Assembly: GCA_018711135.1 (NCBI GenBank)
Contig: DVIS01000019.1
Span: 2,533-66,532, forward strand
Length of the DNA stretch: 64,000 nucleotides
Direction of reading: 5' to 3'
DNA from: Candidatus Onthousia faecavium
GTDB lineage: Bacteria; Bacillota_I; Bacilli_A; RF39; UBA660
Part shown: one piece after another, positions 1 through 64,000 of the stretch
How positions within the stretch are numbered: the first letter of the stretch is position 1
Layout: every line of letters starts with the position of its first letter
Position numbers and translations under genes: made by a program
The notes under the pieces: generated by a model
Database searches by the model: none
Told to the model about the DNA's origin: nothing
The model's input: the letters and a program-made list of their open reading frames with translations, nothing else

Positions 1-124
1 CTTGACTATCTTGATTAGTTTTATTTGATGGGGTTGTATCGTCATTAGTTATAACAAAAGTAATTCCACTACCAATTGCAGCACCAGCAATCAAAAATAG
101 TAAAGTAAACAATATTTTTTTCAT
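1..124 (-). CDS. Partial CDS (N-terminus only, runs off the left edge): small secreted or membrane-anchored protein
   Basis: ATG at 122-124 lies 7 nt downstream of AGGAGGA (132-138). The translation MKKILFTLLFLIAGAAIGSGITFVITNDD... is a signal/anchor helix, and the frame stays open to position 1. Confidence 0.45.
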   Translation of the reverse strand, partial: MKKILFTLLFLIAGAAIGSGITFVITNDDTTPSNKTNQDSQ

Positions 125-176
125 AATATTTTCCTCCTATTATTAGGATAACACAAGAAAAGAAAAATGACTATCT

Positions 177-2693
177 TTATTTTAGAAAGTCATCAATAGT
201 CATTAATCTTTTATCAATATCAGCAAGAGATATTTGTTCTTTTTCTATTTCTTTTTCACCTTCATTAGGTGTTTCTAACGTTTTATAAAGGAAAGCTTCC
301 GTTAAACCTTTTTTATTAACGGTACTACCAGTAGAATAACGGTCAGCGATTGGTAATTCGGTTAATTTTATAATATTAACCTCACCATTTTTTAAACCAA
401 TGTGATCTTTATTTGTCACAATAAAGGCTTTGATAATATGGTATGGATTAGTTTTAACATCTCTAATTGTCATTAAACCTCTTCTTGCTCTTGTTGTACG
501 TTCAAATTCGGTTAGTTTAACTCTTTTACCAGTACCTTTATCTGTTAGAACTGCTAAATAGTTAGTATCACTATCTGCAAAGTTACTTATACTGACAACA
601 TTATCACCTTTTAAGTTAATAGCTTTAACACCACTAGCTTTAATACCAACAATAGGTATTTCTTCTTTTAAAAACCATAGACCATAGCCAAGATATGTTT
701 CAATAAATATTTCTTCTTCTAAGTCTAGCATTACGGAAACAACTTTATCATCACTTTTTAGTTTCATACAAGTACTAGGCTTAGAAATACGGGTTATCTT
801 AAAGTCTTTTAATGGCGTTCTCTTAATCATACCGTTTTTAGTACCAATAATAATATTGATATTTTGATTAAAGTCTTTAACAGGGATAGCTCCAATAATT
901 TCTTCTTCTTGATCTAGAGGAACTAAATTGCTAACATGTTTACCTAAGTCTTTCCATTTTAAATCATAGATTGTATGAACAGGTAAAGATAAGAAATTAC
1001 CTAAGTTAGTAAAGACTAATAGAGTATCTAAAGTATTCATTTCATAAATACCTAGTAAGTAATCATTTTCTTTTAGAGTTGTTTCTTCGTTATTGCTAGC
1101 ACTATAACTTTTTAGACTAGTTCGTTTAATATAACCTTCTCTACTTAAGGTAACGATAACATCTTCTTTAGGTAGCATTACTGAGGTATCAATTTTTATT
1201 TCTGTTATTTCGTCTTTTATTTCAGTAAGACGTGGTAGAGCATATTCATCTCTAACCTTTCTAAGTTCGTCTTTCATAACTTTTTTTAGAACTGTTTCAT
1301 TGCCAAGAATAGCGGTTAAGCCATCTATTATTTTTCTAAGAGTAGCAAGACGTTCTTCAAGTTCAACAACATCGGTATTGGTTAAACGATAAAGTTGTAA
1401 TGTTACTATCGCTTCAGCTTGAGAATAACTAAAATCAAATTCTTTAACTAAATTTTCTTTAGCGTCAGCTTTATTTTTACTAGCTCTAATTACTCTAATA
1501 ACCTCATCAAGAATAGAAAGACATTTTATTAATCCTTCAACGATATGTAATTCACTTTTAGCATGATCAAGATCAAATTTACTACGTCTTGTTATAACCT
1601 CTTTTTGATGGTCGATAAAGGCATCAAGAGCAGCTTTAAGGCCAAGCAAGCGAGGACGTTTCTTAACAATAGCAATCATATTAAAGTTATAACTTATTTG
1701 TAAGTCTGTATTTTTTAAAAGGTAATTTACGATTAATTCTTGATTAGCAGCGCTAAGATTTTTCTTTAAGTCAACAACAACTCTAACATCTTCTGCTGAT
1801 TCATCACGCACCTCAACAATACCTTCTATTTTTTTATCTAAGCGAATTTCATCAATTTTTTTAACTAGTAAAGCTTTATTTACCTCAAAAGGAATTTCTG
1901 TTATGACAAGAGAGTTTCCTTCGAAGCTATATTTGCTACGAATATTAACCTTACCTCTTCCTGTTTCATAGGCATCTTTAATACCTTTAATGCCTTCAAC
2001 TATACCACCAGTTGGAAAGTCTGGGCCTTGAACATAGTTCATTAGAGTATCTAAAGAACAGTTAGGATTATCAATTCTATGGATTGTAGCATTTATAACC
2101 TCACCTAAGTTATGGGGTGGTATTTGCGTTGCATAGCCTGCAGATATTCCTTGAGCGCCATAGACTAAAAGAGCTGGAAATCTTGCTGGTAAAACGGTTG
2201 GTTCTAATACAGTATCATCAAAGTTAGGAGCCATTTCGACAGTATCTTTATTAATATCACGAAGCATCTCATTACTTATTTTAGAAAGTCTAGCCTCGGT
2301 ATAACGATAAGCAGCGGGAGAGTCTCCATCAATGGAACCATTATTACCATGCATATCAATATAAGGAAGTCTTGTCTTCCAAGCTTGACTCATTCTAACC
2401 ATGGCATCATAAATAGAGGTATCACCATGAGGATGATAATTACCAATTACATCTCCAACTGTTTTCGCACTTTTGCGATAACCATGATCATAAGTATTCT
2501 TTTCTTTATACATAGAATAAAGAATACGACGTTGAACTGGTTTTAGTCCATCTCTTGCATCAGGAATAGCACGTTCTTGAATAATATATTTAGAGTAACT
2601 ACCAAAGCGTTCTCCCATTATATCTTCAAGAGTATAATCCCAAATCTTCTCAAGTACCTCTTTTGTTTCTGTTTTTTTAGCTTGCCTAGTCAT
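177..2693 (-). CDS. parC: DNA topoisomerase IV subunit A (type IIA topoisomerase A subunit)
   Basis: 838-aa ORF with the GERFGSYSKYIIQERAIPDARDGLKPVQRRILYSM and AAYRYTEARL (catalytic Tyr) motifs. It sits in an operon with a ParE/GyrB-type B subunit. I saw no GyrA-box-like motif in the C-terminal domain, which favours ParC over GyrA. Confidence 0.85.
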   Translation of the reverse strand: MTRQAKKTETKEVLEKIWDYTLEDIMGERFGSYSKYIIQERAIPDARDGLKPVQRRILYSMYKEKNTYDHGYRKSAKTVGDVIGNYHPHGDTSIYDAMVRMSQAWKTRLPYIDMHGNNGSIDGDSPAAYRYTEARLSKISNEMLRDINKDTVEMAPNFDDTVLEPTVLPARFPALLVYGAQGISAGYATQIPPHNLGEVINATIHRIDNPNCSLDTLMNYVQGPDFPTGGIVEGIKGIKDAYETGRGKVNIRSKYSFEGNSLVITEIPFEVNKALLVKKIDEIRLDKKIEGIVEVRDESAEDVRVVVDLKKNLSAANQELIVNYLLKNTDLQISYNFNMIAIVKKRPRLLGLKAALDAFIDHQKEVITRRSKFDLDHAKSELHIVEGLIKCLSILDEVIRVIRASKNKADAKENLVKEFDFSYSQAEAIVTLQLYRLTNTDVVELEERLATLRKIIDGLTAILGNETVLKKVMKDELRKVRDEYALPRLTEIKDEITEIKIDTSVMLPKEDVIVTLSREGYIKRTSLKSYSASNNEETTLKENDYLLGIYEMNTLDTLLVFTNLGNFLSLPVHTIYDLKWKDLGKHVSNLVPLDQEEEIIGAIPVKDFNQNINIIIGTKNGMIKRTPLKDFKITRISKPSTCMKLKSDDKVVSVMLDLEEEIFIETYLGYGLWFLKEEIPIVGIKASGVKAINLKGDNVVSISNFADSDTNYLAVLTDKGTGKRVKLTEFERTTRARRGLMTIRDVKTNPYHIIKAFIVTNKDHIGLKNGEVNIIKLTELPIADRYSTGSTVNKKGLTEAFLYKTLETPNEGEKEIEKEQISLADIDKRLMTIDDFLK

Positions 2694-2712
2694 TTTATCA
2701 CTACTTTCTCAT

Positions 2713-3204
2713 TTATTTTCTAATGCCACGAAACGCCAATTTTCTAACTCTATCAAGTGTCTTTTCATAGTTTTTATCTTGATATCGTTCAAAAAAGCAT
2801 CTATACATTCTTCTTGTACTATCACTACTAGCTCGATAGTTATCTTCCATATATTCTTCACAAACTTTATCAATAGTTTTGTCTTTTCTATTATCAAGGT
2901 ATTCTTTTGAAAGATAGATTGGTTTTATATTAGCGATATTATCAATATACTTATTACCATTACTCCATCTTTCATAATATAATGAACCAAAAACAAAGAC
3001 CTCATTTGTTCCAATTAAATCTCTAATCTCAGCAATTTCTAAGCCATCAACATTTTCAAAAGGAATTAAAGTTATATCACTTGGTGTCGGTGTGCTCATA
3101 GAAATTAAAGAATTATAGTAATCAATATTATGTGTTCGTCTGTTGTCATTTGTTTTTAAAACAAAGAATTTATATGCTGGTACATCAAAAGTATTTTCTT
3201 TCAT
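2713..3204 (-). CDS. Hypothetical 163-aa protein packed between parE and parC
   Basis: Long ORF in the operon orientation, 12 nt after the parE stop and 19 nt before the parC start, with AGGAGGT-like SD GGAGGTTTGG upstream. No signal peptide and no motif I recognise. Confidence 0.6.
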   Translation of the reverse strand: MKENTFDVPAYKFFVLKTNDNRRTHNIDYYNSLISMSTPTPSDITLIPFENVDGLEIAEIRDLIGTNEVFVFGSLYYERWSNGNKYIDNIANIKPIYLSKEYLDNRKDKTIDKVCEEYMEDNYRASSDSTRRMYRCFFERYQDKNYEKTLDRVRKLAFRGIRK

Positions 3205-3216
3205 AAACCAAACCTC

Positions 3217-5118
3217 CTATATTTTATAATCATCTTCTAAGGTAAATTCCACATTTTCATCAATCCATTCTTTACGAGGAGCAACCTCATCTCCCATTAA
3301 GACAGATACACGTTTTTCTGCTAATTGAGCATCTTCAATATTAACTCTAATTAGGGTTCTACTACCTGGTTTCATAGTTGTCTCACATAATTGATCAGCA
3401 TTCATCTCACCAAGTCCTTTATAACGTTGGATTTCACATTTTTTACCTTTAGATTTTTCTTTCATTTCTTCAACAGTATAAGCGTATTCTATATTTTTAC
3501 CACTTTGAATTTTAAATAATGGTGGTAGCGCTACAAATAGTCTGCCATCTTCAATTAAGGGGCGCATGTAGCGATAGAAGAATGTTAAAAGTAAGCACTG
3601 GATATGACCACCATCTTCATCAGCATCACTCATGATGATAACTTTACTATATTCACAGTCATTAATATCAAAATTAGCGCCATATCCTGCTCCAATAGTA
3701 TAGATCATGGTATTTATTTCTTCATTCTTTAAAATATCTTCTACTTTAGCTTTTTCGGTATTTAAAACTTTTCCTCTTAAAGGTAAGACAGCTTGATATT
3801 TCCTATCTCTTCCTTGTTTAGCAGAACCACCAGCAGAGTCACCTTCTACTAAGAATAATTCATTTTTTGTTTTATCTTTAGATTGCGCTGGGGTAAGTTT
3901 GCCTGATAAAGCTCGTTCTTTAGGATTTTTACTTTTTCCTTTTCTAGCTTCTTCTCTTGCTTTACGAGCAGCTTCCCTAGCTAATTTACTTTTCAAAGAT
4001 TTAGTAATTATCTCCGTTGCGATCGCTTTGTTTTCTTCTAAAAAGAATTGTAATTTCTCACTAACAATCGCATCAACTATCGCTCTAGCTTGGGGTGTTC
4101 CTAATTTCCCTTTTGTTTGGCCTTCAAATTGTAATAAATCTTCAGGTATTTTCAAAGAGATAACAGCAGTTAAGCCTTCTCTAACATCACTACCTTCTAA
4201 AGCTTTCTCTTTACCTTTGATAAAGCCATTGTTTTTAGCATAATCATTAAAAACACGGGTTAAAGCGGTCTTAAAACCAACCTCATGAGTTCCACCATCA
4301 CTAGTTTTAACATTATTGACGAAGGAGACAATGTTTTCTTGATAAGTATCGGTATATTGCATAGCAATTTCAACATCTATTTTATTTTTAACGCCTTCAA
4401 AGTCTAAAACATTATGAAGAGTTGCTTTATCTTCATTGAGATATTCAACAAAAGCGACTAGTCCTGTTTCATAACAGAATTTAGCATGACGATTATCCTC
4501 TTCATCAATAACCTCGATCGTAAGGCCTTTTAGAAGAAAAGCTGACTCTTGCATTCGTTCACAGATAGTTGTGTAGGAAAAATTAGTTGTTGAAAATATT
4601 TCTGGATCTGGTAAGAATCTAACGGTTGTCCCGGTTTTATTAGTAGTACCAATTTGTTTTAACGGTACTGCTACTTTACCACCATTTTCAAACCGGATAT
4701 AGTATTCTCCTTTATCACGTTTGATTGTTACCTCCATCCATTTAGATAGAGCATTAACAACACTAGCACCAACACCGTGAAGACCACCTGATACTTTATA
4801 GCCAGCTTCTTCAAATTTACCTCCGGCATGAAGAACTGTGTAGATAACCTCAGGAGTTGGTTTACCTGAAGCATGCATACCAACAGGAACACCACGTCCT
4901 TCATCAGTTACACTTACACTCTTATCAGAATGAATAGTAATTGTTATATGTTTACCATAACCATTTATCGCTTCATCAATTGCATTATCAACTATTTCCC
5001 ATACTAAATGATGAAGACCTCGTTTATCGGTTGAACCTATATACATACCAGGTCTTTTTCTAACTGCTTCAAGACCTTCTAATATTTTTATTGAACTATC
5101 ATCATATTTTACTGCCAT
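3217..5118 (-). CDS. parE: DNA topoisomerase IV subunit B
   Basis: GHKL ATPase motifs (LEGLEAVRKRPGMYIGST, EIVDNAIDEA) and TOPRIM (LFLVEGDSAGGSAKQGRDR, PLRGKVLN). I moved the start to ATG 5118, which has GAAGGA 10 nt upstream; the track ATG at 5136 lies inside that SD. Confidence 0.85.
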   Translation of the reverse strand: MAVKYDDSSIKILEGLEAVRKRPGMYIGSTDKRGLHHLVWEIVDNAIDEAINGYGKHITITIHSDKSVSVTDEGRGVPVGMHASGKPTPEVIYTVLHAGGKFEEAGYKVSGGLHGVGASVVNALSKWMEVTIKRDKGEYYIRFENGGKVAVPLKQIGTTNKTGTTVRFLPDPEIFSTTNFSYTTICERMQESAFLLKGLTIEVIDEEDNRHAKFCYETGLVAFVEYLNEDKATLHNVLDFEGVKNKIDVEIAMQYTDTYQENIVSFVNNVKTSDGGTHEVGFKTALTRVFNDYAKNNGFIKGKEKALEGSDVREGLTAVISLKIPEDLLQFEGQTKGKLGTPQARAIVDAIVSEKLQFFLEENKAIATEIITKSLKSKLAREAARKAREEARKGKSKNPKERALSGKLTPAQSKDKTKNELFLVEGDSAGGSAKQGRDRKYQAVLPLRGKVLNTEKAKVEDILKNEEINTMIYTIGAGYGANFDINDCEYSKVIIMSDADEDGGHIQCLLLTFFYRYMRPLIEDGRLFVALPPLFKIQSGKNIEYAYTVEEMKEKSKGKKCEIQRYKGLGEMNADQLCETTMKPGSRTLIRVNIEDAQLAEKRVSVLMGDEVAPRKEWIDENVEFTLEDDYKI

Positions 5119-5195
5119 TAATTTCACATCCTTCAAGTGCCAAAAAAAGACACAAAGTTTCTTTTCTTTTGCCCTTATCTAAACTTTCAACGTAT

Positions 5196-5224
5196 ATTTT
5201 ATCAAAAAAAAGATGGTAATTCAA
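5196..5224 (-). promoter_or_regulatory. Sigma-A-type promoter candidate for the parE operon
   Basis: On the minus strand, TTGAAT (5219-5224), a 17-nt spacer, then TAAAAT (5196-5201), about 75 nt upstream of parE. Confidence 0.45.
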
Positions 5225-5261
5225 GAAAATTCATTATTTTATCATGTATTTCTTTTATTAT

Positions 5262-5287
5262 AGAAAAAGAACCGTAAGAAATACGGT
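5262..5287 (-). terminator. Weak intrinsic terminator candidate after the 194-aa ORF
   Basis: Minus strand ACCGTA-TTTCT-TACGGT hairpin followed by TCTTTTTCT. The stem is only 6 bp. Confidence 0.35.
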
Positions 5288-5351
5288 ACTGTCTTAGTAA
5301 ATAAGAATTTAGTATTTTTTTTCGAGGATTTTGTCACCTCATCTTTGTTTT

Positions 5352-5936
5352 TTACACAAGAACCTTATTATGAAGGGAACCTATTTTTTTAACAAAAGTA
5401 TGTTCTTGCTCTTTTTGACTAAATTGTTCAGATAGAACTAAAACACTATTTTTATATCTATTATAAGCAAAATCATAATCACTGTTTTCAATGGCTTTTA
5501 CACATGGTGCTATTATACTTTCATATATGTAGTTATATATTTGTTCATTATTTTCTATGGCATTAATATTCTCAACAATTATAGGAGCTATATTGTAATA
5601 AAGAGTTATATCTTCTTTTGATACAAAATTATCTCTAAACCATCTTAAAACTGTTAATTCATAACAATTGTCATCAAAATCAGCCCCTAAATGTTTCATA
5701 CAAGCAGTTGTTAAATAGCATTTAATATCTGTTGTCTCTTTATTTCCATCCGTTGTGTCTACAATAGAGCCTTCGCCTGTATCACTATCATACTTTATGT
5801 GAATCGACTTATGTTCAGAATTTTCAGCAGGACAACTATCATATATATCAACATGACTTCTATCATTTTTATCATTAAATACTCTAATTTCAACTCCTTC
5901 ATCATTTATATAATGTCCATATTTATCTTTTCCCAT
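5352..5936 (-). CDS. Hypothetical protein with a Cys-containing C-terminal motif
   Basis: 194-aa ORF. The C-terminal half contains CYLTTACMKHLGADFDDNCYELTVLRWFRDNF. I believe this pattern recurs in Firmicute hypothetical proteins but I cannot name the family. Confidence 0.5.
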   Translation of the reverse strand: MGKDKYGHYINDEGVEIRVFNDKNDRSHVDIYDSCPAENSEHKSIHIKYDSDTGEGSIVDTTDGNKETTDIKCYLTTACMKHLGADFDDNCYELTVLRWFRDNFVSKEDITLYYNIAPIIVENINAIENNEQIYNYIYESIIAPCVKAIENSDYDFAYNRYKNSVLVLSEQFSQKEQEHTFVKKIGSLHNKVLV

Positions 5937-6264
5937 TATTACTCATCCTTTCCTCATTTATAGCTTTAATTATTACCTCATATCTAATTAAAATATTATC
6001 CGTTAACAAAGATTCGACTCCTATATCTTTTCTTGGTAATAAATCCCATTTAATTTCTTCTAATAAAGTATGTATTTTTAAAGACTCATCTGTTGTTACA
6101 ATATCAAGATTTTTATTAGCATAATAATATTGTATCCACTTAAGTAGGACATTCAAAATCATTTCATAATCAGCTTTTACTCTATTAAAAGAATCTAAAT
6201 GAATAGCTATTTCAATATTACCAATAATATCAGCAAAATCACTAACTAATTTTTTATTAATCAT
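5923..6264 (-). CDS. Hypothetical small helical protein (113 aa)
   Basis: ORF that overlaps the downstream gene by 14 nt, suggesting translational coupling. No recognisable motif. Confidence 0.45.
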   Translation of the reverse strand: MINKKLVSDFADIIGNIEIAIHLDSFNRVKADYEMILNVLLKWIQYYYANKNLDIVTTDESLKIHTLLEEIKWDLLPRKDIGVESLLTDNILIRYEVIIKAINEERMSNNGKR

Positions 6265-6336
6265 AATTCCTCCAACTATTTATACTGCTAGTGTGTAATG
6301 TTTTATACACTACTTTATTTCTATAATTTCTTCACA

Positions 6337-6561
6337 TTATTTTTCTCCCTTAATCAATTCTAATTTTTTGTGAATGTTTAACAAATAGTCACTACAAATT
6401 TCAATTTGCTCTATATAATTTCCATCTTTTAGAGCATATTTCTCTAGTAGTGGCAATGACCTTTTATGAACATCATCTAATATATCTATAGATAAGACAT
6501 TAAAATATTCACTTTTATCATATTCTATTTTTTGCTCTACTATCAATTTAAGCATTTCCAT
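6337..6561 (-). CDS. Hypothetical small protein (74 aa)
   Basis: ORF in the same orientation as its neighbours. No recognisable motif. Confidence 0.35.
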   Translation of the reverse strand: MEMLKLIVEQKIEYDKSEYFNVLSIDILDDVHKRSLPLLEKYALKDGNYIEQIEICSDYLLNIHKKLELIKGEK

Positions 6562-6690
6562 ATATTCGTTTTTTCATCTTGATATGGAAAATAGAAAATA
6601 GATATTGACAGATTAAACAATAGTTTCTCAAAAGCTTTATCTATTTCTTGAATATTCATAAATTTTATTTTTCCTCTTTTTATCAAACTT

Positions 6691-7524
6691 TTAATATTCA
6701 TTCTTTTCACATGTATAACCATTACCAGTTAGTTCTTTTTCAATGGCTCTTGCACTTTGATTAAGTTCATATTCTGGATAAAAACCACCAAATTCTGCTA
6801 TATTAGTTGAAATATAGTCAAGATCTAGTTTTTCATAGTCAATTTCTTGAGTTGTTCTTTGCATAGCAGCACTTACATCACAACTTGTACTCATACCAAT
6901 ATCAGTATTATCTACTGTCTCTTTTAAAGCTAAACAGTCATTTTGCTTTTCGGTTAAGATATTACTATCAGTGGCACTATCTGCTAAGCGACTGGTAGTT
7001 ACAGAACTACTACTCTTTAATTTATTTTCTGTATATCTAAATGTTAAAGTATATTCGTAGTTGATATTATCGGTACTAAGATTCATTTTACAAGTCATTG
7101 TACCACTCTTTAAGTCACTATTTCCTGTAACCTCATTTTTATAATTAGTGACAAAATTTGTAATTTCTGGTAAAAAGAAGACAAAAGCAAAGAGGAAAAG
7201 CAATAATAAAACTAAGAAAACAGGATGACCACTTTTCTTTTTCTTAGGAGAATTAGGTGCAGGAGTACTATTGTTAGGAGTAGAATTATTAGTTCCACTA
7301 TTTACAGTATTAACCTCTTTTATATTCTCATTACCTTGTACAACTTGTGGTTCGTTATTAACTACCGTAGTACTAGTAGCATTAGGAACTGTAACACCAG
7401 GATTAACATTAGATGCCGTTGGTTGATTAAGAGTTGATGTTTCAGCATTACTATTATTTACATTATTCACTGTTTCATTAGGTTGAATATTTTGATTATT
7501 TTCCGTTTGATTACTATTATTCAT
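6691..7524 (-). CDS. Membrane-anchored protein with an N/T/S-rich low-complexity N-terminus
   Basis: 277 aa. The Asn/Thr/Pro-rich first ~95 aa are followed by one TM helix (HPVFLVLLLLFLFAFVFFL) and then a ~160-aa extracytoplasmic domain with 4 Cys. Confidence 0.55.
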   Translation of the reverse strand: MNNSNQTENNQNIQPNETVNNVNNSNAETSTLNQPTASNVNPGVTVPNATSTTVVNNEPQVVQGNENIKEVNTVNSGTNNSTPNNSTPAPNSPKKKKSGHPVFLVLLLLFLFAFVFFLPEITNFVTNYKNEVTGNSDLKSGTMTCKMNLSTDNINYEYTLTFRYTENKLKSSSSVTTSRLADSATDSNILTEKQNDCLALKETVDNTDIGMSTSCDVSAAMQRTTQEIDYEKLDLDYISTNIAEFGGFYPEYELNQSARAIEKELTGNGYTCEKNEY

Positions 7525-7565
7525 AATAGCCCTCCATTCTATATTAATTATAACACTCTAAAATA

Positions 7566-8195
7566 TTAACGTAAACTAGTAATTTTGGCTTGATAGTCAT
7601 CACTATTAGTTATATAACTGCCACTAACTATAATATCTACAAGTGATTTAATCTTCTTACTAACTGTTTCATTAATACCACCATCAATACTTATTTTAAA
7701 ATTAAACATCGGATATTCTTTTTTTAATACTTGTAGTTCTTGTAATTTAGAAATAGTTTTAGTAATAAACTTTTGTCCTCCTTCTCCTGGAGTTACTCCC
7801 ATAACAAGAATTAAATCAAGATATGGTAAATAAGGAATAATCGTACTAACCTCATCTAAAGGATTTAAGACAATACCACATTTTATACCATAACTTTTAA
7901 TAAGTTTTAAATTACTTAATACCTCTTCTAAACTATCAAGATGAATAGAAATATATTCAGTGTTTAAACTAGCATAATCTTTAATATATTTACTAGGGTT
8001 ATTAACCATTAAATGAACATCAAGACGTTTGTTAGTAAATTTATAAATATGTTTTATTTCTCCAAAGGGTAAAGTTTTTTTACTAACATATTTTCCATCC
8101 ATCACGTCAACATGAATAAAGTCAACATCTGTCTCATTTAATTTTGATAATGTTAAAGGAATATTATTACTACTTAGGAAAGATGCACTAATCAT
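7566..8195 (-). CDS. rpe: Ribulose-phosphate 3-epimerase
   Basis: Motifs HVDVMDGKYV, HLMV and VMGVTPGEGGQKF, plus the conserved position after rsgA. Confidence 0.8.
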   Translation of the reverse strand: MISASFLSSNNIPLTLSKLNETDVDFIHVDVMDGKYVSKKTLPFGEIKHIYKFTNKRLDVHLMVNNPSKYIKDYASLNTEYISIHLDSLEEVLSNLKLIKSYGIKCGIVLNPLDEVSTIIPYLPYLDLILVMGVTPGEGGQKFITKTISKLQELQVLKKEYPMFNFKISIDGGINETVSKKIKSLVDIIVSGSYITNSDDYQAKITSLR

Positions 8196-9025
8196 TTCTT
8201 GGCCTCCTCATAAAATTTTAAATAGCTATTGTATCTAGATTCTAATATTTTTTTATCTAAGACAGCTTTCTTCACAGAACATTCTTTTTCTTTAGTATGA
8301 GAGCAGTCTTTAAAAGGACAAGGATAATCCTTAAACTCAATGAAAGCTTTTTTTATATCTTCTTTGGTGTAGTCATTAAAATTTAAAGCAGAAAATCCGG
8401 GAGTATCTAAGACTTTTCCTTCTAGAAAGTCATATAAGGAAACGTTTCTGGTTGTATGTTTTCCTCTACCTAAAGCAAGAGAAATTTCGCCAGTTTCAAT
8501 ATTCCAACTGGGGTTAAGTTTATTTAATAAAGTACTTTTTCCTGCTCCTGTTTGTCCTACGAAAACATTAGTCTTATTTTTTATTAAAGCTTTTATCTCA
8601 TCTAAGTCATTATTAGTAACTATCTTATAGCCTATATTATTATAATAACCTAAAACTAGCTTGATCTTATCAGATAAAGTCAAGCTAGCTAAGTCTAATT
8701 TCGTAAGACAAATAATACTTTTGGTATTATGTAATTCCATAAGGGTTATAAAGCGGTCTAGTAATCCTATAGAAAAGTCAGGATTAATTAAACTGGTAAC
8801 AAGAAAAGCTTGATCTATATTACTAACAAGAGGTCTAGCAAATTCATTTTTTCTTGGTAATATCTCTTCAATTACTAATTTTTTATCATCAAATGTAACA
8901 TAGTCACCTACTCGAGGCAAGAGTTTATCTTTACGAAACTTTCCTCTTGGAATACAGTTATATAATTTCTCTCCACTTTTTACCGTATGTCTATTACTAC
9001 TTATTTTAATTATTTGTCCTTTCAT
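8192..9025 (-). CDS. rsgA: Ribosome small-subunit biogenesis GTPase RsgA (YloQ/CpgA)
   Basis: Circularly permuted GTPase motifs (LTKLDL ... VGQTGAGKSTLLNKL ... DTPGF) and a C-terminal CxHxxExxC zinc motif (CPFKDCSHTKEKEC). Confidence 0.85.
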   Translation of the reverse strand: MKGQIIKISSNRHTVKSGEKLYNCIPRGKFRKDKLLPRVGDYVTFDDKKLVIEEILPRKNEFARPLVSNIDQAFLVTSLINPDFSIGLLDRFITLMELHNTKSIICLTKLDLASLTLSDKIKLVLGYYNNIGYKIVTNNDLDEIKALIKNKTNVFVGQTGAGKSTLLNKLNPSWNIETGEISLALGRGKHTTRNVSLYDFLEGKVLDTPGFSALNFNDYTKEDIKKAFIEFKDYPCPFKDCSHTKEKECSVKKAVLDKKILESRYNSYLKFYEEAKK

Positions 9026-9033
9026 TTGTCCCC

Positions 9034-10800
9034 CTACTCAGTTTTTTCGGTTTCTTCTTCTTTATTTTTATCTTCATCAGTCGGTTCTTGTTCCTCTTCT
9101 TCGTTATCATTAGATGATTGTTCGGAAGCTACACCAACGGTAATAGTTACACTGTCATTATTTTTTACAGTTGATCCTGATGGTCTTGATTGAGTTAAGA
9201 TTTTACCTACTTCATTACTGTTACTTACTTGTTGATATTCTATATTTAAGGTTACACAATTATTATTAGACCATTCTGTTGCTTCATCAGCTGTTTTCAA
9301 ATACCAATCTGGGAAAGTAACAGCTTTTAAAACGGTTAAGGTAATAGTATCACCAGCTTCTACCTCACTACCTTCTTCTAAGGATTGGGAAATAACAAGA
9401 TTTTGACCAATTACTGCACAAGTTGTAATATCAGGATCTATTTCAGTTATTTCTACTTTTAAACCGTGATCTTTTAAAATGGTACTAACCTCATTTACAT
9501 TCATATTAACATAATTTTCAAGGGTATATGTTTCAACTCCAGTTGAGCGATAAAGGGTAACACTAGTACCTTCTTTAACAGTACTGCCAGCTCTTGGATC
9601 AGTGCGAACTATTTTACCTTCTTCAATGTCTTCACTTACAACATCTTTTATTTCTGAAGCGATAACTAATCCGGCATCTTCTAGTTCATCTTCAGCTTCA
9701 CTTAGAGTTAAATTACTAACATCAGGTACTTTAACATCTTTTTCGGCAGTTACTGCTGGAATAATAAAGAAGACTGCTACTAAGGCTAAAACAATTAAAC
9801 CGGCAATAACTGATAGGGCAATGATTAATTTGTTTGATCTTTTACCTTTCTCATCAGTTATAGGTGTAGCAATTATTTCTTCTTTCTCTTCATCTTTAAT
9901 AGGTTTCATAACTTTTGTTGTTTCATCAAGTTCATGTTCTGGATATGGATAGACATAAGGCTCTTCATTAATACGATCATCATTTAAAGCGGTTAGTAAA
10001 TCATCATGCATACTCTTTGCATCATCATATCTATTTTTAGGATTTTTAGCAGTTGCTTTTAAGATGATATTTTCAATACTTTGAGGAATATCATTGTTAA
10101 GTTTATGAACATCAGGTAGAGGTTCCTTCATTTGTTTTAAGGCAATCTCTACAGCGCTATCACCTTTAAATGGTAGTTCTCCTGTTAAGAGTTCATAGAA
10201 AATAATACCCATTGAGTAGATATCACTTTTAATAGTAGCTCCCTTACCAGCAGCTTGTTCAGGAGGAAGATAGTGCACAGAACCCATAACAGAGTTGGTC
10301 TGAGTGAGTTGGGTTGAGTTTAGTGCCATGGCAATACCAAAATCAGTTATCTTTATTTGGCCATCATCTTCTATCATAATATTTTGTGGTTTTAAATCAC
10401 GATGAACAATATATGAATCGTGGGCATGAGCCATCCCATCTGTTAGTTGAAGCATGATATCTATTGCTTCACTTAAAGTAAGACTACCTCTTTTCTTAAG
10501 TAGTTGTTTTAATGTTTTACCTTCAACATATTCCATAACAATGTAGTATAAGCCATCATCTTCCCCCACATCATACATTGCTACAATATTAGGGTGAGAT
10601 AGACTTGACGCTGATAAAGCTTCTCTTTGAAAGCGTCTAACAAATTTTTCATCATTTGCTAAGTCTCCTCGTAATACTTTAATAGCAACATTTCGATCTA
10701 GTATTTTATCATAACCAAGATAAACGTTAGCCATTCCTCCTTCACCAATAGAACGAATAACCTCATAACGACCGTTTATCAATTGCCCCTTTGTAACCAT
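9034..10800 (-). CDS. prkC: Ser/Thr protein kinase with PASTA repeats
   Basis: Hanks kinase motifs (GEGGMANVY, VAIK, HRDLKPQN, DFGIA), one TM helix, and extracellular PASTA-like repeats. The C-terminal tail is acidic. Confidence 0.85.
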   Translation of the reverse strand: MVTKGQLINGRYEVIRSIGEGGMANVYLGYDKILDRNVAIKVLRGDLANDEKFVRRFQREALSASSLSHPNIVAMYDVGEDDGLYYIVMEYVEGKTLKQLLKKRGSLTLSEAIDIMLQLTDGMAHAHDSYIVHRDLKPQNIMIEDDGQIKITDFGIAMALNSTQLTQTNSVMGSVHYLPPEQAAGKGATIKSDIYSMGIIFYELLTGELPFKGDSAVEIALKQMKEPLPDVHKLNNDIPQSIENIILKATAKNPKNRYDDAKSMHDDLLTALNDDRINEEPYVYPYPEHELDETTKVMKPIKDEEKEEIIATPITDEKGKRSNKLIIALSVIAGLIVLALVAVFFIIPAVTAEKDVKVPDVSNLTLSEAEDELEDAGLVIASEIKDVVSEDIEEGKIVRTDPRAGSTVKEGTSVTLYRSTGVETYTLENYVNMNVNEVSTILKDHGLKVEITEIDPDITTCAVIGQNLVISQSLEEGSEVEAGDTITLTVLKAVTFPDWYLKTADEATEWSNNNCVTLNIEYQQVSNSNEVGKILTQSRPSGSTVKNNDSVTITVGVASEQSSNDNEEEEQEPTDEDKNKEEETEKTE

Positions 10801-11540
10801 TATTCTTCACCTTCTCCTTTAATTAAATAAGCTACTGATATATTATCAGTTCCACCTCTGTTATTAGCTTTTCTAATTAATTTAATCACTTTATCTTCAA
10901 TATCTCCTTCACCAAGCAAGACCTTTTCTATTTGCTCAATATCAAGCATATTAGTAAGGCCATCACTTGCTAGTAAGATTTCATCAATATCCATATCACA
11001 ATCAAAGATATCGACATCAATGGGATCATTGGCTCCTAATGCTTTCATCAAAACATTTTTCTTAGGATGATCTTTCGCTTCTTCTTCTGTTAATTCTCCT
11101 GCTGATACTAAAAGATTAACAAGAGTATGATCATAAGTAACTTTATGAAGCTTACCATCTTTCATAACAAAACCTGAAGAGTCACCAATATTTCCAAAAA
11201 GAATATAATCTTTGGTAATAATGGCAGTAACTAAAGTTGTACCCATGCCTTTACTTTCGGGATGAGTTTTCTCATGTCTAAAGATACTATCATTTATTTC
11301 ATTAACACTATCTCTTAAAAAGTTAACTGCATCAATCTTCGCCATATTATGGAATTTTTCATTGAAATCTTTCGCTAAATGGGTAATGGCGATTGATGAA
11401 GCAACCTCACCAGCAGAATGACCTCCCATACCATCAGCGATAGCCATTAAGGTATCACCATCTTCATTATGAACAATTAAAACGCTATCTTCATTGTGAT
11501 CTCTTACTTTACCTGCATCAGTTAAATAAAACGATTTCAT
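10800..11540 (-). CDS. prpC: PP2C-family Ser/Thr phosphatase
   Basis: Motifs RDHNEDS, ADGMGGH, LASDGL and GGTDNISV. The gene is coupled to prkC by a 1-nt overlap. Confidence 0.85.
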   Translation of the reverse strand: MKSFYLTDAGKVRDHNEDSVLIVHNEDGDTLMAIADGMGGHSAGEVASSIAITHLAKDFNEKFHNMAKIDAVNFLRDSVNEINDSIFRHEKTHPESKGMGTTLVTAIITKDYILFGNIGDSSGFVMKDGKLHKVTYDHTLVNLLVSAGELTEEEAKDHPKKNVLMKALGANDPIDVDIFDCDMDIDEILLASDGLTNMLDIEQIEKVLLGEGDIEDKVIKLIRKANNRGGTDNISVAYLIKGEGEE

Positions 11541-12562
11541 ACTTCCTCCTTTTTACTTCTAAGCTGTCCACAAGCAGCACTAATAGTACCGCCAAATTCT
11601 CGCCTAATTGTAACTGTAATATTATTTTTCTTAAGTATATCATAAAACCTAGCTATTTTTAAAGGATTACTTCGTTTAAACTGTAAAGTAGATGTTTCAT
11701 TATAAGGAATTAGATTAACATAAGCATTTTTTCCCTTTAGTAATTTAGCTAAAGCTAGAGCATCTTTTTCACTGTCATTTACATTATCTAATAAAATATA
11801 TTCAAAAGTAATTCTTCTTTTCGTCTTTTTATAATATATATCTAAAGAATTCATTAAATCTTTTAAGGAATAAACTTTAGCAATAGGCATAATCGTCTTT
11901 CGTAATGCATCAGTTGGAGCATGAAGACTAATAGCAAGATTGACTTGATATGGGAAATCACTAAATTCTAATATTTTAGGAACAAGTCCACAGGTTGATA
12001 CAGTTATATGTCTAGCCCCTATATTTAGTCCCTTAGGATGATTAATAATTTTAATAAAGTCACAGATATTATCATAGTTATCAAAAGGTTCACCAATTCC
12101 CATTATGACAATATGACTTATTTTAAGGCCGCTTTCTTGTTCAACCAATAAAATCTGTTCAACCATCTCCCCAACTCTTAAATTACGGACTTTTTTTCTT
12201 CTACCTGATTCACAGAATTTACACCCCATATTACATCCAACTTGACTAGAGATACATAAGCTATTGCCATAATCATGTTTCATTAAGACAGCTTCAATAT
12301 GTTCACAATCATTTAATCTAAATAGATATTTTAAAACATCTGGAGCAGACTCTTTATTAACAATCTCAATAGTAGAGATTGTAAAATCTTCTTTTAGTTT
12401 TTCTCTTATTTCTTTTTTCAAGTTCGTAGCCAAATCAAAATCAGTAAGACGTTTATTTTCTTCGTATAACCATTTAAAGAGTTCCGTTGCATAAAACTTT
12501 TTCTCATCATGCTTCAAGAAATAATCTATTAACTTTTCAAGTGTTAAATCATATATGTACAT
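11537..12562 (-). CDS. rlmN: 23S rRNA/tRNA (adenine-C2)-methyltransferase RlmN (radical SAM)
   Basis: CNMGCKFC radical-SAM motif, GMGEP-like IMGIGEP, and the C-terminal CGQL. I set the start at ATG 12562 (GAGGTG SD); the track start is a TTG inside that SD. Confidence 0.85.
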   Translation of the reverse strand: MYIYDLTLEKLIDYFLKHDEKKFYATELFKWLYEENKRLTDFDLATNLKKEIREKLKEDFTISTIEIVNKESAPDVLKYLFRLNDCEHIEAVLMKHDYGNSLCISSQVGCNMGCKFCESGRRKKVRNLRVGEMVEQILLVEQESGLKISHIVIMGIGEPFDNYDNICDFIKIINHPKGLNIGARHITVSTCGLVPKILEFSDFPYQVNLAISLHAPTDALRKTIMPIAKVYSLKDLMNSLDIYYKKTKRRITFEYILLDNVNDSEKDALALAKLLKGKNAYVNLIPYNETSTLQFKRSNPLKIARFYDILKKNNITVTIRREFGGTISAACGQLRSKKEEV

Positions 12563-12620
12563 AACCCACCTCAATACTAGTTAAATTATAGACTAAAATA
12601 ATAATAATTACTAGTCCCAA

Positions 12621-12650
12621 TTCAAAAAGAAAAGCCCTAAAAGAGCTTTT
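12621..12650 (-). terminator. Intrinsic terminator after the 612-aa P-family gene
   Basis: Minus strand AAAGCTC-TTTTA-GGGCTTT hairpin followed by TCTTTTT, directly after the stop at 12655. Confidence 0.55.
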
Positions 12651-12654
12651 ATGT

Positions 12655-14493
12655 TTAACTTAAAGTAAGACTAAACGGATTTTCTTTAGTTCCATCACCA
12701 CTTGTTATTGTAACATCTGCTAATAAATATAAGGCCGGTCTTACTATAGGGATTCCCCTAATTTGTCCTACAATATCTCGGTATGTATCTGTTGTTAAGC
12801 CATTCGTAGCAGCTCCTGCTACACGCATATATTCTCTTTGTTGATATTTAGTTAATAACCAGTAGACTTCACTAAGATCTCCTGAAAATTGTTCACCTAG
12901 TCTTAATAAACCAACTTTAGGTGTTCTTGCTTGTCTTAAAGAAATAGCATCAAGATAACTACCACCATCTGTTACAACGGTACTAATATCCCAGGTACCA
13001 TTTGCAATCATGGATATACTTTCAGCGCTTAAATAGCCACCAGCAGGATCTATATAATCACCGTTTAAAAATTGGGCAATCGTCGATGAAGAGGTATATG
13101 TATTATCATCACCAAACACACTCTCTAAAAGTTCCCCTGTATTGGCATCCCTTAAAACATCAGCACTAGCTATTTTAATCCTACCATCTGAAGCTATACT
13201 AACAATACGATAAAGATTATTTTCACCTAAACCAAAATTAATATATTCTCCACTATATCTTGTATTTAATAAGGTTCCTGAAAGTGCAGTATCATTATCG
13301 CCTGCTAAGCGGTAGGGATCGCTTTCGGTGCCACTTCCACCTACAATTTCTAAATCACCATAGAAATTTACTGCTGGCCATAAAGAGATAGAGTTTATTT
13401 GCGAATATGATACTAACTCTGATAAAGAATTAAATCCCCAAAGACTATTTCCACCATTGGTATTTAAAGTAGCAAAACTTTCGCCAGATAATGGAGTTAA
13501 AAAGGTATTACCAACGTCATCCTTTGTCATATTATATTCATAGATATTTAATAAACCTACTGCATGGGTTACCAAAGTTGTTTCGGGTAAAGTAGCTGAG
13601 GTATCGGTAACAGCACTAGCGTTCCAACTACTATCCATTTTAATAAATTTTTCTTTGTCTCTTAGATTACCAAGAAAGCCATCAGTCGTAATATCATTAA
13701 GCCATTCTTCTGCATGTGAACCAACAAAGCTTGTATTAGTATTAGTTCCATAAGGTATCTCTGTTATATCAGTAGCAGTTACAGCTTTCACAGTATTGTC
13801 ACTATTAATAGAAACGGCATGCCATAATTTACCACTATACCAAATATAATTGTTCGGAGCTTCTCCTGTTATAAATCTCTGGTCTTTATCACTTGTAGTG
13901 ATATTATTTGAACTATCTGCAAGGAGGACACTAGCTAAATCAGTAGCAGTTACTAATTCTTCAAATAAATAGCCATTACTTGGTAAGCTTAAGTCATTAT
14001 AATCAAGGCCTACATTAACTCCTAAAGATAGATCAAGTTCAGTTGCACCATTATTAATAATTCGGATTATATAAGTCTTACTTTCTCCTGGTGCTAAATT
14101 TACACCTGTAGCAGGTGGTGGTGTGTCGACACTTCCTTCATTATTTCCAACAATATAACCAACAGTTACGTTACTAGGAAATTCATCAAAGTGGTAAAAA
14201 TTAAATCTAGCATCTATACTATTGGGATTTGTTAAAGTAATTGTAATATCAACAGAACTATTTTGATTAGATAATGATATAACCGGTATCTGATTGACAT
14301 CATTATAAGTTTTCTCATCTATCTTTAGTTGATAACTTAAATTTCCTGTTACAATACTTATGGCATTATTCTTTTCTTTATTTACTGTAAAAAGTGCATA
14401 AGAAAAGTAACTCGCTAATAATAAGAAAACAATTAAAGTTGTTAATAAAACATATATTTTCGACACGTTTGTCTCTAATAACAATCTTTTCAT
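12655..14493 (-). CDS. P-family paralog, type B: SipW-type signal/TasA-like N-module plus two DUF6273-like C-terminal repeats
   Basis: The N-terminus MKRLLLETNVSKIYVLL..SYFSYALFTVNKEKNNAISIVTGNLSYQLKID is shared with five other ORFs here. The C-terminal motifs GLLNIYEY, YWLLT and VRPALYL..SGDGTKENPF are shared with 18272-19468 and 34543-36132. It lies 64 nt after the sigma gene and lacks the G9 leader. Confidence 0.7.
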   Translation of the reverse strand: MKRLLLETNVSKIYVLLTTLIVFLLLASYFSYALFTVNKEKNNAISIVTGNLSYQLKIDEKTYNDVNQIPVISLSNQNSSVDITITLTNPNSIDARFNFYHFDEFPSNVTVGYIVGNNEGSVDTPPPATGVNLAPGESKTYIIRIINNGATELDLSLGVNVGLDYNDLSLPSNGYLFEELVTATDLASVLLADSSNNITTSDKDQRFITGEAPNNYIWYSGKLWHAVSINSDNTVKAVTATDITEIPYGTNTNTSFVGSHAEEWLNDITTDGFLGNLRDKEKFIKMDSSWNASAVTDTSATLPETTLVTHAVGLLNIYEYNMTKDDVGNTFLTPLSGESFATLNTNGGNSLWGFNSLSELVSYSQINSISLWPAVNFYGDLEIVGGSGTESDPYRLAGDNDTALSGTLLNTRYSGEYINFGLGENNLYRIVSIASDGRIKIASADVLRDANTGELLESVFGDDNTYTSSSTIAQFLNGDYIDPAGGYLSAESISMIANGTWDISTVVTDGGSYLDAISLRQARTPKVGLLRLGEQFSGDLSEVYWLLTKYQQREYMRVAGAATNGLTTDTYRDIVGQIRGIPIVRPALYLLADVTITSGDGTKENPFSLTLS

Positions 14494-14557
14494 TTTTCTC
14501 TACTCCTATCTATCTTAAATAGATTTTAACACAATAGACAATTAGTGTCGAGATTTT

Positions 14558-15202
14558 TTAAGCTACTTTTTCTTTAATTTTTTGTAATATTTTACTTTCC
14601 TTTCTACTTACTTGGACTTGACTAATACCAAGTAATTCAGCAGTTTCTTTTTGGGTTAGATCTTCATAGTATCTTGATGTTATAAGGCCTTTTTCACTTT
14701 CTTCTAAGGAATTAATAGCTGACTTTAAATCTAATATGCCAACATCATAGCCTTTTTCAATTAAAGCAATTTTATTGTATAAATTTGTATCATTATCCAT
14801 ATTATTATCATCAAGACTACAAGATGATTGACAAGCGATAATAGTACTTGTAATTTTTTCTTCACTAACGCCTAAAATATAACTTAATTCTAGTGGTGTT
14901 GGTTCTCTTCCTAATCGTTGGACTAAGTCTTCTCTAGTGTCATTAATTTCTTTATTTAATTTGTAAGTGTCATTACTTATTTTTACCTCTTTAGAATTAT
15001 TTAGGGTCTTTAGAACTTCTCCTTTAATATAAAAGTAAGCATAGTCTAAAAAGTTACTTTCTCTTGTTTGATCATACTTTTTAAAAGCTATAATTAGGCC
15101 CATCATACCGGCTTGGTATAAATCATCATAATCAGTTCTAAAGTTATACTTATTTACTACATGTCTTACTAAGTTTTCATATGCTAATACATCTTCTGTC
15201 AT
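14558..15202 (-). CDS. Sigma-70 family group-3 sigma factor, SigF/SigG/SigB-like
   Basis: Region 2 (DLYQAGMMGLIIAFKKYD), region 3 (KISNDTYKLNKEI..LGREPT) and region 4 (LTQKETAELLGISQVQVSRKESKILQKIK) align by eye with B. subtilis SigF. I chose the start at ATG 15202; the track start 15214 sits in the SD. Confidence 0.75.
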   Translation of the reverse strand: MTEDVLAYENLVRHVVNKYNFRTDYDDLYQAGMMGLIIAFKKYDQTRESNFLDYAYFYIKGEVLKTLNNSKEVKISNDTYKLNKEINDTREDLVQRLGREPTPLELSYILGVSEEKITSTIIACQSSCSLDDNNMDNDTNLYNKIALIEKGYDVGILDLKSAINSLEESEKGLITSRYYEDLTQKETAELLGISQVQVSRKESKILQKIKEKVA

Positions 15203-15286
15203 TTTAATCCCCATCCTTTAGGTTCATGATAATGGTTAACTTACGGAAAAACAATGGTTTCGACATAGTTAGAAAAATGTTTTAAC

Positions 15287-16384
15287 CTACAAATTTCTTA
15301 AAAAAATTGTCTTAATGATAAAAGCTATAAATCCTTTAGAAAGATTTTTGACTTTACCTTTTGTAATAGTACTTTTCTTATTGGTATACTTAAAAGTAAG
15401 GGGAAGATTAATCTTATAATCTTGATAGGCAATTACTAAGGTAGTCCCATTAGGCTCATAATTAAACTTTAATTTACTCAAAGGAATTGTACTAGTCTTA
15501 ATAACTTTAGATAAATCTAAATAGTCTATAACTGTAATATGATCAAAAGTTTCAATTTTTTCTTTACGGTATAAATAATATTCATGATAAGTATCAATAA
15601 CCTTATAAGAATCTAATAACTCTTGACTAGTTATCCTTGTATCTTCATTACATTTATAATAGACTTTACGATATTTATAGATTTTGGTTTTTGTTAATAT
15701 TTTTAGATAAAATTTATCCCTAATATCGGTGGTAAATTTAACAAAGTTATCATATTTATAATTAGCAATATAATTAATAACTTTAAATTTCTTAGTACTA
15801 AACCCTTTATCTTTAATAGTATCTTTAATCTTGATATAATCACTATTGCTTAAGGTAAATGTACCTTTACTATCGCCTTGGTTTAAAAAGAAAGTAAGGT
15901 CAATAACTAGATATTCAGGGGAATAATAATCGTCTAGTTTAATAGTGTCTTTATTTTTATTACTTTCATAGATAAGTTTATCTTTATAATAGATTTTGAT
16001 AGATGTTATTAAAAGATTGTTGCAGATAGTTAAATTAAGTTTATTAATCTTTTTTATTTCCTGATAGGAATAAAGATACTCTTCTTCTAACTCAATATTA
16101 TTTAGAGTGGGTTTTGTTAAACTATAGAGGTAGTTACTATACTTTTTTTCCTTAGTAATAAGAGGATATTCAGAAGTAGGTTCTTCTAGATATTTATAGT
16201 CTTTGTTTATCTTTTCTTGGACATAATAAGTAACTGTTTTAATTTTTTCATTTTGACCTACTTTGTAGTCTTGATCTACCTTTTCTACTAAAAGATAAGG
16301 AGTTTCATAGGTTTTGGCATGACAAATACTAATATCTAAGTTTAGATAAAGAAAAAGTAATAATAATAGAGAAAGTTTTTTCAT
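15287..16384 (-). CDS. Secreted K/Y-rich hypothetical protein
   Basis: 365 aa with a signal peptide, MKKLSLLLLLFLYLNLDISICHA. No recognisable domain. Confidence 0.5.
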   Translation of the reverse strand: MKKLSLLLLLFLYLNLDISICHAKTYETPYLLVEKVDQDYKVGQNEKIKTVTYYVQEKINKDYKYLEEPTSEYPLITKEKKYSNYLYSLTKPTLNNIELEEEYLYSYQEIKKINKLNLTICNNLLITSIKIYYKDKLIYESNKNKDTIKLDDYYSPEYLVIDLTFFLNQGDSKGTFTLSNSDYIKIKDTIKDKGFSTKKFKVINYIANYKYDNFVKFTTDIRDKFYLKILTKTKIYKYRKVYYKCNEDTRITSQELLDSYKVIDTYHEYYLYRKEKIETFDHITVIDYLDLSKVIKTSTIPLSKLKFNYEPNGTTLVIAYQDYKINLPLTFKYTNKKSTITKGKVKNLSKGFIAFIIKTIFLRNL

Positions 16385-16415
16385 TTTCTCACCTCACTAT
16401 TATTATTACCTTTAA

Positions 16416-16766
16416 CTAATCTTTTGCTTTAAAAATAACCGTAAAAACAAAAGTAAATATTATGGCAGCAGTAATACCAGTAGCGGTTAAATCAAACATT
16501 CCTAGTAAAAGACCAATTAGACCATTGTTTTCTGCTGCTAGTAAGGCACCATGGATTAATGAGTGACCAAATGAGGTAATTGGTAAAAGAGCTCCTCCCC
16601 CACATTTAGCAATAAAAAAGTCATAAATACCAAAAGTATCAAGTAAAGCACCAACACTTACAAAAATAGAGGTAATATGACCAGGGGTAAGTTTAGTGTT
16701 ATCTAATATTAGTTCCGCAATTAGACAGACGATACCACAGAAAAGAAATGAGTTAAGAAAGTACAT
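16416..16766 (-). CDS. spoVAEB: Stage V sporulation protein AE (SpoVAEB-type)
   Basis: 116-aa polytopic protein with the GALLPITSFGHSL motif, immediately after spoVAD. Confidence 0.8.
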   Translation of the reverse strand: MYFLNSFLFCGIVCLIAELILDNTKLTPGHITSIFVSVGALLDTFGIYDFFIAKCGGGALLPITSFGHSLIHGALLAAENNGLIGLLLGMFDLTATGITAAIIFTFVFTVIFKAKD

Positions 16767-17762
16767 TTAAATCGCCTCCAAACAGATAAGATTTGCTATT
16801 GATAAGATATTTTCTTTTTGATAAACCGTCATTGGAGAAAATAAAGCGCCTGTTGCTATTAAAATTACCTTTTTATATTTATTTTCTTTTAAGCCTTTAA
16901 TAACTGTACTATAATTTACTAAAGCAGAACAAACAGGACCACTACCACCTGCTAAAACCTCTTTTTGTCTTTTTAAATCATAAAGCATTACTCCACAGTC
17001 ATTATAATTAGCTTTAATATCAATTCCATAATTATCAAGCATTAAATCTTTTAATATTTCTTTGCCATATAGTCCTAAATCACCAGTTAAAATTAAATCA
17101 TAATCACTTGGTTTGGTTTTCGTTTCTTTTAAATAACGATAGAGAGTATCCATAGCAGCGGGAGCCATAACTGCTCCCATATTAAAGACATCTTTTTGCT
17201 TATAATCGATAATAGTACCAATAAGACCATTTACAACTTTTATTTTACTGGGTTTATTAGTAAGTAAAACACTAGCAGCACCAGTTGAGGTAAAAGTAGC
17301 TGTCATGGGTTTGGGAGAACCATATTCAGTAGGATTACGAAATTGTTTTTCACTTGTCATATTATGAGATGAGCAAGCACTAATAATGTTATTGGCTTTA
17401 CCGGCATCAATGAAAGTAGCAGCAATTAACATTCCTTCAATACTAGTAGCACAAGCAGTATAAATTCCTAAAAAAGGAGTATTAAGTTCTAAAGATCCAT
17501 AGGTGGAAGCAGTGATTTGATTGAGTAAGTCACCAGCGATGATTAAGTCAATCTCTTCTTTAGGCATATTAGCTTTGCGTAAGAGTATTTTTAGGCTATC
17601 GCTTAGTAGCTTAGTCTCCGCTTTTTCAAAACTTTTAGCTCCACAATAAAGATCTTTAGTGTAACGCTTGTCAAAGTTATGTTTTAAAGGTCCTTTGGCT
17701 TCATAGGGACCTGCCACAGTACTTGTTTCAGTTAAGTAAACATTACGAAAAGTTAAAATCAT
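16767..17762 (-). CDS. spoVAD: Stage V sporulation protein AD (thiolase-fold)
   Basis: ~330-aa thiolase-like sequence (GIYTACATS, GGSGPVCSA) between spoVAC and spoVAE. The start is ATG 17762 with GGGAGGT 6 nt upstream. Confidence 0.85.
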   Translation of the reverse strand: MILTFRNVYLTETSTVAGPYEAKGPLKHNFDKRYTKDLYCGAKSFEKAETKLLSDSLKILLRKANMPKEEIDLIIAGDLLNQITASTYGSLELNTPFLGIYTACATSIEGMLIAATFIDAGKANNIISACSSHNMTSEKQFRNPTEYGSPKPMTATFTSTGAASVLLTNKPSKIKVVNGLIGTIIDYKQKDVFNMGAVMAPAAMDTLYRYLKETKTKPSDYDLILTGDLGLYGKEILKDLMLDNYGIDIKANYNDCGVMLYDLKRQKEVLAGGSGPVCSALVNYSTVIKGLKENKYKKVILIATGALFSPMTVYQKENILSIANLICLEAI

Positions 17763-18199
17763 GATAAAACCTCCCATAAATAACGAATTAGACCAAAAAA
17801 CCAGGCTGAAACAACCCCATAAAAGATAACAGAACCTGAGAGTTTAAAAACATTGCTACCAATACCATAAATAGGTCCTTCATGCTTATAATCCAAGACA
17901 GCACTAGTCATGGAATGGGCAAAACCAGTAATAGGAATTAAAAGACCAGCTTTTGCTTTAGCTACTAGTTTGTCAAAGAAACCAAGAGCTGTAAATAAGG
18001 AAGCTAGAAAGATAAAGGTTATGATCATATAAGTCGAAGCATCATTTCTAGATAAAGAAAAAAAGTAAATATAAAGCCGGATTAATATTTCTCCTAGTAG
18101 ACCAATAGAGCCACCAACTAAAAAAGCAGTTAGAGCATATTTTAATTTTGGTTCTTTTGGCTTATTTTTGTTAACTATTGTTTCATATTTTTTATTCAT
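17759..18199 (-). CDS. spoVAC: Stage V sporulation protein AC
   Basis: 146-aa polytopic membrane protein with GLLIPITGFAHSM and GPIYGIGSNVFKL motifs, in the spoVAC-AD-AE gene order. Confidence 0.85.
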   Translation of the reverse strand: MNKKYETIVNKNKPKEPKLKYALTAFLVGGSIGLLGEILIRLYIYFFSLSRNDASTYMIITFIFLASLFTALGFFDKLVAKAKAGLLIPITGFAHSMTSAVLDYKHEGPIYGIGSNVFKLSGSVIFYGVVSAWFFGLIRYLWEVLS

Positions 18200-18271
18200 T
18201 AATCAACACCCATTATTAGCATTACCTAATGGGAAATTTTTTATACAAAAAAAATAATGATTTCTCATTAT

Positions 18272-19468
18272 TTATTTTAAAATATAAGGACTACTAGCAC
18301 TACCATCACCTGATTTAATCATGGCGTTACTATTTAACATAACGGTTGGCCTTATTCTTTTCATATTAGAAGCATTAAATGATTCAATATAACCATAAGT
18401 TCTAACGGCATAAGCTTGATAAGTATTAGAATTATTAGAGGTTAAGAGCCACCATTCCGCATCTCTAAGACGTAAATAATTATAGTTTTGACAACTCCTA
18501 TCAGTAGTTTTTTTACAATTAGAGTCTAAGGATGCATTTATAAAATCACTAACTGTAAGTAAACCTATCATTTGATTATTTAAGACATCACTACATTCAG
18601 CACCATTAGTATTAATGCTTTCTTCCTCGCTTCTTTTTCCAATACATAAGTTAAAAGTAGTTAGTTTTTCTTTATCGTTATTACTTAATAAAGTATTACC
18701 ATTATATATTTCTTCTAACGAGCTTTTAATTCTACTAACTCGATAATCATTTATGCCACTGTTATAGTTTCGATCACTATTATATCTATCATCATAAGGA
18801 AGGCTTGAACTATCAAGGACATCGTCGGCAATTAATAAAATTTGATTATTAGCAATGATTTTAACAATTCTAAATAGAGCATTATCTAACTTAACATAAT
18901 TATTAACAGTCTCACCTCGGTAAACTTTTTCCCCATTTAAGTCATATAAACCATTTCCAGTAGTAACAAGACCTTGTTCTAAGACTGCCTTATATAATTC
19001 TTTAGTTACATAGTTATCGCCGCACTCTAAGTATGGTGTATAAATTATTTCACCATTTATTTTTGTAACCTCAACTCTACCAGTACAGTCTTCACCAGAT
19101 CTTAATTCACTTAAAGGGTCCATATAACCATTTTCAGCTAAGATGCTGGCATTTACAGTTACAACCTCTCCTTCTTCTTGGGGAAGCAAACCACTTTGAA
19201 CATCATAATACTCTTTAGCTGCATTTTCTAGTTCAGTTTCAATGGCTTCATAACTTTTATTCCGACCAGTAAAAAGACTTATAATTAAAATAACTATTAA
19301 GATGATAACTAAGACCCCAATTACAATTAGCATAATTCTCATTAGTTTCTTACGCATATCATTACTTTGATTATTAGTTGGTTGATCATTAGTTGTTTTA
19401 TTATTAGAAGCGTTAACTACCTCATCAACAATCTTTTTTCCCATATTTTCGTCCATAATTCTTATCAC
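18272..19468 (-). CDS. Membrane-anchored protein carrying only the type-B (DUF6273-like) C-module of the P-family
   Basis: It has one TM helix (LMRIMLIVIGVLVIILIVILIISLF). The motifs ALFRIVKII, IGLLTVSDF, EWWLLTS and IRPTVMLNSNAMIKSGDGSASSPY parallel the C-termini of 12655-14493 and 34543-36132. Confidence 0.6.
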   Translation of the reverse strand: MIRIMDENMGKKIVDEVVNASNNKTTNDQPTNNQSNDMRKKLMRIMLIVIGVLVIILIVILIISLFTGRNKSYEAIETELENAAKEYYDVQSGLLPQEEGEVVTVNASILAENGYMDPLSELRSGEDCTGRVEVTKINGEIIYTPYLECGDNYVTKELYKAVLEQGLVTTGNGLYDLNGEKVYRGETVNNYVKLDNALFRIVKIIANNQILLIADDVLDSSSLPYDDRYNSDRNYNSGINDYRVSRIKSSLEEIYNGNTLLSNNDKEKLTTFNLCIGKRSEEESINTNGAECSDVLNNQMIGLLTVSDFINASLDSNCKKTTDRSCQNYNYLRLRDAEWWLLTSNNSNTYQAYAVRTYGYIESFNASNMKRIRPTVMLNSNAMIKSGDGSASSPYILK

Positions 19469-19514
19469 CTCATAAATCTATACTAATTGTAGCATATTTA
19501 AAGTATATTTAAAA

Positions 19515-20096
19515 CTATTTATTTGTTTCTTTTTCTAAGAATTCTTTGGTTAAAAGTGCTAGGTTATTAATGGGTTTTTGCTTAAGAGTTAAATTCTTAA
19601 TCTGATTATTAAGGCATGTAATAATTGCCTTATTAAGATTTTGATAAGCTAAAGTTCTTTCTAAGGTAATACCAGGATAATTTTTCCCTTTTTCAATTTT
19701 GTCTGCAAGATAAATTATTTTAGCTAATAAACTCATACCAGGATGACCAGTTGTATGATATTTAATGGCTGCACACATATCATCTGTAAAGTTATATTTT
19801 TCTTTAACGATTAAAGAAGAAAGAATACCGTGAAGAAGATTTTTATTTTCTTCATTTAGTAAATCTTTAGATAAATTATATTTTTCTATTAAGTTTTTAT
19901 TTTCTTCTTCACTAAACTCTTTTGCTAAATCATGAGTAAGAGCACAGGCAGCACATTTATTTATATCTATATGATAATGTTTTCCTAATTTTATCGCTTC
20001 TTCCATGACATTTATACTATGATTGTAGCGATAAGAAGAGAGACTTTCTTTGATATCAGCTTTTATTTTCTCTAAATCATATTTCATTATCATCAC
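19515..20096 (-). CDS. yqeK: HD-domain protein YqeK (bis(5'-nucleosyl)-tetraphosphatase family)
   Basis: Motifs RYNHSINV, LTHDLAKE and IKYHTTG..LADKIE. Confidence 0.75.
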   Translation of the reverse strand: MMIMKYDLEKIKADIKESLSSYRYNHSINVMEEAIKLGKHYHIDINKCAACALTHDLAKEFSEEENKNLIEKYNLSKDLLNEENKNLLHGILSSLIVKEKYNFTDDMCAAIKYHTTGHPGMSLLAKIIYLADKIEKGKNYPGITLERTLAYQNLNKAIITCLNNQIKNLTLKQKPINNLALLTKEFLEKETNK

Positions 20097-20105
20097 CTAG
20101 TTCTA

Positions 20106-21359
20106 TTATGACATATTTAAGTTTTTAGGTAAAGTTACAATTACTCTTGTTCCTTTACCTTTGACTGAATTATACATGATTGTTCCACCATGGAGTTCAA
20201 TTATTTCTTTAGAAAGACTAATACCTAACCCACTCCCCTTCGCTTTGGTAGTAAAAAACATTTCACTTACTTTCTCTAAAGTTTCTTTATCCATACCTAT
20301 TCCATTATCTTCAATTATTATTTGTATTTCTTGGTCTTTTATTTCTAGCTTTAATTTTACATATTTATGTTCTCTCTTGGAATCTTCGGCTTCTATGGCA
20401 TTCTTAAAAATATTAATAAAAACTTGTTTGAGTCTATTATAATCAGCTTCAAGATAAATCTCATCATCAGGTAGTTCAAAAGTCGCTTTAATTTTTCTTT
20501 TTTTAAATAAAGGTTCTAAAGAGCATTCTAGTTCTTCTAAAAGCATAATTAAGTCAATTTCTTCTTTCTCAATCTTTATTTTAGTATAATCAAGAAAATC
20601 ATCCATTAAAATTAGAGTTCGCGTTATTTCTTCTTTAATTATTGGAATATATTTTCTAACTTTTTTCTTATCATTTAAATCAAGCATATCTAAATAGCCT
20701 TTGCAAACGGCGATAGGATTTTTTATTTCATGAGTTACTTTAAATAAAGATTTACGTAATTCTTTTTCTTTTTCAATCTTTTCTAAATCATTGCTTAGTT
20801 CGACAATTTTTTCTCCTTTGATAAAAAAATAGATGATAACATTGGTTATAATATAAATAATAAGAATCATTGATAGAATATAGATAATATTACTATTAAA
20901 ACTTGCTTCGGGTTTTAAAAACCAAAAGACTGCTAAAGCGAGCATAAAACTTTTAACAATAATAAAATTATTAATAATAGTCTTGATATTTAGCTTTTTC
21001 TTCATTAAAGAATAGATTATTAAGTAACAACTGTACTCTAAAGCGGCAAAATAAGGGTTAATATTTAAGAAAAGATACTCATAACAAACTAGAGTTAAGG
21101 ATATAAAAATAGCTAGAGGAATTTTTCTTTTGTAGTAAGAGATAAGTAGCGGGATATCAAATAACATAATAGAATAACCTGCTTCTTTAGTAGTACCAAA
21201 TTTCAAGACTAAGTATAAACTACTTATAAGAGCAAGTTCTAAACTTAGATCTTTTTCTTCAATTGATAAATTACGACGATATATCATATATAAAAGATAT
21301 ATAGATAAGGGGCAAAGCAAAAAGATACAATTTTCTAATAATATTTCAAAATACGACAT
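20106..21359 (-). CDS. Orphan membrane sensor histidine kinase
   Basis: About 6 N-terminal TM helices, an H-box (VTHEIKNPIAV), an N-box (INIFKNAIEA) and G-boxes (DNGIGM, GSGLGISL). No response regulator is adjacent. Confidence 0.8.
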   Translation of the reverse strand: MSYFEILLENCIFLLCPLSIYLLYMIYRRNLSIEEKDLSLELALISSLYLVLKFGTTKEAGYSIMLFDIPLLISYYKRKIPLAIFISLTLVCYEYLFLNINPYFAALEYSCYLIIYSLMKKKLNIKTIINNFIIVKSFMLALAVFWFLKPEASFNSNIIYILSMILIIYIITNVIIYFFIKGEKIVELSNDLEKIEKEKELRKSLFKVTHEIKNPIAVCKGYLDMLDLNDKKKVRKYIPIIKEEITRTLILMDDFLDYTKIKIEKEEIDLIMLLEELECSLEPLFKKRKIKATFELPDDEIYLEADYNRLKQVFINIFKNAIEAEDSKREHKYVKLKLEIKDQEIQIIIEDNGIGMDKETLEKVSEMFFTTKAKGSGLGISLSKEIIELHGGTIMYNSVKGKGTRVIVTLPKNLNMS

Positions 21360-21439
21360 ATTTTTTCCTTCTTTCTAAAATTAGTATATGTCATACTTTT
21401 GTAGAAATTTGTCGAACTATAGACATGATTAAATTTTTT

Positions 21440-21466
21440 AAAGAAAAAATAGTCCGAAGACTATTT
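21440..21466 (-). terminator. Intrinsic terminator (UUCG tetraloop)
   Basis: Minus strand ATAGTC-TTCG-GACTAT followed by TTTTTTC. The TAG stop of the upstream ORF is part of the stem. Confidence 0.65.
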
Positions 21467-21784
21467 TAATTCATCAATATATTTCTTTAGTTGTGCAGAT
21501 TCTTTTCCTAATATTATTTTTAACTGGTTATCTATTTCAACAATGCCTTTAGCACCTAATTTTTGAATTGCTTCTTTATCAACTTTACTTATATCTTTTA
21601 AAGTTACAATAAAACGGGATAACTTTGTCTCTGCTTGAATAATATTATCTTTACCACCTAGATATAAAACTAATTTATTAAGATCAACTTTGGCATCTTT
21701 CTTATTTGCTTTTAAAACTGCTAATAATATTATTAAAAGTACAACTAAAATAATTATATATTCTAATCTCATTAATATCACCAC
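21461..21784 (-). CDS. Membrane-anchored PTS EIIB(Glc)-like domain protein lacking the phospho-Cys
   Basis: An N-terminal TM helix, then [35 protein letters not shown]. This aligns by eye with E. coli PtsG IIB ([35 protein letters not shown]), with Lys in place of the catalytic Cys. Confidence 0.65.
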   Translation of the reverse strand: [107 protein letters not shown]

Positions 21785-21937
21785 TTTAATTATACGCTAT
21801 TTCAAAATAAATTAAAAGTGGAAATTAATGTTTTACTTTGTCATAAACTAGTATAGAAGATTATAGGTTAACAACTACACAAAATAAAAAATAGTGAATA
21901 ACCTATATTAGATAATAGATAAGAGGTGGTGTATAAT

Positions 21938-22342
21938 ATGAACAATGTGGATAACTGTTGTTTAGAAAAATTACTTAAAGTCATAGATATCTTGCAAAAA
22001 AATGCTAATAATAGTGATTGTTTTGATGAATCATGTACTAGACCTTATTTAGGGAGTGCACCTAATATAATTTGCTTTAATACAAGACCAGTTAGTTTTT
22101 ATACTAAGAATGGATCTTTGTTTACAGCAACTTATACATTAAACGGAGTTACTAATAGTTCTAGTGTCTTTAGAATTGAAGGAGTTAATAATTGTTGTGT
22201 CAAATGTCGCATCTTAAGAGCTAATCCTGATACTAGTGATATTAATAGAGCGTACTTAGCTACTAATGAATTTATTACAATAAATCTAAACTGCATCTGT
22301 GTTGTTACCTGTTTAAATGATATTATCATTGATAATTTATAA
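21938..22342 (+). CDS. Spore coat/exosporium protein, CotY/CotZ (ExsY) family, copy 1
   Basis: Cys-rich pattern CC..L..I..LQ...C.ESC..PYLG...NTRP..FY...SSVFRIE..NNCCVKCRIL...INLNCICVVTCL, matching the CotY/CotZ architecture. The start is ATG 21938, 9 nt after GAGGTG. Confidence 0.7.
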   Translation: MNNVDNCCLEKLLKVIDILQKNANNSDCFDESCTRPYLGSAPNIICFNTRPVSFYTKNGSLFTATYTLNGVTNSSSVFRIEGVNNCCVKCRILRANPDTSDINRAYLATNEFITINLNCICVVTCLNDIIIDNL

Positions 22343-22355
22343 GAGGAGGATTATT

Positions 22356-22754
22356 ATGTGTGAAAATAAAAACTGTTTAACTGACATCTTAGAAACTATA
22401 CTTTGTTTACAAACTACTAAAGATAACGACTGTGAAATTAATGGTTGCGATAAGCCTTACCTTGGCCCTACTCCTACTTTAATATGTTATAATACAAGAC
22501 CAATTAGTTTTTTTAACTGTATTACGGGTGATGCTTGGAGTTTTCCTTATACTCTAGGAACTACTACAGGAACATCTAGTGTTTTTAGATTGGAAAACTT
22601 AGAAGGTAACTGTTGTACATGTAGGGTTTTAGCAACTAATCCTGATACTAGTAGTAATGAACCTTACGTTTTAACCAATACATTCTTTACAATTAATCTT
22701 GGATGTGTCTCTGCTATAAGATGTTTGCAAGATACATTTATAAGTGGTGTTTAA
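22356..22754 (+). CDS. Spore coat/exosporium protein, CotY/CotZ (ExsY) family, copy 2
   Basis: Paralog of the upstream gene (CDKPYLGP..NTRPISFF..SSVFRLENLEGNCCTCRVL..INLGCVSAIRCL). The start is ATG 22356 after AGGAGGA. Confidence 0.7.
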   Translation: MCENKNCLTDILETILCLQTTKDNDCEINGCDKPYLGPTPTLICYNTRPISFFNCITGDAWSFPYTLGTTTGTSSVFRLENLEGNCCTCRVLATNPDTSSNEPYVLTNTFFTINLGCVSAIRCLQDTFISGV

Positions 22755-22782
22755 AAAAGCCCATCATTATGATGGGTTTTTT
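22754..22782. terminator. Bidirectional terminator hairpin between convergent genes
   Basis: AAAAAGCCCATCA-TTA-TGATGGGTTTTTT, a 7-bp GC-containing stem flanked by an A run and a T run. Confidence 0.6.
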
Positions 22783-23099
22783 ATTTCTATTTTTGTAATT
22801 GTAGAAATTGGAATAACCTCATTATCAAGAGTAATTATAGAGTCATTATTACGTAGAGCGAGATAAGTATCTACTTTTTTAGAAGCAAAATAAATAGTAA
22901 CGGGAATATTAAAGGCATAACCTTTAGTTTTAAAAATTTTATCTAAAACCTCCATTACTGTTTCTTCTTGATTATTTCTTTCTAAGACTTTCTCTTCACT
23001 ATTAGCTTTAACTTGATAAACTTGGTTAGTCTTATTTTTATTAATTGAATTAACCTTAAAAATAGGTGGTAATTGTTTCACTTGCATTCCTCCTATCAC
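22767..23099 (-). CDS. Hypothetical 110-aa protein
   Basis: ORF with a plausible SD (GGAGGAATG context). No recognisable motif. Confidence 0.4.
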   Translation of the reverse strand: MIGGMQVKQLPPIFKVNSINKNKTNQVYQVKANSEEKVLERNNQEETVMEVLDKIFKTKGYAFNIPVTIYFASKKVDTYLALRNNDSIITLDNEVIPISTITKIEIKNPS

Positions 23100-23168
23100 A
23101 TTTTATGTTTTTTACTAATAAATTTTCCTAGTTTTTGATATAATAATAATGAATTATGAGGTGATAGG

Positions 23169-24290
23169 ATGTATAAAAGAAGAAAACTTGACTTAACAAT
23201 TATTATTCCCTTAATTTTATTTTTTATTATAAGTATCACCAGTATTTATAGTGCTATGACTTACATGCCAAGTGAAAATGGTAATTTAGCTTTAAAGCAA
23301 GTAATGTGGTATGGGATTGGCATTATTTTAATTATTATCTTATGGAAGCTTAAAAATAGATATTTATATCGTAATGCATGGTTTTTCTATATTATATGTA
23401 ATATTTTATTGTTATCACTTTTATTATTTGCGCCGGAAATAAATAATAGTAAATGTTGGTTTGTAATTCCTTATATTGGTAGTTTCCAACCTAGTGAATT
23501 TACAAAGATCAGTATTATGTTAGTTCTAAGTTGCATGATTGCAAAGTTTAGGGAAAGAACAGATCATCCTAGTATTAAGGAAGAAGCATTTTTTATTTTT
23601 AAAACCTTAGTTGTCGTTCTTATTCCTAGTATTTTAACTTTTTTAGAACCTGATACAGGATCAGTTATTATTTATTTAGTTATTTATGTTTTTATGATGT
23701 TTACATCAGGAATTAGATTAAGATGGTTTTTAATTATTGGTCTAATTTCTCTAACTTTAATGGGATCAGTTATATTGTGCTATTATTTCAATGAAGATTT
23801 ATTTGTTAGTATTTTTGGAACTGACTTGTATTATCGATTTGATAGAATTCTTGATTGGCGAAGTGGTAGTGGTTTACAACTTGAGAATGCGTTAGCAGCG
23901 ATTGGTTCAGCAGGAGTATTTGGACATGGCTTTAATAATACACCTATTTATTTCCCAGAGTCAGGAACTGATTTTATTTTCGCTGTTTTTGCTTCTAATT
24001 TTGGTTTATTCGGAGCACTTATTTTAATTGCTATTATTGTTTTCTTTGATACGAGATTAGTTATAATGGCTACCAAAAAAATTCCTATATGTGATAAATT
24101 TGTTTTAGCAGGAATTATTGGTATGTTACTTTTTCAACAGGTTCAAAATATTGGTATGACTCTTGGACTTTTACCGATAACAGGAATTACTTTACCATTT
24201 ATTAGTTATGGTGGTAGTAGTTTGTTATCTTATATGATTATAGTGGGAATAATTTTAAATATTAGTGGAGAAAAAAAATCACGTAATTAA
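23169..24290 (+). CDS. SEDS-family peptidoglycan polymerase (FtsW/RodA/SpoVE)
   Basis: 373 aa with ~10 TM helices and the motifs QPSEFTK, EPDTGS, TDFIF and LPFISYGGSS. Confidence 0.85.
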   Translation: MYKRRKLDLTIIIPLILFFIISITSIYSAMTYMPSENGNLALKQVMWYGIGIILIIILWKLKNRYLYRNAWFFYIICNILLLSLLLFAPEINNSKCWFVIPYIGSFQPSEFTKISIMLVLSCMIAKFRERTDHPSIKEEAFFIFKTLVVVLIPSILTFLEPDTGSVIIYLVIYVFMMFTSGIRLRWFLIIGLISLTLMGSVILCYYFNEDLFVSIFGTDLYYRFDRILDWRSGSGLQLENALAAIGSAGVFGHGFNNTPIYFPESGTDFIFAVFASNFGLFGALILIAIIVFFDTRLVIMATKKIPICDKFVLAGIIGMLLFQQVQNIGMTLGLLPITGITLPFISYGGSSLLSYMIIVGIILNISGEKKSRN

Positions 24291-24299
24291 AAAGAGATA

Positions 24300-25304
24300 T
24301 TATTTTTTTAATACCTCTAGGTAAACAGCTTTTAGTTTTTCACCAACTACTTTTATATCACAAGATTTAGCTATTTCTCTTGCTCCTTTAGATACACTTT
24401 TTAACTTTCCTGTTAAAAAGTCTTTTATTTTTTGTTCAAATTCATCAACATCTTTAGCTTTATAAACATTAACCCCGTCAGTTAAAAAGTTAAAGATGGG
24501 AATATCTCTTATAATTGTATTGGCTTCCATGGCACAGCTTTCAATGATAGGAATACCTTCTGTTTCTTCGTAGGTTGGAAATAAGTAAAGATCGCACCCT
24601 CCTAAAGCTTCTCTAATAAATTCTTGTTTAACATAACCCGCAAACTTTAGATTAGCTAATTTCTTTTTCAAAGCTTTCTTAACATCAGCTGTAGCGGCAG
24701 AAATAGGACTATGACCAAACCAGATGAATTTATATTGGGGGAGTCTACTAGCTAGTTCTACAAAATCAACAATACCTTTACGTCTTGAATATATGCCAAT
24801 ACCAACTATTACTTTATCTTCTTTCTTGTAGCCATAACGTTTTTTAAAGGTTTCTTTATACTTAGGATTAGGTTTAAAGAAATCTAATTCTAAACCATTA
24901 GATATCGCTACTATTTTTTTATCTTTTAGACCTTTATAGTTTTCTAAAAGATTTTTAGAGTATTCTGTTGGAGTTACAATAATATCTCCAAGTCGGTAAC
25001 ATTTTACAATCCACCATTTGAATAATTTACTAGTAGCATGACCAAACATAAAGCCATCTTTATAGTCTTCCTCAGTAGAATGAGCATGATATACTATTTT
25101 TATACCTTTCTTTTTTAGTTTTTTAGCAAGACGATAGGATTTAAAAAAATAAGTATTAATATGAGCTATATCATAGGTATCGTTAATATCTGTTGTATAT
25201 TCTACACCTGCTAAAGTAAGAGCTCTTTTCTGATGTTCAATCGCTTTTCCTAAGCCACTAACACCAATTACTTTTAAACCTTCTGTATATAATAAAACTT
25301 TCAT
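24300..25304 (-). CDS. GT-B fold glycosyltransferase (GT4-like)
   Basis: 334 aa with the N-terminal GLGKAIEHQ and a C-terminal EETEGIPIIESCAM region typical of GT4 enzymes. Confidence 0.7.
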   Translation of the reverse strand: MKVLLYTEGLKVIGVSGLGKAIEHQKRALTLAGVEYTTDINDTYDIAHINTYFFKSYRLAKKLKKKGIKIVYHAHSTEEDYKDGFMFGHATSKLFKWWIVKCYRLGDIIVTPTEYSKNLLENYKGLKDKKIVAISNGLELDFFKPNPKYKETFKKRYGYKKEDKVIVGIGIYSRRKGIVDFVELASRLPQYKFIWFGHSPISAATADVKKALKKKLANLKFAGYVKQEFIREALGGCDLYLFPTYEETEGIPIIESCAMEANTIIRDIPIFNFLTDGVNVYKAKDVDEFEQKIKDFLTGKLKSVSKGAREIAKSCDIKVVGEKLKAVYLEVLKK

Positions 25305-25359
25305 TTTCTTCGTTCCTTCCTTTATATAATTTTAACATATATTTTTTTGCAAATAAATA

Positions 25360-25389
25360 TTGACAAGCATTTTTTTACTATGCTATAAT
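25360..25389 (+). promoter_or_regulatory. Near-consensus sigma-A promoter of tRNA-Ala
   Basis: TTGACA (25360-25365), an 18-nt spacer ending in TGc, then TATAAT (25384-25389), 20 nt before the tRNA. Confidence 0.7.
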
Positions 25390-25409
25390 CAATATGTTCC
25401 AATTGAAGC

Positions 25410-25485
25410 GGGGAATTAGCTCAGCTGGGAGAGCGTCACGTTTGCACCGTGAAGGTCAGGGGTTCGATCCCCCTATTCTCCACCA
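25410..25485 (+). tRNA. tRNA-Ala(UGC): tRNA-Ala (anticodon UGC)
   Basis: I folded the 76-nt cloverleaf by hand. Acceptor GGGGAAT/ATTCTCC carries the G3:U70 Ala identity pair. The D arm is GCTC/GAGC, the anticodon loop is TT-TGC-AC, and the T arm is AGGGG-TTCGATC-CCCCT. CCA is encoded. Confidence 0.95.
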
Positions 25486-25531
25486 TAAGAATTTAATCTG
25501 AATCTTTAGGTGTTTCAGATAATTTATAGAT

Positions 25532-25556
25532 AGAACTTGTCAAAAGTTCTTTTTTA
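25532..25556 (+). terminator. Intrinsic terminator after tRNA-Ala
   Basis: AGAACTT-GTCAA-AAGTTCT followed by TTTTT. Confidence 0.6.
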
Positions 25557-25571
25557 TGTTATTATGAATAT

Positions 25572-25645
25572 GTCAAGGAAACTTGCATAAAATAAAAAAG
25601 GAATACCTAATTTTGAAGTGTTAGGTACTATTCCAAATTTCTTTG
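25572..25645 (+). ncRNA. Candidate antisense RNA convergent with small-peptide gene 1
   Basis: Promoter TTGTCA (25537-25542), 17 nt ending in TGt, then TATTAT (25560-25565). The hairpin at 25600-25634 (GGAATACCTAA..TTAGGTACTATTCC) is followed by a T-rich tail. The RNA would overlap the 3' UTR of the minus-strand peptide mRNA. Confidence 0.3.
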
Positions 25646-25658
25646 TATTAGTACCGAC

Positions 25659-25751
25659 TTATGCAGTTGGTACTATTTTTATTAACATGATTAATATCAC
25701 AATAATAAGGAGTATTATGATAGTACAAAGATATTTCTCTGATTTTCTCAT
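25659..25751 (-). CDS. 30-aa hydrophobic peptide, type-I-toxin-like (not in the ORF track)
   Basis: My translation is MRKSEKYLCTIIILLIIVILIMLIKIVPTA. The SD GGAGGTG lies 5 nt upstream. The 5' UTR hairpin at 25759-25788 pairs CCTCCTTTAC with the SD. There is an extended -10 (TGcTATAAT, 25822-25830) and a terminator hairpin plus T6 downstream. It is a paralog of the peptide at 30496-30576. Confidence 0.55.
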   Translation of the reverse strand: MRKSEKYLCTIIILLIIVILIMLIKIVPTA

Positions 25752-25928
25752 AATTTCACCTCCTTCCACTTTTAAAAGTAAAGGAGGATAGTATCCAATC
25801 TAATTAAATATTCCTAAATCGATTATAGCAAGAGCATTTGTTCTTGAAACAATAATTTATACTGAATTTATGACAATTTTTTTCAAAAACTTATTGACAA
25901 AATGAAAACAAATGATTATTATAAAAAG

Positions 25929-26839
<911 letters not shown>

Positions 26840-26846
26840 GCCATAT

Positions 26847-26885
26847 AAAAAGGTTCAAGTCATATGATTTGAACTTTTTATTTTA
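26847..26885 (+). terminator. Intrinsic terminator after the collagen-like gene
   Basis: AAAAGGTTCAA-GTCATATGAT-TTGAACTTTT followed by a T-rich run. The hairpin overlaps the last codons of the convergent PFOR gene. Confidence 0.55.
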
Positions 26886-29800
26886 TTTTTTTCTTCTAAA
26901 CTCTGATAATAATTATAACGTTCTTTAGCATTTTCTTCATTTTCTTTAAGAAGAGTATCTGCTTCATCTTTATTAATTATATTTAATGATTTAAATCTAT
27001 CCTCACTATTTAAATATTCTTGATATTTGCTAAAATCACTTTTGGCATCCATTTTAAATTCTTTAGTTAAAGGGTTATAGTGGAAAATTGGGAAATAACC
27101 ACTACTTGTAGCAAATTTTTCTTCATTAATGGAATTATTCATACCTTTTAATATTCCCCAGGCAATACAAGGAGCATAGGCAACAATAATACTTGGGCCA
27201 TTATATTCTTCAGCTTCTAATAAAACTTTAACACAACTAGCTGGATTAGCCCCCATTGAAATAGCTCCAACATAAACATTAGGGTTAGTTAAAGCGATTT
27301 TTAACAAATCTTTTTTGGCTGTCTTTTTACCATTAGAAGCAAACTTACAAACAGCACCTAATTTACTTGATTTACTAGCTTGACCTCCAGTATTAGAATA
27401 AACCTCAGTATCAAGAACTAAAATATTAACGTTTTCTCCACTATTTAAGACATGATCAATTCCATTATATCCAATATCATAAGCCCAACCATCACCACCA
27501 ACAGCCCATAGAGAAATTGGCATAATATATCTTTTTAATGATTTTAATGGCTTAATCTTTGTGTGAGGAATAACTGATAATAAAGCTTTAGCAGTATTGA
27601 TATTAATATCTTTAACATAGTCTAAATAGATATCTTTTTCTTCTTCATCAACCTTAGAAATATTTTCGTTAATAATATTTTTGAGTTGTTGTTTCTTAAC
27701 CTCATCGGCTATTTTCATGCCATAACCAAATTCAGCATTATCTTCAAATAGTGAATTAGCCCAAGGAACACTATAAGGAGTTGAAGGACTACTAGCGCCA
27801 TAAATTGAAGAACACCCCGTTGCATTAGCTATTACTAATCTTTCACCAAATAATTGCGTTAGTAATTTCAAATAAGGTGTCTCTCCACAACCTGCACAAG
27901 CACCACTAAATTCAAAGTGTGGAGTTTTAAATTGACTACCCTTAACAGTATTAATACTCATAACATCTTTTTCTGTTACCTCATTAAATAGATATTCGGT
28001 TTCTTTTAAGGTTATATCAGTCATAATTTTATCTTTGCTAACCAATTCTAAAGCTTTTACTCCTTTTTTACCGGGACAAATATTAGCGCACAAACCACAA
28101 CCTGTACAGTCTTTATAACTAACAGCAATAGTAAATTTTAAATCATTACCTAAATTGCTATCTAATAATTTTTCTTCTAAACTAGAAGGTGCTTTTTCTA
28201 TTTCATCTTTATTTAATAAGAACGGTCTAATAACAGCATGAGGACAAACAAGAGAACATAAGTTACAACTAATACAGTTTTCTTTTATAAATTTAGGCAC
28301 TATCTCACTGATATCCCTTTTTTCAAGACGTGATAGTCCCCCTTCAACAGTACCATCAGGTCTAGCCAAGAAAGCACTTACAGGGAGGGTATCTCCTTCT
28401 CTTTTATCAATAATATCAAAAAGACTAGAACTTATTTCATTTATATCTACATAATCATCAACCTCAGGCTCTAACTTTAATAGTCTTGTATTATTAATAG
28501 CATTATCTATTGCTTTAATATTTTTATTAGCTAAATCATTACCTTTAAGTTTAAAACGTATCTTTAAGTTATCTTTCATCTTATTAATAGCAAAATCACT
28601 ATCTAAGATATGTCCAAATTTAAAAATTAGAGCTTCTATAATAGCACTTATTTTATTACCTAGTCCTTCTTTTTTAGCTACTTTATTGGCATCTACTATA
28701 TAAATTTTTATATTGTTATCAAGTAAATACTTTCTATCTTTAGGACTTATCAGAGCTATAATTTCTTCATCTTTTTTATTACTGTTTAGAAGGAATACAC
28801 CATTTTTCTTCACTTTATCTAAAAAGCGAAATTTTGGAAGATAACTATCCATAGTGCAAACTAGTAATTTAGCTTTTGAAACATAATAAGTTGATCTAAT
28901 TGGAGCTTTTGAAAAACGTAAATGACTTAAGGTTACCCCACCTGATTTTTTAGAATCATATTGGAAATATCCTTGGACATAGGCATCAGTAGCATCTCCT
29001 GTTATTTTCATTAAGTCTTTACAAGCAGACACCATACCATCACTACCATAACCATAGACAAGGAATGAGGTTTGATTTTTATGAGGTAAAGTAAAGTCTT
29101 TATCATAAGGAATACTTAAATTAGTCACATCATCATCAATACCAATTGTAAAGTTATGATTTATTGTATCAAGATGTTCATAGATAGCTTTTATCATCGC
29201 AGGAGTCGTATTTTTGCTAGATAAGCCATAACGACCACCTACGACTTTAATATCTTTATTAATTGTTTTAATAATATTAGCAACATCAAGGAATAAAGGT
29301 TCACCAGTTGATCCTGCTTCTTTAGTACGATCTAAAACCGCAATCATCCTTACAGTTTTAGGGATGCTTTTAAGAAAATATTCTCTTGAGAAAGGTCGAT
29401 ATAAATGAACCTCAAGAACACCAACATTTTCCCCATTGTCATTTAAATAATCAACAGTTTCTTTAATAGTTTCACAGACACTTCCCATTGCAACAATAAC
29501 TTTAGTAGCGGTTCTTGAACCGTAATAATTAAAGGGAGCATAATTTTTCCCCGTTATTTTATTTATCTTTTGCATATAATCATTAACTATATCAGGCAAT
29601 TCTAAATAATATTTATTTCTAACCTCAGTTGCTTGAAAGTAAATATCATCATTTTCACTAGTACCTCTAGTTACTTTATTATCAGGATGTAAGCTTCTTT
29701 TACGAAAAGCGTCTAGAGCTTTTTTATCAACTAGTTTTTTTAATTTCTCTGTATCTATTACATCGATTTTTTGTAATTCATGACTAGTTCTAAAGCCATC

Positions 29801-30304
29801 AAAAAAGTTAAGAAATGGAACTCTACCTTTAATAGCAGAAAGATGAGCTACTCCAGTTAAGTCCATTACCTCTTGAACAGAAGAAGATGCCAAAATAGCA
29901 AAACCTGTGGCACGAGTAGCATAAATATCTTGATGATCACCAAAAATAGATAAAGCATGCGTAGCTAAACTTCTAGCAGCAACATTTATAACACAAGGTA
30001 ATAATTCACCTGCAATTTTATACATATTAGGAATCATTAGTAAAAGGCCTTGACTAGCTGTATATGTTGTAGTTAGACATCCAGCTTGTAAAGAACCATG
30101 AACCATACCTGCTGCGCCAGCTTCACTTTCCATTTCCACTACTTTAACAGGTTGATTAAAGTAATTGAGTTTCCCTTCATTTGCCCATTTATCAGTTAAT
30201 TCAGCCATAGGTGAAGCCGGTGTTATAGGATAAATTCCTGCTACCTCAGTAAAATTATAAGACACATAACTACAAGCTTCATTACCATCCATTATTTTTT
30301 TCAT
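26855..30304 (-). CDS. nifJ: Pyruvate:ferredoxin (flavodoxin) oxidoreductase
   Basis: 1149-aa single-chain PFOR with the N-terminal MDGNEA..YPITPASPM, two 4Fe-4S ferredoxin motifs (CISCNLCSLVCPH, CTGCGLCANICPG) and a TPP-binding GGDGWAYDIG. Confidence 0.9.
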   Translation of the reverse strand: MKKIMDGNEACSYVSYNFTEVAGIYPITPASPMAELTDKWANEGKLNYFNQPVKVVEMESEAGAAGMVHGSLQAGCLTTTYTASQGLLLMIPNMYKIAGELLPCVINVAARSLATHALSIFGDHQDIYATRATGFAILASSSVQEVMDLTGVAHLSAIKGRVPFLNFFDGFRTSHELQKIDVIDTEKLKKLVDKKALDAFRKRSLHPDNKVTRGTSENDDIYFQATEVRNKYYLELPDIVNDYMQKINKITGKNYAPFNYYGSRTATKVIVAMGSVCETIKETVDYLNDNGENVGVLEVHLYRPFSREYFLKSIPKTVRMIAVLDRTKEAGSTGEPLFLDVANIIKTINKDIKVVGGRYGLSSKNTTPAMIKAIYEHLDTINHNFTIGIDDDVTNLSIPYDKDFTLPHKNQTSFLVYGYGSDGMVSACKDLMKITGDATDAYVQGYFQYDSKKSGGVTLSHLRFSKAPIRSTYYVSKAKLLVCTMDSYLPKFRFLDKVKKNGVFLLNSNKKDEEIIALISPKDRKYLLDNNIKIYIVDANKVAKKEGLGNKISAIIEALIFKFGHILDSDFAINKMKDNLKIRFKLKGNDLANKNIKAIDNAINNTRLLKLEPEVDDYVDINEISSSLFDIIDKREGDTLPVSAFLARPDGTVEGGLSRLEKRDISEIVPKFIKENCISCNLCSLVCPHAVIRPFLLNKDEIEKAPSSLEEKLLDSNLGNDLKFTIAVSYKDCTGCGLCANICPGKKGVKALELVSKDKIMTDITLKETEYLFNEVTEKDVMSINTVKGSQFKTPHFEFSGACAGCGETPYLKLLTQLFGERLVIANATGCSSIYGASSPSTPYSVPWANSLFEDNAEFGYGMKIADEVKKQQLKNIINENISKVDEEEKDIYLDYVKDININTAKALLSVIPHTKIKPLKSLKRYIMPISLWAVGGDGWAYDIGYNGIDHVLNSGENVNILVLDTEVYSNTGGQASKSSKLGAVCKFASNGKKTAKKDLLKIALTNPNVYVGAISMGANPASCVKVLLEAEEYNGPSIIVAYAPCIAWGILKGMNNSINEEKFATSSGYFPIFHYNPLTKEFKMDAKSDFSKYQEYLNSEDRFKSLNIINKDEADTLLKENEENAKERYNYYQSLEEKNKIKSSNHMT

Positions 30305-30395
30305 ATTGTCCCTCTTTTCTATCGTTTAAAATAATTATATAATAAATTTATTTTTTTATCTATTAATTTAGAGAAAAATATGCTACAATGTATAC

Positions 30396-30505
30396 ATGAA
30401 GATTTTCTTCATAAATTAAAAATGAATACATCTATCAGAATAGATGCTTTCAAAATGTTTTTGCTAACATCTAATTCCTATAGGAATTAGATGTCTTATT
30501 TATTG
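30396..30505 (+). ncRNA. Candidate antisense RNA convergent with small-peptide gene 2
   Basis: Extended -10 TGcTACAAT (30381-30389). Three hairpins follow: ATGAAGA/TCTTCAT, CATCTAT/ATAGATG, and a perfect 12-bp ACATCTAATTCC-TATA-GGAATTAGATGT at 30467-30494, then CTTATTTATT. The RNA overlaps the stop codon and 3' UTR of the minus-strand peptide gene. Confidence 0.35.
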
Positions 30506-30576
30506 TAAATCAAAGAGATTACTATAAATAATAATAGGAGGATTATAAAATATAATGAGGTTTCTCTTTTATTCAT
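30496..30576 (-). CDS. 26-aa hydrophobic peptide, type-I-toxin-like (not in the ORF track)
   Basis: My translation is MNKRETSLYFIILLLLFIVISLIYNK. The SD GAAAGGAGAAGG lies upstream. The 5' UTR hairpin CTTTCTATA/TATAGAAAG (30587-30615) occludes part of the SD. There is an extended -10 TGtTATACT (30647-30655). It aligns position-for-position with the peptide at 25659-25751. Confidence 0.55.
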   Translation of the reverse strand: MNKRETSLYFIILLLLFIVISLIYNK

Positions 30577-30651
30577 AGTCCTTCTCCTTTCTATAATTTT
30601 AAAAGCTATAGAAAGCACCTAATTCCAAATAAATGTATTCATAAAGAGTAT

Positions 30652-30682
30652 AACATAAAGCCCGTAACTATAATAGTACGGG
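30652..30682 (-). terminator. Terminator candidate after the 356-aa ORF
   Basis: Minus strand CCCGTA-CTATTATAGT-TACGGG followed by CTTTATGTT. The stem is short and the U tract is imperfect. Confidence 0.35.
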
Positions 30683-30690
30683 TTTTCGTA

Positions 30691-31761
30691 TTATGTAAGG
30701 GGATTTATCCCTTTCATTTCTATTATCTTTTTATTAACTTTAGGATTAGCAGTTAAACAGTTATAGAAAACAGCATCATTTTCACTTTTAAAATACCCAC
30801 TATTTACTCTTCTATCTTCTCTAGACATATTATATACAGCTTTAGATAAAGATGTAAGCGCTAAATCATCAGAAGCTGTAGACACTAATTCAGGTATCTT
30901 TTTACCTGATAGAATTAATATTTCATATTTTGCTGTCAATAGTTCTTCTTTTAACAAATCTTTAAATCTAGTATCACTAGAAGCAATTTCTTGATATTCT
31001 AAGGAAAGTTTAGCAAGTAATTCAGTAGTTTTTTCTTCATCTAAATATTTAGGATTATCAACTCTTGTTTTTCCATCTTCTAAAATACCATTATCTAACA
31101 TATGGGCTCTTTTTATTTGTAAGTTTAAAGCAAATAATTCTTGTTCATCATCAAAATCAGTAGCACTTTTATATTTTTCTTGCTCCTCCTTTAAAATTGT
31201 TAAAAGTGGCAAATCACCTTTAGTAACATCTTTAAGAATTAGATGTTGAGCTGTCGCTATTTCTTTTAATAATTCTAAATCTTGTTCTTGCAAATTGTAT
31301 TTTTTTGTTTCTAAATTACAACATACACATTTTAAATTATTATCATCCAAGATAAATTGATGACTGCATGATCCTTTTTCATCTCTTGTCTTTTTAAATC
31401 TTATTTGTTCAAACAAGATCTTTCTTAAAGCTTTCTCTTTTTTATCTATTGAATTTGTTAAGTCTTTATACCCTTTCAAATCAAAATTAGTAGTATAAAG
31501 CTTATCAATTATAGTCTCAATTCTAAATAAATCTGCTCCTTTTCTATTTTTCTCAATCTCTAACAAATCTATTAAATAAATTTTTTCTTGTAAAGTTAGT
31601 TCCATCGTAGAACCTTTTTCCTGCTGCAGCATTCTTGCTCTTGCTTGCTTTAAATCAGAAATTTCTTCTTTTAAATTAAAATATTCCTGTTTTACTTTCT
31701 CAAAAGTTGTTTTATGACCATGATATGACCTTAAAGTAATAAAATCATCTAATAATTCCAT
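30691..31761 (-). CDS. Hypothetical coiled-coil protein with a CxxxxxxxxxxxxCxCC zinc-ribbon-like patch
   Basis: 356 aa, K/E/L-rich, with the motif CSHQFILDDNNLKCVCCNL. No family recognised. Confidence 0.5.
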   Translation of the reverse strand: MELLDDFITLRSYHGHKTTFEKVKQEYFNLKEEISDLKQARARMLQQEKGSTMELTLQEKIYLIDLLEIEKNRKGADLFRIETIIDKLYTTNFDLKGYKDLTNSIDKKEKALRKILFEQIRFKKTRDEKGSCSHQFILDDNNLKCVCCNLETKKYNLQEQDLELLKEIATAQHLILKDVTKGDLPLLTILKEEQEKYKSATDFDDEQELFALNLQIKRAHMLDNGILEDGKTRVDNPKYLDEEKTTELLAKLSLEYQEIASSDTRFKDLLKEELLTAKYEILILSGKKIPELVSTASDDLALTSLSKAVYNMSREDRRVNSGYFKSENDAVFYNCLTANPKVNKKIIEMKGINPLT

Positions 31762-31899
31762 AAATACCTCTCTTTCACCTCAATTATATAACAGAAAGAT
31801 AATATATGACAATTTAAATTATTTAATGAATTTTCGTATATTTCTTACCATATTAAATAATTAGGGGTATAATTAAAGTAATAGAAAAGGAGGCCCAAA

Positions 31900-32550
31900 A
31901 TGAGAAAAATAACTATCCCTAAATATAGTTTAGGAGAAGAAATAATTAATGCTATATCACATGGTTTAGGCGTTTTATTAGGTATAACTGCTCTTATTTT
32001 AACTATTATCTTTGCTGCTAAAAATAATAATACTATTGGTATTGTATCTGCTTGTATTTATGGCTCTACAATGATAATTATGTATTTAATGAGTTGTTTA
32101 TATCATTCTCTAAGTCCTAGATTAAAAGCCAAAAAAGTATTTAGGGTTATTGATCACTGTGATATTTATATTTTTATAGCAGGATGTTATACGCCTTACT
32201 GTTTAAGTCTAATCAAAGGTACAGAAGGTATAATCATCTTTATTATTATCTGGCTTAGTGCTATTATTGGCGTTTTATTAAATGCAATTAATCTTGAAAA
32301 GTTTCAAATACCATCAACGGCTATGTACTTAATAATGGGCTGGTTAATTATCTTTTCTTATAACGATATTAAAAGTCTTTTACCAAGTACAGGTCTAAAT
32401 CTTTTAATCGGTGGCGGTGTTATTTATACAATTGGAGCGATACTATATGGAATAGGTTCTAAAAGAAAATATTTTCACTCCGTCTTTCATTTTTTTGTCT
32501 TAGCAGGATCAGTCTTTCACTTTTTTAGTATTTTATTATATGTTATGTAA
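31900..32550 (+). CDS. Hemolysin III / PAQR family membrane protein
   Basis: 7 TM helices with the motifs EEIINAISHG, YHSL, DHCDIY and HSVFHFFVLAGSVFHF. Confidence 0.8.
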   Translation: MRKITIPKYSLGEEIINAISHGLGVLLGITALILTIIFAAKNNNTIGIVSACIYGSTMIIMYLMSCLYHSLSPRLKAKKVFRVIDHCDIYIFIAGCYTPYCLSLIKGTEGIIIFIIIWLSAIIGVLLNAINLEKFQIPSTAMYLIMGWLIIFSYNDIKSLLPSTGLNLLIGGGVIYTIGAILYGIGSKRKYFHSVFHFFVLAGSVFHFFSILLYVM

Positions 32551-33832
32551 AGACTAATCTTCTTAAATAGTCAACGCTAGTATTATTAAAAAACGTATAG
32601 CGAGGTATTTTATAGGGATCAATTCCTGGTTTTATTTTAGTACCTCCCCCTATAAAGGCCATTTCAAATCCTGCTTCTTTCACTAAGTTAATAGAATAAT
32701 CACTATATTCAAAGAAAGGAAAACAGAAAGCTTTAGTATTATTTAATGTTGCTCTACTATTTTTTAAATCAGTTAAAATTGTCTCTTCATCTAAACAGTT
32801 AATGCCTCCACCTTGACCAGTTGGACAAACACCTGTTGTGTGCATATCATGAGTATGACTTGCTATTTCTAAATATGGAGATGAAAACTTACTAACGGGA
32901 TACCAAGAACTAACTAAAAATAAAGTTGCATTTAACTGATATTTCTCTAAGAAAGGAATAAAGTTTTCCGCTCTTGCACCATCATCTATCGTAATTAAAA
33001 TAGATTTTTTTGGTAACCTTATTTCTTCTTTTATAAAACTTAAAACCTCATCTGTATTTAAAGTAAAGACATCATTGTCATGTAAAAACTTGAAATGACT
33101 ATCTATCTGCTCTTCACTATGACAAATAGTCTCATTACAAGAAGGATCACCATTTAAATAAATAAAGTGATATAAAATAGCAGGTAGCTCTTTAGCAATT
33201 AAATCTATATTAGTATCTTCTAATTCAGTTGTCGTATTAACACTTTCTTTTTTTACATAAACTAGATTAGATAATAACTTAATTCCATAATAATTTTCAT
33301 TATTAATAATAACTTTAGCAGTAATAGGATTATCAAGACTAAAGAGTTCATTACCGTTTTTATCATAGAATATAGTATTACTGTCAGTCGTAATTTCTAA
33401 AGGAAACTCTAAATAATTTAAATATCTCTTATCATTAGAAATGTCAGTCTTTTCAACATCATCATAAGAAAGATAGTAATCAGTATCTAATATTTTAAAG
33501 TATTCATTTTCTAAACTAGGATTTGCTATTTGTTCTAACTCAACAATTACATCTTTATTTATAGAACCTGCTGCTATATAACTATCATTATCTTTTCTAT
33601 ATATTGTAGCATTATCTGAGACTTTGACAGTACTATTATAATTATTCTTAATCCCTGCAAGCTTTTCTTCCCTCGCCGTTAATTCTTGACGTCTATTTAT
33701 AATATCAAGAGTTTGTTCTTCCCGCGTCTTTAAATCAGTTATAATATAAGCGCCACAAAGAATAGTTATAACAACACCTATAAGTACAATCATGCTTATT
33801 ACTTTAAAATTTATCCTCATCAACACCACCAT
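32543..33832 (-). CDS. Membrane-anchored polysaccharide deacetylase (NodB homology domain)
   Basis: An N-terminal TM helix, with C-terminal TIDDGARAENF, LFLVSSW and ASHTHDMH motifs. The true start is possibly ATG 33820. Confidence 0.75.
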   Translation of the reverse strand: MVVLMRINFKVISMIVLIGVVITILCGAYIITDLKTREEQTLDIINRRQELTAREEKLAGIKNNYNSTVKVSDNATIYRKDNDSYIAAGSINKDVIVELEQIANPSLENEYFKILDTDYYLSYDDVEKTDISNDKRYLNYLEFPLEITTDSNTIFYDKNGNELFSLDNPITAKVIINNENYYGIKLLSNLVYVKKESVNTTTELEDTNIDLIAKELPAILYHFIYLNGDPSCNETICHSEEQIDSHFKFLHDNDVFTLNTDEVLSFIKEEIRLPKKSILITIDDGARAENFIPFLEKYQLNATLFLVSSWYPVSKFSSPYLEIASHTHDMHTTGVCPTGQGGGINCLDEETILTDLKNSRATLNNTKAFCFPFFEYSDYSINLVKEAGFEMAFIGGGTKIKPGIDPYKIPRYTFFNNTSVDYLRRLVFT

Positions 33833-33939
33833 ACTTTATATAATCATACCCTAATATGATTATTTTTTAAAGTAGATTTTGAAGACAAAATAGAACATAT
33901 TCCAAATTTAGTAAACATATACTTAATTAAGGTGATGTC

Positions 33940-34539
33940 ATGGATTCTTATATAACCTCATTAATGGTCAATTTAGGCTATTTAGGGATGTTTTTAGGCA
34001 TGGTTCTTGAGGCAGTAATAATTATTATTCCTAGTGAGTTAATATTAGCGACAGCAGGAATACTTGCAGGACAAGGAATATTTTCTTTTTCTTTAGCGTT
34101 CTTAATAGGAATATTAGGTAGTGTTTTTTGTGCAATTGTTATTTATGCAATGGGATATTTTGGAGGAAGAAAGTTTATTCAAACTTATGGTAAGTTCTTT
34201 TTTATGAAAGAAGAAGATATTGATAAATGTGATAGATGGTTTAATAAGTATGGGCTAGTAGCAGCTTTTATTGGAAGAAATTTTCCTATTATTAGAACCC
34301 TTATTTCCCTACCAATGGGAGTTAGTAAAGTACCGTTTATTAAGTTTGTAATTTATACAACTTTAGGTAGTATTCCTTGGACTTTTGCTTTTGTTTATGT
34401 CGGCTATGCTTTAGGTAATAACTGGATTATCTTAGATAATTTTGTTAAAAAATTAAAAGTACCTATTTATATATTATTAGGAGTATTAGTTATTACATAT
34501 TTATATAAGAAGCTAAAAGAGAAGAAGATGTCGAAATAA
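33940..34539 (+). CDS. DedA family membrane protein
   Basis: 199 aa with the motifs PSELILATAG, KYGLVAAFIGRNFPIIRTLISLPMG. Confidence 0.8.
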   Translation: MDSYITSLMVNLGYLGMFLGMVLEAVIIIIPSELILATAGILAGQGIFSFSLAFLIGILGSVFCAIVIYAMGYFGGRKFIQTYGKFFFMKEEDIDKCDRWFNKYGLVAAFIGRNFPIIRTLISLPMGVSKVPFIKFVIYTTLGSIPWTFAFVYVGYALGNNWIILDNFVKKLKVPIYILLGVLVITYLYKKLKEKKMSK

Positions 34540-34542
34540 AGA

Positions 34543-36132
34543 TTACTGTACTGTGTATGGATTATCCATAGTTCCAGAACCACTTAAGATAACATCACTA
34601 TTTAAATTGATAACGGGCCTTATTCCATCTGAATTCAATTGGGTACTAAAAATGAAAATAATATGCAAGGCATCTAATTGATCCCAAATAGTAGGAACAT
34701 TATTACGGAAATCCGCAGGAGTCATGGTATAGTACCTGAAATTATCAACACTAAGATAACTATCACTTGTAACCTCCAAATTCTCTCCTGAAAAGATTAA
34801 CTCATCGACTGTTATTAAACCAGCTTTAAGTTTATAACTACCACCATAACTTTCATTAGTATTAGGGCATATTAAAGTTGGAGAAATGTCTTCACCCTTC
34901 CCATCAACAAGTTGATGAATTCTATCATAACTACTAAAGCCCATATAATCTCTATTTATACCATAGTCTTTAACAGCAGTATAACCACTACTATCACTAC
35001 AAAATCTTCCTTCTATTACTTTATCATCATAAGCATTATTTTTTCCTAAAGTATTGTTATACCAGGTATCGACTTCTTTTTTAATAAAACTATCTACACC
35101 ATTATCATAGGTATATCCTGTATATTTTGGATCATCATAGATTAAGTTATAAGGAGCAAATCCTATTATATATGAGGTAGCTAAGTCATTGTCATTAATA
35201 CTTGTATTTGTCCCATTATAAATTAATCTTAGGCTACCATCACCATTTACTCTTACTATTTTCAAGTACATATCATCCCCACTAGATGCTAACTTTATTT
35301 TATTACTTTCAGTACAATTAGAATTATATTCTTGACAACTCTCTAAACTTTGAAAATAACTATCATAATAATTATAGACATAATAATCTTCATCATATTT
35401 ACCAAATTTAATATTATTGTTGTCTATACTACCACGGAAATAATAACTTACTCCATCTTCATCGATGGCTTTGTATACTCCAGGTGTTATATAATTTGGA
35501 TCAACGGTATCTGCGCCAAATTTCATACCGTTACTTGCATAATTAAACATATTATCTTTTGATACTTGAACTTTATTATCCACTAATATCTTATCTAAAG
35601 TACTAGCATTATACTTTACAAATAAATGGCCATTACTAGGTAGATTTAAATCATTATAATCTAGTCCCACACCTACTCCTAAAGGAATAGTAATTTCATT
35701 GTCACTAGTATTTCTTACTTTTATCTTATAAGTATTGCTACTACTAATTGTCCCTTGTTTTTCTAGATTAATTCCTGGTTCTTCTGGAGGAGTATTAAAA
35801 TTAGCTTCTTCAAGGTAACCAAGTTCAATCTCAGAAGATAAATCACCTATATAATAAAAGTTAAATCTTGCTATTCTACTATTAGGATTAGATAATGTAA
35901 TAATAAATTCTTTAATACTATTGGCAGGAACTACAAGACTTTCAGTACTAACATTATCTACTTTTAAGTCATAACTTAGTGTTCCTGTGACAATACTTAT
36001 GGCATTACTCTTTTCTTTTGTTACTGTAAACATTGCATAAGAAAAGTAACTTGTTAATAGTAGCAAAGTTATTAATATTACACTTATTATATATATTTTT
36101 GATATCTTAGTATTCAATAATATTCTTTTCAT
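34543..36132 (-). CDS. P-family paralog, type B: TasA-like N-module plus a DUF6273-like C-module
   Basis: The N-terminal 170 aa are nearly identical to 50248-52023 (MKRILLNTKISKIYIISVILITLLLLTSYFSYAMFTVTKEK.NAISIVTGTLSYDLKVD). The C-terminus (LKIVRVNGDGSLRLIY, AGLITVDEL, IRPVINLNSDVILSGSGTMDNPY) resembles 12655-14493 and 18272-19468. Confidence 0.75.
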   Translation of the reverse strand: MKRILLNTKISKIYIISVILITLLLLTSYFSYAMFTVTKEKSNAISIVTGTLSYDLKVDNVSTESLVVPANSIKEFIITLSNPNSRIARFNFYYIGDLSSEIELGYLEEANFNTPPEEPGINLEKQGTISSSNTYKIKVRNTSDNEITIPLGVGVGLDYNDLNLPSNGHLFVKYNASTLDKILVDNKVQVSKDNMFNYASNGMKFGADTVDPNYITPGVYKAIDEDGVSYYFRGSIDNNNIKFGKYDEDYYVYNYYDSYFQSLESCQEYNSNCTESNKIKLASSGDDMYLKIVRVNGDGSLRLIYNGTNTSINDNDLATSYIIGFAPYNLIYDDPKYTGYTYDNGVDSFIKKEVDTWYNNTLGKNNAYDDKVIEGRFCSDSSGYTAVKDYGINRDYMGFSSYDRIHQLVDGKGEDISPTLICPNTNESYGGSYKLKAGLITVDELIFSGENLEVTSDSYLSVDNFRYYTMTPADFRNNVPTIWDQLDALHIIFIFSTQLNSDGIRPVINLNSDVILSGSGTMDNPYTVQ

Positions 36133-36354
36133 CTTCTACTCCTTATCAATTATCTTGACATTAATTATAGTTTACCCTATTTCTTTAATTTTATGTGCTG
36201 GCTATATAACCAATTTACACCATGAAAAAGAACAGAATACTCCTATCCTGTCCTTATTGTATGATTAAAGAAGGTACTTAAGCTTCTAAAGTACCCCCCC
36301 CCAGGTAACTTGTTGTAAACCGGATGTTCTTGTCATTTCATACCTTCTTTCTAT
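36133..36354 (-). promoter_or_regulatory. P-family 5' leader, copy 1 (core 36225-36354 with G9 at 36294-36302, plus accessory module 36133-36224)
   Basis: The conserved block is shared with four other loci. It has a terminator-like hairpin AAGGACAGGATAGGAGTATTCTGTTCTT followed by T5. The accessory module carries a near-palindrome CTGGCTATATAACCAA and a TATAAT box. Confidence 0.7.
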
Positions 36355-36368
36355 TTTTTATTAACTTA

Positions 36369-36397
36369 ATAGTAACATAATTAATGAATTATTACAA
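36369..36397 (-). promoter_or_regulatory. Sigma-A-type promoter feeding leader copy 1
   Basis: Minus strand TTGTAA (36392-36397), 17 nt ending in TGt, then TACTAT (36369-36374), about 15 nt upstream of the leader core. Confidence 0.45.
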
Positions 36398-36402
36398 TAG
36401 AT

Positions 36403-38172
36403 TTAATTACCGGCATTTAATACAAGACGAAAAGAACCATTATAACGACCTGAACTTATATAATTGTAATAATGAAAAATTCCAGCATCAGTTTTGTCAC
36501 CATAATAACCACCTCTAATAATCCAAGGGTATGCTGAATTGACCATTGTCCATGAATCGTTATACCAATTGTTAGTTTCACTTAAAGCATGGGATAAACA
36601 AATTTTACCAGAACATGCGGTATTAGTATTGTCGCTTGTATATTGATCATAATATTTAGAGTCTATTATAATATTTTCCATACCAATTCCGTTATAATTT
36701 GCCATTATAAATTCCCAGGCTCCACCTGACATATCATAGATTCCATAAATATTTCCAGTTGTTGAAGAGCCAGTACCATTAATATCTATATCATAAGTAT
36801 AATGACAACCATAATCAGTATTACCATTGCTTGGTTCTCCATAACTGCATCCAGTTATATATTGATCACTTTTATTTTGATAAATCTCTTTATTAGCATT
36901 ACTAAAATCGGTATTACCTAGTTTTCCATATCGACTTTGGGATAAGTAGGCTACTGTTGCCCATTCACTATTCTTCATCATATGTGTATCTACACTACTA
37001 CTAAATCCATATCTATTTCCTGCATCATTCATTTTTATTGATACATTAAAAGCATTACTTATACTTATATTTCTCCAACTTATCACATTAGGTTTAATTA
37101 TTGGATCTAAAGTAGTTGTATCTCCTCCTCCATATTCTGCATCAGGATTACTACTACTTGTTTCAAATTTTCCTACCCAGATTCCTGATAGTTCTTCATC
37201 ACCAAAAGTAAAAGCATCTGGGGTATACCAACTATTACTATTCATTCCTTCATTTATATTATATCTAGCAGTTCCCTTTTCTTTGACATTTACTCTAACA
37301 AATTTTATATCTATCTCTCCTGGTAAAGCTTGAGTTGGAGAATTACTCTCACATGCTACTTGTCTACCATAGTAATTTGTTCCATCAATACTTGCTATAG
37401 AATAACTATATCGTGGTATCCATACCCACATAGTCTCTATATCATCCATATTTATTACAGTTCCTACACTAGCACTCTTATAGCTCTCTCTTGTACTACT
37501 GCTGACAGTTACGGCATTGGCCCATTTCTGTTCACTATAGTTATACCAATCATTATCAGTGTTATTTGTATTGGCTTTTACCCAATTGTTATCTACATAT
37601 TTCACAGCTATCATATTAGTATCTAATTCTGGAGTATTTACATTTTGGCCATATTCTAAAAATAAATGTTCATCATTTTCTAAACTTAAATCATTATAAT
37701 CTAGCCCTACACTTACTCCTAAAGTTATTGTCTGTTCCTTATTGCTATCATTATATACTATAATTTTATAAGTTTCACTTGATCCTATTGTTCCTGTTGC
37801 TTCTAAATTTATTCCAGTTGCTTCTGGTGGTTTAATACTTTCACAATCTATAATATAACCAGCTTCTATACTTTGATCTAAATTACCTTTATAATATAAG
37901 TTAAATCTAGCAATTCTATTATTAGGATTAGATAAAGAAACAAGAAATATTTTTTCTTCTTTTGGACCAACTACTAATTTATCTGTACTTACTCCATCTA
38001 CTTTTAAGTCATAACTTAGTGTTCCTGTGACAATACTTATCGCATTACTCTTTTCCTTACTAACAGTAAACATCGCATAAGAAAAGTAGCTTGTTAATAG
38101 CAGTAAAGTAATCAATATTACGCTTATCATATATATTTTTGATATTTTAGTATTTAATAATATTCTCTTCAT
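36403..38172 (-). CDS. P-family paralog, type A: TasA-like N-module plus an FGE-sulfatase/C-type-lectin-like C-module
   Basis: The C-module motifs GIWVGKFETSSS, ISWRNISISNAF, MKNSEWATVAYLSQSRYGK, YGIYDMSGGAWEF, RGGYY and SFRLVL parallel the SUMF1/FGE-sulfatase domain (GxYDMxGNVWEW, RGGSW, GFR). Confidence 0.75.
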   Translation of the reverse strand: MKRILLNTKISKIYMISVILITLLLLTSYFSYAMFTVSKEKSNAISIVTGTLSYDLKVDGVSTDKLVVGPKEEKIFLVSLSNPNNRIARFNLYYKGNLDQSIEAGYIIDCESIKPPEATGINLEATGTIGSSETYKIIVYNDSNKEQTITLGVSVGLDYNDLSLENDEHLFLEYGQNVNTPELDTNMIAVKYVDNNWVKANTNNTDNDWYNYSEQKWANAVTVSSSTRESYKSASVGTVINMDDIETMWVWIPRYSYSIASIDGTNYYGRQVACESNSPTQALPGEIDIKFVRVNVKEKGTARYNINEGMNSNSWYTPDAFTFGDEELSGIWVGKFETSSSNPDAEYGGGDTTTLDPIIKPNVISWRNISISNAFNVSIKMNDAGNRYGFSSSVDTHMMKNSEWATVAYLSQSRYGKLGNTDFSNANKEIYQNKSDQYITGCSYGEPSNGNTDYGCHYTYDIDINGTGSSTTGNIYGIYDMSGGAWEFIMANYNGIGMENIIIDSKYYDQYTSDNTNTACSGKICLSHALSETNNWYNDSWTMVNSAYPWIIRGGYYGDKTDAGIFHYYNYISSGRYNGSFRLVLNAGN

Positions 38173-38328
38173 CTCTTACTCCCTTCATTCAACCACAAAA
38201 AAAGAACAGAATACTCCTATCCTGTCCTTATTATATGATCAAAGAAGGTACTTAAGCTTCTAAAGTACCCCCCCCCAGGTAACTTGTTGTAAACGGATGG
38301 CTGTTCTCATTTTATACCTTCTTTCTAT
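38173..38328 (-). promoter_or_regulatory. P-family 5' leader, copy 2 (core 38197-38328, G9 at 38268-38276)
   Basis: Same conserved block. The terminator-like hairpin is followed by T7, 12 nt before the SD AAGGGAG. Confidence 0.7.
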
Positions 38329-38343
38329 TTTTTATCTGTTTAT

Positions 38344-38372
38344 ATATTAACATATCCTTAACTGATTAACAA
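38344..38372 (-). promoter_or_regulatory. Sigma-A-type promoter feeding leader copy 2
   Basis: Minus strand TTGTTA (38367-38372), 17 nt, then TAATAT (38344-38349). Confidence 0.4.
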
Positions 38373-38374
38373 TA

Positions 38375-38869
38375 TTATCTGTGTTTATTATTAGTATTAC
38401 TAATTCCTAAAGCTGTAAAATAGTCAGTGATACTATGAAAGGAACTGATATCATAAATATCATAATCGTTAACACAATCTATAATAGTTGCTTCTAAATT
38501 ATCATGGTTTATCTCTTCATTATAAATGTTTTTTAAACTTTCCTTTTGTTCTTCTGTTACATCATGTAAGCTAGGACTTACTATATGAATAGCATTATGA
38601 TTAAGGTCATCTTTTGTTATATAGCTTATATCTAAAATAGTGATAAGATTAGCTAAAGACGCTATCTTATCTAAAGATGAGGTAAATTCTTCATCATTTG
38701 TTAAATCAAGACCATGTAAACACCACCAAGCACTAGGATATATATCATTAGTAAATAAAGTGTTATGACTATATTTTTCTTCCTTATCTCTTTCTTCAAC
38801 AGAAATATTTTCTTCACTACTTGTTTTTATCGAACCATCTGTTCCAATTATAGTAATTAAATGTTTCAT
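38375..38869 (-). CDS. Hypothetical acidic 164-aa protein
   Basis: ORF 1 nt downstream of the RlpA-like gene. No recognisable motif. Confidence 0.45.
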   Translation of the reverse strand: MKHLITIIGTDGSIKTSSEENISVEERDKEEKYSHNTLFTNDIYPSAWWCLHGLDLTNDEEFTSSLDKIASLANLITILDISYITKDDLNHNAIHIVSPSLHDVTEEQKESLKNIYNEEINHDNLEATIIDCVNDYDIYDISSFHSITDYFTALGISNTNNKHR

Positions 38870-38870
38870 C

Positions 38871-39521
38871 TTAAAAACCTTCTCTTAGTATTTCAAAACT
38901 AGCATTATTACTTACACCATAACTTAAAGCTTCATTACTAGTTTTAAATAATAAATCAAACATAAACTTTCCTTCTTTACCTATATTAGGTCCTCGATCT
39001 AAAACAATACCTACAAAGTCTCCAACATTTGTATTACTAACTTTTACTACGGTTCCATATGGATACTCTTTGCCTCCTGATAAGATTCTAAGTTCTCCAT
39101 ACTCTTTATCAAGATAAGTGATAGTATCAGTAATACAGTAACCATAAGCGGTATGGGTACCAATATCAGCACCATAACCACTCATTTTTCCAGTAAAAAT
39201 TTCATTATTATTCTGTCCAAGATTGGTAGAAGGAAGAGACTCCTCTTTTTGAATTTGTTCTTCTGGAACAGTTTCATCTTCTATAATAGCTTTCTCTACC
39301 TCTTGTGGTTCTTCTATAGGAACATTCTCTTCTATTATGGGTTCTATTTCTATAGTAGGAACAGATTCTATTACCGTTTCTTCTTTAGTTATCGTTTCAC
39401 TCTTTACATAAGTTATTTTATTATTTACATCTATATTAGTTATATCTGGAGTAGTTGTACTGACAAGTAAACAACACCCCATAAAGAGTATAGCATTTAT
39501 AATATAAACAGTTATTTTCAT
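38871..39521 (-). CDS. Secreted RlpA-like double-psi beta-barrel (DPBB) domain protein
   Basis: A signal peptide, an E/P/I-rich linker, and a C-terminal YGTVVKVSNTNVGDFVGIVLDRGPNIG..FDLL segment that fits the RlpA/DPBB pattern (DRGP). Confidence 0.6.
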   Translation of the reverse strand: MKITVYIINAILFMGCCLLVSTTTPDITNIDVNNKITYVKSETITKEETVIESVPTIEIEPIIEENVPIEEPQEVEKAIIEDETVPEEQIQKEESLPSTNLGQNNNEIFTGKMSGYGADIGTHTAYGYCITDTITYLDKEYGELRILSGGKEYPYGTVVKVSNTNVGDFVGIVLDRGPNIGKEGKFMFDLLFKTSNEALSYGVSNNASFEILREGF

Positions 39522-39592
39522 ATTTATCCCTCAATATTATGATATCACATTGACACTAAGAAGACAACTATTTGACAAAATAGCAGTGTAAA

Positions 39593-41005
39593 CTAGTGTT
39601 CATAGAAACTCTTAATAACATCATAATCATTATATGGTAAATACTTATCTTCTATAGCCATATAATCATCTCTACCCTTACCAGCAATTAAAATAATATC
39701 TTTAGTTTTAGCTAAAGACAAAGCTTTATAGATTGCTTCTTTTCTATCAATAATTCTTTCATAGTTAGTCTTTTTAGATGTTCCAATTAAGTCATCAATA
39801 ATTTGATTAGGATCTTCATATCTAGGATCATCCATAGTAAAAATAACATAATCAGATTTTTCTAAAACTACTTTACCCATAAAAGGTCTTTTTTCTTTTT
39901 CTCTACCACCTGCACTACCAGTGACGGTAATTATCTTTCCTTCCTTAACAGAATTCAAAAAGGTTAAGATATTAGTAAGAGCATCTTCAGTATGAGCATA
40001 GTCTAAGATAACGGTATACTGATTAGTAAATGGCATTATTTCCATTCTACCTTCAATTTGTTTTAGATCCTTTATTCTTGAAATAATCTCATTAAAAGAG
40101 AAACCTTTACATAATAAGGTTAAAAGAGAAGCAGCTAAGTTCTCAACATTAAAGCTTCCAAGGAGTGGAGATGTAACTTTATAGTCAGAATTTTGATACT
40201 TAAAAGTAATTATCGTTTCATTTCTTTTTAAAGCATAATCTTTAATCATTAGAGTATCATCTTCTTTATAACCATATGTTACAATATGACCTTTAGCAAT
40301 GGCTTTAAATTTCTCATAGTATAAATCATTACTATTTAAAATCGAAAAACCGCTATCTTTAACTTGTTTAAATAACTCTTTTTTACAGTTAACATAATTT
40401 TCAAGAGTTTTATGAATGTTTAAATGGTCTTTAGTAACATTTGTAAGAATTGCAATATCATATTTAATATCATCTAGACGATGACGAAAAAAAGCTTCAC
40501 TTGATGCTTCCATACAAATGGTAGGACAACCATTAGTAAGAAATTCATTAAAATATTTATATAGTCTATCCACATCAGGAGTAGTATTACGCATACTAAA
40601 ATGTTTATTTTTATACTTTCTACCGTTAGTTCCAATATATGCAGCATTATTACCTAATAGCTGATAAATAATTTCAGCAACAGTAGTTTTACCATTAGTG
40701 CCAGTAACCCCGATCATATAGGCTTTTTTATAGGGATAATCATAGAACTTAGCACAAAGGTTTCTTAGTTCTTGATTAGTATCTTTAACTTTGATAACAG
40801 GAACACTTTTAGGGGAGATATCTTTACTGACAATAATAGCACTAGCACCATTATTAATCGCTTCATCTATAAAATCATGGCGATCAGCAGTAACACCCAT
40901 CGTACAAACAAAAATATCACCAGGTTCTACCTCTTTAGAATTTATCTTTATACCTTGTATCTCTCTATCATCAGAAATATCATATAATTCACTTAATTTT
41001 TTCAT
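39593..41005 (-). CDS. murE: UDP-N-acetylmuramoyl-L-alanyl-D-glutamate-(diamino acid) ligase MurE
   Basis: Motifs GVTGTNGKTT, DYAHTEDAL, GSAGGREKEKRP and DDPRYEDP. Note DDPR rather than the DNPR of meso-DAP enzymes. Confidence 0.85.
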   Translation of the reverse strand: MKKLSELYDISDDREIQGIKINSKEVEPGDIFVCTMGVTADRHDFIDEAINNGASAIIVSKDISPKSVPVIKVKDTNQELRNLCAKFYDYPYKKAYMIGVTGTNGKTTVAEIIYQLLGNNAAYIGTNGRKYKNKHFSMRNTTPDVDRLYKYFNEFLTNGCPTICMEASSEAFFRHRLDDIKYDIAILTNVTKDHLNIHKTLENYVNCKKELFKQVKDSGFSILNSNDLYYEKFKAIAKGHIVTYGYKEDDTLMIKDYALKRNETIITFKYQNSDYKVTSPLLGSFNVENLAASLLTLLCKGFSFNEIISRIKDLKQIEGRMEIMPFTNQYTVILDYAHTEDALTNILTFLNSVKEGKIITVTGSAGGREKEKRPFMGKVVLEKSDYVIFTMDDPRYEDPNQIIDDLIGTSKKTNYERIIDRKEAIYKALSLAKTKDIILIAGKGRDDYMAIEDKYLPYNDYDVIKSFYEH

Positions 41006-41046
41006 TTACATCACCTACTATAACATATATCAATTTATTTAATTAG

Positions 41047-41748
41047 TTACTCATCTATGGCAAATAAGAAATCTTCATGGCGATAGAATTGTTCTTCTTC
41101 ATATTTAGAGTAAACTGCAAAAGGACGGTAAAAGTGTAATTTGTTATTAACAACATATAAATAAACATTATCACTGTATGAATCTATACCTCGAAGATTT
41201 AAGAAGCATTCATAATCACATTCAGATTCGGTAAAATACATACTTTCTAGCTCTTGTTTATAATAATTAGTAAATTCTTGCTCTAATGTATTTTCAATGT
41301 CATTTTCAGTAATAGAAAAAGCTTTTAATAAGTCAGCGTCGGTAACTAGGTTACCTGTATCAAGATCAAAATTATAAGTTCTAATAATAGTTTTAGGATA
41401 ATTATTATCGTTTATATCATTATAGATATAGAAAGTAGCAAGAGATAGATAGTCATCATTAAGATCAACTTGATAAGTAAACAAGGCATCATAATCAAGA
41501 GCAGTATTAAAATTTTGTTCTAATCCTTGGTTAACTTTTTTAGCATCAGCACTATTAAATTTAATATTTGGTAAATATGAGGTAAAGCTAGTAGTATCAC
41601 TTTTATATTCTTCTTTGATACTAAAGTAAGTATCGATTTTATTACTTGTATTATTAGTTAAAAGAAAAATAAGAATAATAACAGCAGTACCTATTATTAA
41701 AAATATAATAATTTTTATATATGGTTTATATTGTTCTAATTCTATCAT
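41047..41748 (-). CDS. Hypothetical single-pass membrane protein (233 aa)
   Basis: N-terminal TM helix (IKIIIFLIIGTAVIILIFLL). No recognisable domain. Confidence 0.5.
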   Translation of the reverse strand: MIELEQYKPYIKIIIFLIIGTAVIILIFLLTNNTSNKIDTYFSIKEEYKSDTTSFTSYLPNIKFNSADAKKVNQGLEQNFNTALDYDALFTYQVDLNDDYLSLATFYIYNDINDNNYPKTIIRTYNFDLDTGNLVTDADLLKAFSITENDIENTLEQEFTNYYKQELESMYFTESECDYECFLNLRGIDSYSDNVYLYVVNNKLHFYRPFAVYSKYEEEQFYRHEDFLFAIDE

Positions 41749-41749
41749 A

Positions 41750-42142
41750 TTATTCCTCTATTCCGCCATAGTTTTGTCCTAGATTTTCACGTTCTATTTG
41801 AATATTGGCTATTTCTATTATTTTAACAGTATTATTAGTAGTGTTAATGGTAAATTGATAAGTATATCCTTCTTCGGAAACAAATCTTCCAATATAGTTG
41901 TTATCTTGATAGTGGTTATTTTCTTCGTTATATGTTAGATCTTGGTTATAAAGATTTAATCTTTTTAATTCTTGATAATAGTTGTTATTAAGCTCTTTAA
42001 TAGTTTTATTAGATAGAGAACTATTTTCAGTTTTTAAAGCATCAATAGGAGAAAACAATTCATTTCGAGGCCAAAAGATAAAGGTGATGATGATTGTTAA
42101 TATTATGATAATGCTTATAATAATTAGACGTTTTTTATTCAT
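41750..42142 (-). CDS. Hypothetical single-pass membrane protein (130 aa)
   Basis: The start is reassigned to ATG 42142 (MNKKRLIIISIIII..), preceded by AAAGGAGGT. The track's upstream extension overlaps the peptidase gene. Confidence 0.5.
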   Translation of the reverse strand: MNKKRLIIISIIIILTIIITFIFWPRNELFSPIDALKTENSSLSNKTIKELNNNYYQELKRLNLYNQDLTYNEENNHYQDNNYIGRFVSEEGYTYQFTINTTNNTVKIIEIANIQIERENLGQNYGGIEE

Positions 42143-42155
42143 GTGTAACCTCCTT

Positions 42156-43124
42156 TTAGACTTTTTTCTGTTCGAAGATCCAGTACATAGCAGCGGTTGG
42201 ATGAATCTCTTTATACATATCAAAAGCTCTATTGTTATAGTCTTTAGTAATAGCATTGTATTGATTTGGATCTTGAACTAATATTTTACCATCTTTAGTA
42301 ATGCCACTTAAAACAATAATATGGCCGCTTCTTGTAAATAGGCCTGGTCTTTGGGAGCACATAACTGGTTGTCCGGCTTTTAAAGCAGAGATAACAAGTT
42401 CTGGATTAGTAGTGGAAACAACCTCCCCTAATCCATAGTAATCAGCTAAAGCTTTGGGAAAAGCCCAAGACATGCCAGCGCCATTAACATAGTAAGGTTG
42501 ACCCATTTCATTGACAACTTGATCAGGAGTAATGCTTTTTCCAGTTAAATAGGAAGCAACCATAGCACCTGAGGTGAATCCACAGCCTCCTAAAGCAATA
42601 GTAGAATTACCCAGTTTTACAGTTGGATAATCGCCTTGATAATAAATAGGCATACCTGACAAGACGTTAGCGGCAGTATTAACAACAACTTGAGTTGCAG
42701 CTTTAAAATCTTCTACTGCTTCAAAATCAGACATGAGATCATGGAAAGAGCTACTATTATAAGTTGGAAAAGGAGTATTTCTGATAACCTCATCAGTGGC
42801 TAAGGCTTCTTGCCAACACGCTCCTACATTGTATAGAGTTGTATTTTCTTTAGAAACAAGAGTAAAAAAATTGGTAACAAGATTTACAACAGAAGGAAGG
42901 AAGAAAATAATAAGAGCTGCTAGAAACTTAGTCAAAATACTCTTTAGGCCATTTTTTTTGTCTGGATTAAGCATATTAGATATTAAAGCTAAAGTTAAGG
43001 CCACAATCAATATTATAGGTACAACGATGCAAACTATAGAAAAAATACGTTCTAGAGTAGCTAATGTACCAGCTAAAGCATAATCAGAGCAAACACTTTC
43101 TAAAATATAAAACATATATATCAT
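42156..43124 (-). CDS. Polytopic membrane protein with a C-terminal papain-like (C39-like/CHAP-like) cysteine peptidase domain
   Basis: 3 N-terminal TM helices, a candidate catalytic Cys in LGGCGFTSGAMVASYL and a candidate His in SGHIIVLSGI. Confidence 0.6.
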   Translation of the reverse strand: MIYMFYILESVCSDYALAGTLATLERIFSIVCIVVPIILIVALTLALISNMLNPDKKNGLKSILTKFLAALIIFFLPSVVNLVTNFFTLVSKENTTLYNVGACWQEALATDEVIRNTPFPTYNSSSFHDLMSDFEAVEDFKAATQVVVNTAANVLSGMPIYYQGDYPTVKLGNSTIALGGCGFTSGAMVASYLTGKSITPDQVVNEMGQPYYVNGAGMSWAFPKALADYYGLGEVVSTTNPELVISALKAGQPVMCSQRPGLFTRSGHIIVLSGITKDGKILVQDPNQYNAITKDYNNRAFDMYKEIHPTAAMYWIFEQKKV

Positions 43125-43277
43125 CCTTTTAACATTAATCTATTAATATAATAACAAGTTTTTAGACTTTTTTAAAGGGTTTTAAGTAAAACAAAAAAAA
43201 TTGATAAGACTAAACTTTATCATTTTTTATGTTTTATATGCTTGTTTTCTTTATACTCTTTTTCATTCTGCCATTTA

Positions 43278-45071
43278 TTATGGAGCAATAACTATCCTAG
43301 AAGCACGATCGTGATGGGTATCATCTGTACCTTTATCAGTTGAATACCAAAAGATACCAGGAGTTAATGGTTCGATTGAGCCATCAGGATAATAATAATT
43401 ACTACCACAAATTATCCATGGTATATCAGAATTAACAGTAGCATAAAAATCATTATACCAATGAGCTATTTCTGATAAGTAATATGATTTACACAAACCT
43501 CCATTACAGGCAGTAACAGTATCATCACTAGTATATTTATCATAATATTTGGCATCAGGCATTGAAGAAAAACCACTATTAATGGTAATATCATTATAAT
43601 TTCCCATCATAAATTCATGAGAACATCCTACCATATCATAGATTCCATAAATATTGCCAGTTGTTGAAGCACCTGTTCCATTTATATTTATATCATAAGT
43701 ATATTGACAGCCAAAGTCATATCCGGTACCACCACCAGGAGCCCCCCAACTGCATCCTGTTATATATTGATCACTCTTGTTTTGATATACCTCTTTATTA
43801 GCTCCACTATAATTAGTATTACCAATTTTACCGTATTTAGATTGGGTTAAATAAGTAACAGCTCCCCACTCACTACTTTTCATAGCATGGGTATCTACAT
43901 TACTACTAAATCCATATCTATTTCCTTCATCATTCATTTTAAGACTAATATTAAAAATATTAGCAATACTATTACCACGCCAACTTACAACATTAGGTTT
44001 AATCATAGGATCTAATTCTGTTGTATTGCCTCCTCCATGTTCTAAAGATGGATCACTACTACTTGTCTCAAACTTTCCTACCCAGATTCCGCTTAACTCT
44101 TCATCACCAAAGGTAAAAGCATCTGGAGTATACCAGCTTGTTATTTCTTCTCCTACTTTATATTTAGCACTACATCTATCTTTTTCTCCACTAGCCACAA
44201 ATTTAACATCTATTTCTCCTGGTAATTCTTGAGTTGGAGTTGTTGTTAAAAAATTCCCTTGTTTTCCATAGTAATTAGTTCCATCTTTACTACCGATTGT
44301 ATACGAGTATCTCGGTATCCATACCCACATGGTTTCAATATCATTCATATTTATTATGGTTCCTACACTTGCATTTTTATAACTTTCTCTTGTTGAGCTA
44401 CTTACTGTTACCGCATTAGCCCATTTTTGTTCATTATAGTTATACCAATCATTATTAGCATTACTTATATCTGCTTTTACCCAATTATTGTTTTCATATT
44501 TTACGGCAATCATATTAGTATCTAACTCTGGAGCATTTGGTTCATTTATATATTCTTTAAATAAATGGCCATTACTTGGTAGGCTTAAATCATTATAATC
44601 TAGACCTACACTTACTCCTAACTCTATTACTACCTCATTATGAGAATTATTTTCGACCATTATTTTATATTTATTACTACTACCTATACTTTTACTTGTT
44701 TCTAGATTAACTCCTATTTCTTCTGGTAAAGGATTTGTTTCACAATCTGTGATATAACCAACAGTTACATTATCTGGGATTTCATTTAAGTAGTAAAAGT
44801 TAAATCTTGCTATTCTATTGTTTGGATTACTTAAAGTAACTATAAACTCTATTGAGGTCTCACCAGGAATAGTTAAAGTATTTCCTTCTTTTCTATCTAT
44901 TTCTAATTTATAGTCCAGTGTTCCTGTAACAATACTAATAGCATTATTCTTTTCGTTGGTTACAGTAAACATCGCATAAGAAAAGTAACTTGTTAATAGT
45001 AATAAGGTTATTATAATTACACTTATTATATATATTTTTGATACTTTAGTATTTAATAATAGTCTTTTCAT
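43278..45071 (-). CDS. P-family paralog, type A (597 aa)
   Basis: Same N-module, with FGE-like motifs (GIWVGKFETSSS, MKSSEWGAVTYLTQSKYGK, YGIYDMVGCSHEF). The extreme C-terminus is divergent. Confidence 0.75.
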   Translation of the reverse strand: MKRLLLNTKVSKIYIISVIIITLLLLTSYFSYAMFTVTNEKNNAISIVTGTLDYKLEIDRKEGNTLTIPGETSIEFIVTLSNPNNRIARFNFYYLNEIPDNVTVGYITDCETNPLPEEIGVNLETSKSIGSSNKYKIMVENNSHNEVVIELGVSVGLDYNDLSLPSNGHLFKEYINEPNAPELDTNMIAVKYENNNWVKADISNANNDWYNYNEQKWANAVTVSSSTRESYKNASVGTIINMNDIETMWVWIPRYSYTIGSKDGTNYYGKQGNFLTTTPTQELPGEIDVKFVASGEKDRCSAKYKVGEEITSWYTPDAFTFGDEELSGIWVGKFETSSSDPSLEHGGGNTTELDPMIKPNVVSWRGNSIANIFNISLKMNDEGNRYGFSSNVDTHAMKSSEWGAVTYLTQSKYGKIGNTNYSGANKEVYQNKSDQYITGCSWGAPGGGTGYDFGCQYTYDININGTGASTTGNIYGIYDMVGCSHEFMMGNYNDITINSGFSSMPDAKYYDKYTSDDTVTACNGGLCKSYYLSEIAHWYNDFYATVNSDIPWIICGSNYYYPDGSIEPLTPGIFWYSTDKGTDDTHHDRASRIVIAP

Positions 45072-45228
45072 CTTTTTCTCCTTTCATTTAACCATAAAAA
45101 AGAACAGAATCCTTCTATCCTGTTCTTATTCCATGATTAAAGAAAGTACTTAAGCTTCTAAAGTACCCCCCCCCAGGTAACTATTTGTAAACGGATGCTA
45201 GCTTGCATTTTTCATACCTTCTTTCTAT
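45072..45228 (-). promoter_or_regulatory. P-family 5' leader, copy 3 (core 45096-45228, G9 at 45166-45174)
   Basis: Same conserved block. The hairpin AAGAACAGGATAGAAGGATTCTGTTCTT is followed by T6. Confidence 0.7.
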
Positions 45229-45239
45229 ACTTTAAGTTA

Positions 45240-45269
45240 ATTATACTCTATCTTAGCGTGCTATTTCAA
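45240..45269 (-). promoter_or_regulatory. Sigma-A-type promoter feeding leader copy 3
   Basis: Minus strand TTGAAA (45264-45269), 18 nt, then TATAAT (45240-45245), between the ileS stop and the leader core. Confidence 0.55.
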
Positions 45270-45276
45270 TAATTAT

Positions 45277-48200
45277 TTATTTAACTTTTTCTACTTTTAG
45301 AGCCATGGCTATATCATTTAACATGATATCTTTAGGAAGGTTTTCATCTTTAATTAACTCTATAGATAATGTTTCTTCTTTAACATATTCTTCATAAGTT
45401 GCAATCATTTTATCAAGTAAATCATTGCCATTATAATATAAAGTAATGCGATCCGTGATAATAAAATCAGCTTCTTTTCTAAGACTTTGAACTTTTCTTA
45501 CAACCTCACGTGCTAAACCTTCTAGTAGTAAATCATCAGTTAAAGTAGTCTCTAAGACAACACTAATATTTCCGTTAGTAGCTGACTTGTAACCTTCTTT
45601 ATTTTTTAAAGTTGTAGTAATCATATCTGAGGTAATTTCTAATTTTTCACCATTAAAGTCAGTAGTATAATAGCCAGCTTTAATCTGATTAACATCATTG
45701 ATATTAAAAGTTGCAACGAGTTCTTGAAATTCTTTGATTTTAGGTCCAAAGATTTTACCAACTACTTTGAAATTAGGTTTAACTATATAATCCATATAAA
45801 GACTCATATCTTCTTCATACATTATTTCTTTGATATTTAATTCTTCTTTAATAATAGAGTCTAGAGTACCAATAACTGATTTAAATATTGAAGGAACAAT
45901 AATAAAGTTAAGCGGTTGTCTTACTTTAATACCAGCATCTTCACGAGCATTTCTTCCTAAACTACAAACATCGCGAACAAGATTCATTCTGTTTTCTAGT
46001 TCTTCATCAATTAAGCTTTCATCATAGGTTGGAAAGTCTTCAAGATGAATAGAGGTTTTAGTAGTTAAATTTTGATATATTTCCTCGGTTATATACGGTG
46101 TAATAGGAGCAGCTAGTTTGACAAAAGTAAGTAATACTTCATAGGTGGTTTGGTAAACTGCCTTCTTACTTTCAGTTAATTCACTTTCCCAGAATCTTCT
46201 TCTATTGCTTCTAATATACCAATTAGATAAGTCATCATTTAAGAAATCAACAAGATAATGAACAACTTTATTTAGGTCATATTCTTCATAAGCTTTTGTT
46301 ACTTTTAATATTGTATTATTAAGTCTAGATAATAGCCATTTATCAGTTATATCACGATTATTTATAGGAACATTATAGTCTCTTGGATCAATTTTATCAG
46401 CGTTGGCATACATTTCAAAGAAAGAGTAAGCATTTTTTAGGGTTCCTAAGTATTTAGAGTAAACTTCTTTTAAGCCATCAAGATCAAATTTTATTGGTGT
46501 CCAAACAGGAGATACATATGGTAAATAGAATCTGATGGTATCAGCTCCAAATTCATTCATTAAGTCAAATGGTTGGACGATATTGCCTTTGGATTTGCTC
46601 ATTTTCTTACCATATTTATCAAGTAATAAGTCATTAACTAAAACATTTTTATAGGGACTTTTTCCAGTTACAAAGGTAGAAATTATCATAAGAGTATAGA
46701 ACCAACCACGAGTTTGGTCAATTCCTTCAGAGATAAAGTCAGCTGGAAATTGATCTTCAAATAGTTCTTTATTTTCAAATGGATAATGGTATTGAGCAAA
46801 AGGCATAGAACCTGAATCAAACCAACAGTCAATAACCTCACTAACTCTAGTCATTTTCTTACCACATAAAGGGCACTTAATATGAATGTCATCAACATAG
46901 GGACGATGTAGTTCAATAGACTCATCAATATCTTCAATCGTTTTTTCTACTAGTTCCTTTCTTGAACCAATCATTTCTTGATGACCACAACTACATTTCC
47001 ATAGTGGTAAAGGTGTACCCCAATATCTATTTCGAGAGATAGCCCAGTCATTCATATTTAAAAGCCAATTACCAAATCTTTTTTCGCCAACAAAACTAGG
47101 ATGCCAAGCGACTTCGTTATTGTTTTTAACAATTTTATCTTTTAGTTTGGTAACCTCTAAATAGTATGATGGTTTAGCATAGTATAAAAGTGGGGTATCA
47201 CATCGCCAACAATGAGGATAGTTGTGAATCATTTTTTCTTTTTTGAAAAGTTTACCATTTTCTTTTAAGTATTTAATAACCTCTAAGTCTGCATCAAAAA
47301 CACGCATACCTTTCCAAAGACCATCAATATATTTGCCATCTTCACCGACAGGATTTAAGACTGGTAAATCATATTTTTTACCAACGTTATAATCATCTTG
47401 TCCAAATGCAGGAGCAATATGAACAATACCTGTACCACTATCCATTGTAACATAGTCATCAACAGTAACAAAGAAGGCTTTTTTGTCTACTTTTAAACTT
47501 GGAATAAGTTGTTCATATTCCATATATTCTAAGTTCTTACCACTATATTCTTCTAGAACTTTATAATCGTCTCCTAAAACTTTATTTGCTAAAGCTTTAC
47601 CAACGATAAATTTATTGCCTTTAGATTCAGCTAAAATATATTCTTCACGTGGATTAACACATAAAGCAACATTACTAATTAGAGTCCAAGGAGTTGTTGT
47701 CCAAACAAGAAAGTAAACATCTTCATCTTTCTTTTTCATAGGAACAATAACCGTATTAGCAGTAATTTCTTTATAACCTTGAGCAACCTCATGAGAAGCT
47801 AGACCAGTACCACATCTTGTACAGTATGGTAAAATCTTATGTCCTTCATAAAACATACCTTCATCAAAGAATTTCTTTAAGATCCACCATTCTGTTTCAA
47901 TATAGTTATTATCATATGTAACATAAGGATGTTCTAAGTCAATAAATTGCCCCATTTCTCTAGTTAAATCAGTAAAGGCTTTTTCATTTTTCCAAACACT
48001 TTCTTTACATTTTTGGTTAAATTCTTTAATACCATATTCTTCAATATCTTTTTTGTTATTAAAGCCAAGTTCTTTTTCTACTTGTAACTCAACAGGAAGA
48101 CCATGTGTATCCCACCCTACCTTACGTAAGACACGATATCCTTGCATGGTTTTATATTTACAGAAAGTATCTTTTAAGAATTTAGCCATCATATGATGAA

Positions 48201-48366
48201 GACCAGGCATACCATTAGCAGTAGCAGGTCCATCATAGAAGACAAAGTTTTTGCAGTCTTTACGGTTAGAGATGGTTTTTTCTAAGATATTTATTTTATC
48301 CCATTCTTTAAGCGTTTCTAGTTCTAGTTCATGTGTTTTACCTTTTCTTAGTTCTTTAAATGCCAT
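45277..48366 (-). CDS. ileS: Isoleucine--tRNA ligase (long, type-2-like form)
   Basis: HIGH-region PGLHHMMAK, KMSKSKGN, and editing and Zn-ribbon segments (CWRCDTP, CPLCGKK). The start is ATG 48366 after AGGAGGG, and a T-box leader lies upstream. Confidence 0.9.
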   Translation of the reverse strand: MAFKELRKGKTHELELETLKEWDKINILEKTISNRKDCKNFVFYDGPATANGMPGLHHMMAKFLKDTFCKYKTMQGYRVLRKVGWDTHGLPVELQVEKELGFNNKKDIEEYGIKEFNQKCKESVWKNEKAFTDLTREMGQFIDLEHPYVTYDNNYIETEWWILKKFFDEGMFYEGHKILPYCTRCGTGLASHEVAQGYKEITANTVIVPMKKKDEDVYFLVWTTTPWTLISNVALCVNPREEYILAESKGNKFIVGKALANKVLGDDYKVLEEYSGKNLEYMEYEQLIPSLKVDKKAFFVTVDDYVTMDSGTGIVHIAPAFGQDDYNVGKKYDLPVLNPVGEDGKYIDGLWKGMRVFDADLEVIKYLKENGKLFKKEKMIHNYPHCWRCDTPLLYYAKPSYYLEVTKLKDKIVKNNNEVAWHPSFVGEKRFGNWLLNMNDWAISRNRYWGTPLPLWKCSCGHQEMIGSRKELVEKTIEDIDESIELHRPYVDDIHIKCPLCGKKMTRVSEVIDCWFDSGSMPFAQYHYPFENKELFEDQFPADFISEGIDQTRGWFYTLMIISTFVTGKSPYKNVLVNDLLLDKYGKKMSKSKGNIVQPFDLMNEFGADTIRFYLPYVSPVWTPIKFDLDGLKEVYSKYLGTLKNAYSFFEMYANADKIDPRDYNVPINNRDITDKWLLSRLNNTILKVTKAYEEYDLNKVVHYLVDFLNDDLSNWYIRSNRRRFWESELTESKKAVYQTTYEVLLTFVKLAAPITPYITEEIYQNLTTKTSIHLEDFPTYDESLIDEELENRMNLVRDVCSLGRNAREDAGIKVRQPLNFIIVPSIFKSVIGTLDSIIKEELNIKEIMYEEDMSLYMDYIVKPNFKVVGKIFGPKIKEFQELVATFNINDVNQIKAGYYTTDFNGEKLEITSDMITTTLKNKEGYKSATNGNISVVLETTLTDDLLLEGLAREVVRKVQSLRKEADFIITDRITLYYNGNDLLDKMIATYEEYVKEETLSIELIKDENLPKDIMLNDIAMALKVEKVK

Positions 48367-48383
48367 AATTTCCCTCCTAAACA

Positions 48384-48595
48384 AAAAAATCTATGTTCTA
48401 AGGACGAATCTTTTTCGTGGTACCACCTTAGTTCATAGATTTAACTATCTTAATTAGATAACGGTTTTACCCGGCTTTATCTTATCCATAAAGCACAACT
48501 TGAAAGTGATCTGAAATAAGTTCCTTTGTTAATTTCCACCAACCATTAACTCTCTTAAAAATTTCCTTATTCCCGTCTTTCGCACTTGTTTTAAT
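48384..48595 (-). promoter_or_regulatory. T-box riboswitch leader (Ile) of ileS
   Basis: Minus strand T-box sequence GGTGGTACCACG (48416-48427). The terminator is TCTATGAACTAAGG...CCTTAGAACATAGA followed by T7. There is a stem-I AGAGAG and a GGTTGGTGGAA distal motif. The candidate AUC specifier is at 48508-48510, followed by A. Confidence 0.8.
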
Positions 48596-48601
48596 AAACA
48601 A

Positions 48602-48631
48602 ACTATAACACAGTTTTTATATTTTATGCAA
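48602..48631 (-). promoter_or_regulatory. Promoter candidate for the ileS T-box leader
   Basis: Minus strand TTGCAT (48626-48631), 18 nt ending in TGt, then TATAGT (48602-48607). Confidence 0.4.
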
Positions 48632-48637
48632 CTACTT

Positions 48638-49135
48638 TTACAAATGTTTTATTAATTTTTTATCTTTTTTATAAATAAAAGTTACCGAAGAATCTAGTGT
48701 CATCATTCTAGTATAATCTATTTCTTCTCTATTTAATTCCAGTTTTAGTTCATCTTTACTTAATAATATTCCACTTTCGCTATTATAACTAGTTATAGTA
48801 ATACATGTAGGATAATACTTTTTAGGAACAATTATAATACCATATGTATTAATTCTAGAATTTTATTTATTTTTATTATAATATGAATAACAATTACTTA
48901 CAGCAGCCTTATTATCTTTAGCATATTTCTTTAATTTTTGATATTCTTTTAATATACAATCTTCTCTTAAACTGTCAGGATATTTCTCTAACAAAAAATT
49001 AAATTATCCTAAAAGCCTATTAAACAACCTTTCTTCATAATCATACCATTTACTATTTATTATCTTAGGAATTCTCTCATCCCATTCTATAATTTGATTT
49101 TCTTTACTTGTAAAATTAGTTATTCTTGCAATCAT
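48638..49135 (-). pseudogene. Pseudogene: ~165-codon ORF interrupted by two in-frame TAA codons and no frameshift
   Basis: My translation in one frame is MIARITNFTSKENQIIEWDERIPKIINSKWYDYEERLFNRLLG*FNFLLEKYPDSLREDCILKEYQKLKKYAKDNKAAVSNCYSYYNKNK*NSRINTYGIIIVPKKYYPTC...KKLIKHL*. The internal stops are at 49004-49006 and 48863-48865. Confidence 0.6.
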
Positions 49136-49228
49136 ATTATTCCTACTTTATTAGGATGCATCATATACTAATGAGAAGAAAAAAGCAAGAAATTTAATTC
49201 TTACTATGCTTATTTTATAAAATATAAA

Positions 49229-49519
49229 TTATTTATTAAATAAATCACTATGACTACCAGTTTCTACTAAATATAAAATTAATATATCTTCATCATATTT
49301 ATAAACTAACAACCAATCCGATTCAATATGACATTCCCTACAATTACTATAATATTTATTATCAATAAGAGCATGATCTCTATACTTAGAATCCAACTCT
49401 TTTTTCTTCGATAACATATCAACTACATTTAAAAGCTTATCAATATTTTTTCCCTGTTTAGTAATTTTTTTTAGTTGTTTTTTAAAACTTTTAGTAAACT
49501 TAATTTGGTAACTAATCAT
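49229..49519 (-). CDS. yafQ: Type II toxin, YafQ/RelE-family mRNA interferase
   Basis: 96 aa with KYRDHAL..NCRECHIESDWLLVYKYD..LILYLVETGSHSDLF, the characteristic YafQ pattern. It overlaps the antitoxin stop by 8 nt. Confidence 0.8.
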   Translation of the reverse strand: MISYQIKFTKSFKKQLKKITKQGKNIDKLLNVVDMLSKKKELDSKYRDHALIDNKYYSNCRECHIESDWLLVYKYDEDILILYLVETGSHSDLFNK

Positions 49520-49799
49520 CTGACTCCAAAGCCTTTTTTAAATCTGCGATACTGTTATAAGCTTTATATTCAGTTGGATGTTTTTCCATATAATCAAGTT
49601 CATTAAGTGCCGCTATAAATTCTCTACTTGGTCTAGGCTCTTTAACCTCGAATGGTATTCCTCTTTCATAAATTGCTCTTTTTAAGAACATATTTATAGC
49701 AACACTCATATTTAAGCCTAAATTATTAAAAATAGCATTAGCTTCCTCTTTAACTTCTGTAGGAACATTTACATTAATAGCACTAGTTAAATTAGACAT
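49512..49799 (-). CDS. dinJ: Type II antitoxin, DinJ/RelB family
   Basis: MSNLTSAINVNVPTEVKEEANAIFNNLGLNMSVAINMFLKRAIYERGIPFEV is a ribbon-helix-helix DinJ pattern. The start is reassigned to ATG 49799 (GGGAG SD). Confidence 0.75.
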   Translation of the reverse strand: MSNLTSAINVNVPTEVKEEANAIFNNLGLNMSVAINMFLKRAIYERGIPFEVKEPRPSREFIAALNELDYMEKHPTEYKAYNSIADLKKALESDD

Positions 49800-49904
49800 A
49801 TAATAATCAGCTCCCTTCTTGTCAACATAATAACATATTTTAGCAACATATGTCAACATAATTACATGAAAATAAGGATTTTTTATCTTAAAACTAACCA
49901 AATA

Positions 49905-50141
49905 TATTCATAATGAACGAAGGAAACAAAATAAATTATGTTTCGCTCCTTGTCGTTACCTCCAAGGATTCCTATTTCACAGATAAGGTCATCCTTATTT
50001 TCCATAGGCTTAAATATTTTAAACTGGCGTCTTTATGTCCACAGCAAGAATAAATCTGACACAGCCAAAAATTTTATGAATTAATGCCTTTTGATTGTCT
50101 GTTGGATACAACCTAAACTTATATGTTTTATATGCTTCCAT
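49905..50141 (-). mobile_element. Internally deleted IS200/IS605-family remnant (tnpB N-terminal 40 codons plus a possible right-end hairpin)
   Basis: The minus-strand ORF at 50019-50141 reads MEAYKTYKFRLYPTDNQKALIHKIFGCVRFILAVDIKTPV. This matches the TnpB/OrfB N-terminal signature (YKYRIYPT.EQ...TFGC.RFVYN) and then breaks off. Downstream lies a CCTTG-GAGGTAACGA-CAAGG hairpin. No tnpA is present. Confidence 0.5.
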
Positions 50142-50247
50142 ATTGATAACTTCCTGATGTAATCAGCTTAACATCCAGAACAATAGGTTGCCAAGAACTT
50201 TTTTCACTTTTAAACACACTTTCCTTATAGATAAAAAATGTATTTTA

Positions 50248-52023
50248 TTATTCTATACAAAGAATAGTTCTAAATGAGTTATCTATACGCACGCCACCTA
50301 AACTATATGTAGCACCATAAGAAAACAGACCAGAATCAACTTGATCATAGTAGTATCCACCTCTTACTAACCAGGGATACTCATTATTTATCATATTATT
50401 AATATCTTTATACCATTCTGAAGTTTCTGATAAGGCATGGCTTAAACATTCTTCTCCATTGCATGCTGTTAATATGTTATCTGTTATATATTTATCATAA
50501 TACTTTGACTCGGGAAAAATGGTAAAATCAGCATTACCTAATATATCATTATAATTACCCATAACATATTCCCAGGCTCCTCCACTCATATCATATATTC
50601 CATATATAGTTCCAGTTGTACTTGCTCCTGTACCATTTATATCTATGTCATATGTGTATTGACATCCATAATCGGTATTGCTATTTGATGGCATTCCATA
50701 ACTACACCCAGTTATATACTCTTCACTTTTATTTTGATATATTTCTTTATTAGCATTACTAAAATTTGCATTACCTAACTTTCCATATTTACTTTGGGAT
50801 AGATATGTTACAGCTCCCCACTCACTGTTTTTCATCATATGGGTGTCGATAGTACTACTAAATCCATATCTATTTCCTTCATCATTCATCTTTAAACTTA
50901 CATTAAAGGCATTACTAACATTTATATATCTCCAACTTGTTACGTTTGGTTTTATCATCGGATCTAACTCTGTTGTATTCCCTCCTCCATATTCTAATGA
51001 AGGATTAGAACTACTTGTCTCAAACTTGCCTACCCAGATTCCACTTAGTTCCTTATCTCCGAATGTAAAGGCATCTGGGGTATAATACTCTTTTGCTCCA
51101 GTTGTCGTTATGCATTTTGCATTTCCCCTATCTTTTATTTTATCACTTACAAATCTTATATCTATTTCTCCTGGTAATTCTTTAGTTGGTTCACTTTCTA
51201 AATAACAGCCTTGCTTTCCATAATAATTAGTTCCATCAACGCTTGCAATACTATAACTATATTTTGGTATCCATACCCACATTGTTTCAATATCATTCAT
51301 ATTTACTATGGTTCCTACAGAAGCATTTTTATAATTTTCTCTTGTTGAACTACTTACTGTTACCGCATTAGCCCATTTTTGCTCATTATAGTTATACCAA
51401 TCATTATTAGTGTTACTTGTATCAGCTTTAACCCAGTTGTTATCTACATATTTTATAGCTATCATATTAGTATCTAACTCTGGTGCATTTGGTTCATTTA
51501 CATATTCTTTAAATAAATGTCCATTACTTGGCAAACTTAAATCATTATAATCTAGTCCTACTTGTACCCCTAATTCTATCACTATTTCATTACTAGAATT
51601 ATTTTCTACCATTATTTTATATTTATTACTACTACCTATACTTTTACTTGCTTCTAAGTTTACTCCAGTTTCTTCTGGTAAATTAGTAGTTTCACAATCT
51701 TTTATATAACCAACATTTACCTCTGTTGGTATTTCATTTAAGTAATAAAAATTAAACCTAGCTATTCGATTATTGGGATTTGTTAATGTAATAATAAATT
51801 CTTCAGCACTATTGGCTTTAACAACGAGGTTTTGACTAGAATTGCCATCTACTTTTAAATCATAACTTAATGTTCCTGTTACTATACTTATGGCATTCCT
51901 CTTTTCTTTTGTTACTGTAAACATCGCATAAGAAAAGTAACTTGTTAATAGCAGTAAAGTAATTAATATTACACTTATTATATATATTTTTGATATCTTA
52001 GTATTCAATAATATTTTCTTCAT
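50248..52023 (-). CDS. P-family paralog, type A (591 aa)
   Basis: Same N-module, with FGE-like motifs (GIWVGKFETSSS, MKNSEWGAVTYLSQSKYGK, YGIYDMSGGAWEYVMGNY, RGGYYY, SFRTIL). Confidence 0.75.
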   Translation of the reverse strand: MKKILLNTKISKIYIISVILITLLLLTSYFSYAMFTVTKEKRNAISIVTGTLSYDLKVDGNSSQNLVVKANSAEEFIITLTNPNNRIARFNFYYLNEIPTEVNVGYIKDCETTNLPEETGVNLEASKSIGSSNKYKIMVENNSSNEIVIELGVQVGLDYNDLSLPSNGHLFKEYVNEPNAPELDTNMIAIKYVDNNWVKADTSNTNNDWYNYNEQKWANAVTVSSSTRENYKNASVGTIVNMNDIETMWVWIPKYSYSIASVDGTNYYGKQGCYLESEPTKELPGEIDIRFVSDKIKDRGNAKCITTTGAKEYYTPDAFTFGDKELSGIWVGKFETSSSNPSLEYGGGNTTELDPMIKPNVTSWRYINVSNAFNVSLKMNDEGNRYGFSSTIDTHMMKNSEWGAVTYLSQSKYGKLGNANFSNANKEIYQNKSEEYITGCSYGMPSNSNTDYGCQYTYDIDINGTGASTTGTIYGIYDMSGGAWEYVMGNYNDILGNADFTIFPESKYYDKYITDNILTACNGEECLSHALSETSEWYKDINNMINNEYPWLVRGGYYYDQVDSGLFSYGATYSLGGVRIDNSFRTILCIE

Positions 52024-52179
52024 ATCTTACTCCTTTCATTTAATCATAGAATAAGAACAGAATACACTTATCCTGTCCTTATTCTATGATTAAAGAAAGT
52101 ACTTAAGCTTCTAAAGTACCCCCCCCCAGGTAACTTGTTGTAAACGGGTGGCTGCTCCCATTTTATACCTTCTTTCTAC
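52024..52179 (-). promoter_or_regulatory. P-family 5' leader, copy 4 (core 52045-52179, G9 at 52119-52127)
   Basis: Same conserved block. The U tract after the hairpin is interrupted (CTTATTCTATG). The 5' end of the block (TAGAAAGAAGG) contains the TAG stop of the upstream gene. Confidence 0.7.
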
Positions 52180-53078
52180 ATTTTATTAGTATTACTATTT
52201 ATATTTTGAGCTACTGATGGAGATGCTGCAAAGATATCTTCTTTTGCTGCTATTCTTGCATTATTTAAAGATGATGATTGTAACTCTTCAATTATTGATT
52301 GTTTACTATTTCCAGCCATATTTAAGTCTTCTTGTTTCATAGCATTTTGACTTTCTAGTATTTTTCTTTTTTCTTGAACAGAGTCAAGATGAGTTTGTTT
52401 CATTTCAGCTATCTTATTATTAATTTTATCTGTCACTTGTTCTTTCGCTGTTCTTTTAAATCTTTTTAAAGTATCCATAGTAATTTTACCTAAGAAGCTT
52501 TTAACAGTAACGACTGGTGGCCTCCCTATTTTTTTCTTATCTTCAATTATTTCTTGTTTTTTAGTCTCAACATATTCTTTAACTTGCTCTTTCTTAGTAC
52601 TTAAAACTTGTCTTATTTCCGCACTTTTTAATTGAGCAGATAAAGCAATGCCTTTAACTCTTAAATCAAGAGTAGTCTTTTCTCTTACTTGTCTTAAAGC
52701 TTCATTTTTTATTTTTCCTAATTTAGACTGGGCACTTGAGACTTTATTTGTAATATTAGTAGAGATATTAACAACTCTTTTATTAACATTTTCTACTACC
52801 GCTTGTTTTGTTTCTTTTATTTCTTTTTTATAATGATTTTTCTTATCAATCATTTCTTGTCTCTTAGTATTTAAAGCTTCAATAGTTCGATCATATCTTG
52901 ATATGATAACCTCTTGTTGAAACGTATTAAAAGACTCTATTACATTGTTAGAAATAGTTGCAATTTTATTTTTTCTATACTCTATTTTCGCTTGTCTATA
53001 ATTGTGGATGCTTACAAATAATAATTGAAGGTTCTTTTCAATCTCTCTTTCCTTTTCTCTTAAATCTTGTTCTGTCAT
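52176..53078 (-). CDS. Hypothetical K/E/Q-rich coiled-coil protein (300 aa)
   Basis: Long ORF with heptad-like composition. No signal peptide or recognisable domain. Confidence 0.5.
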   Translation of the reverse strand: MTEQDLREKEREIEKNLQLLFVSIHNYRQAKIEYRKNKIATISNNVIESFNTFQQEVIISRYDRTIEALNTKRQEMIDKKNHYKKEIKETKQAVVENVNKRVVNISTNITNKVSSAQSKLGKIKNEALRQVREKTTLDLRVKGIALSAQLKSAEIRQVLSTKKEQVKEYVETKKQEIIEDKKKIGRPPVVTVKSFLGKITMDTLKRFKRTAKEQVTDKINNKIAEMKQTHLDSVQEKRKILESQNAMKQEDLNMAGNSKQSIIEELQSSSLNNARIAAKEDIFAASPSVAQNINSNTNKM

Positions 53079-53091
53079 TTAGAACCCCTCC

Positions 53092-53340
53092 TTATTGAAA
53101 CATTGCTTGAACTATTTCGGTAAGTTTTGGTCTTTCTTCATCAGTTAAATCAACTAAAGTATCAGTTCCATCTTCATTTTTAACAAGACGAGAAGCTAGA
53201 ACATCACTAGTTCCATCACCTTTATCTACCGCATAAATAGCATAGTCTTTATCTTCAAAAGTAATTACTTTTAACATTTCAGCTTTACTTACAACTCCGT
53301 CTATTTCAATATCAAATTTTTCATTTTCCATTTTCTCCAC
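53092..53340 (-). CDS. DUF1292 (UPF0473/YrzB-like) small acidic protein
   Basis: 82 aa with the pattern F.DKDYAIYAV....SDVLASRLV..EDG...L..L.D.EE typical of DUF1292. Confidence 0.6.
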   Translation of the reverse strand: MEKMENEKFDIEIDGVVSKAEMLKVITFEDKDYAIYAVDKGDGTSDVLASRLVKNEDGTDTLVDLTDEERPKLTEIVQAMFQ

Positions 53341-53388
53341 TCCTATTCTTTATATCTATGTTAACATAAAAGCCCAAAAAAAGAAATA

Positions 53389-54915
53389 CTATCTTTTCTT
53401 AAGTGTGTACACTTTGTTATCAGATAATATTTCCTTGTTGATTAGAACCTCACTATATTTACCTTGATTACTCTTTTGTTGGAGAGTACGACTTACATCA
53501 AGTAAAGAGGTTAAAACGATTTCACTTAGTTCTCTTGCTCCTGTATTATTACTAGTAACATGGGTTAAGATTTCATTTACATATGATTCATCATATTTTA
53601 GATTAACATTATATGTTTCTTGATAGAATTGCTGTTTCAAAAGAAGAGGACTAAGTTTTCCTTCCGTCATTATAGTTTTTAAATCTTCTTTTGAAAGGTT
53701 GTTATAGACAATTTTAGGACTAGCACGACCAACAAATTCTGCGATAAAACCATAGTTAATGATATCAATAGGAGTTATAGTTTTCATTTTATCTTGAGTA
53801 GATACAAAACCTAAATGTTTATCTTTGGCTTTGAATAATTCTTCAAAGGCTCCTCCCATAACTATATTCATGAATGATGTATCAATTCTAACACTTTGAT
53901 TAAGACTTACATTAACATCATAGGTACTGCCATCTAAAAAGTTTAGTAATAAGTTTTGGACAGCTACATCAGAAACATCACGACCACGAGAAGCTATTTT
54001 ATCTATTTCATCTAAGAAGATTAATGATTCTTCACATTCTTTAATCTTTTTACCGGCATTTTGATATGCTAAAGCTAAGAGATCATTAATATCATTACCT
54101 TTGTAACCAGATGCTGATAAAGTTGGAGTGGAATATCTTGTAAAAGGAACTTTTAAGTATTCAGCTAAAAGCTTTAAAGTTTCGGTTTTACCTACTCCAG
54201 AAGGTCCTATTAAAAGAGGTCTTAAAATCAAGTGAGGATTTTTAGTTTTATAGTTTTCAGCTATAACTGTTACTAACTGTTCAATTTGTCTATCTTGACC
54301 AATGATACGCTCTTTTAAATAAGCTTCCAATTCTTCGGTATCAATATCTCTCCTAAAGTCATTTTTAACATCTGCTTTAATACTTTCAGATTGTTTATAA
54401 GTAACTGTTTCTTTATTTTGTACTGTTTCTTTTTTCTCAGATGGGAGATTTGGTTTTAATATACTTTCTATCGAATTAACAATTTCTTCCATGGAGATAT
54501 TAGGAGGAATTGGTATAACTCCACTAATTTGATAATTGCTTTCCATTGAACCATTATAAACAGTTAGCAAATCTCTAGCATCTTCTACTGGCATCTCTAT
54601 TAAGTCATAATCACCAGTTTCAGAGTTAAAGATACAGATATTGAGGCAAGAGAAGACATCTTCTTTAAAGAACTCTAAAGCTTGATTGATATTTTTTGTT
54701 GCATACGCTGTTAATAATTCTTCTTTTGACTGTACATAAGCGACACATTCTTTTTCATCACGTTTAATAAAATATTCATCATCAGCATAGAAATAGAATT
54801 TATTATCACTGCTAATAAAATTACCATCTTGAATTTCACCTTTTATTACTCTGATGGGATTATAAATGACAATACCATTATTATATAATACTTTTTTCAT
54901 TAATATTGCGTACAT
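53389..54915 (-). CDS. ClpX-like AAA+ ATPase with an unrelated ~200-aa N-terminal domain
   Basis: Walker A is LLIGPSGVGKT, the pore-1-like loop is SGYKGND, Walker B is IFLDEIDK, and sensor-1 is IVMGGAF. HLGFVS sits at the ClpX IGF-loop position, followed by GFIAEFVGR and GARELS. There is no Cys4 zinc-binding domain. Confidence 0.7.
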   Translation of the reverse strand: MYAILMKKVLYNNGIVIYNPIRVIKGEIQDGNFISSDNKFYFYADDEYFIKRDEKECVAYVQSKEELLTAYATKNINQALEFFKEDVFSCLNICIFNSETGDYDLIEMPVEDARDLLTVYNGSMESNYQISGVIPIPPNISMEEIVNSIESILKPNLPSEKKETVQNKETVTYKQSESIKADVKNDFRRDIDTEELEAYLKERIIGQDRQIEQLVTVIAENYKTKNPHLILRPLLIGPSGVGKTETLKLLAEYLKVPFTRYSTPTLSASGYKGNDINDLLALAYQNAGKKIKECEESLIFLDEIDKIASRGRDVSDVAVQNLLLNFLDGSTYDVNVSLNQSVRIDTSFMNIVMGGAFEELFKAKDKHLGFVSTQDKMKTITPIDIINYGFIAEFVGRASPKIVYNNLSKEDLKTIMTEGKLSPLLLKQQFYQETYNVNLKYDESYVNEILTHVTSNNTGARELSEIVLTSLLDVSRTLQQKSNQGKYSEVLINKEILSDNKVYTLKKR

Positions 54916-54939
54916 AGAACCACCCTTACTATTTAATTA

Positions 54940-55395
54940 TTATTTATCTGTAGAACCAAAACCACCAGTTCTTACACCCTCTGCTTGGTCATTATCAGTT
55001 GTTAAGTATTTTAAAAATAATACTTGCCCGATAACATCACCTTTTTTTACTTCTAAGTCATGATCACTACAGTTGAAGAAAGCAAAGAAGAAATGACCAT
55101 CATTAGATTCATTACCATAGTAATCGGCATCTACTAATCCGACACTATTCGCTAAGATAAAGCCTTTTTTAGGTCCACTGCTTCTATTTAAAAGAAGGAA
55201 ACACTCATCATCACCACAATATGCTTTTAACCCTGTAGGTACAAGAGTTGGTTTAATACCAGGATAATACTTTGGTATTATTATATCTTCTGCTGCTTCA
55301 ACATCATAGGCAGCAGAATTTTTAGTCTTTCTAACTGGTATATTTATATTTTTATCTTCATATCCTTTTGCTATTTCAAAACCTCTTTGTTTCAT
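54940..55395 (-). CDS. dut: dUTP diphosphatase
   Basis: Motifs AAYDV, RSSGPKKG, NSVGLVDADYYG and GGFGSTDK. Confidence 0.85.
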   Translation of the reverse strand: MKQRGFEIAKGYEDKNINIPVRKTKNSAAYDVEAAEDIIIPKYYPGIKPTLVPTGLKAYCGDDECFLLLNRSSGPKKGFILANSVGLVDADYYGNESNDGHFFFAFFNCSDHDLEVKKGDVIGQVLFLKYLTTDNDQAEGVRTGGFGSTDK

Positions 55396-55416
55396 ATTAC
55401 ACCTCTTTCTATATAC

Positions 55417-55445
55417 AATATATAAAACTAATTTTGGTTCGTCAA
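55417..55445 (-). promoter_or_regulatory. Sigma-A-type promoter candidate for dut
   Basis: Minus strand TTGACG (55440-55445), 17 nt, then TATATT (55417-55422), about 20 nt before the dut SD. Confidence 0.5.
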
Positions 55446-55493
55446 TCTTTTTTTAAAGGTATTTTTTCTTTGTAACCATTTTTTGTGAATAGT

Positions 55494-55522
55494 TTGTACA
55501 AAAAATTGGTAATCACTATAAT
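55494..55522 (+). promoter_or_regulatory. Orphan near-consensus promoter on the plus strand
   Basis: TTGTAC (55494-55499), 17 nt, then TATAAT (55517-55522). No plus-strand ORF with an SD follows. A 20-nt perfect palindrome lies 50 nt downstream. Confidence 0.4.
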
Positions 55523-55824
55523 AAATTATATTTCATAATCATAAAATACTGATTTTATGGTACATCAAAATGATTTTACTAAATTTAGTAAAACTCTTTT
55601 AATTATATAGTTTTTAATTTTCTCACATTTTCAGGATGATTTTTTATAATATGCTCTTTTGCCATTACATATGACAGGACATCTTAGTGCTAAGTTAATG
55701 GATATATCATTTATTAACATAACTTAAATTAAGAGATAAATAATGAAAAAAAGTAAAAATAGGTTGTTTTTTTGTAAGACATTTTCGCTAATTAATCACA
55801 ATATTTTAAAGAAATTAATTTTTT

Positions 55825-57597
55825 TTATATAATTAAAGTAAGGCGGAAAGAAGCATCTTTATTTACTGAACCATTACCCGTAGTTTTATAAAAATGAAAT
55901 ATACCTGATGAACTATCTGAATTATAGTAGCTACCATAAGCAACCCAGGGATTATTAACATCGCTCATAACAGCTGAGTCACGATACCATCCTGCAGTTT
56001 CTGATAAACCATATGATAAACATTCTTTACCATTACAAGCAGTAAAAATGTCACTACTTGTATATTTATCATAGTATTTAATATCAGGCATTTCTGTAAA
56101 TCCAGAACTAGCAATTATATCATTATAGTTACCCATCACATATTCCCAAGCTCCTCCACTCATATCATAGATTCCATAAATATTTCCCGTTGTTGAGGCT
56201 CCTGTCCCATTTATATCAATATCATATGTATATTGGCAGCCATAATCAGTATTTCCTTTAGATGGTGCTCCATAACTACATCCTGTTATAATCAAATTGG
56301 ATTTATTTTGGTATATTTCCTTATCTTTTCCTGTGAAATCAACATTTCCTAATTTTCCATATCGACTTTGGGATAGATATGCTACTGCTCCCCATTCACT
56401 ATTCTTCATCATATGTGTATCGATAGTACTACTAAATCCATATCTATTTCCTTCATCATTCATTTTCAAACTGACATTAAAGCCATTACTTATATTTATA
56501 TTTCTCCAACTCGTGACATTTGGTTTTATCATTGTATCTAATTCTGTTGTATTACCTCCTCCATATTCTGCATCAGGATTAGAACTACTTGTTTCAAACT
56601 TTCCAACCCAGATTTCACTTAACTCTTCATCACCAAAGGTAAAAGCGTCTGGAGTATAATACTCTCTTACTCCTGTTGTTGTTACATATTTAGCATTTCC
56701 TCTATCTTTTATTTCTGTACTAACAAATCTTACATCTATTTCTCCTGGTAGTTCTTGAGTTGGTTCACTTTCTAAATAACAACCTTTTCGTCCATAATAA
56801 TTAGTTCCATCTTCACTTGCAATACTATAACTATATCTTGGTATCCATACCCACATAGTTTCTATATCATTCATATTTATTATGGTTCCTACACTTGCAT
56901 TTTTATAACTTTCTCTTGTACTACTACTGACAGTTACAGCATTAGCCCATTTCTGTTCACTATAATCATACCAATCATTATTAGTATTGCTTGTATCTGC
57001 TTTTACCCAATTATTATTTTCTTATTTTACTGCTATCATATTAGTATCTAATTCTGGAGTATTTGGTTCATTTATATATTCTTTAAATAAATGTCCATTA
57101 CTTGGTAAACTTAAATCATTATAATCTAGTCCTACCCCTACTCCTAACTCTATTACTACCTCATTATGAGAATTATTTTCGGCCATTATTTTATATTTAT
57201 TACTACTACCTATACTTTTACTTGTTTCTAGATTAACTCCTATTTCTTCTGGTAACGGATTAGTTTCACAATCTGTGATGTAACCCACAGTTACATTATC
57301 GGGGATTTCATTTAAGTAGTAAAAGTTAAATCTTGTTAAACGATTATTAGGATTTGTTAGAGTAACTATAAACTCTATTGAGGTCTCACCAGGAATAGTT
57401 AAAGTATTTCCTTCTTTTCCATCTATTTCTAATTTATAATCCAGTGTTCCTGTCACAATACTAATCGCATTATTCTTTTCTTTGGTTACAGTAAACATCG
57501 CATAGGAATAATAACTTGCTAATAGTAATATAGTTATTAAAATTACACTTATTATATATATTTTTGATACTTTAGTATTTAATAATATCCGCTTCAT
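55825..57597 (-). pseudogene. P-family paralog, type A, inactivated by a single in-frame TAA (Tyr codon in the paralogs)
   Basis: The two track ORFs (57022-57597 and 55825-56874) are in the same frame (1773 nt in total). Reading through gives ..NMIAVK*ENNNWVKADTSNTNNDWYDY.., where paralogs have ..NMIAVKYENNNWVKAD.. Confidence 0.8.
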
Positions 57598-57818
57598 TTT
57601 TACTCCTTATCAGTTATTTTGACATTAATTATAGTTTACCCTAATTTATTTATTTTATGTGCTGGTTATATAACCAGTTTGCATACTAAAAAAGAACAGA
57701 ATCCTTCTATCCTGTTCTTATTCCACGATTAAAGAAAGTACTTAAGCTTCTAAAGTACCCCCCCCCAGGTAACTTCTTGTAAACGGGTGCTAGTGCTCAT
57801 TTCATACCTTCTTTCTAT
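57598..57818 (-). promoter_or_regulatory. P-family 5' leader, copy 5 (core 57688-57818 with G9 at 57758-57766, plus accessory module 57598-57687)
   Basis: The core matches copy 3 in the terminator hairpin. The accessory module matches copy 1 and contains a perfect 16-nt palindrome, CTGGTTATATAACCAG (57662-57677). Confidence 0.7.
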
Positions 57819-57872
57819 TTTATCTACTAATAGATTAACATAACATATTTATAAATTTAAGAGAGTTTTTAA

Positions 57873-57897
57873 TGAAAAAAGAGAACCGCAGTTCCCT
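57873..57897 (-). terminator. Intrinsic terminator after the HtrA-like gene
   Basis: Minus strand AGGGAAC-TGCG-GTTCTCT followed by TTTTTTC. The stop codon lies in the stem. Confidence 0.5.
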
Positions 57898-59023
57898 ATT
57901 CACTTTTACTTAATTTAACTTTTGTAGTATGTTCTTCTCCTGCTCTTAAATAAGTAAGTTCAATTGTATCTCCGGCTTGATACTTATATAGTTCATATCT
58001 TAAGTAAGCAGAATCAGATACCTCTACACCGTTAATAGCAGTTACAATATCACCTGCTTTTAAATCGGAAGAAGCAGCGCCTGTTCCTTCTTCAATACCA
58101 GCGATAACAACTCCACTGTCAACATCGTTTGGAATATCAAAGTTGTAACGATATGAATATTTAGCATCAGAAACATTTAACATTTGAACTCCTAAAACTG
58201 GCCATTCAATTGATTCACCTTTTTCTAGAGTTTCAATCTTACTATTTACATATTCAATTGGAATAGCAAAGCCCATACCTTCAACCTCTGTTTGAACTAA
58301 TTTTAAAGAGATAACCCCAATAACCTCACCATTAGCATTCATTAAAGGACCACCACTATTACCTGGATTAATAGCAGCATCTGTTTGTAAAACTTTCATA
58401 ACCCAATCACTACTTGAAGAGTTATTATCAGTACTAACACTAACAAGACGATCTTTACCAGCTAAGTGACCTGTTGAAACACTACCACGGTATTCATAAC
58501 CTAGAGGGTTACCTATAGTAAAGACTAAATCACCTAGTTTAGAGTTTTCACTATTACCAAGGGTTAAAGCAACTAAGTCATCAGTCTTTTTCATTCTAAC
58601 AATAGCGATATCAACATAAGAGTCTCCTCCAAGAACCTCACCTTCAATTTCTTCATCAGTTGAGGTTATTAAAGTAATTCTGTCAGCTCCATCAACAACG
58701 TGTTGATTAGTGATAACATAAGCATCATCACCTTCTATTTTATAAACAAAACCAGTACCAGTTGATGCAACCTCATCATTTTGATAGTTTCTAATCATTA
58801 AAATACCATCATAAACTTTTTCTACCGCTTCACTTATACCTGATTCATCAACAACCACTTTAGTACAATCTGCTGCACTACAAGTTAGACCAGAGGAAGC
58901 TGATGAGGTAGTAGTCGTTTTATTCAATAGATCTTTACCATCAATAACTATAAAGGTTAAAACACCTCCAATGACAAAAGATACAATTATTAATATTGCC
59001 TCTTTAATTCTTTCACTTTTCAT
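57896..59023 (-). CDS. htrA: HtrA/DegP-family serine protease (trypsin-like S1C plus PDZ)
   Basis: A TM anchor, the catalytic motifs TNQHVV, DIAIV and GNSGGPLMN, and a C-terminal PDZ (LKAGDIVTAINGV). Confidence 0.85.
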   Translation of the reverse strand: MKSERIKEAILIIVSFVIGGVLTFIVIDGKDLLNKTTTTSSASSGLTCSAADCTKVVVDESGISEAVEKVYDGILMIRNYQNDEVASTGTGFVYKIEGDDAYVITNQHVVDGADRITLITSTDEEIEGEVLGGDSYVDIAIVRMKKTDDLVALTLGNSENSKLGDLVFTIGNPLGYEYRGSVSTGHLAGKDRLVSVSTDNNSSSSDWVMKVLQTDAAINPGNSGGPLMNANGEVIGVISLKLVQTEVEGMGFAIPIEYVNSKIETLEKGESIEWPVLGVQMLNVSDAKYSYRYNFDIPNDVDSGVVIAGIEEGTGAASSDLKAGDIVTAINGVEVSDSAYLRYELYKYQAGDTIELTYLRAGEEHTTKVKLSKSE

Positions 59024-59969
59024 CTATACTACTCCTTTCTATATTTGCAAGTTGCATATAATTAGATGGAAAACCCATCCTATCCAAAATATTTTCTATC
59101 TTAATACTATGTAAATTATATGAAAGATTTTCAATTTTCTTATCGAGTTCTAAACTCATATTTTTAAATTCATCATATGATAACATTCGTTTCATAATTA
59201 TAACTAAAGCGAATAAATCATTAATTCCTTTTACATATTCTCCTTCATCGCTTTTCTTTATATTTAATATTTGGTGGTAGAAAGTTCCTTTTATATGTTT
59301 TTGAGTTTTATTCTCATAAAGAATATCTTCATGTGCACATAGGTTACGGTAATTAGATAAAATAGGTAAATAAGTACTAAAATCTTCTAAAGAAATATTA
59401 TACATTTTACAAATACTAATTTGATCATCATATTTCATAATAGAAAATAATTCTCCAACGATACCAAAGGATAAGACTTTAACTAAAATCCAAAGAGGAA
59501 TATAACCATAGTTAGACATATAATGGGCAGTAGCACTATGTTGACTACCATTTATTCTAATTTGGCGTTTCATCTTTTTGATTAAGTCATTAACTTGTTT
59601 CTGCTTATTTTTATCTTTAGTAAAGTTCCTACTCTTTAAATAAGTCTTCTCTTTATAACCATATTTCTTAGATAGTTGATAAGAAAAGATTGATTTTAAG
59701 TTATTTTCTATTATCAAAAGATTTTTAAAGAAAATATTTCTTATTTCCCGATCGAAGAGAAATAAACTATAAAGTTCTTCAAAAGTAACACCAGGTAGAA
59801 AGTGTTTATCAGTCATACTTCTCATTAAGGGATATCTATAACCAGATAAGAAAAAGTAATTTTCTCTTAAGAGAATCTTTTTTGCATATTCTTCATCAGT
59901 TATAGTCATGCCTTTATATTTCAGGATTTCTATTTGTTCTTCAAGGTTTTTGAACTTTTTATCTATCAT
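59013..59969 (-). CDS. Abi_2 (AbiD/AbiF-like) abortive-infection protein with a HEPN RxxxxH motif
   Basis: The N-terminus FKNLEEQIEILKYKGMTI.DEEYAKKILLRENYFFLSGYRYPL is typical of Abi_2. SNYRNLCAHEDI supplies the R-x4-H. The gene overlaps the htrA start by 11 nt. Confidence 0.7.
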   Translation of the reverse strand: MIDKKFKNLEEQIEILKYKGMTITDEEYAKKILLRENYFFLSGYRYPLMRSMTDKHFLPGVTFEELYSLFLFDREIRNIFFKNLLIIENNLKSIFSYQLSKKYGYKEKTYLKSRNFTKDKNKQKQVNDLIKKMKRQIRINGSQHSATAHYMSNYGYIPLWILVKVLSFGIVGELFSIMKYDDQISICKMYNISLEDFSTYLPILSNYRNLCAHEDILYENKTQKHIKGTFYHQILNIKKSDEGEYVKGINDLFALVIIMKRMLSYDEFKNMSLELDKKIENLSYNLHSIKIENILDRMGFPSNYMQLANIERSSIDEK

Positions 59970-60074
59970 TTATACCACCTAGATTAGATTATAGCATAAA
60001 AAGTGTGTAAAAAATATGAATTTTTCATGAAAAATTATGTTATACTTTAGTAGTTGATAGAAAGGGTTGATAGG

Positions 60075-61052
60075 ATGCCTGCTACTTTTACCCACGCCTT
60101 ATTTGCAGATGACATTTATGATGAGTTACCAATTGGGTTAAAAAAGCTTTTAATAGATGATAAGGCTAGCTTAAGAATGTTTGCTCAAAGTACAGATCCT
60201 TTTATTTTTTATAAATTAGGGAATAAAAAAGGGAAAAAGATTAGAGAGTTTCAAAGTCATTTTCATAAGAATAAGAGTCAAGAATTCTTTCTTAATCTAA
60301 TTAACTATATTAAATATAATAACTATTATCAAAATAAAGAGATAATGGCTTTTCTTTATGGGTTTATTTCTCATTATGTTCTTGATAGTACGGTTCATCC
60401 ATTTGTACATTATAAATGTGGCTATGTAAAAAAAGATGATCCTAGTACTTATAAATATAGAAATCAGCATGAATATATGGAGAACTTTTTAGATAATTAT
60501 TTAATTAAGCAAAGAAAAAATATTGATCCTTATAAATATAAATTTTATGATTATTGTTTTATGCTTAAACCTTTTTCTAAAGAGTTAGTTGAGGTTATAG
60601 ATTATGCTTTTAAAGAGACGTTTAATTTTAATAATTTTAGTACTTACTATTATAAAGCTTTAAAAGATATGTATTTTTACTTAAAGTATTTTAGGTATGA
60701 TAGATATGGGATAAAGATGTTTATATATAAAAGTGTGGATAGATTTACAAAGCCTAATATGTTTAGATTAGAAGCGATATCTTATCATAGACCTTTAAAA
60801 GATGTTAATAATTATTTGAATTTAAATCATCAAGAGTGGTGTCATCCTTGTTTAAAAAGAGAGAAACATAAAGAGTCTTTTATAGAGCTTTATGCCATGG
60901 CTTTAAAAGAAGCGATGCGGATTATTAGAGATGTTAATAATTATTTGAAGGGAACAAAGAAAGTAGATTTAAAAAAGGATTTTAAAAATTTATCTTATTC
61001 AACAGGGAAAAATTGTGATAATAAAAATGAGTTAAAGTATTTTGAATATTAA
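60075..61052 (+). CDS. Zinc-dependent phospholipase C-like family protein
   Basis: N-terminal MPATFTHALFADDIY and internal HYVLDSTVHPFVHY His-rich motifs. I chose the start at ATG 60075; the track start is TTG 60054. Confidence 0.5.
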   Translation: MPATFTHALFADDIYDELPIGLKKLLIDDKASLRMFAQSTDPFIFYKLGNKKGKKIREFQSHFHKNKSQEFFLNLINYIKYNNYYQNKEIMAFLYGFISHYVLDSTVHPFVHYKCGYVKKDDPSTYKYRNQHEYMENFLDNYLIKQRKNIDPYKYKFYDYCFMLKPFSKELVEVIDYAFKETFNFNNFSTYYYKALKDMYFYLKYFRYDRYGIKMFIYKSVDRFTKPNMFRLEAISYHRPLKDVNNYLNLNHQEWCHPCLKREKHKESFIELYAMALKEAMRIIRDVNNYLKGTKKVDLKKDFKNLSYSTGKNCDNKNELKYFEY

Positions 61053-61113
61053 TAAATTTAAAAAGATGTATAAAATAGTTCTTAAAATATCACTATATTA
61101 TTAGGTGAAGAAA

Positions 61114-62115
61114 ATGTTAAATAGTTACAAAATAGTAAGGACTATGGATGAAGAGATATTATATCTTTATTTAGATATTAATTATGAATTTGCTAGGGAG
61201 TTAAGTGAAGATAGTTTAAAGCAAAAAGCGACTAATTATTTAATAACGCATGATATAAAGTTTAAGGGTAATAAAGTAATATTTGTTATTAATGGGGTGG
61301 AAGCGAAAGCGATAAATTTAAATAAATATAAGATATACTTAAATAAAGATTTGTTTGTGGTAGATAATAAAGAGAAAATGACTTTAAAAGAAATATTACT
61401 TAGTTTATTATTTTCTAATTTAAGTATTGATTTAGAGATTGAAGCTTTAAAAGCGATTACGGTTTTATATAGAAGTGAGGTAATTAGTAATTTAAAAGAT
61501 GAAAACTTAAATCTTTTAAATATTTCCCTTGCCTTTCATAATTATAATTACTATAAGTTGACTTATAAAGAAACATATAAAGAAAAAGTAAGTATTTATA
61601 ATAGAGCGATTGATGAGACAGATGGAGAGTATTTACTTTATAATAATAAACCGATTAAGTGTTATACTCATCTTGTTAGTAATGGCTATACAGAAGAAAA
61701 TCCTAATATACCTTATACAGTTAGAAAAGAAAGTCTTTGGGATTTAACTTATCCTAATTATATGCAGGTTAAAAGTTATAAAACTATAGATTTTAAGAAA
61801 AAACTTAATATAGATAGAGATGACTTTAATTTAAAAATAACTAGTATAAGTAATAGTAATAGGATAAAAGAACTTGAAATTGGAGATAGGAAAATAGAAG
61901 CTAGTCTTTTAGCAGTTTATTTAGATTTGCCATCTACAGATATAACGATTATTGTTAAGAAGGATTATTTAACATTTGTAACAAGAGGAATTGGTAGTGG
62001 TTTGGGACTTAGTATAATTGGAGCTGATAATTTAGCGGAATTAGGCTTTAATTATAGACAGATTTTAAATTATTATTTTAAAGAGGTGTCATTAGTAGTT
62101 AAAGAGGCTCAGTAG
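61114..62115 (+). CDS. SpoIID/LytB-like protein (divergent)
   Basis: IEALKAITVLYRSE, HLVSNGYTE and the C-terminal GIGSGLGLSIIGADNLAELGFNYRQILNYYF parallel SpoIID family motifs but are degenerate. The start is ATG 61114 after AGGTGA. Confidence 0.5.
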   Translation: MLNSYKIVRTMDEEILYLYLDINYEFARELSEDSLKQKATNYLITHDIKFKGNKVIFVINGVEAKAINLNKYKIYLNKDLFVVDNKEKMTLKEILLSLLFSNLSIDLEIEALKAITVLYRSEVISNLKDENLNLLNISLAFHNYNYYKLTYKETYKEKVSIYNRAIDETDGEYLLYNNKPIKCYTHLVSNGYTEENPNIPYTVRKESLWDLTYPNYMQVKSYKTIDFKKKLNIDRDDFNLKITSISNSNRIKELEIGDRKIEASLLAVYLDLPSTDITIIVKKDYLTFVTRGIGSGLGLSIIGADNLAELGFNYRQILNYYFKEVSLVVKEAQ

Positions 62116-62160
62116 AGTCTTTTTTTTAGATTTCAACATATATTTTAATAGGTGTTTTAG

Positions 62161-62838
62161 ATGATTAGAAAATATAAAGTGCTTTTTTTAGTTTTGTTTA
62201 TAACTTTACTTATGTCTTTACAATTTGTTGATGCGAAAATAAAAGATAAAAAGACGCTTACTAATAGAATTATTACGATTGATCCAGGACATGGAGGAAG
62301 AGATAGTGGGACGAGTTATCAGAAGATTTATGAAAAAGATTTAAACTTGGAGATTTCTAAAGTATTAAAGAAGTTTTTAGAAGATAAAGGGGCTACTGTT
62401 TATATGATAAGAGAAGATGATAGTGATTTATCTAGTCGTTGGGATAGCGCAAAAAAACGTGGGGATCTTTATAGACGGATTTTAAAGATTCAGGAGAATA
62501 AAAGTGATCTATATTTATCAATTCATATTAATTATCACTACTCTACTAATGTTAAAGGTGCTGAGGTGTTATATCACCCAATTAATGATAAAAATTTAAT
62601 ATTAGCAGAAGCGATTATGAGAGAATTTAGTAATGATTTAGGGAGTAAGAGAAAGGTTGTTAAAACTAATTTATATTTGTATTCCAATACAAGAGTGCCT
62701 GGTGTTTTAATAGAGTGTGGTTTTATTTCTAATCCTGATGAGAGATATTTACTGCAAAAAGAAAGTTATCAAGAGAAATTAGCAGAAGCGATTACTAAAG
62801 GAGTTCTGAATTATTTTTTAGAGATTGAAAGAGAGTAA
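62161..62838 (+). CDS. cwlD: N-acetylmuramoyl-L-alanine amidase (Amidase_3), CwlD-like
   Basis: A signal/anchor, then IDPGHGGRDSG, DLYLSIHIN, GAEVLY and PGVLIECGFISNPDE. Confidence 0.75.
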   Translation: MIRKYKVLFLVLFITLLMSLQFVDAKIKDKKTLTNRIITIDPGHGGRDSGTSYQKIYEKDLNLEISKVLKKFLEDKGATVYMIREDDSDLSSRWDSAKKRGDLYRRILKIQENKSDLYLSIHINYHYSTNVKGAEVLYHPINDKNLILAEAIMREFSNDLGSKRKVVKTNLYLYSNTRVPGVLIECGFISNPDERYLLQKESYQEKLAEAITKGVLNYFLEIERE

Positions 62839-62894
62839 AATAGATAAGAGATTACCTCAAAAAAAGGCAATCTCTTATTTTTCAAATAGTTTTA

Positions 62895-63326
62895 TTATTC
62901 TTGGTTTTGACTGTCTAAATCATCAGCAGATTCTTTCATTAAGCTCATTAAGCCTCCACTAGTATCACCATTTACATACATTTTGTAGTATGAATATTCC
63001 ATATCCTTAGTGTCTACCCGATAAATTACCTCTATCTCTTCTCCTTCATCAAACTTACTAGTTCCTTTAACACTAATTAAGATTTCATTTACTCCATTTG
63101 ATAACTCTTTAGTGTATTCATCCCAAGTAGAATCAATTAAAGCATTATCGAATAATTCTCCCATAGTATGATTTCCTAAATAAGCACTACCTTCAGCATT
63201 TCTAATTAGGTCAATATATTCTTTATACTCTTCATTGATAGTATAATTTTCGGTACTACCTCCACAACCAGTTACGCTAAAAATCATTACTCCACATAAC
63301 ATAATTAATAATATTGTTCTTTTCAT
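62895..63326 (-). CDS. Lipoprotein of unknown function
   Basis: Lipobox LIMLCGVMIFSVTGC, with the Cys followed by GGS. Confidence 0.6.
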   Translation of the reverse strand: MKRTILLIMLCGVMIFSVTGCGGSTENYTINEEYKEYIDLIRNAEGSAYLGNHTMGELFDNALIDSTWDEYTKELSNGVNEILISVKGTSKFDEGEEIEVIYRVDTKDMEYSYYKMYVNGDTSGGLMSLMKESADDLDSQNQE

Positions 63327-63342
63327 TGCTCACTCCTTCTTT

Positions 63343-64000
63343 CTAATCATTACTTTCTATAGGCTCATCTAACCAATTACCATTATTATCAATATTTACA
63401 GTATAAATTTTATAATCTCTCCCTTGGAATTTTATATTAGCTTTACCACCTTCAAAGTTTCCACCTTCTAAGACAGTCATATAAGCAGAATTCGATGAAA
63501 CATCAATCTTTAAAGCTTCTTTGCCATCTTCATCAAAGTAAGATATACCTACGTTATCTATTTGGCAAGCTACTAATCCTTCACTATAATCATTACAACT
63601 TAAATCATGAGTATATGGTAATTTTATTATTTCATTAGTACTTTCAATGTACATATATGAATTAGGGTAAATACTATTGCCTATTATTAAGATATTGCCA
63701 TTGGAAAGTGTTTGGGATTTATGAAATCCTCCATCTGTCTCATACTGAGCAACAATATTTCCTTTGGTATCATAGATAATAATATTATCGATAGTACTCA
63801 CAACAACTTTGCCATTAGCATAGTTATTTAAGGGATTATTTAAATCATCAAGATTAATAATTATTTCATCTGATAATGGTATAACAATCTCACCTTTATC
63901 ATTTACATAACCATATTTTGTTCCATTATAATCTCTTTGCTCTACCCAAGCTATTCTTTCATCTAGTATATCACCATAGAAATTACTATGATCATAGTAT
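63343..64000 (-). CDS. Partial CDS (C-terminal part; the frame stays open to the right edge): WG/KWG-repeat-like protein
   Basis: The track ORF starts at GTG 63801, but the same frame has no stop up to 64000. The upstream translation contains YGYVNDKGEIVIPLSDEI, a WG-repeat-like pattern that is repeated downstream (ISYFDEDGKEALK). Confidence 0.5.
   Translation of the reverse strand, partial: YYDHSNFYGDILDERIAWVEQRDYNGTKYGYVNDKGEIVIPLSDEIIINLDDLNNPLNNYANGKVVVSTIDNIIIYDTKGNIVAQYETDGGFHKSQTLSNGNILIIGNSIYPNSYMYIESTNEIIKLPYTHDLSCNDYSEGLVACQIDNVGISYFDEDGKEALKIDVSSNSAYMTVLEGGNFEGGKANIKFQGRDYKIYTVNIDNNGNWLDEPIESND

Follow-up and report, generated by a model that had tools for sequence, protein, structure and literature searches.

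Two neighbouring genes in the genome of an uncultured gut bacterium begin almost identically and are preceded by the same leader, yet end in different domains, which raises the question of what kind of proteins they encode and what the leader does. We analyzed these genes within a window of 64,000 nucleotides, for which the first-pass annotation had proposed a modular family consisting of a common N-terminal secretion and assembly module with interchangeable heads.

A protein family with one N-terminal module and two types of head

All six proposed paralogs were found as ORFs, every one on the minus strand: m1 (12655–14493, 612 aa), m2 (34543–36132, 529 aa), m3 (36403–38172, 589 aa), m4 (43278–45071, 597 aa), m5 (50248–52023, 591 aa), and m6 (55825–57597). 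The last had been called a pseudogene and is indeed inactivated, by a single in-frame TAA at codon 192 that recurs in other samples. In each paralog the N-module (35605–36132 in m2; 37648–38172, amino acids 1–175, in m3) is followed by one of two types of head: type A, resembling FGE-sulfatase and C-type-lectin domains, in m3 (36406–37647), m4, m5, and m6, and type B–like in m1, which has two tandem DUF6273-like repeats, and in m2, in which the head is divergent (34546–35604). A further minus-strand gene (18272–19468) encodes a membrane-anchored DUF6273 protein and, as annotated, shares only the type B head with the family, its N-terminal membrane helix being unrelated to that of m1–m6. None of the sources that we searched gave these proteins a name.

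The N-module spans ~175 residues, starting with MKR(I/L)LLNTK..SYFSYAMFTV.KEK.NAISIVTGTL and ending with LGV.VGLDYNDLSLPSNGHLF. An AlphaFold2 model of the m2 module (pLDDT 85) has a helix at residues 12–49 followed by a sandwich with its strands within residues 55–157, giving a signal/anchor helix joined to an eight-strand Ig/Fn3-like sandwich. Before its head, each paralog consists of a positively charged N-terminus and a hydrophobic helix of ~23 residues, with a near-invariant S-x-A↓x-F at its end (the arrow marking a putative cleavage site), then an ultra-conserved segment of ~20 residues (MFTVTKEKSNAISIVTGTL), and then the fast-evolving sandwich, which would act as a stalk. Among 96 diverse members, S31, A33, F35, and G50 are each conserved in at least 90%.

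For codons 1–57, dN between paralogs is 0.015–0.099 and dS is 0.29–0.77, whereas for codons 58–172 dN reaches 0.03–0.47 at similar dS, such that dN of the first ~57 codons is typically ~5–20-fold below that of the rest of the module (the recent m4/m6 pair being the exception). Because dS matches that of the rest of the module and only dN is lower, purifying selection is, judging by these substitution rates, what keeps the first ~57 codons nearly identical. Recent gene conversion was also considered as the source of this similarity and is ruled out by the dS values.

The modular reading extends well beyond this window, with the N-module found at the N terminus in 664 protein clusters (50% identity), joined to a wide range of adhesin-type C-termini: BspA-type LRR, DUF6273, ALK/LTK glycine-rich, and DUF285 domains, as well as Laminin_G_3, ricin, cadherin-like, dockerin, and FGE-like ones. 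We take the six genes to be a lineage-expanded family of exported proteins that presumably reside at the cell surface and bind ligands; the explanation as a whole, including the leader switch described below, has in our view about an even chance of being right.

A leader with a G tract inside an upstream ORF

The leader noted for m2 and m3 proved to be real and more structured than described. An element of ~130 nt lies upstream of five of the six paralogs (m2–m6) and of ~50 copies in ~20 species. The exception, m1, has no G-tract leader and sits 64 nt downstream of a gene for a SigF/SigG-like sigma factor. Of 91 leaders from the window and other loci, 89 precede an N-module gene, and the remaining two are accounted for by a contig end and a gene of the N2 type (a sister variant of the module, see below). 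No Rfam family matches the element.

In the m3 leader (38173–38330, minus strand, as are all five), SD1 (AGAAAGAAGG) precedes an upstream ORF (uORF; 38260–38310, encoding MRTAIRLQQVTWGGVL and a stop) that contains a run of nine Gs (38268–38276). This is followed by a hairpin with two early stops, a C/U-rich anti-SD box (ACCUUCUUUGAUCAU), a terminator hairpin located by a terminator scan (38202–38229), and SD2 (GAAGGGAG); the predicted fold (minimum free energy [MFE] −41.7 kcal/mol, z −2.8) includes the anti-SD:SD2 stem. The leaders of m2 (36225–36353; uORF 36286–36336; G9 36294–36302), m4 (45096–45227; uORF 45158–45208; G9 45166–45174), m5 (52047–52178; uORF 52111–52161; G9 52119–52127), and m6 (57688–57817; uORF 57750–57800; G9 57758–57766) have the same plan, with variations. 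In m2, the terminator is separated from SD2 by an insert of ~65 nt (within 36133–36224), and the same insert follows the terminator in m6. The m5 terminator has an interrupted U-run (UUCUUAUUC), and a near-perfect long hairpin (−38 kcal/mol) instead buries SD2. In a strain from another sample, a 71-bp deletion takes out SD2 and the start codon of m2. The five G9 tracts are the sole runs of at least seven Gs or Cs in the 64 kb, where 0.006 would be expected.

Across leaders, the start codon beside SD1 shares its frame with GUU ACC UGG and the intervening sequence is stop-free in 54 of 54 cases, even though the 5′ part of the uORF comprises 7, 8, 9, 12, 22, or 30 codons, and from this conservation of frame the uORF is probably translated. 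In 50 of 56 MFE folds, SD2, the ribosome-binding site that serves the main gene, is hidden by pairing with the anti-SD box in a stem capped by the terminator. Pairing is stronger between cognate flanks than between non-cognate flanks (−2.41 versus −1.29 kcal/mol, equaled in 0 of 10,000 permutations); the SD1:anti-SD helix showed no compensatory changes. The stops of the three frames lie at median positions −17, −6, and +26 nt relative to the anti-SD core. In 53 of 54 leaders exactly one frame is open into the terminator, although, because ~41% of shuffled sequences show the same pattern, this observation has weight only through its recurrence across variants of different length, which are themselves related.

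The tract varies between copies from 5 to 13 Gs (28 with G9 and 11 with G10), and four of six near-identical leader pairs differ in it, although some differences between metagenome-assembled genomes may be homopolymer assembly errors, especially in nanopore assemblies. The run-through frame occurs in only three or four of 54 leaders (two scripts differ on one), compared with ~18 if the frame were random. Interrupted tracts occur as rare variants, and the synonymous codons GGA and GGU are never used.

These features suggest that the leader is a phase-variable, that is, stochastic on/off, leader-peptide switch, a reading to which, taken together with the surface-protein interpretation, we give even chances and in which the ON and OFF states are assigned from geometry alone. 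A strong ribosome-binding site would drive translation of the 16-codon uORF. With G9 or G10, the ribosome would reach one of the two stops just upstream of the anti-SD box, allowing this box to pair with SD2 in a long stem tipped by the intrinsic terminator; transcription would then end at the terminator, any read-through RNA would be untranslatable, and the gene would be OFF. With 3n+2 Gs (G8 or G11), the uORF would remain open across the anti-SD strand and end inside the terminator hairpin, and the translating ribosome should block both the terminator and the SD-masking stem, turning the gene ON. If switching is heritable, as we presume, gain or loss of one G, whether by slipped-strand mispairing at replication or by RNA polymerase slippage, would flip each paralog independently, and a population would show changing combinations of heads. 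Among 22 assembled tracts from this species, 21 are G9, which counts against hypervariability within populations; the single G10 counts in favour of a switch.

Simple-sequence contingency loci, such as the poly-G tracts of Campylobacter, opa, pilC, and lgt of Neisseria, and vlp of Mycoplasma, likewise have a long homopolymer unusual for the composition of the genome, carry the repeat on all members of a multigene family of surface proteins, and vary in length between copies, with length modulo 3 mattering and most copies in one state. Here, however, the repeat lies in a separate translated uORF rather than in a promoter or structural gene, and its frame would set where the ribosome stops relative to the terminator and SD-masking stem rather than truncate the protein. 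Full-text literature searches found no description of a homopolymer in a leader uORF combined with such a stem.

The leader might instead be an ordinary attenuator that responds to physiology through its leader peptide: the ribosome would slow or stall at the rare codons UGG-GGG-GGG, or on the nascent peptide LQxVTWGG, and where it stalled would determine whether the terminator/SD-masking stem or an open form arises. The peptide LQxVTWGG is conserved immediately upstream of the tract, which could indicate nascent-peptide or codon sensing; GGG should be an infrequent codon at a genomic GC content of 29%; and the invariant uORF frame, the near-fixation of G9 in this species, and the combination of terminator and SD-sequestering stem all fit. 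As in pyrBI, ermC/cat, and trp-type systems, a short translated ORF with its own SD precedes an intrinsic terminator and/or SD-masking stem, and ribosome position decides the output. In those systems, however, position is set by the supply of a metabolite, antibiotic, or tRNA, whereas in our leader the determinant would be genetic, namely a frame-changing, hypermutable tract. Attenuation leaves the frame-wise layout of stops with no role, and tracts of 5–13 Gs shift the frame between copies, such that glycine codon number and the peptide's C-terminal end both vary. Moreover, the absence of GGA and GGU implies that the homopolymer itself is maintained, interrupted tracts being rare variants. 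We consider attenuation unlikely, but the strongest of the alternatives.

A frame-independent role at the RNA level, in which the tract is the target of a C/U-rich sRNA or pairs with the anti-SD box and thereby tunes expression gradually, seems highly unlikely. Targeting of 5′-UTR G-repeats by sRNAs is a known mechanism (cited in PMC12721329), and the tlpB leader of Helicobacter pylori, controlled by RepG, resembles ours in carrying a variable G homopolymer that acts after transcription initiation; the leader's own CUUUCUUUC could also pair with the G-run through G-C and G-U pairs. In the MFE folds, however, the anti-SD box partners SD2 rather than the tract, and whereas the tlpB repeat is an sRNA-binding site in untranslated RNA, the tract here lies in a conserved, in-frame uORF with frame-specific stops, which this role would leave unexplained.

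The N-module and TasA

The first-pass annotation had also described the N-module as TasA-like and SipW-dependent, which was not borne out by Pfam, NCBIfam, PDB-profile, Foldseek, or hhalign comparisons. PF12389 and TIGR04088 had no match at E ≤ 1 among the window proteins, and two N-module profiles matched nothing in a PDB library that contains TasA, with 8aur and 5of1 not retrieved. Foldseek searches with the pLDDT-85 model returned generic Ig-like folds only, none at E ≤ 1e-3, and hhalign of the module (N1) with the TasA/CalY profile gave a probability of 0.13%. The weak Pfam matches among the 96 diverse members were to fn3_5, FixG_C, and WxLIP_PGBD, and none was to M73. The window contains no sipW, as had been stated, and no signal-peptidase gene, that is, no SipW- or SipS-like ORF, was found in 650 kb around ~80 family loci.

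A more distant connection runs through N2, which sits on relatives that share both head and leader with the family. N2 has weak, co-linear, sub-cutoff matches to camelysin/TasA (Peptidase_M73; Pfam E 0.0099–0.12), scores a probability of 34.6% (P 4e-4) against the TasA/CalY profile, and compares with N1 at 53% (P 1.3e-4). Because N2 scores in this weak but co-linear way, the N-module may be very remotely linked to TasA.

The stronger proposal, that the module is a TasA/camelysin-type domain exported by SipW, whose cleaved SYA↓MF strand polymerizes by donor-strand exchange into lectin-headed fibres, is distinctly improbable. Apart from N2, it draws on the motif A↓xF(T/S)...(I/F)..G(T/N)L, which resembles that of TasA/CalY at comparable spacing, and on the stretch that follows the putative cleavage site, which is under stronger constraint than any other part of the protein yet is modelled with low confidence (pLDDT 37–54), a combination typical of segments that fold only in complex. 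The biofilm fibre proteins TasA and CalY also have a signal ending in A↓xF(S/T) with G-T-L ~15 residues on, a beta-sandwich domain, and a spore-forming Bacillota host. Against this stand the failed profile, structure, and sipW searches and the modelled sandwich, in which none of the eight strands is obviously missing; in addition, the domain is roughly half as large as its TasA/CalY counterpart and carries a large C-terminal head.

C-type-lectin-like heads and diversity-generating retroelements

The motifs reported for type A are present in m3, m5, and m6 but degenerate in m4 (MVGCSHEF, ICGSNYY, ASRIVIAP). The assignment to FGE-sulfatase/C-type-lectin-like domains pointed in the right direction, with 15 of 35 type A relatives matching PF03781 over the same region (E 0.0097 for m3), but every match is below the cutoff and spans only profile positions ~141–226 of 255. 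The sole PDB sequence match is 5VF4 (E 4.9e-4 for m3), a variable protein of a diversity-generating retroelement (DGR) with a C-type-lectin fold. Because the model of the head reached only pLDDT 43, the fold is assigned from these sub-cutoff matches.

For type B, the label DUF6273-like is sound for the 18272–19468 protein, whose PF19789 domain passes the Pfam cutoff (26.3 versus 23.5 bits, E 7.7e-6), and the two m1 repeats align to that domain at E 5e-5 and 8e-4, but m2 resembles it only over its C-terminal ~30 residues (E 6e-4). DUF6273 has a C-type-lectin fold (PMC10743442). The C-termini had been considered unrelated; instead, types A and B are probably both C-type-lectin-fold domains, with the evidence for type A and m2 lying below cutoff. 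That type A belongs to the FGE/SUMF1/EgtB class of enzymes and acts on a secreted or cell-wall substrate, as the weak PF03781 matches around YGIYDMSGGAWE and RGGYY might suggest, is barely credible given their partial, sub-cutoff nature, the non-enzymatic PDB match, the LRR, lectin, and DUF6273 modules carried in its place by the same stalk, and the intactness of m4 despite its lost motifs.

Binding heads would be in keeping with DGR variable proteins (Mtd, TvpA, TaqVP 5VF4, and the tentaclins/DUF6273), in which FGE-like or DUF6273 C-type-lectin heads form diversifiable binding sites. The window itself contains no reverse transcriptase or template repeat (TR), and, unlike in those systems, its diversity would come from the number of paralogs, the exchange of one head type for another, and the leader. 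In a distant relative, however, a gene with the family N-module and a DUF6273 head is followed by a reverse transcriptase gene and accompanied by two variable repeats and a TR, which differ at TR adenines, and on this pattern its type B head is a bona fide DGR target.

The paralogs and their poly-G leader

The six ORFs that the first-pass annotation had grouped as one family are all present on the minus strand and have in common an N-module of ~175 amino acids (N1). Behind it, m3 (36403–38172), m4 (43278–45071), m5 (50248–52023) and m6 (55825–57597) carry a head of ~415 amino acids that we call type A, m1 (12655–14493) carries two DUF6273-like repeats in tandem (type B), and m2 (34543–36132) carries a divergent type B head. 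The gene m6 is a pseudogene, with a single in-frame stop that was also found in other samples. In one metagenome strain, a 71-bp deletion (L002:11980–12070, compared with window positions 36120–36200) removed the m2 ribosome-binding site (SD2) and the first five m2 codons, and the gene of this strain was called from Met34. This deletion and the m6 stop codon together show that individual paralogs are still being inactivated.

Upstream of m2–m6 lies a ~130-nt element that is ~90% conserved between paralogs. It is absent upstream of m1. In order, the element comprises an upstream ribosome-binding site (SD1, AGAAAGAAGG); a uORF of 16 codons (M....RLQxVTWGGVL*) that contains UGG GGG GGG G; a hairpin bearing stop codons; a C/U-rich box, UAC(C/U)UUCUUU; a hairpin followed by a U-run, which an independent scan called as a terminator; and SD2 with the start codon of the main gene. 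Rfam had no family for the leader, returning only a chance-level match to the L20 leader (E 0.14), and at gathering score found nothing but one tRNA in the whole window. The five G9 tracts are the sole runs of G or C of at least 7 nt in the 64 kb, where 0.006 were expected, and all five fall inside the uORF.

In other genomes roughly 50 of 66 family genes have the element upstream, and 89 of the 91 copies in the window and fetched loci stand before an N-module gene, the exceptions being at a contig end and before a gene of the sister type N2. A diverged copy with G11, at L094:3800–4003, precedes a 49%-identical relative (P0087, MAG GCA_944332125.1) and frames its uORF differently (..KLPGGGGI*), indicating that the element is older than the clade sampled in loci L007–L086.

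A start codon 6–10 nt after SD1 was in frame with GUU ACC UGG, with no intervening stop, in 54 of 54 leaders. This frame was kept across six length classes, in which the 5′ part of the uORF has 7, 8, 9, 12, 22 or 30 codons. Because the frame persists despite the varying 5′ length, the uORF is very probably translated, with SD1 as its own ribosome-binding site. The conservation of the leader peptide could alternatively signal a sensing mechanism.

The G tract itself ranged from 5 to 13 over the 54 leaders (G9 in 28, G10 in 11; a few tracts were interrupted) and differed in 4 of the 6 leader pairs that had at most four differences in their flanks. Within the species, G9 was nearly fixed among assembled tracts, which are consensus sequences (G9 in 21 of 22, G10 once), and a metagenome scan for further same-species leaders added two contigs only, one with G9 and one with G6.

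When we followed the three frames downstream, 53 of the 54 leaders had two frames that stopped early and exactly one that was open into the terminator hairpin, with stops at a median of –17, –6 and +26 nt relative to the C/U box. The one-open-frame pattern also occurred in 41% of shuffled sequences; what is informative is that it recurs among variants that differ in length, although these variants are phylogenetically related. The open frame was always reached with 3n+2 Gs. Tracts that would place the ribosome in this run-through frame were scarce, occurring in 3–4 of the 54 leaders (two scripts differ on one leader), or in 6 of ~60 when redundant copies were counted, which is below the approximately one third expected for a random frame, and run-through leaders never exceeded two per sampled genome. 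Such scarcity is what a variable family that is mostly OFF would show.

The C/U box paired with SD2 in 50 of 56 minimum-free-energy (MFE) folds, forming a long stem with the terminator at its tip, and is thus predicted to be an anti-SD. The flanks of this stem differ between subfamilies in a compensating manner (GAUCAU/AUGGUU versus CAUUAU/AUAAUG versus CAUAAUGC/GCAUUAU), and cognate flanks paired at –2.41 kcal/mol compared to –1.29 kcal/mol for non-cognate flanks, a difference reached in 0 of 10,000 permutations by a test that ignores relatedness. The box can also pair with SD1, through a helix kept in 42 of 42 sequences with no covariation. RNAalifold on MAFFT alignments of the leaders recovered only this SD1:anti-SD helix, again with no covariation, and nothing in the 3′ half; because the leader alignments were structurally inconsistent, we used per-sequence folds and the comparison of cognate with non-cognate flanks.

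Two variants of the 3′ half were seen in the window. In the m5 leader (52047–52110), the U-run after the hairpin is broken (UUCUUAUUC) and a longer stem, a hairpin of ~28 bp with near-perfect pairing (–38 kcal/mol), encloses SD2 and masks it more strongly; this copy may be controlled by translation alone, without termination. The m2 (36133–36224) and m6 (57598–57687) leaders have in common an insert of ~65 nt between terminator and SD2, with a TATAAT box and a small hairpin (UGGUUAUAUAGCCA), and SD2 does not pair with the anti-SD in their MFE folds. A second promoter may lie in this insert, allowing expression to escape the switch proposed below.

A candidate switch set by reading frame

Simple-sequence-repeat phase variation and leader-peptide attenuation are two known principles, and from its sequence the leader appears to join them. 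Like a simple-sequence-repeat contingency locus, it has a long tract, compositionally unexpected, at a place where expression can be affected, and the length of that tract is polymorphic between copies and strains. Like a leader-peptide attenuator, it places a translated uORF, served by an SD of its own, ahead of the main gene, together with a predicted terminator and an SD-masking stem, with stops placed according to frame.

Most likely, the switch would operate as follows. With G9 or G10, the ribosome translating the uORF would be released ahead of the anti-SD strand; the stem would then form, the terminator would end transcription, and any transcript that escaped termination would have its SD2 masked. 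A tract of 3n+2 Gs would instead let the ribosome translate over the anti-SD strand and stop within the terminator, where it would block both structures and leave SD2 exposed. Slippage by a single G would toggle each paralog independently of the others. Although the structures and the frame-placed stops were seen, the dependence of the terminator and the SD-masking stem on the ribosome is something we infer, as are heritable switching and the assignment of tract lengths to ON and OFF. RNA polymerase slippage could also replace DNA slippage or add to it.

We put forward tentatively, as a proposal with somewhat less than an even chance of being right, that a hypermutable poly-G tract in a translated leader peptide selects among three reading frames, that only one frame carries the ribosome through the anti-SD into the terminator and thereby unlocks both transcription and translation, and that, in a clade of uncultured gut Bacilli that have small genomes and form spores, this previously undescribed phase-variation switch stands before dozens of paralogous genes for surface proteins bearing C-type-lectin heads, such that each cell shows a random subset of heads. 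We found no poly-G uORF switch combining the two principles in the literature searched. If the leader works in this way, the reading frame of a leader peptide would tie a simple-sequence repeat to expression, a new wiring that could readily be searched for in other genomes.

An Ig-like stalk with exchangeable heads

The N-module was modeled by AlphaFold2 from a 24-sequence alignment at pLDDT 85, as a helix (residues 12–49) followed by an eight-strand beta-sandwich (residues 55–157), with low confidence at residues 31–50. No Pfam family covers the module; the weak Pfam matches over 96 diverse members, fn3_5 (20), FixG_C (12) and WxLIP_PGBD (9), are all Ig/Fn3-like. In these members S31, A33, F35 and G50 are conserved at 90% or more, which would fit a conserved A-x-A-type cleavage site with a functionally important segment behind it. 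Over codons 1–57, dS does not differ from that of the remaining module (0.29–0.77), whereas their dN is typically ~5–20-fold lower, the recent m4/m6 pair excepted. This combination attributes the near-identity of the 5′ ends to purifying selection on the protein and rules out gene conversion as its cause. The sandwich evolves fast, with dN/dS of ~0.4–0.7 in most pairs and 0.13–0.23 for m4/m5, m4/m6 and m5/m6.

The idea that this module is TasA-like and follows a SipW-dependent signal peptide was not supported. The five intact window paralogs had no match at E≤1 to PF12389 (Peptidase_M73), and there was likewise none at E≤1 to NCBIfam TIGR04088 (SipW-cognate signal peptide), leaving a likeness by eye only. 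Searches of the PDB with two N-module profiles matched no solved structure in a library that contains the TasA structures 8AUR and 5OF1. Foldseek with the N-module model returned nothing from the PDB at E≤1e-3 and did not have TasA in its top 50, the best matches being generic Ig-like sandwiches (GOLD, a chitin-binding domain, PapD-like, FimG, BslA), and hhalign of N1 against a purpose-built TasA/CalY profile of 20 sequences gave a probability of 0.13% (P 0.43). We accordingly rejected TasA homology for the window's module, and membership of these proteins in the TasA/camelysin family is not demonstrable. The absence of sipW from the window was confirmed and extended, as no S26-type (SipW-/SipS-like) ORF was present there or in 650 kb around ~80 loci.

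The sister variant N2 (..TYAYFST..VKVGELEL..), found on relatives that share the type A head and the same leader, behaved differently: its matches to PF12389 were co-linear and below the cutoff (E 0.0099–0.12; 12.7–16.2 bits, cutoff 22.5), and hhalign against the TasA/CalY profile gave a probability of 34.6% (P 4e-4, 43 columns). N1 and N2 profiles matched each other at a probability of 53%, and the N-module might be a very distant relative of TasA. One poly-G leader, at L080:4831–5010, stands before a gene of this weakly camelysin-like type (MKKKENIVIIV..VSYAAFSFSKQG..ITTGSITM).

The description of type A heads as FGE-sulfatase/C-type-lectin-like had partial backing. In m3 the match to PF03781 scored 16 bits (cutoff 23.3), and 15 of 35 type A relatives matched on the same region (best E 1.9e-4), all below the cutoff. 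The sole PDB sequence match was 5VF4 (E 4.9e-4), a variable protein of a diversity-generating retroelement (DGR) from Thermus aquaticus with a C-type-lectin fold; a PDB profile search with the 35-homolog type A alignment returned nothing. An AlphaFold2 model of full-length m3 from these homologs had a pLDDT of 43, and the fold assignment, which comes from sub-cutoff matches, is provisional. The type A motifs listed in the first-pass annotation are conserved in the paralogs of m4, but several are lost in m4 itself (MSGGAWE to MVGCSHE, RGGYY to CGSNYY, SFRL to ASRIV), the ORF of which is intact.

For type B, the likeness to DUF6273 (PF19789) was above the Pfam cutoff in c7 (18272–19468; 26.3 bits, cutoff 23.5), which, as had been proposed, shares only the head with the paralogs and has a different membrane anchor. 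The m1 head aligned twice to the c7 domain by BLASTP (E 5e-5 and 8e-4) and m2 aligned over its last ~30 residues only, with neither matching the HMM at E≤1; m1, m2 and c7 fell into one single-linkage cluster with 53 relatives. Among PHROGs, the heads of m1–m3 matched no phage family, and c7 matched phrog_9958, of unknown function (E 4.3e-5), and more weakly a Hoc-like family (E 0.0048).

Others have shown that DUF6273 resembles the C-type-lectin fold and that DGRs of gut phages target it (PMC10743442). At locus L093 (4001–7937; JGI 3300056808, contig Ga0558721_00389), which belongs to the distant relative P0118, a gene with N-module and DUF6273, called in four pieces, is followed by small ORFs and an RVT_1 reverse transcriptase (6996–7937). 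The locus has three copies of a ~99-nt repeat, two coding (5038–5136 and 5701–5799) and one a non-coding template (5952–6050). The coding copy that we checked base by base (VR2) differed from the template at the template's adenines, the signature of a DGR, which identifies this relative as a DGR target. It has no leader element. Within the window there was neither a reverse transcriptase nor a template-like repeat of the head 3′ ends, and we rejected a DGR there. Given the links to the C-type-lectin fold and this DGR-target relative, both head types are best read as putative diversifiable ligand-binding domains.

Extent of the family and its genomic setting

The N-module query alone retrieved 120 unnamed metagenome proteins, and we located the module at 153 loci in roughly 20 species-level genomes, many copies per genome and often in tandem. 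Its profile, run against 1.84 billion representatives, detected 664 clusters at E≤1e-3, always at the N terminus of proteins of 150–870 amino acids. Pfam scans of 96 of these proteins identified, at E≤0.001, C-terminal BspA-type LRR (9 members), DUF6273 (7, or 12 at E≤0.5), ALK/LTK glycine-rich (6), DUF285 (6), Flg_new_2 (4), Laminin_G_3 (3) and FGE-sulfatase (1, or 3 at E≤0.5) domains; ricin, cadherin-like and dockerin domains were also present. At 80 fetched loci, the heads could be sorted into the window's two classes (type B 53, type A 8). For the type A head there are over 7,500 database relatives, all of them unnamed and without a Pfam family. The 'cassette' system suggested by the first-pass annotation was therefore right and reaches wider than the window, with exchangeable C-termini across the family.

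The window proteins make up a new family without a name, but of a general kind already known, in which an exported protein joins an Ig-like stalk to a C-type-lectin-like head; abundant as it is, the family was not described in the literature searched. In uncultured gut Bacilli the N-module seems to serve as a general-purpose stalk for adhesin-type domains, and we know of no surface biology for organisms of this kind. One protein architecture is diversified by three routes, namely paralogy with head swapping, putatively the poly-G leader and, in a relative, a DGR. These routes suggest that host, phage or immune system exerts strong, fluctuating selection on what the heads bind.

The source of the window (29% GC) is an uncultured gut bacterium of the class Bacilli. 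Genes identical to those of the window are present on ENA and NCBI metagenome contigs, and relatives occur in Candidatus Onthousia, in MAGs that bear the label 'uncultured Bacilli/Tenericutes' and in one complete 1.5-Mb MAG (OZ006970.1). The surrounding genes are those of an ordinary chromosome (ileS, a Mur ligase, PFOR, gyrB/gyrA, rlmN, a PASTA kinase) and include sporulation genes (spoVAC/AD/AEB, CotZ-like genes, a SigF/G-like sigma factor). The start of m1, the sole copy without a poly-G leader, lies 64 nt past the gene for the SigF/SigG-like sporulation sigma factor (14558–15214), itself located after spoVAC-spoVAD-spoVAEB, and m1 may be co-transcribed with this gene or be under sporulation control. 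Immediately downstream of m4 is a gene for a 322-amino-acid protein with Peptidase_C39_2/C70 matches (42156–43124), and between ileS and m5 there is a RelB/ParE-type toxin-antitoxin pair (~49229–49799). Farther along are an Abi_2 gene at 59013–59969 and a gene for a Zn-dependent phospholipase C at 60054–61052 on the plus strand.

Follow-up and report, generated by a model that had tools for sequence, protein, structure and literature searches.

The window, meaning the whole 64,000-nt stretch of DNA analysed here, contains five near-identical (~90%) blocks of ~130 nt each, all on the minus strand and one 5' of each of five paralogous (P-family) genes. Positions and strand of the blocks, proposed in an earlier sequence-only reading of this DNA, were borne out by alignment and by their behaviour as a repeat family. 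The five copies share a 36-nt core, GTTACCTGGGGGGGGGTACTTTAGAAGCTTAAGTAC, without a single mismatch (chance expectation 0), and the 15 matches to GGGGGGG in the window all fall inside the five leader G runs, where 0.48 would be expected for the window. The features of copy 3, in the order of transcription, and the extents of the remaining copies are listed below.

45240..45269, minus strand: promoter-like site of copy 3, TTGAAA-18-TATAAT (consensus scan, 11/12 matches)
45215..45226, minus strand: SD1, AGAAAGAAGGTA, predicted to bind the ribosome for the leader ORF; also the 5' strand in the SD1:anti-SD helix
45158..45208, minus strand: leader ORF of copy 3, 16 codons plus UAG (MQASIRLQIVTWGGVL, then stop), with its own SD and ATG
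45166..45174, minus strand: G9 homopolymeric tract of copy 3, codons 12-15 of the leader ORF (W-G-G-V), the proposed slipped-strand switch
45146..45165, minus strand: stop-rich spacer with the small hairpin GUACUU..AAGUAC; UAG at +5 (G9 frame) and UAA at +13 (G10 frame)
45139..45148, minus strand: anti-SD block UACUUUCUUU, with complementarity to SD1 as well as to SD2
45094..45127, minus strand: predicted intrinsic terminator of copy 3, an 11-bp hairpin (AAGAACAGGAU/AUUCUGUUCUU) followed by a U run; -11.4 kcal/mol
45115..45117, minus strand: UAG at which the long frame (G8 or G11) would end, where the terminator 5' arm meets the loop
45078..45084, minus strand: SD2 of the copy 3 regulated gene, paired with the anti-SD block in the MFE fold of the read-through transcript
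43278..45071, minus strand: regulated gene of copy 3, 597 aa; Lys-rich N-terminus, TM and SYAMF signal-like segment, followed by a beta-rich domain
36225..36352, minus strand: copy 1, SD1 to terminator; G9 at 36294-36302, leader ORF 36286-36336 (MTRTSGLQQVTWGGVL, then stop), gene 34543-36132
38197..38326, minus strand: copy 2, SD1 to terminator; G9 at 38268-38276, leader ORF 38260-38310 (MRTAIRLQQVTWGGVL, then stop), gene 36403-38172
52050..52177, minus strand: copy 4, SD1 to terminator; G9 at 52119-52127, leader ORF 52111-52161 (MGAATRLQQVTWGGVL, then stop), gene 50248-52023
57687..57816, minus strand: copy 5, SD1 to terminator; G9 at 57758-57766, leader ORF 57750-57800 (MSTSTRLQEVTWGGVL, then stop)

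An in-frame TAA splits the gene following copy 5 (57022-57597, minus strand), which resumes at 55825-56874. All regulated genes encode proteins predicted to be secreted or anchored. Searches of these proteins against Pfam and NCBIfam returned no confident family; a single sub-threshold match, to FGE-sulfatase, is confined to the paralogue at 36403-38172, and a PDB sequence search gave one marginal match only (E = 0.19). The AlphaFold2 model of the 597-aa protein is poor (mean pLDDT 42), being confident at residues ~55-160 only. Homologous leader blocks were found as ~45 further distinct copies in ~20 related gut MAGs, also in front of proteins with differing N-terminal domains.

The blocks had been described as non-coding, but each copy holds a strong Shine-Dalgarno sequence, an ATG and a 16-codon ORF. 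SD1 is invariant in all five window copies and near-invariant in relatives, and the distance from AGAAAGAAGGTA to the ATG is 5-7 nt throughout the window. The peptide reads M-x4-(R/G)LQxVTWGGVL, then stop, and the segment of ~12 nt regarded earlier as simply variable corresponds to codons 2-5, always in frame. The alternation of invariant and variable segments, taken before as the pattern of a riboswitch or factor-dependent attenuator, rather represents SD and ATG, variable N-terminal codons, and a conserved C-terminal peptide with the G run. Among the distinct copies with enough sequence, 42 of 46 have an SD- and ATG-initiated ORF that enters the G run, the other four being contig-edge, start-search or degenerate cases, and ORF length varies from 13 to ~45 codons. 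Immediately 5' of the G tract, CGTTTACAAnnnGTTACCT (R/C-L-Q-x-V-T-W) is strongly conserved; a single codon within it, precisely in frame, varies freely (CAA nnn GTT). The leader ORF is probably translated. The small ORFs of the leaders are absent from the annotation.

The G tract is exactly G9 in all five window copies. In 42 distinct scored copies its length is 9 (24 copies), 10 (10), 8 (4), 6 (2), 11 (1) or 5 (1), lengths that have to be read with the reservation that homopolymers in assemblies may be wrong (L029, L051 and L071 come from Nanopore/metaFlye MAGs) and that several contributing metagenome contigs have a coverage of merely 1-5x. The flanks of the tract are near-constant while its length differs between copies, even within one MAG and contig (G9/G10/G10 in L006, G9/G9/G6 in L008). 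Where the same locus was present in independent assemblies (L079 and copy 3, L087 and copy 4), both versions are G9. GGG makes up 6% of the Gly codons in window genes. A total of 586 kb contains 57 G/C runs of 7 nt or longer, of which 56 are located in regulatory regions 5' of P-family genes, 50 of them being leader tracts. Because GGG is so rare a Gly codon and long G/C runs are concentrated 5' of P-family genes, the tract appears to be selected at the nucleotide level. Within populations, its length probably changes at high frequency. Poly-G tracts also break assemblies, and many contigs terminate within the leader. In the more distant relatives L061-L074, a promoter-type poly-G tract is apparently present.

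Inspection of reading frames beyond the G tract disclosed a regularity that we refer to as the one-open-frame rule. In 41 of 42 distinct copies, exactly one frame stays open as far as the terminator or past it, and no copy has zero such frames. Stops of the two short frames are located 22-52 nt upstream of the terminator stem. In 37 distinct spacers, varied in both sequence and length, the short frames together contain 159 stop triplets, the long frame effectively none. Leader copies are phylogenetically related and these counts are thus not independent; with cluster representatives only, spacer stops number 36 in short frames and 2 in the long frame, (2/3)^38 = 2e-7. The present frame is long in five copies and short in 37, so that long-frame copies are fewer than the one-third expected (p = 0.003). 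Such a deficit would be anticipated with most family members OFF. The long frame would be the ON state.

The hairpin followed by a U run, noticed earlier, was recovered by a terminator scan in copies 2 and 3, and all window copies fold at -11 to -13 kcal/mol. In total, 41 distinct terminator versions are predicted to form a hairpin (-8 to -15 kcal/mol) with a U run after it. Since RNAalifold mis-registered the terminator when given a MAFFT alignment, stems were taken by per-sequence folding with RNAfold and pairs counted on the alignment of these stems. In 16 distinct stems, 99.4% of cells are paired, three pairs change on both sides (C:G to U:A, 8 versus 8), and none of 500 shuffles reaches the score, in an alignment that was fitted to structure and is hence biased towards it. 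Between terminator and SD2 the gap in copies 2-4 is too small for a promoter. Copies 1 and 5 and some relatives have an insert of 60-110 nt between terminator and gene (66 nt, up to SD2, in copy 1), which may hold its own promoter.

The promoter-like sites reported upstream of copies 1-3 (TTGTAA-17-TACTAT, TTGTTA-17-TAATAT and TTGAAA-18-TATAAT) are present. In relatives, 24 of the 45 distinct upstream regions carry TTGnnn-N16-18-TAnnnT, in most cases together with an extended TG, and these are promoter-like by sequence. Since the intrinsic terminator is real, conserved and directly 5' of the gene, the leader block can be regarded as an attenuator. The proposal of a 5' leader with an attenuator thus holds for the conserved predicted terminator adjoining the gene, while transcription from the promoter-like sites stays putative.

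Folding confirmed, as predictions, two pairings of the earlier description. The 5' segment AGAAAGAAGGUA pairs with the distal UAC(C/U)UUCUUU, and the small hairpin GUACUU..AAGUAC forms 3' of the G run. The distal partner of the 5' segment is the anti-SD block, whose complementarity extends to the downstream gene's SD. SD1:anti-SD, the small hairpin and anti-SD:SD2 are mutually exclusive. Duplex energies in copy 3 are -11.3 kcal/mol for anti-SD:SD1 and -14.5 kcal/mol for anti-SD with the SD2 region. Across copies, an 8-bp SD1:anti-SD helix is kept in 25 of 25 sequences (duplex -11 to -18 kcal/mol), and the mean anti-SD:SD2 energy is -11.7 kcal/mol for cognate pairs, -10.4 for non-cognate pairs (permutation p ~0.0015) and -6.3 for shuffled sequences. 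Window copies fold better than their shuffles (z = -2.7 to -6.3). RNAalifold applied to a MAFFT alignment of 25 leaders recovered only the invariant SD1:anti-SD helix, without covariation.

Antitermination by competing helices, as suggested before, did not find support, as no conserved antiterminator helix opposing the terminator was recovered when leaders were folded without the terminator 3' arm. Under these conditions, the 5' arm is unpaired in three of seven copies (L054, L001, L051), and elsewhere its pairing partner varies from copy to copy. With no conserved antiterminator helix, occlusion by the ribosome is the available route of antitermination.

We propose that the blocks are phase-variable leader-peptide attenuators, each acting as a heritable and random on/off switch for a secreted-protein gene, and estimate the probability of this reading at about two in three. 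The leader ORF, the G tract with its length polymorphism, the one-open-frame rule, terminator covariation and the double complementarity of the anti-SD block are properties of the sequences themselves; the steps that follow are what they would entail. Leader RNA would be produced from a sigma-A-type promoter or by read-through from the upstream gene, and the strong SD would drive translation of the short ORF with its run of ~9 G. Slipped-strand mispairing at replication would add or remove G residues and so shift the frame beyond the run. In the OFF state, either of two frames (G9 and G10 in the window) would stop ~5-16 nt past the tract, 22-52 nt short of the terminator; the ribosome would depart, the anti-SD block pair with SD1, the terminator hairpin form and transcription end. 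In any OFF transcript that reads through, SD2 would be masked by the same anti-SD block.

In the ON state of the proposed attenuator, the third frame (G8 or G11 in the window) would be open through the spacer and the anti-SD block, with its stop within the terminator 5' arm or loop; in a few relatives the stop lies past the hairpin. While translating, the ribosome would cover the terminator stem and free SD2 of the anti-SD block, leaving the gene transcribed and translatable. All five window copies, being G9, would read as OFF. The model does not need the conserved peptide motif. Instead of a ligand or a protein factor, assumed earlier as the input, a frame set by the length of the G tract and read by the ribosome fits the anatomy better. 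Ribosome-mediated antitermination requires a ribosome that keeps pace with RNA polymerase, and in Bacillota this cannot be taken for granted.

Recoding could act instead of mutation, or besides it, if the G run lets a fraction of ribosomes or transcripts enter the long frame without any change in DNA. Read-through would then be tunable and non-heritable, arising by a +1 frameshift like that of prfB at GGGGGGGG-GUA-CUU-UAG in the window, or by slippage of RNA polymerase. The frameshift site of RF2 is AGG GGG UAU CUU UGA, and its geometry is matched by GGG GGG GUA CUU UAG in the window and by GGG GGG GCA GUU UAA/UAG in relatives; the prfB-type arrangement GGGGG-GUA-CUU-UAG is present in all five window copies. 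In addition, a +1 shift out of the G9 frame lands exactly in the long frame, G9 is the commonest state (24/42), and the UUUA motif 3' of the run is conserved. Yet tract length is not fixed (G10 in 10 copies, and also G8, G6, G11 and G5) and five copies are in the long frame already in DNA, which a pure recoding site would not tolerate. Furthermore, the slippery CUU codon is limited to the window lineage, relatives having GUU or AUU with poor re-pairing at UUU, and the NUU-stop is out of frame in G10 copies. Recoding as the explanation of the leader is, on this balance, unlikely.

The conserved peptide raises the question of a regulatory nascent chain, in which (R/C)LQxVTWGG would stall the ribosome on a signal (secretion stress, an antibiotic or a metabolite, for instance) and so control the terminator or SD2, the G run being merely the codons of WGG. 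Trp is frequent in arrest peptides, which often act on a stop codon or close to one; conservation of the motif around one free in-frame codon would agree with such a role, as would the secreted or anchored nature of the regulated proteins. The exclusive use of GGG is left unexplained by this alternative, as are the polymorphism of run length and the third frame open to the terminator in 41/42 copies. A ribosome stalled at a short-frame stop would be more than 20 nt from the terminator, with no antiterminator to favour. In L032, moreover, an upstream 1-nt shift ruins the peptide motif while its nucleotides are kept. Altogether, a nascent-peptide sensor is quite improbable.

A riboswitch or a protein-dependent attenuator, in which the leader RNA itself would be the sensor and alternative helices would decide on terminator formation, draws on window folds that beat shuffles and on the existence of mutually exclusive helices. 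Against it, no conserved aptamer-like core was recognized, and the would-be sensor region 5' of the terminator consists of an ORF that varies greatly both in sequence and in length (13-45 codons). The sole conserved long-range helix is SD:anti-SD, without covariation; a conserved antiterminator is lacking and the reading-frame signal would have no explanation. In Rfam, the whole window has nothing at the gathering threshold and copy 3 in E-value mode reaches at best 22.7 bits against a cut-off of 64, in agreement with the earlier impression that no named RNA family is involved; absence of a T-box was likewise confirmed (no match to RF00230 at the gathering threshold or in E-value mode). We consider an RNA sensor very improbable. 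An amino-acid-sensing attenuator of the trp/his type was rejected as well: only W-G-G codons are available, there is no conserved 2:3 antiterminator, and the genes encode secreted proteins, not biosynthetic enzymes.

That the blocks have no regulatory function at all, being 5' ends of a gene family spread by duplication or gene conversion, with a fortuitous ORF and a hairpin that is the upstream gene's terminator, is hardly credible: the ~90% identity of the window copies and their highly similar N-terminal coding regions would fit, but the block is kept over ~20 other MAG species while downstream proteins fall to 40-70% identity (which also answers the earlier caveat that conservation could reflect recent duplication), it precedes proteins with different N-terminal domains, its terminator shows compensatory changes, and neutral duplication cannot yield frame-specific stop avoidance.

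The phase-variable attenuator could also be extended to a layered switch with at least three states, an elaboration that we regard as doubtful. Tract length would set ON or one of two OFF states; G9, the commonest OFF state, would admit a tunable fraction of ribosomes to the ON frame by a prfB-like +1 frameshift (NUU-UAR) or polymerase slippage, and one anti-SD block would lock both read-through and initiation. Carried as a portable cassette before dozens of secreted-protein genes, with promoter-type poly-G in distant relatives, the switch would generate an Opa-like combinatorial surface repertoire.

If the phase-variable attenuator is true, stochastic on/off control of a large family of secreted proteins would be a major trait of Onthousia-like gut Bacilli, which are uncultured and known from MAGs only. 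The presence of such a gene in a MAG would then be uninformative on its expression, and the G count would have to be read. The arrangement of SD, small ORF, simple sequence repeat, stop-rich spacer with one open frame, and terminator provides a search template for further switches.

Several known systems share parts of this organization. In the ribosome-mediated attenuators of Bacillota, bmrB-bmrCD, vmlR and lmo0919, antibiotic stalling and alternative hairpins set the ribosome position. As proposed for the window family, the position of the ribosome on a short leader ORF decides whether the terminator forms, but in the leaders studied here it would be set genetically, by frame, and there is no conserved antiterminator hairpin. 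In sequence, the window copies resemble prfB (RF2): an SD-like element rich in G is followed, after a spacer of 3 nt, by CUU-U and an in-frame stop, and a +1 shift would lead into a longer frame. The family differs in that the slippery codon and tract length vary between leader copies, and in a leader output that would be a peptide and not a fused protein.

Slipped-strand phase variation at homopolymers in coding regions or promoters is represented by Neisseria pilC and opc, Bordetella fim and the poly-G genes of Campylobacter. Poly-G/C tracts of 8-11 nt at surface-protein genes, length differences from copy to copy, and a majority of members that would be OFF are shared with this classical type. 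Classical tracts lie in the structural gene or between promoter hexamers, whereas the window tract lies in a separate leader ORF, and its output would be terminator read-through together with SD unmasking. In Helicobacter pylori tlpB, a leader G repeat of variable length is the target of the sRNA RepG and sets expression post-transcriptionally (PMC8295292). The readout in tlpB is graded and works by sRNA base-pairing, while the window tract is inside an ORF predicted to be translated and would be read out as frame.

The closest parallel comes from pil1 and pil3 of Streptococcus gallolyticus, where it was shown experimentally that expression is low with leader stops at least 28 nt before the hairpin and high with stops inside it or past it (Danne et al. 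2014, PLoS Pathog, PMC3894217). Changes in repeat number shift the frame there and carry the stop to or past the hairpin, and the ribosome then prevents termination. These loci resemble the window family in having a promoter, a short leader ORF with a repeat of unit length not divisible by 3, a premature intrinsic terminator, and genes for surface or secreted proteins. Early stops are at comparable distances from the hairpin (at least 28 nt in pil1/pil3, 22-52 nt in the window family). The repeat consists of 13-22 GCAGA units in the streptococcal leaders, compared with a homopolymer of ~9 G, and in the window family just one of the two out-of-frame states is long. An anti-SD block masking the leader or gene SD characterizes the window family and is not mentioned for pil1/pil3 in the consulted sections of that paper. 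The window cassette is found at 5 or more loci per genome in ~20 species of an uncultured Bacilli lineage; the likeness is mechanistic, without sequence homology, and on the window side it is known from sequence alone. A literature search on phase variation with leader peptides, terminators and uORFs gave no further example beyond S. gallolyticus. Phase variation coupling a leader ORF to a terminator has been shown once, in one streptococcal species and with pentanucleotide repeats, and our comparison suggests an independent origin of this logic on the basis of a homopolymeric tract, in a compact (~130 nt) and portable cassette.

The five blocks of about 130 nt described in the sequence-only reading lie on the minus strand, each adjoining a paralogous gene of about 590 aa (P-family, the regulated genes) on the upstream side of that gene:

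36225-36354, minus strand: leader, copy 1
38197-38328, minus strand: leader, copy 2
45096-45228, minus strand: leader, copy 3
52045-52179, minus strand: leader, copy 4
57688-57818, minus strand: leader, copy 5

A 36-nt core that includes a G9 run is the same in all five copies (0 matches expected by chance). All 15 matches to GGGGGGG in the 64-kb window, with a G+C content of 29%, fall inside the five runs, against 0.48 expected. The block had been taken as non-coding, yet it holds a Shine-Dalgarno sequence, an ATG and an ORF of 16 codons. The invariant 5' part is the Shine-Dalgarno itself (AGAAAGAAGG, SD1), followed 5-7 nt on by the ATG, and the ORF crosses the G run (W-G-G-V) and ends at UAG. 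The 12 nt described as variable are leader codons 2-5, in frame in every copy. Translations of the window copies are MTRTSGLQQVTWGGVL, MRTAIRLQQVTWGGVL, MQASIRLQIVTWGGVL, MGAATRLQQVTWGGVL and MSTSTRLQEVTWGGVL, each followed by the stop.

Metagenomes contain thousands of homologues of the regulated protein; those with a name belong to Candidatus Onthousia, a chicken-gut genus that is uncultured and assigned to Bacilli incertae sedis. A scan with aligned paralogues and homologues across GTDB species representatives gave 78 loci from about 20 MAGs, and a metagenome scan with the leader pattern added 17 (L-numbers denote such loci of relatives). An nhmmer search with the five window copies as a query and one iteration yielded 58 matches, 54 of them with a G run; among those with enough downstream sequence, 46 are distinct. 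Homologous leaders precede proteins 40-70% identical to those of the window, as well as proteins in which the N-terminal domain differs. Recent duplication, the caveat raised at the outset, therefore does not explain the conservation. Promoter-like hexamers noticed 5' of copies 1-3 are present, and TTGnnn-N16-18-(TGn)TAnnnT occurs at a constant distance in about half of the distinct upstream regions, the others directly following another gene. The N-terminus of every regulated protein combines a Lys-rich stretch, a TM helix and an SYA(M/A/F/L)F motif, which makes secretion or anchoring likely. We take this motif to resemble SipW-type signal peptides; a search of NCBIfam gave no match.

An ORF initiated by SD and ATG enters the G run in 42 of the 46 distinct copies (window and relatives), the remaining four being contig-edge, start-search or degenerate cases. 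It spans 13 to about 45 codons; the N-terminal part varies, and the (R/C)LQxVTW-GG end is conserved. Longer ORFs of relatives carry in-frame repeats of about 24 nt (QGKIIRQF / WGKLIRQS), which may represent a second, frame-neutral length polymorphism of the leader peptide.

In-frame repeats of about 24 nt in leader ORFs
L031:1-110
L078:1-110
L039:2628-2725
L027:2648-2727
L081
L082

Tract lengths across the 42 copies that are distinct and fully scored are G9 (24), G10 (10), G8 (4), G6 (2), G11 (1) and G5 (1). Length differs within single contigs (G9, G10 and G10 in L006; G9, G9 and G6 in L008), and three of eight copy pairs whose 75-nt flanks differ at just 4-7 positions have unequal G counts. 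Genes of the window use GGG for just 6% of their glycine codons, so the homopolymer is maintained at the nucleotide level. Window and loci together (586 kb) contain 57 G/C runs that reach 7 nt or more, and 50 of them are leader tracts. A further six stand in a different, promoter-like context 5' of P-family genes in rabbit-gut MAGs, relatives with P proteins about 40% identical. There the order is ...TTTCATAAATC-G(7-9)-TACTTTTAATAAGA-TATAAT-GACAC..GTGTC-ATG, with the tract 14 nt upstream of the -10 box, which looks like a promoter-type slipped-strand switch for the same gene family. Another rabbit MAG (L066) has the leader-ORF type of tract. An isolated G8 run (L014:4489-4496, in the context AAAGGGGGGGGACTTTATG) precedes a gene outside the P family, for which it would itself act as Shine-Dalgarno.

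Promoter-like G tracts in rabbit-gut MAGs
L061:2942-2949
L062:2951-2958
L065:114-121
L073:10-18
L074:116-123
L074:2966-2972

Reading frames were tested by simulating tract lengths n-1, n and n+1 in every copy. In 41 of 42 copies, exactly one of the three frames runs without a stop from tract to terminator; one copy has two such frames, and none lacks an open frame. The open (long) frame ends in the 5' arm or loop of the terminator, or past the hairpin in three copies, and the two short frames end 0-25 nt 3' of the tract, which is 22-52 nt ahead of the stem. The spacer between tract and anti-SD varies between lineages in sequence and in length (18-56 nt). Across 37 distinct spacers, 159 stop triplets lie in the two short frames and two in the long frame, both of the latter from L013, where the frame anchor is off by one and direct translation gives an open frame. 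Cluster representatives alone give 36 versus 2, (2/3)^38 being 2e-7. One open frame, kept by selection across a stop-saturated, fast-evolving spacer, is the key result, and RNA-only models have no explanation for it. In the window, G9 leads to UAG (+5) and G10 would lead to UAA (+13); at G8 or G11 the copies would read ...YFRSLSTFF(D/N)H..RTG*, with the stop in the terminator loop region in the context GGAUAG (GGAUAA in copy 4). Five of the 42 copies, all outside the window, are now in the long frame (L006@2825, L032, L088, L027, L013) and 37 in a short one, fewer long-frame copies than the one-third expected under neutral drift (p = 0.003, with non-independent copies).

A non-heritable leak could come on top, through recoding or through RNA-polymerase slippage on the G run. 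The window copies have the sequence GGGGGGGG-GUA-CUU-UAG (45166-45157 on the minus strand in copy 3, with counterparts in the other four), in which GGGGG-GUA-CUU-UAG matches the prfB +1 frameshift site in geometry. Shifting by +1 from G9 leads into the long frame; however, tract length and slippery codon are both unconserved. The slippage model does not explain the conserved LQxVTW peptide or the near-invariant nucleotides coding for it. The peptide could have a role in ribosome arrest or pausing, but such a role does not explain the frame rule.

Folding predicts the long-range helix proposed earlier (AGAAAGAAGGUA:UAC(C/U)UUCUUU), the small hairpin 3' of the G run and the terminator-like hairpin with its U run, and all five leaders outdo their shuffled counterparts in folding (z = -2.7 to -6.3). 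Since the 5' strand of the long-range helix is the Shine-Dalgarno, its distal partner is an anti-SD. This SD1:anti-SD helix is present and invariant in 25 of 25 sequences, and thus offers no covariation evidence. The terminator exists in 41 distinct versions (-8 to -15 kcal/mol), each followed by a U run. In 16 distinct outer stems 99.4% of cells are paired, in an alignment built from folded hairpins and leaning towards structure; in three stem pairs both partners change (C:G<->U:A at 8:8, A:U<->U:A and A:U/G:C). The pairing score was reached by 0 of 500 shuffles, and slid registers fall to 39-70% paired in this structure-fitted alignment. The anti-SD block, taken with its 3' flank (UUACUUUCUUUCAUUAUG), also shows complementarity across the terminator to the SD2 region of the regulated gene (AAUAAUGAAAGGAG), and in the MFE fold of the read-through transcript this pairing extends the terminator into a single long stem. 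Cognate anti-SD:SD2 pairs average -11.7 kcal/mol versus -10.4 for non-cognate ones (permutation p about 0.0015) and -6.3 for shuffled sequences.

On the simplest reading, the ORF, tract polymorphism, one-open-frame rule, terminator and dual anti-SD complementarity, all shown by sequence, would combine as follows. The number of Gs in the tract would decide in which frame the leader ORF is read. In either short frame a ribosome would leave early, the terminator would form and SD2 would be masked in whatever read-through RNA arises; in the long frame it would translate over the anti-SD into the terminator stem, preventing termination and freeing SD2. We infer that slippage at single loci is fast and reversible, that the leader is translated, and that the long frame is the ON state. 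All five window genes would, on the slippage-switch reading, be OFF in the assembled consensus. The cassette is a real, conserved and unannotated regulatory element. The attenuator proposed earlier stands to that extent, although its reader is most likely the ribosome, and its setting most likely comes from slipped-strand variation in the G tract rather than from a ligand. A riboswitch is not supported: in Rfam there was no match at the gathering threshold (the best in permissive mode was 22.7 bits against a cut-off of 64), as anticipated from the lack of resemblance to any named RNA family, the SD1:anti-SD helix shows no covariation, and folding of leaders without the 3' arm gave no conserved antiterminator. 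Weak points of the slippage model are possible homopolymer errors in MAGs, the non-independence of copies and uncertain transcription-translation coupling in the lineage. Two loci were recovered again in other assemblies, both as G9. Metagenome contigs often start or end within the leader (L080, L085, L086, L092, L093, L094, L095), suggesting that the repeated cassette, or its tract-length heterogeneity, breaks assemblies.

Other features of the window are the following:

12655-14493, minus strand: sixth paralogue (612 aa), which differs in its C-terminal part and lacks the leader cassette, 64 nt downstream of the next feature
14558-15214, minus strand: SigF/SigG-like sigma-factor gene
16416-17777: SpoVA-like ORFs
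26206-26416, plus strand: collagen-like repeat with a 9-nt period (GxT/GPT triplets), reminiscent of BclA-type exosporium proteins
36146-36224 and 57610-57686, minus strand: inserts of about 66 nt between terminator and gene's SD in copies 1 and 5
57022-57024, minus strand: in-frame TAA in the gene behind copy 5, Tyr in paralogues (..IAVK*ENNNWVKAD), splitting it into ORFs 57022-57597 and 55825-56874

The split marks a pseudogene or else an error in the sequence. The inserts hold a palindrome, CTGGTTATATA(G/A)CCAG, and a TATAAT, resemble those in L030 and L084, and could serve as an operator or as an additional promoter that bypasses the switch. Given the SpoVA-like ORFs, Candidatus Onthousia faecavium probably forms spores.

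A precedent is found in the pil1 and pil3 pilus operons of S. gallolyticus, controlled, according to Danne et al. (2014, PMC3894217), by GCAGA repeats in a leader-peptide gene 5' of a premature terminator. Leaders stopping at least 28-39 nt ahead of the hairpin are described there as giving low expression, and out-of-frame repeat numbers, which move the stop into or past the hairpin, as giving high expression through ribosome-induced terminator destabilisation, on the evidence of ATG, stop-codon and terminator-deletion mutants. The two systems have no sequence homology, and a literature search found no examples beyond S. gallolyticus. We regard the mechanism as not categorically new, and as a homopolymer, multi-copy version of pil1/pil3-type logic, of moderate to high interest to specialists in phase variation and the gut microbiome. 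Every sequence-level feature of the pil1/pil3 mechanism is found in the window element. Compared with the system described in that paper, the window element differs in that its repeat is a homopolymer instead of GCAGA, just one of its two out-of-frame states is long, an anti-SD double lock is added, and it is a multi-copy cassette over one gene family in many species.
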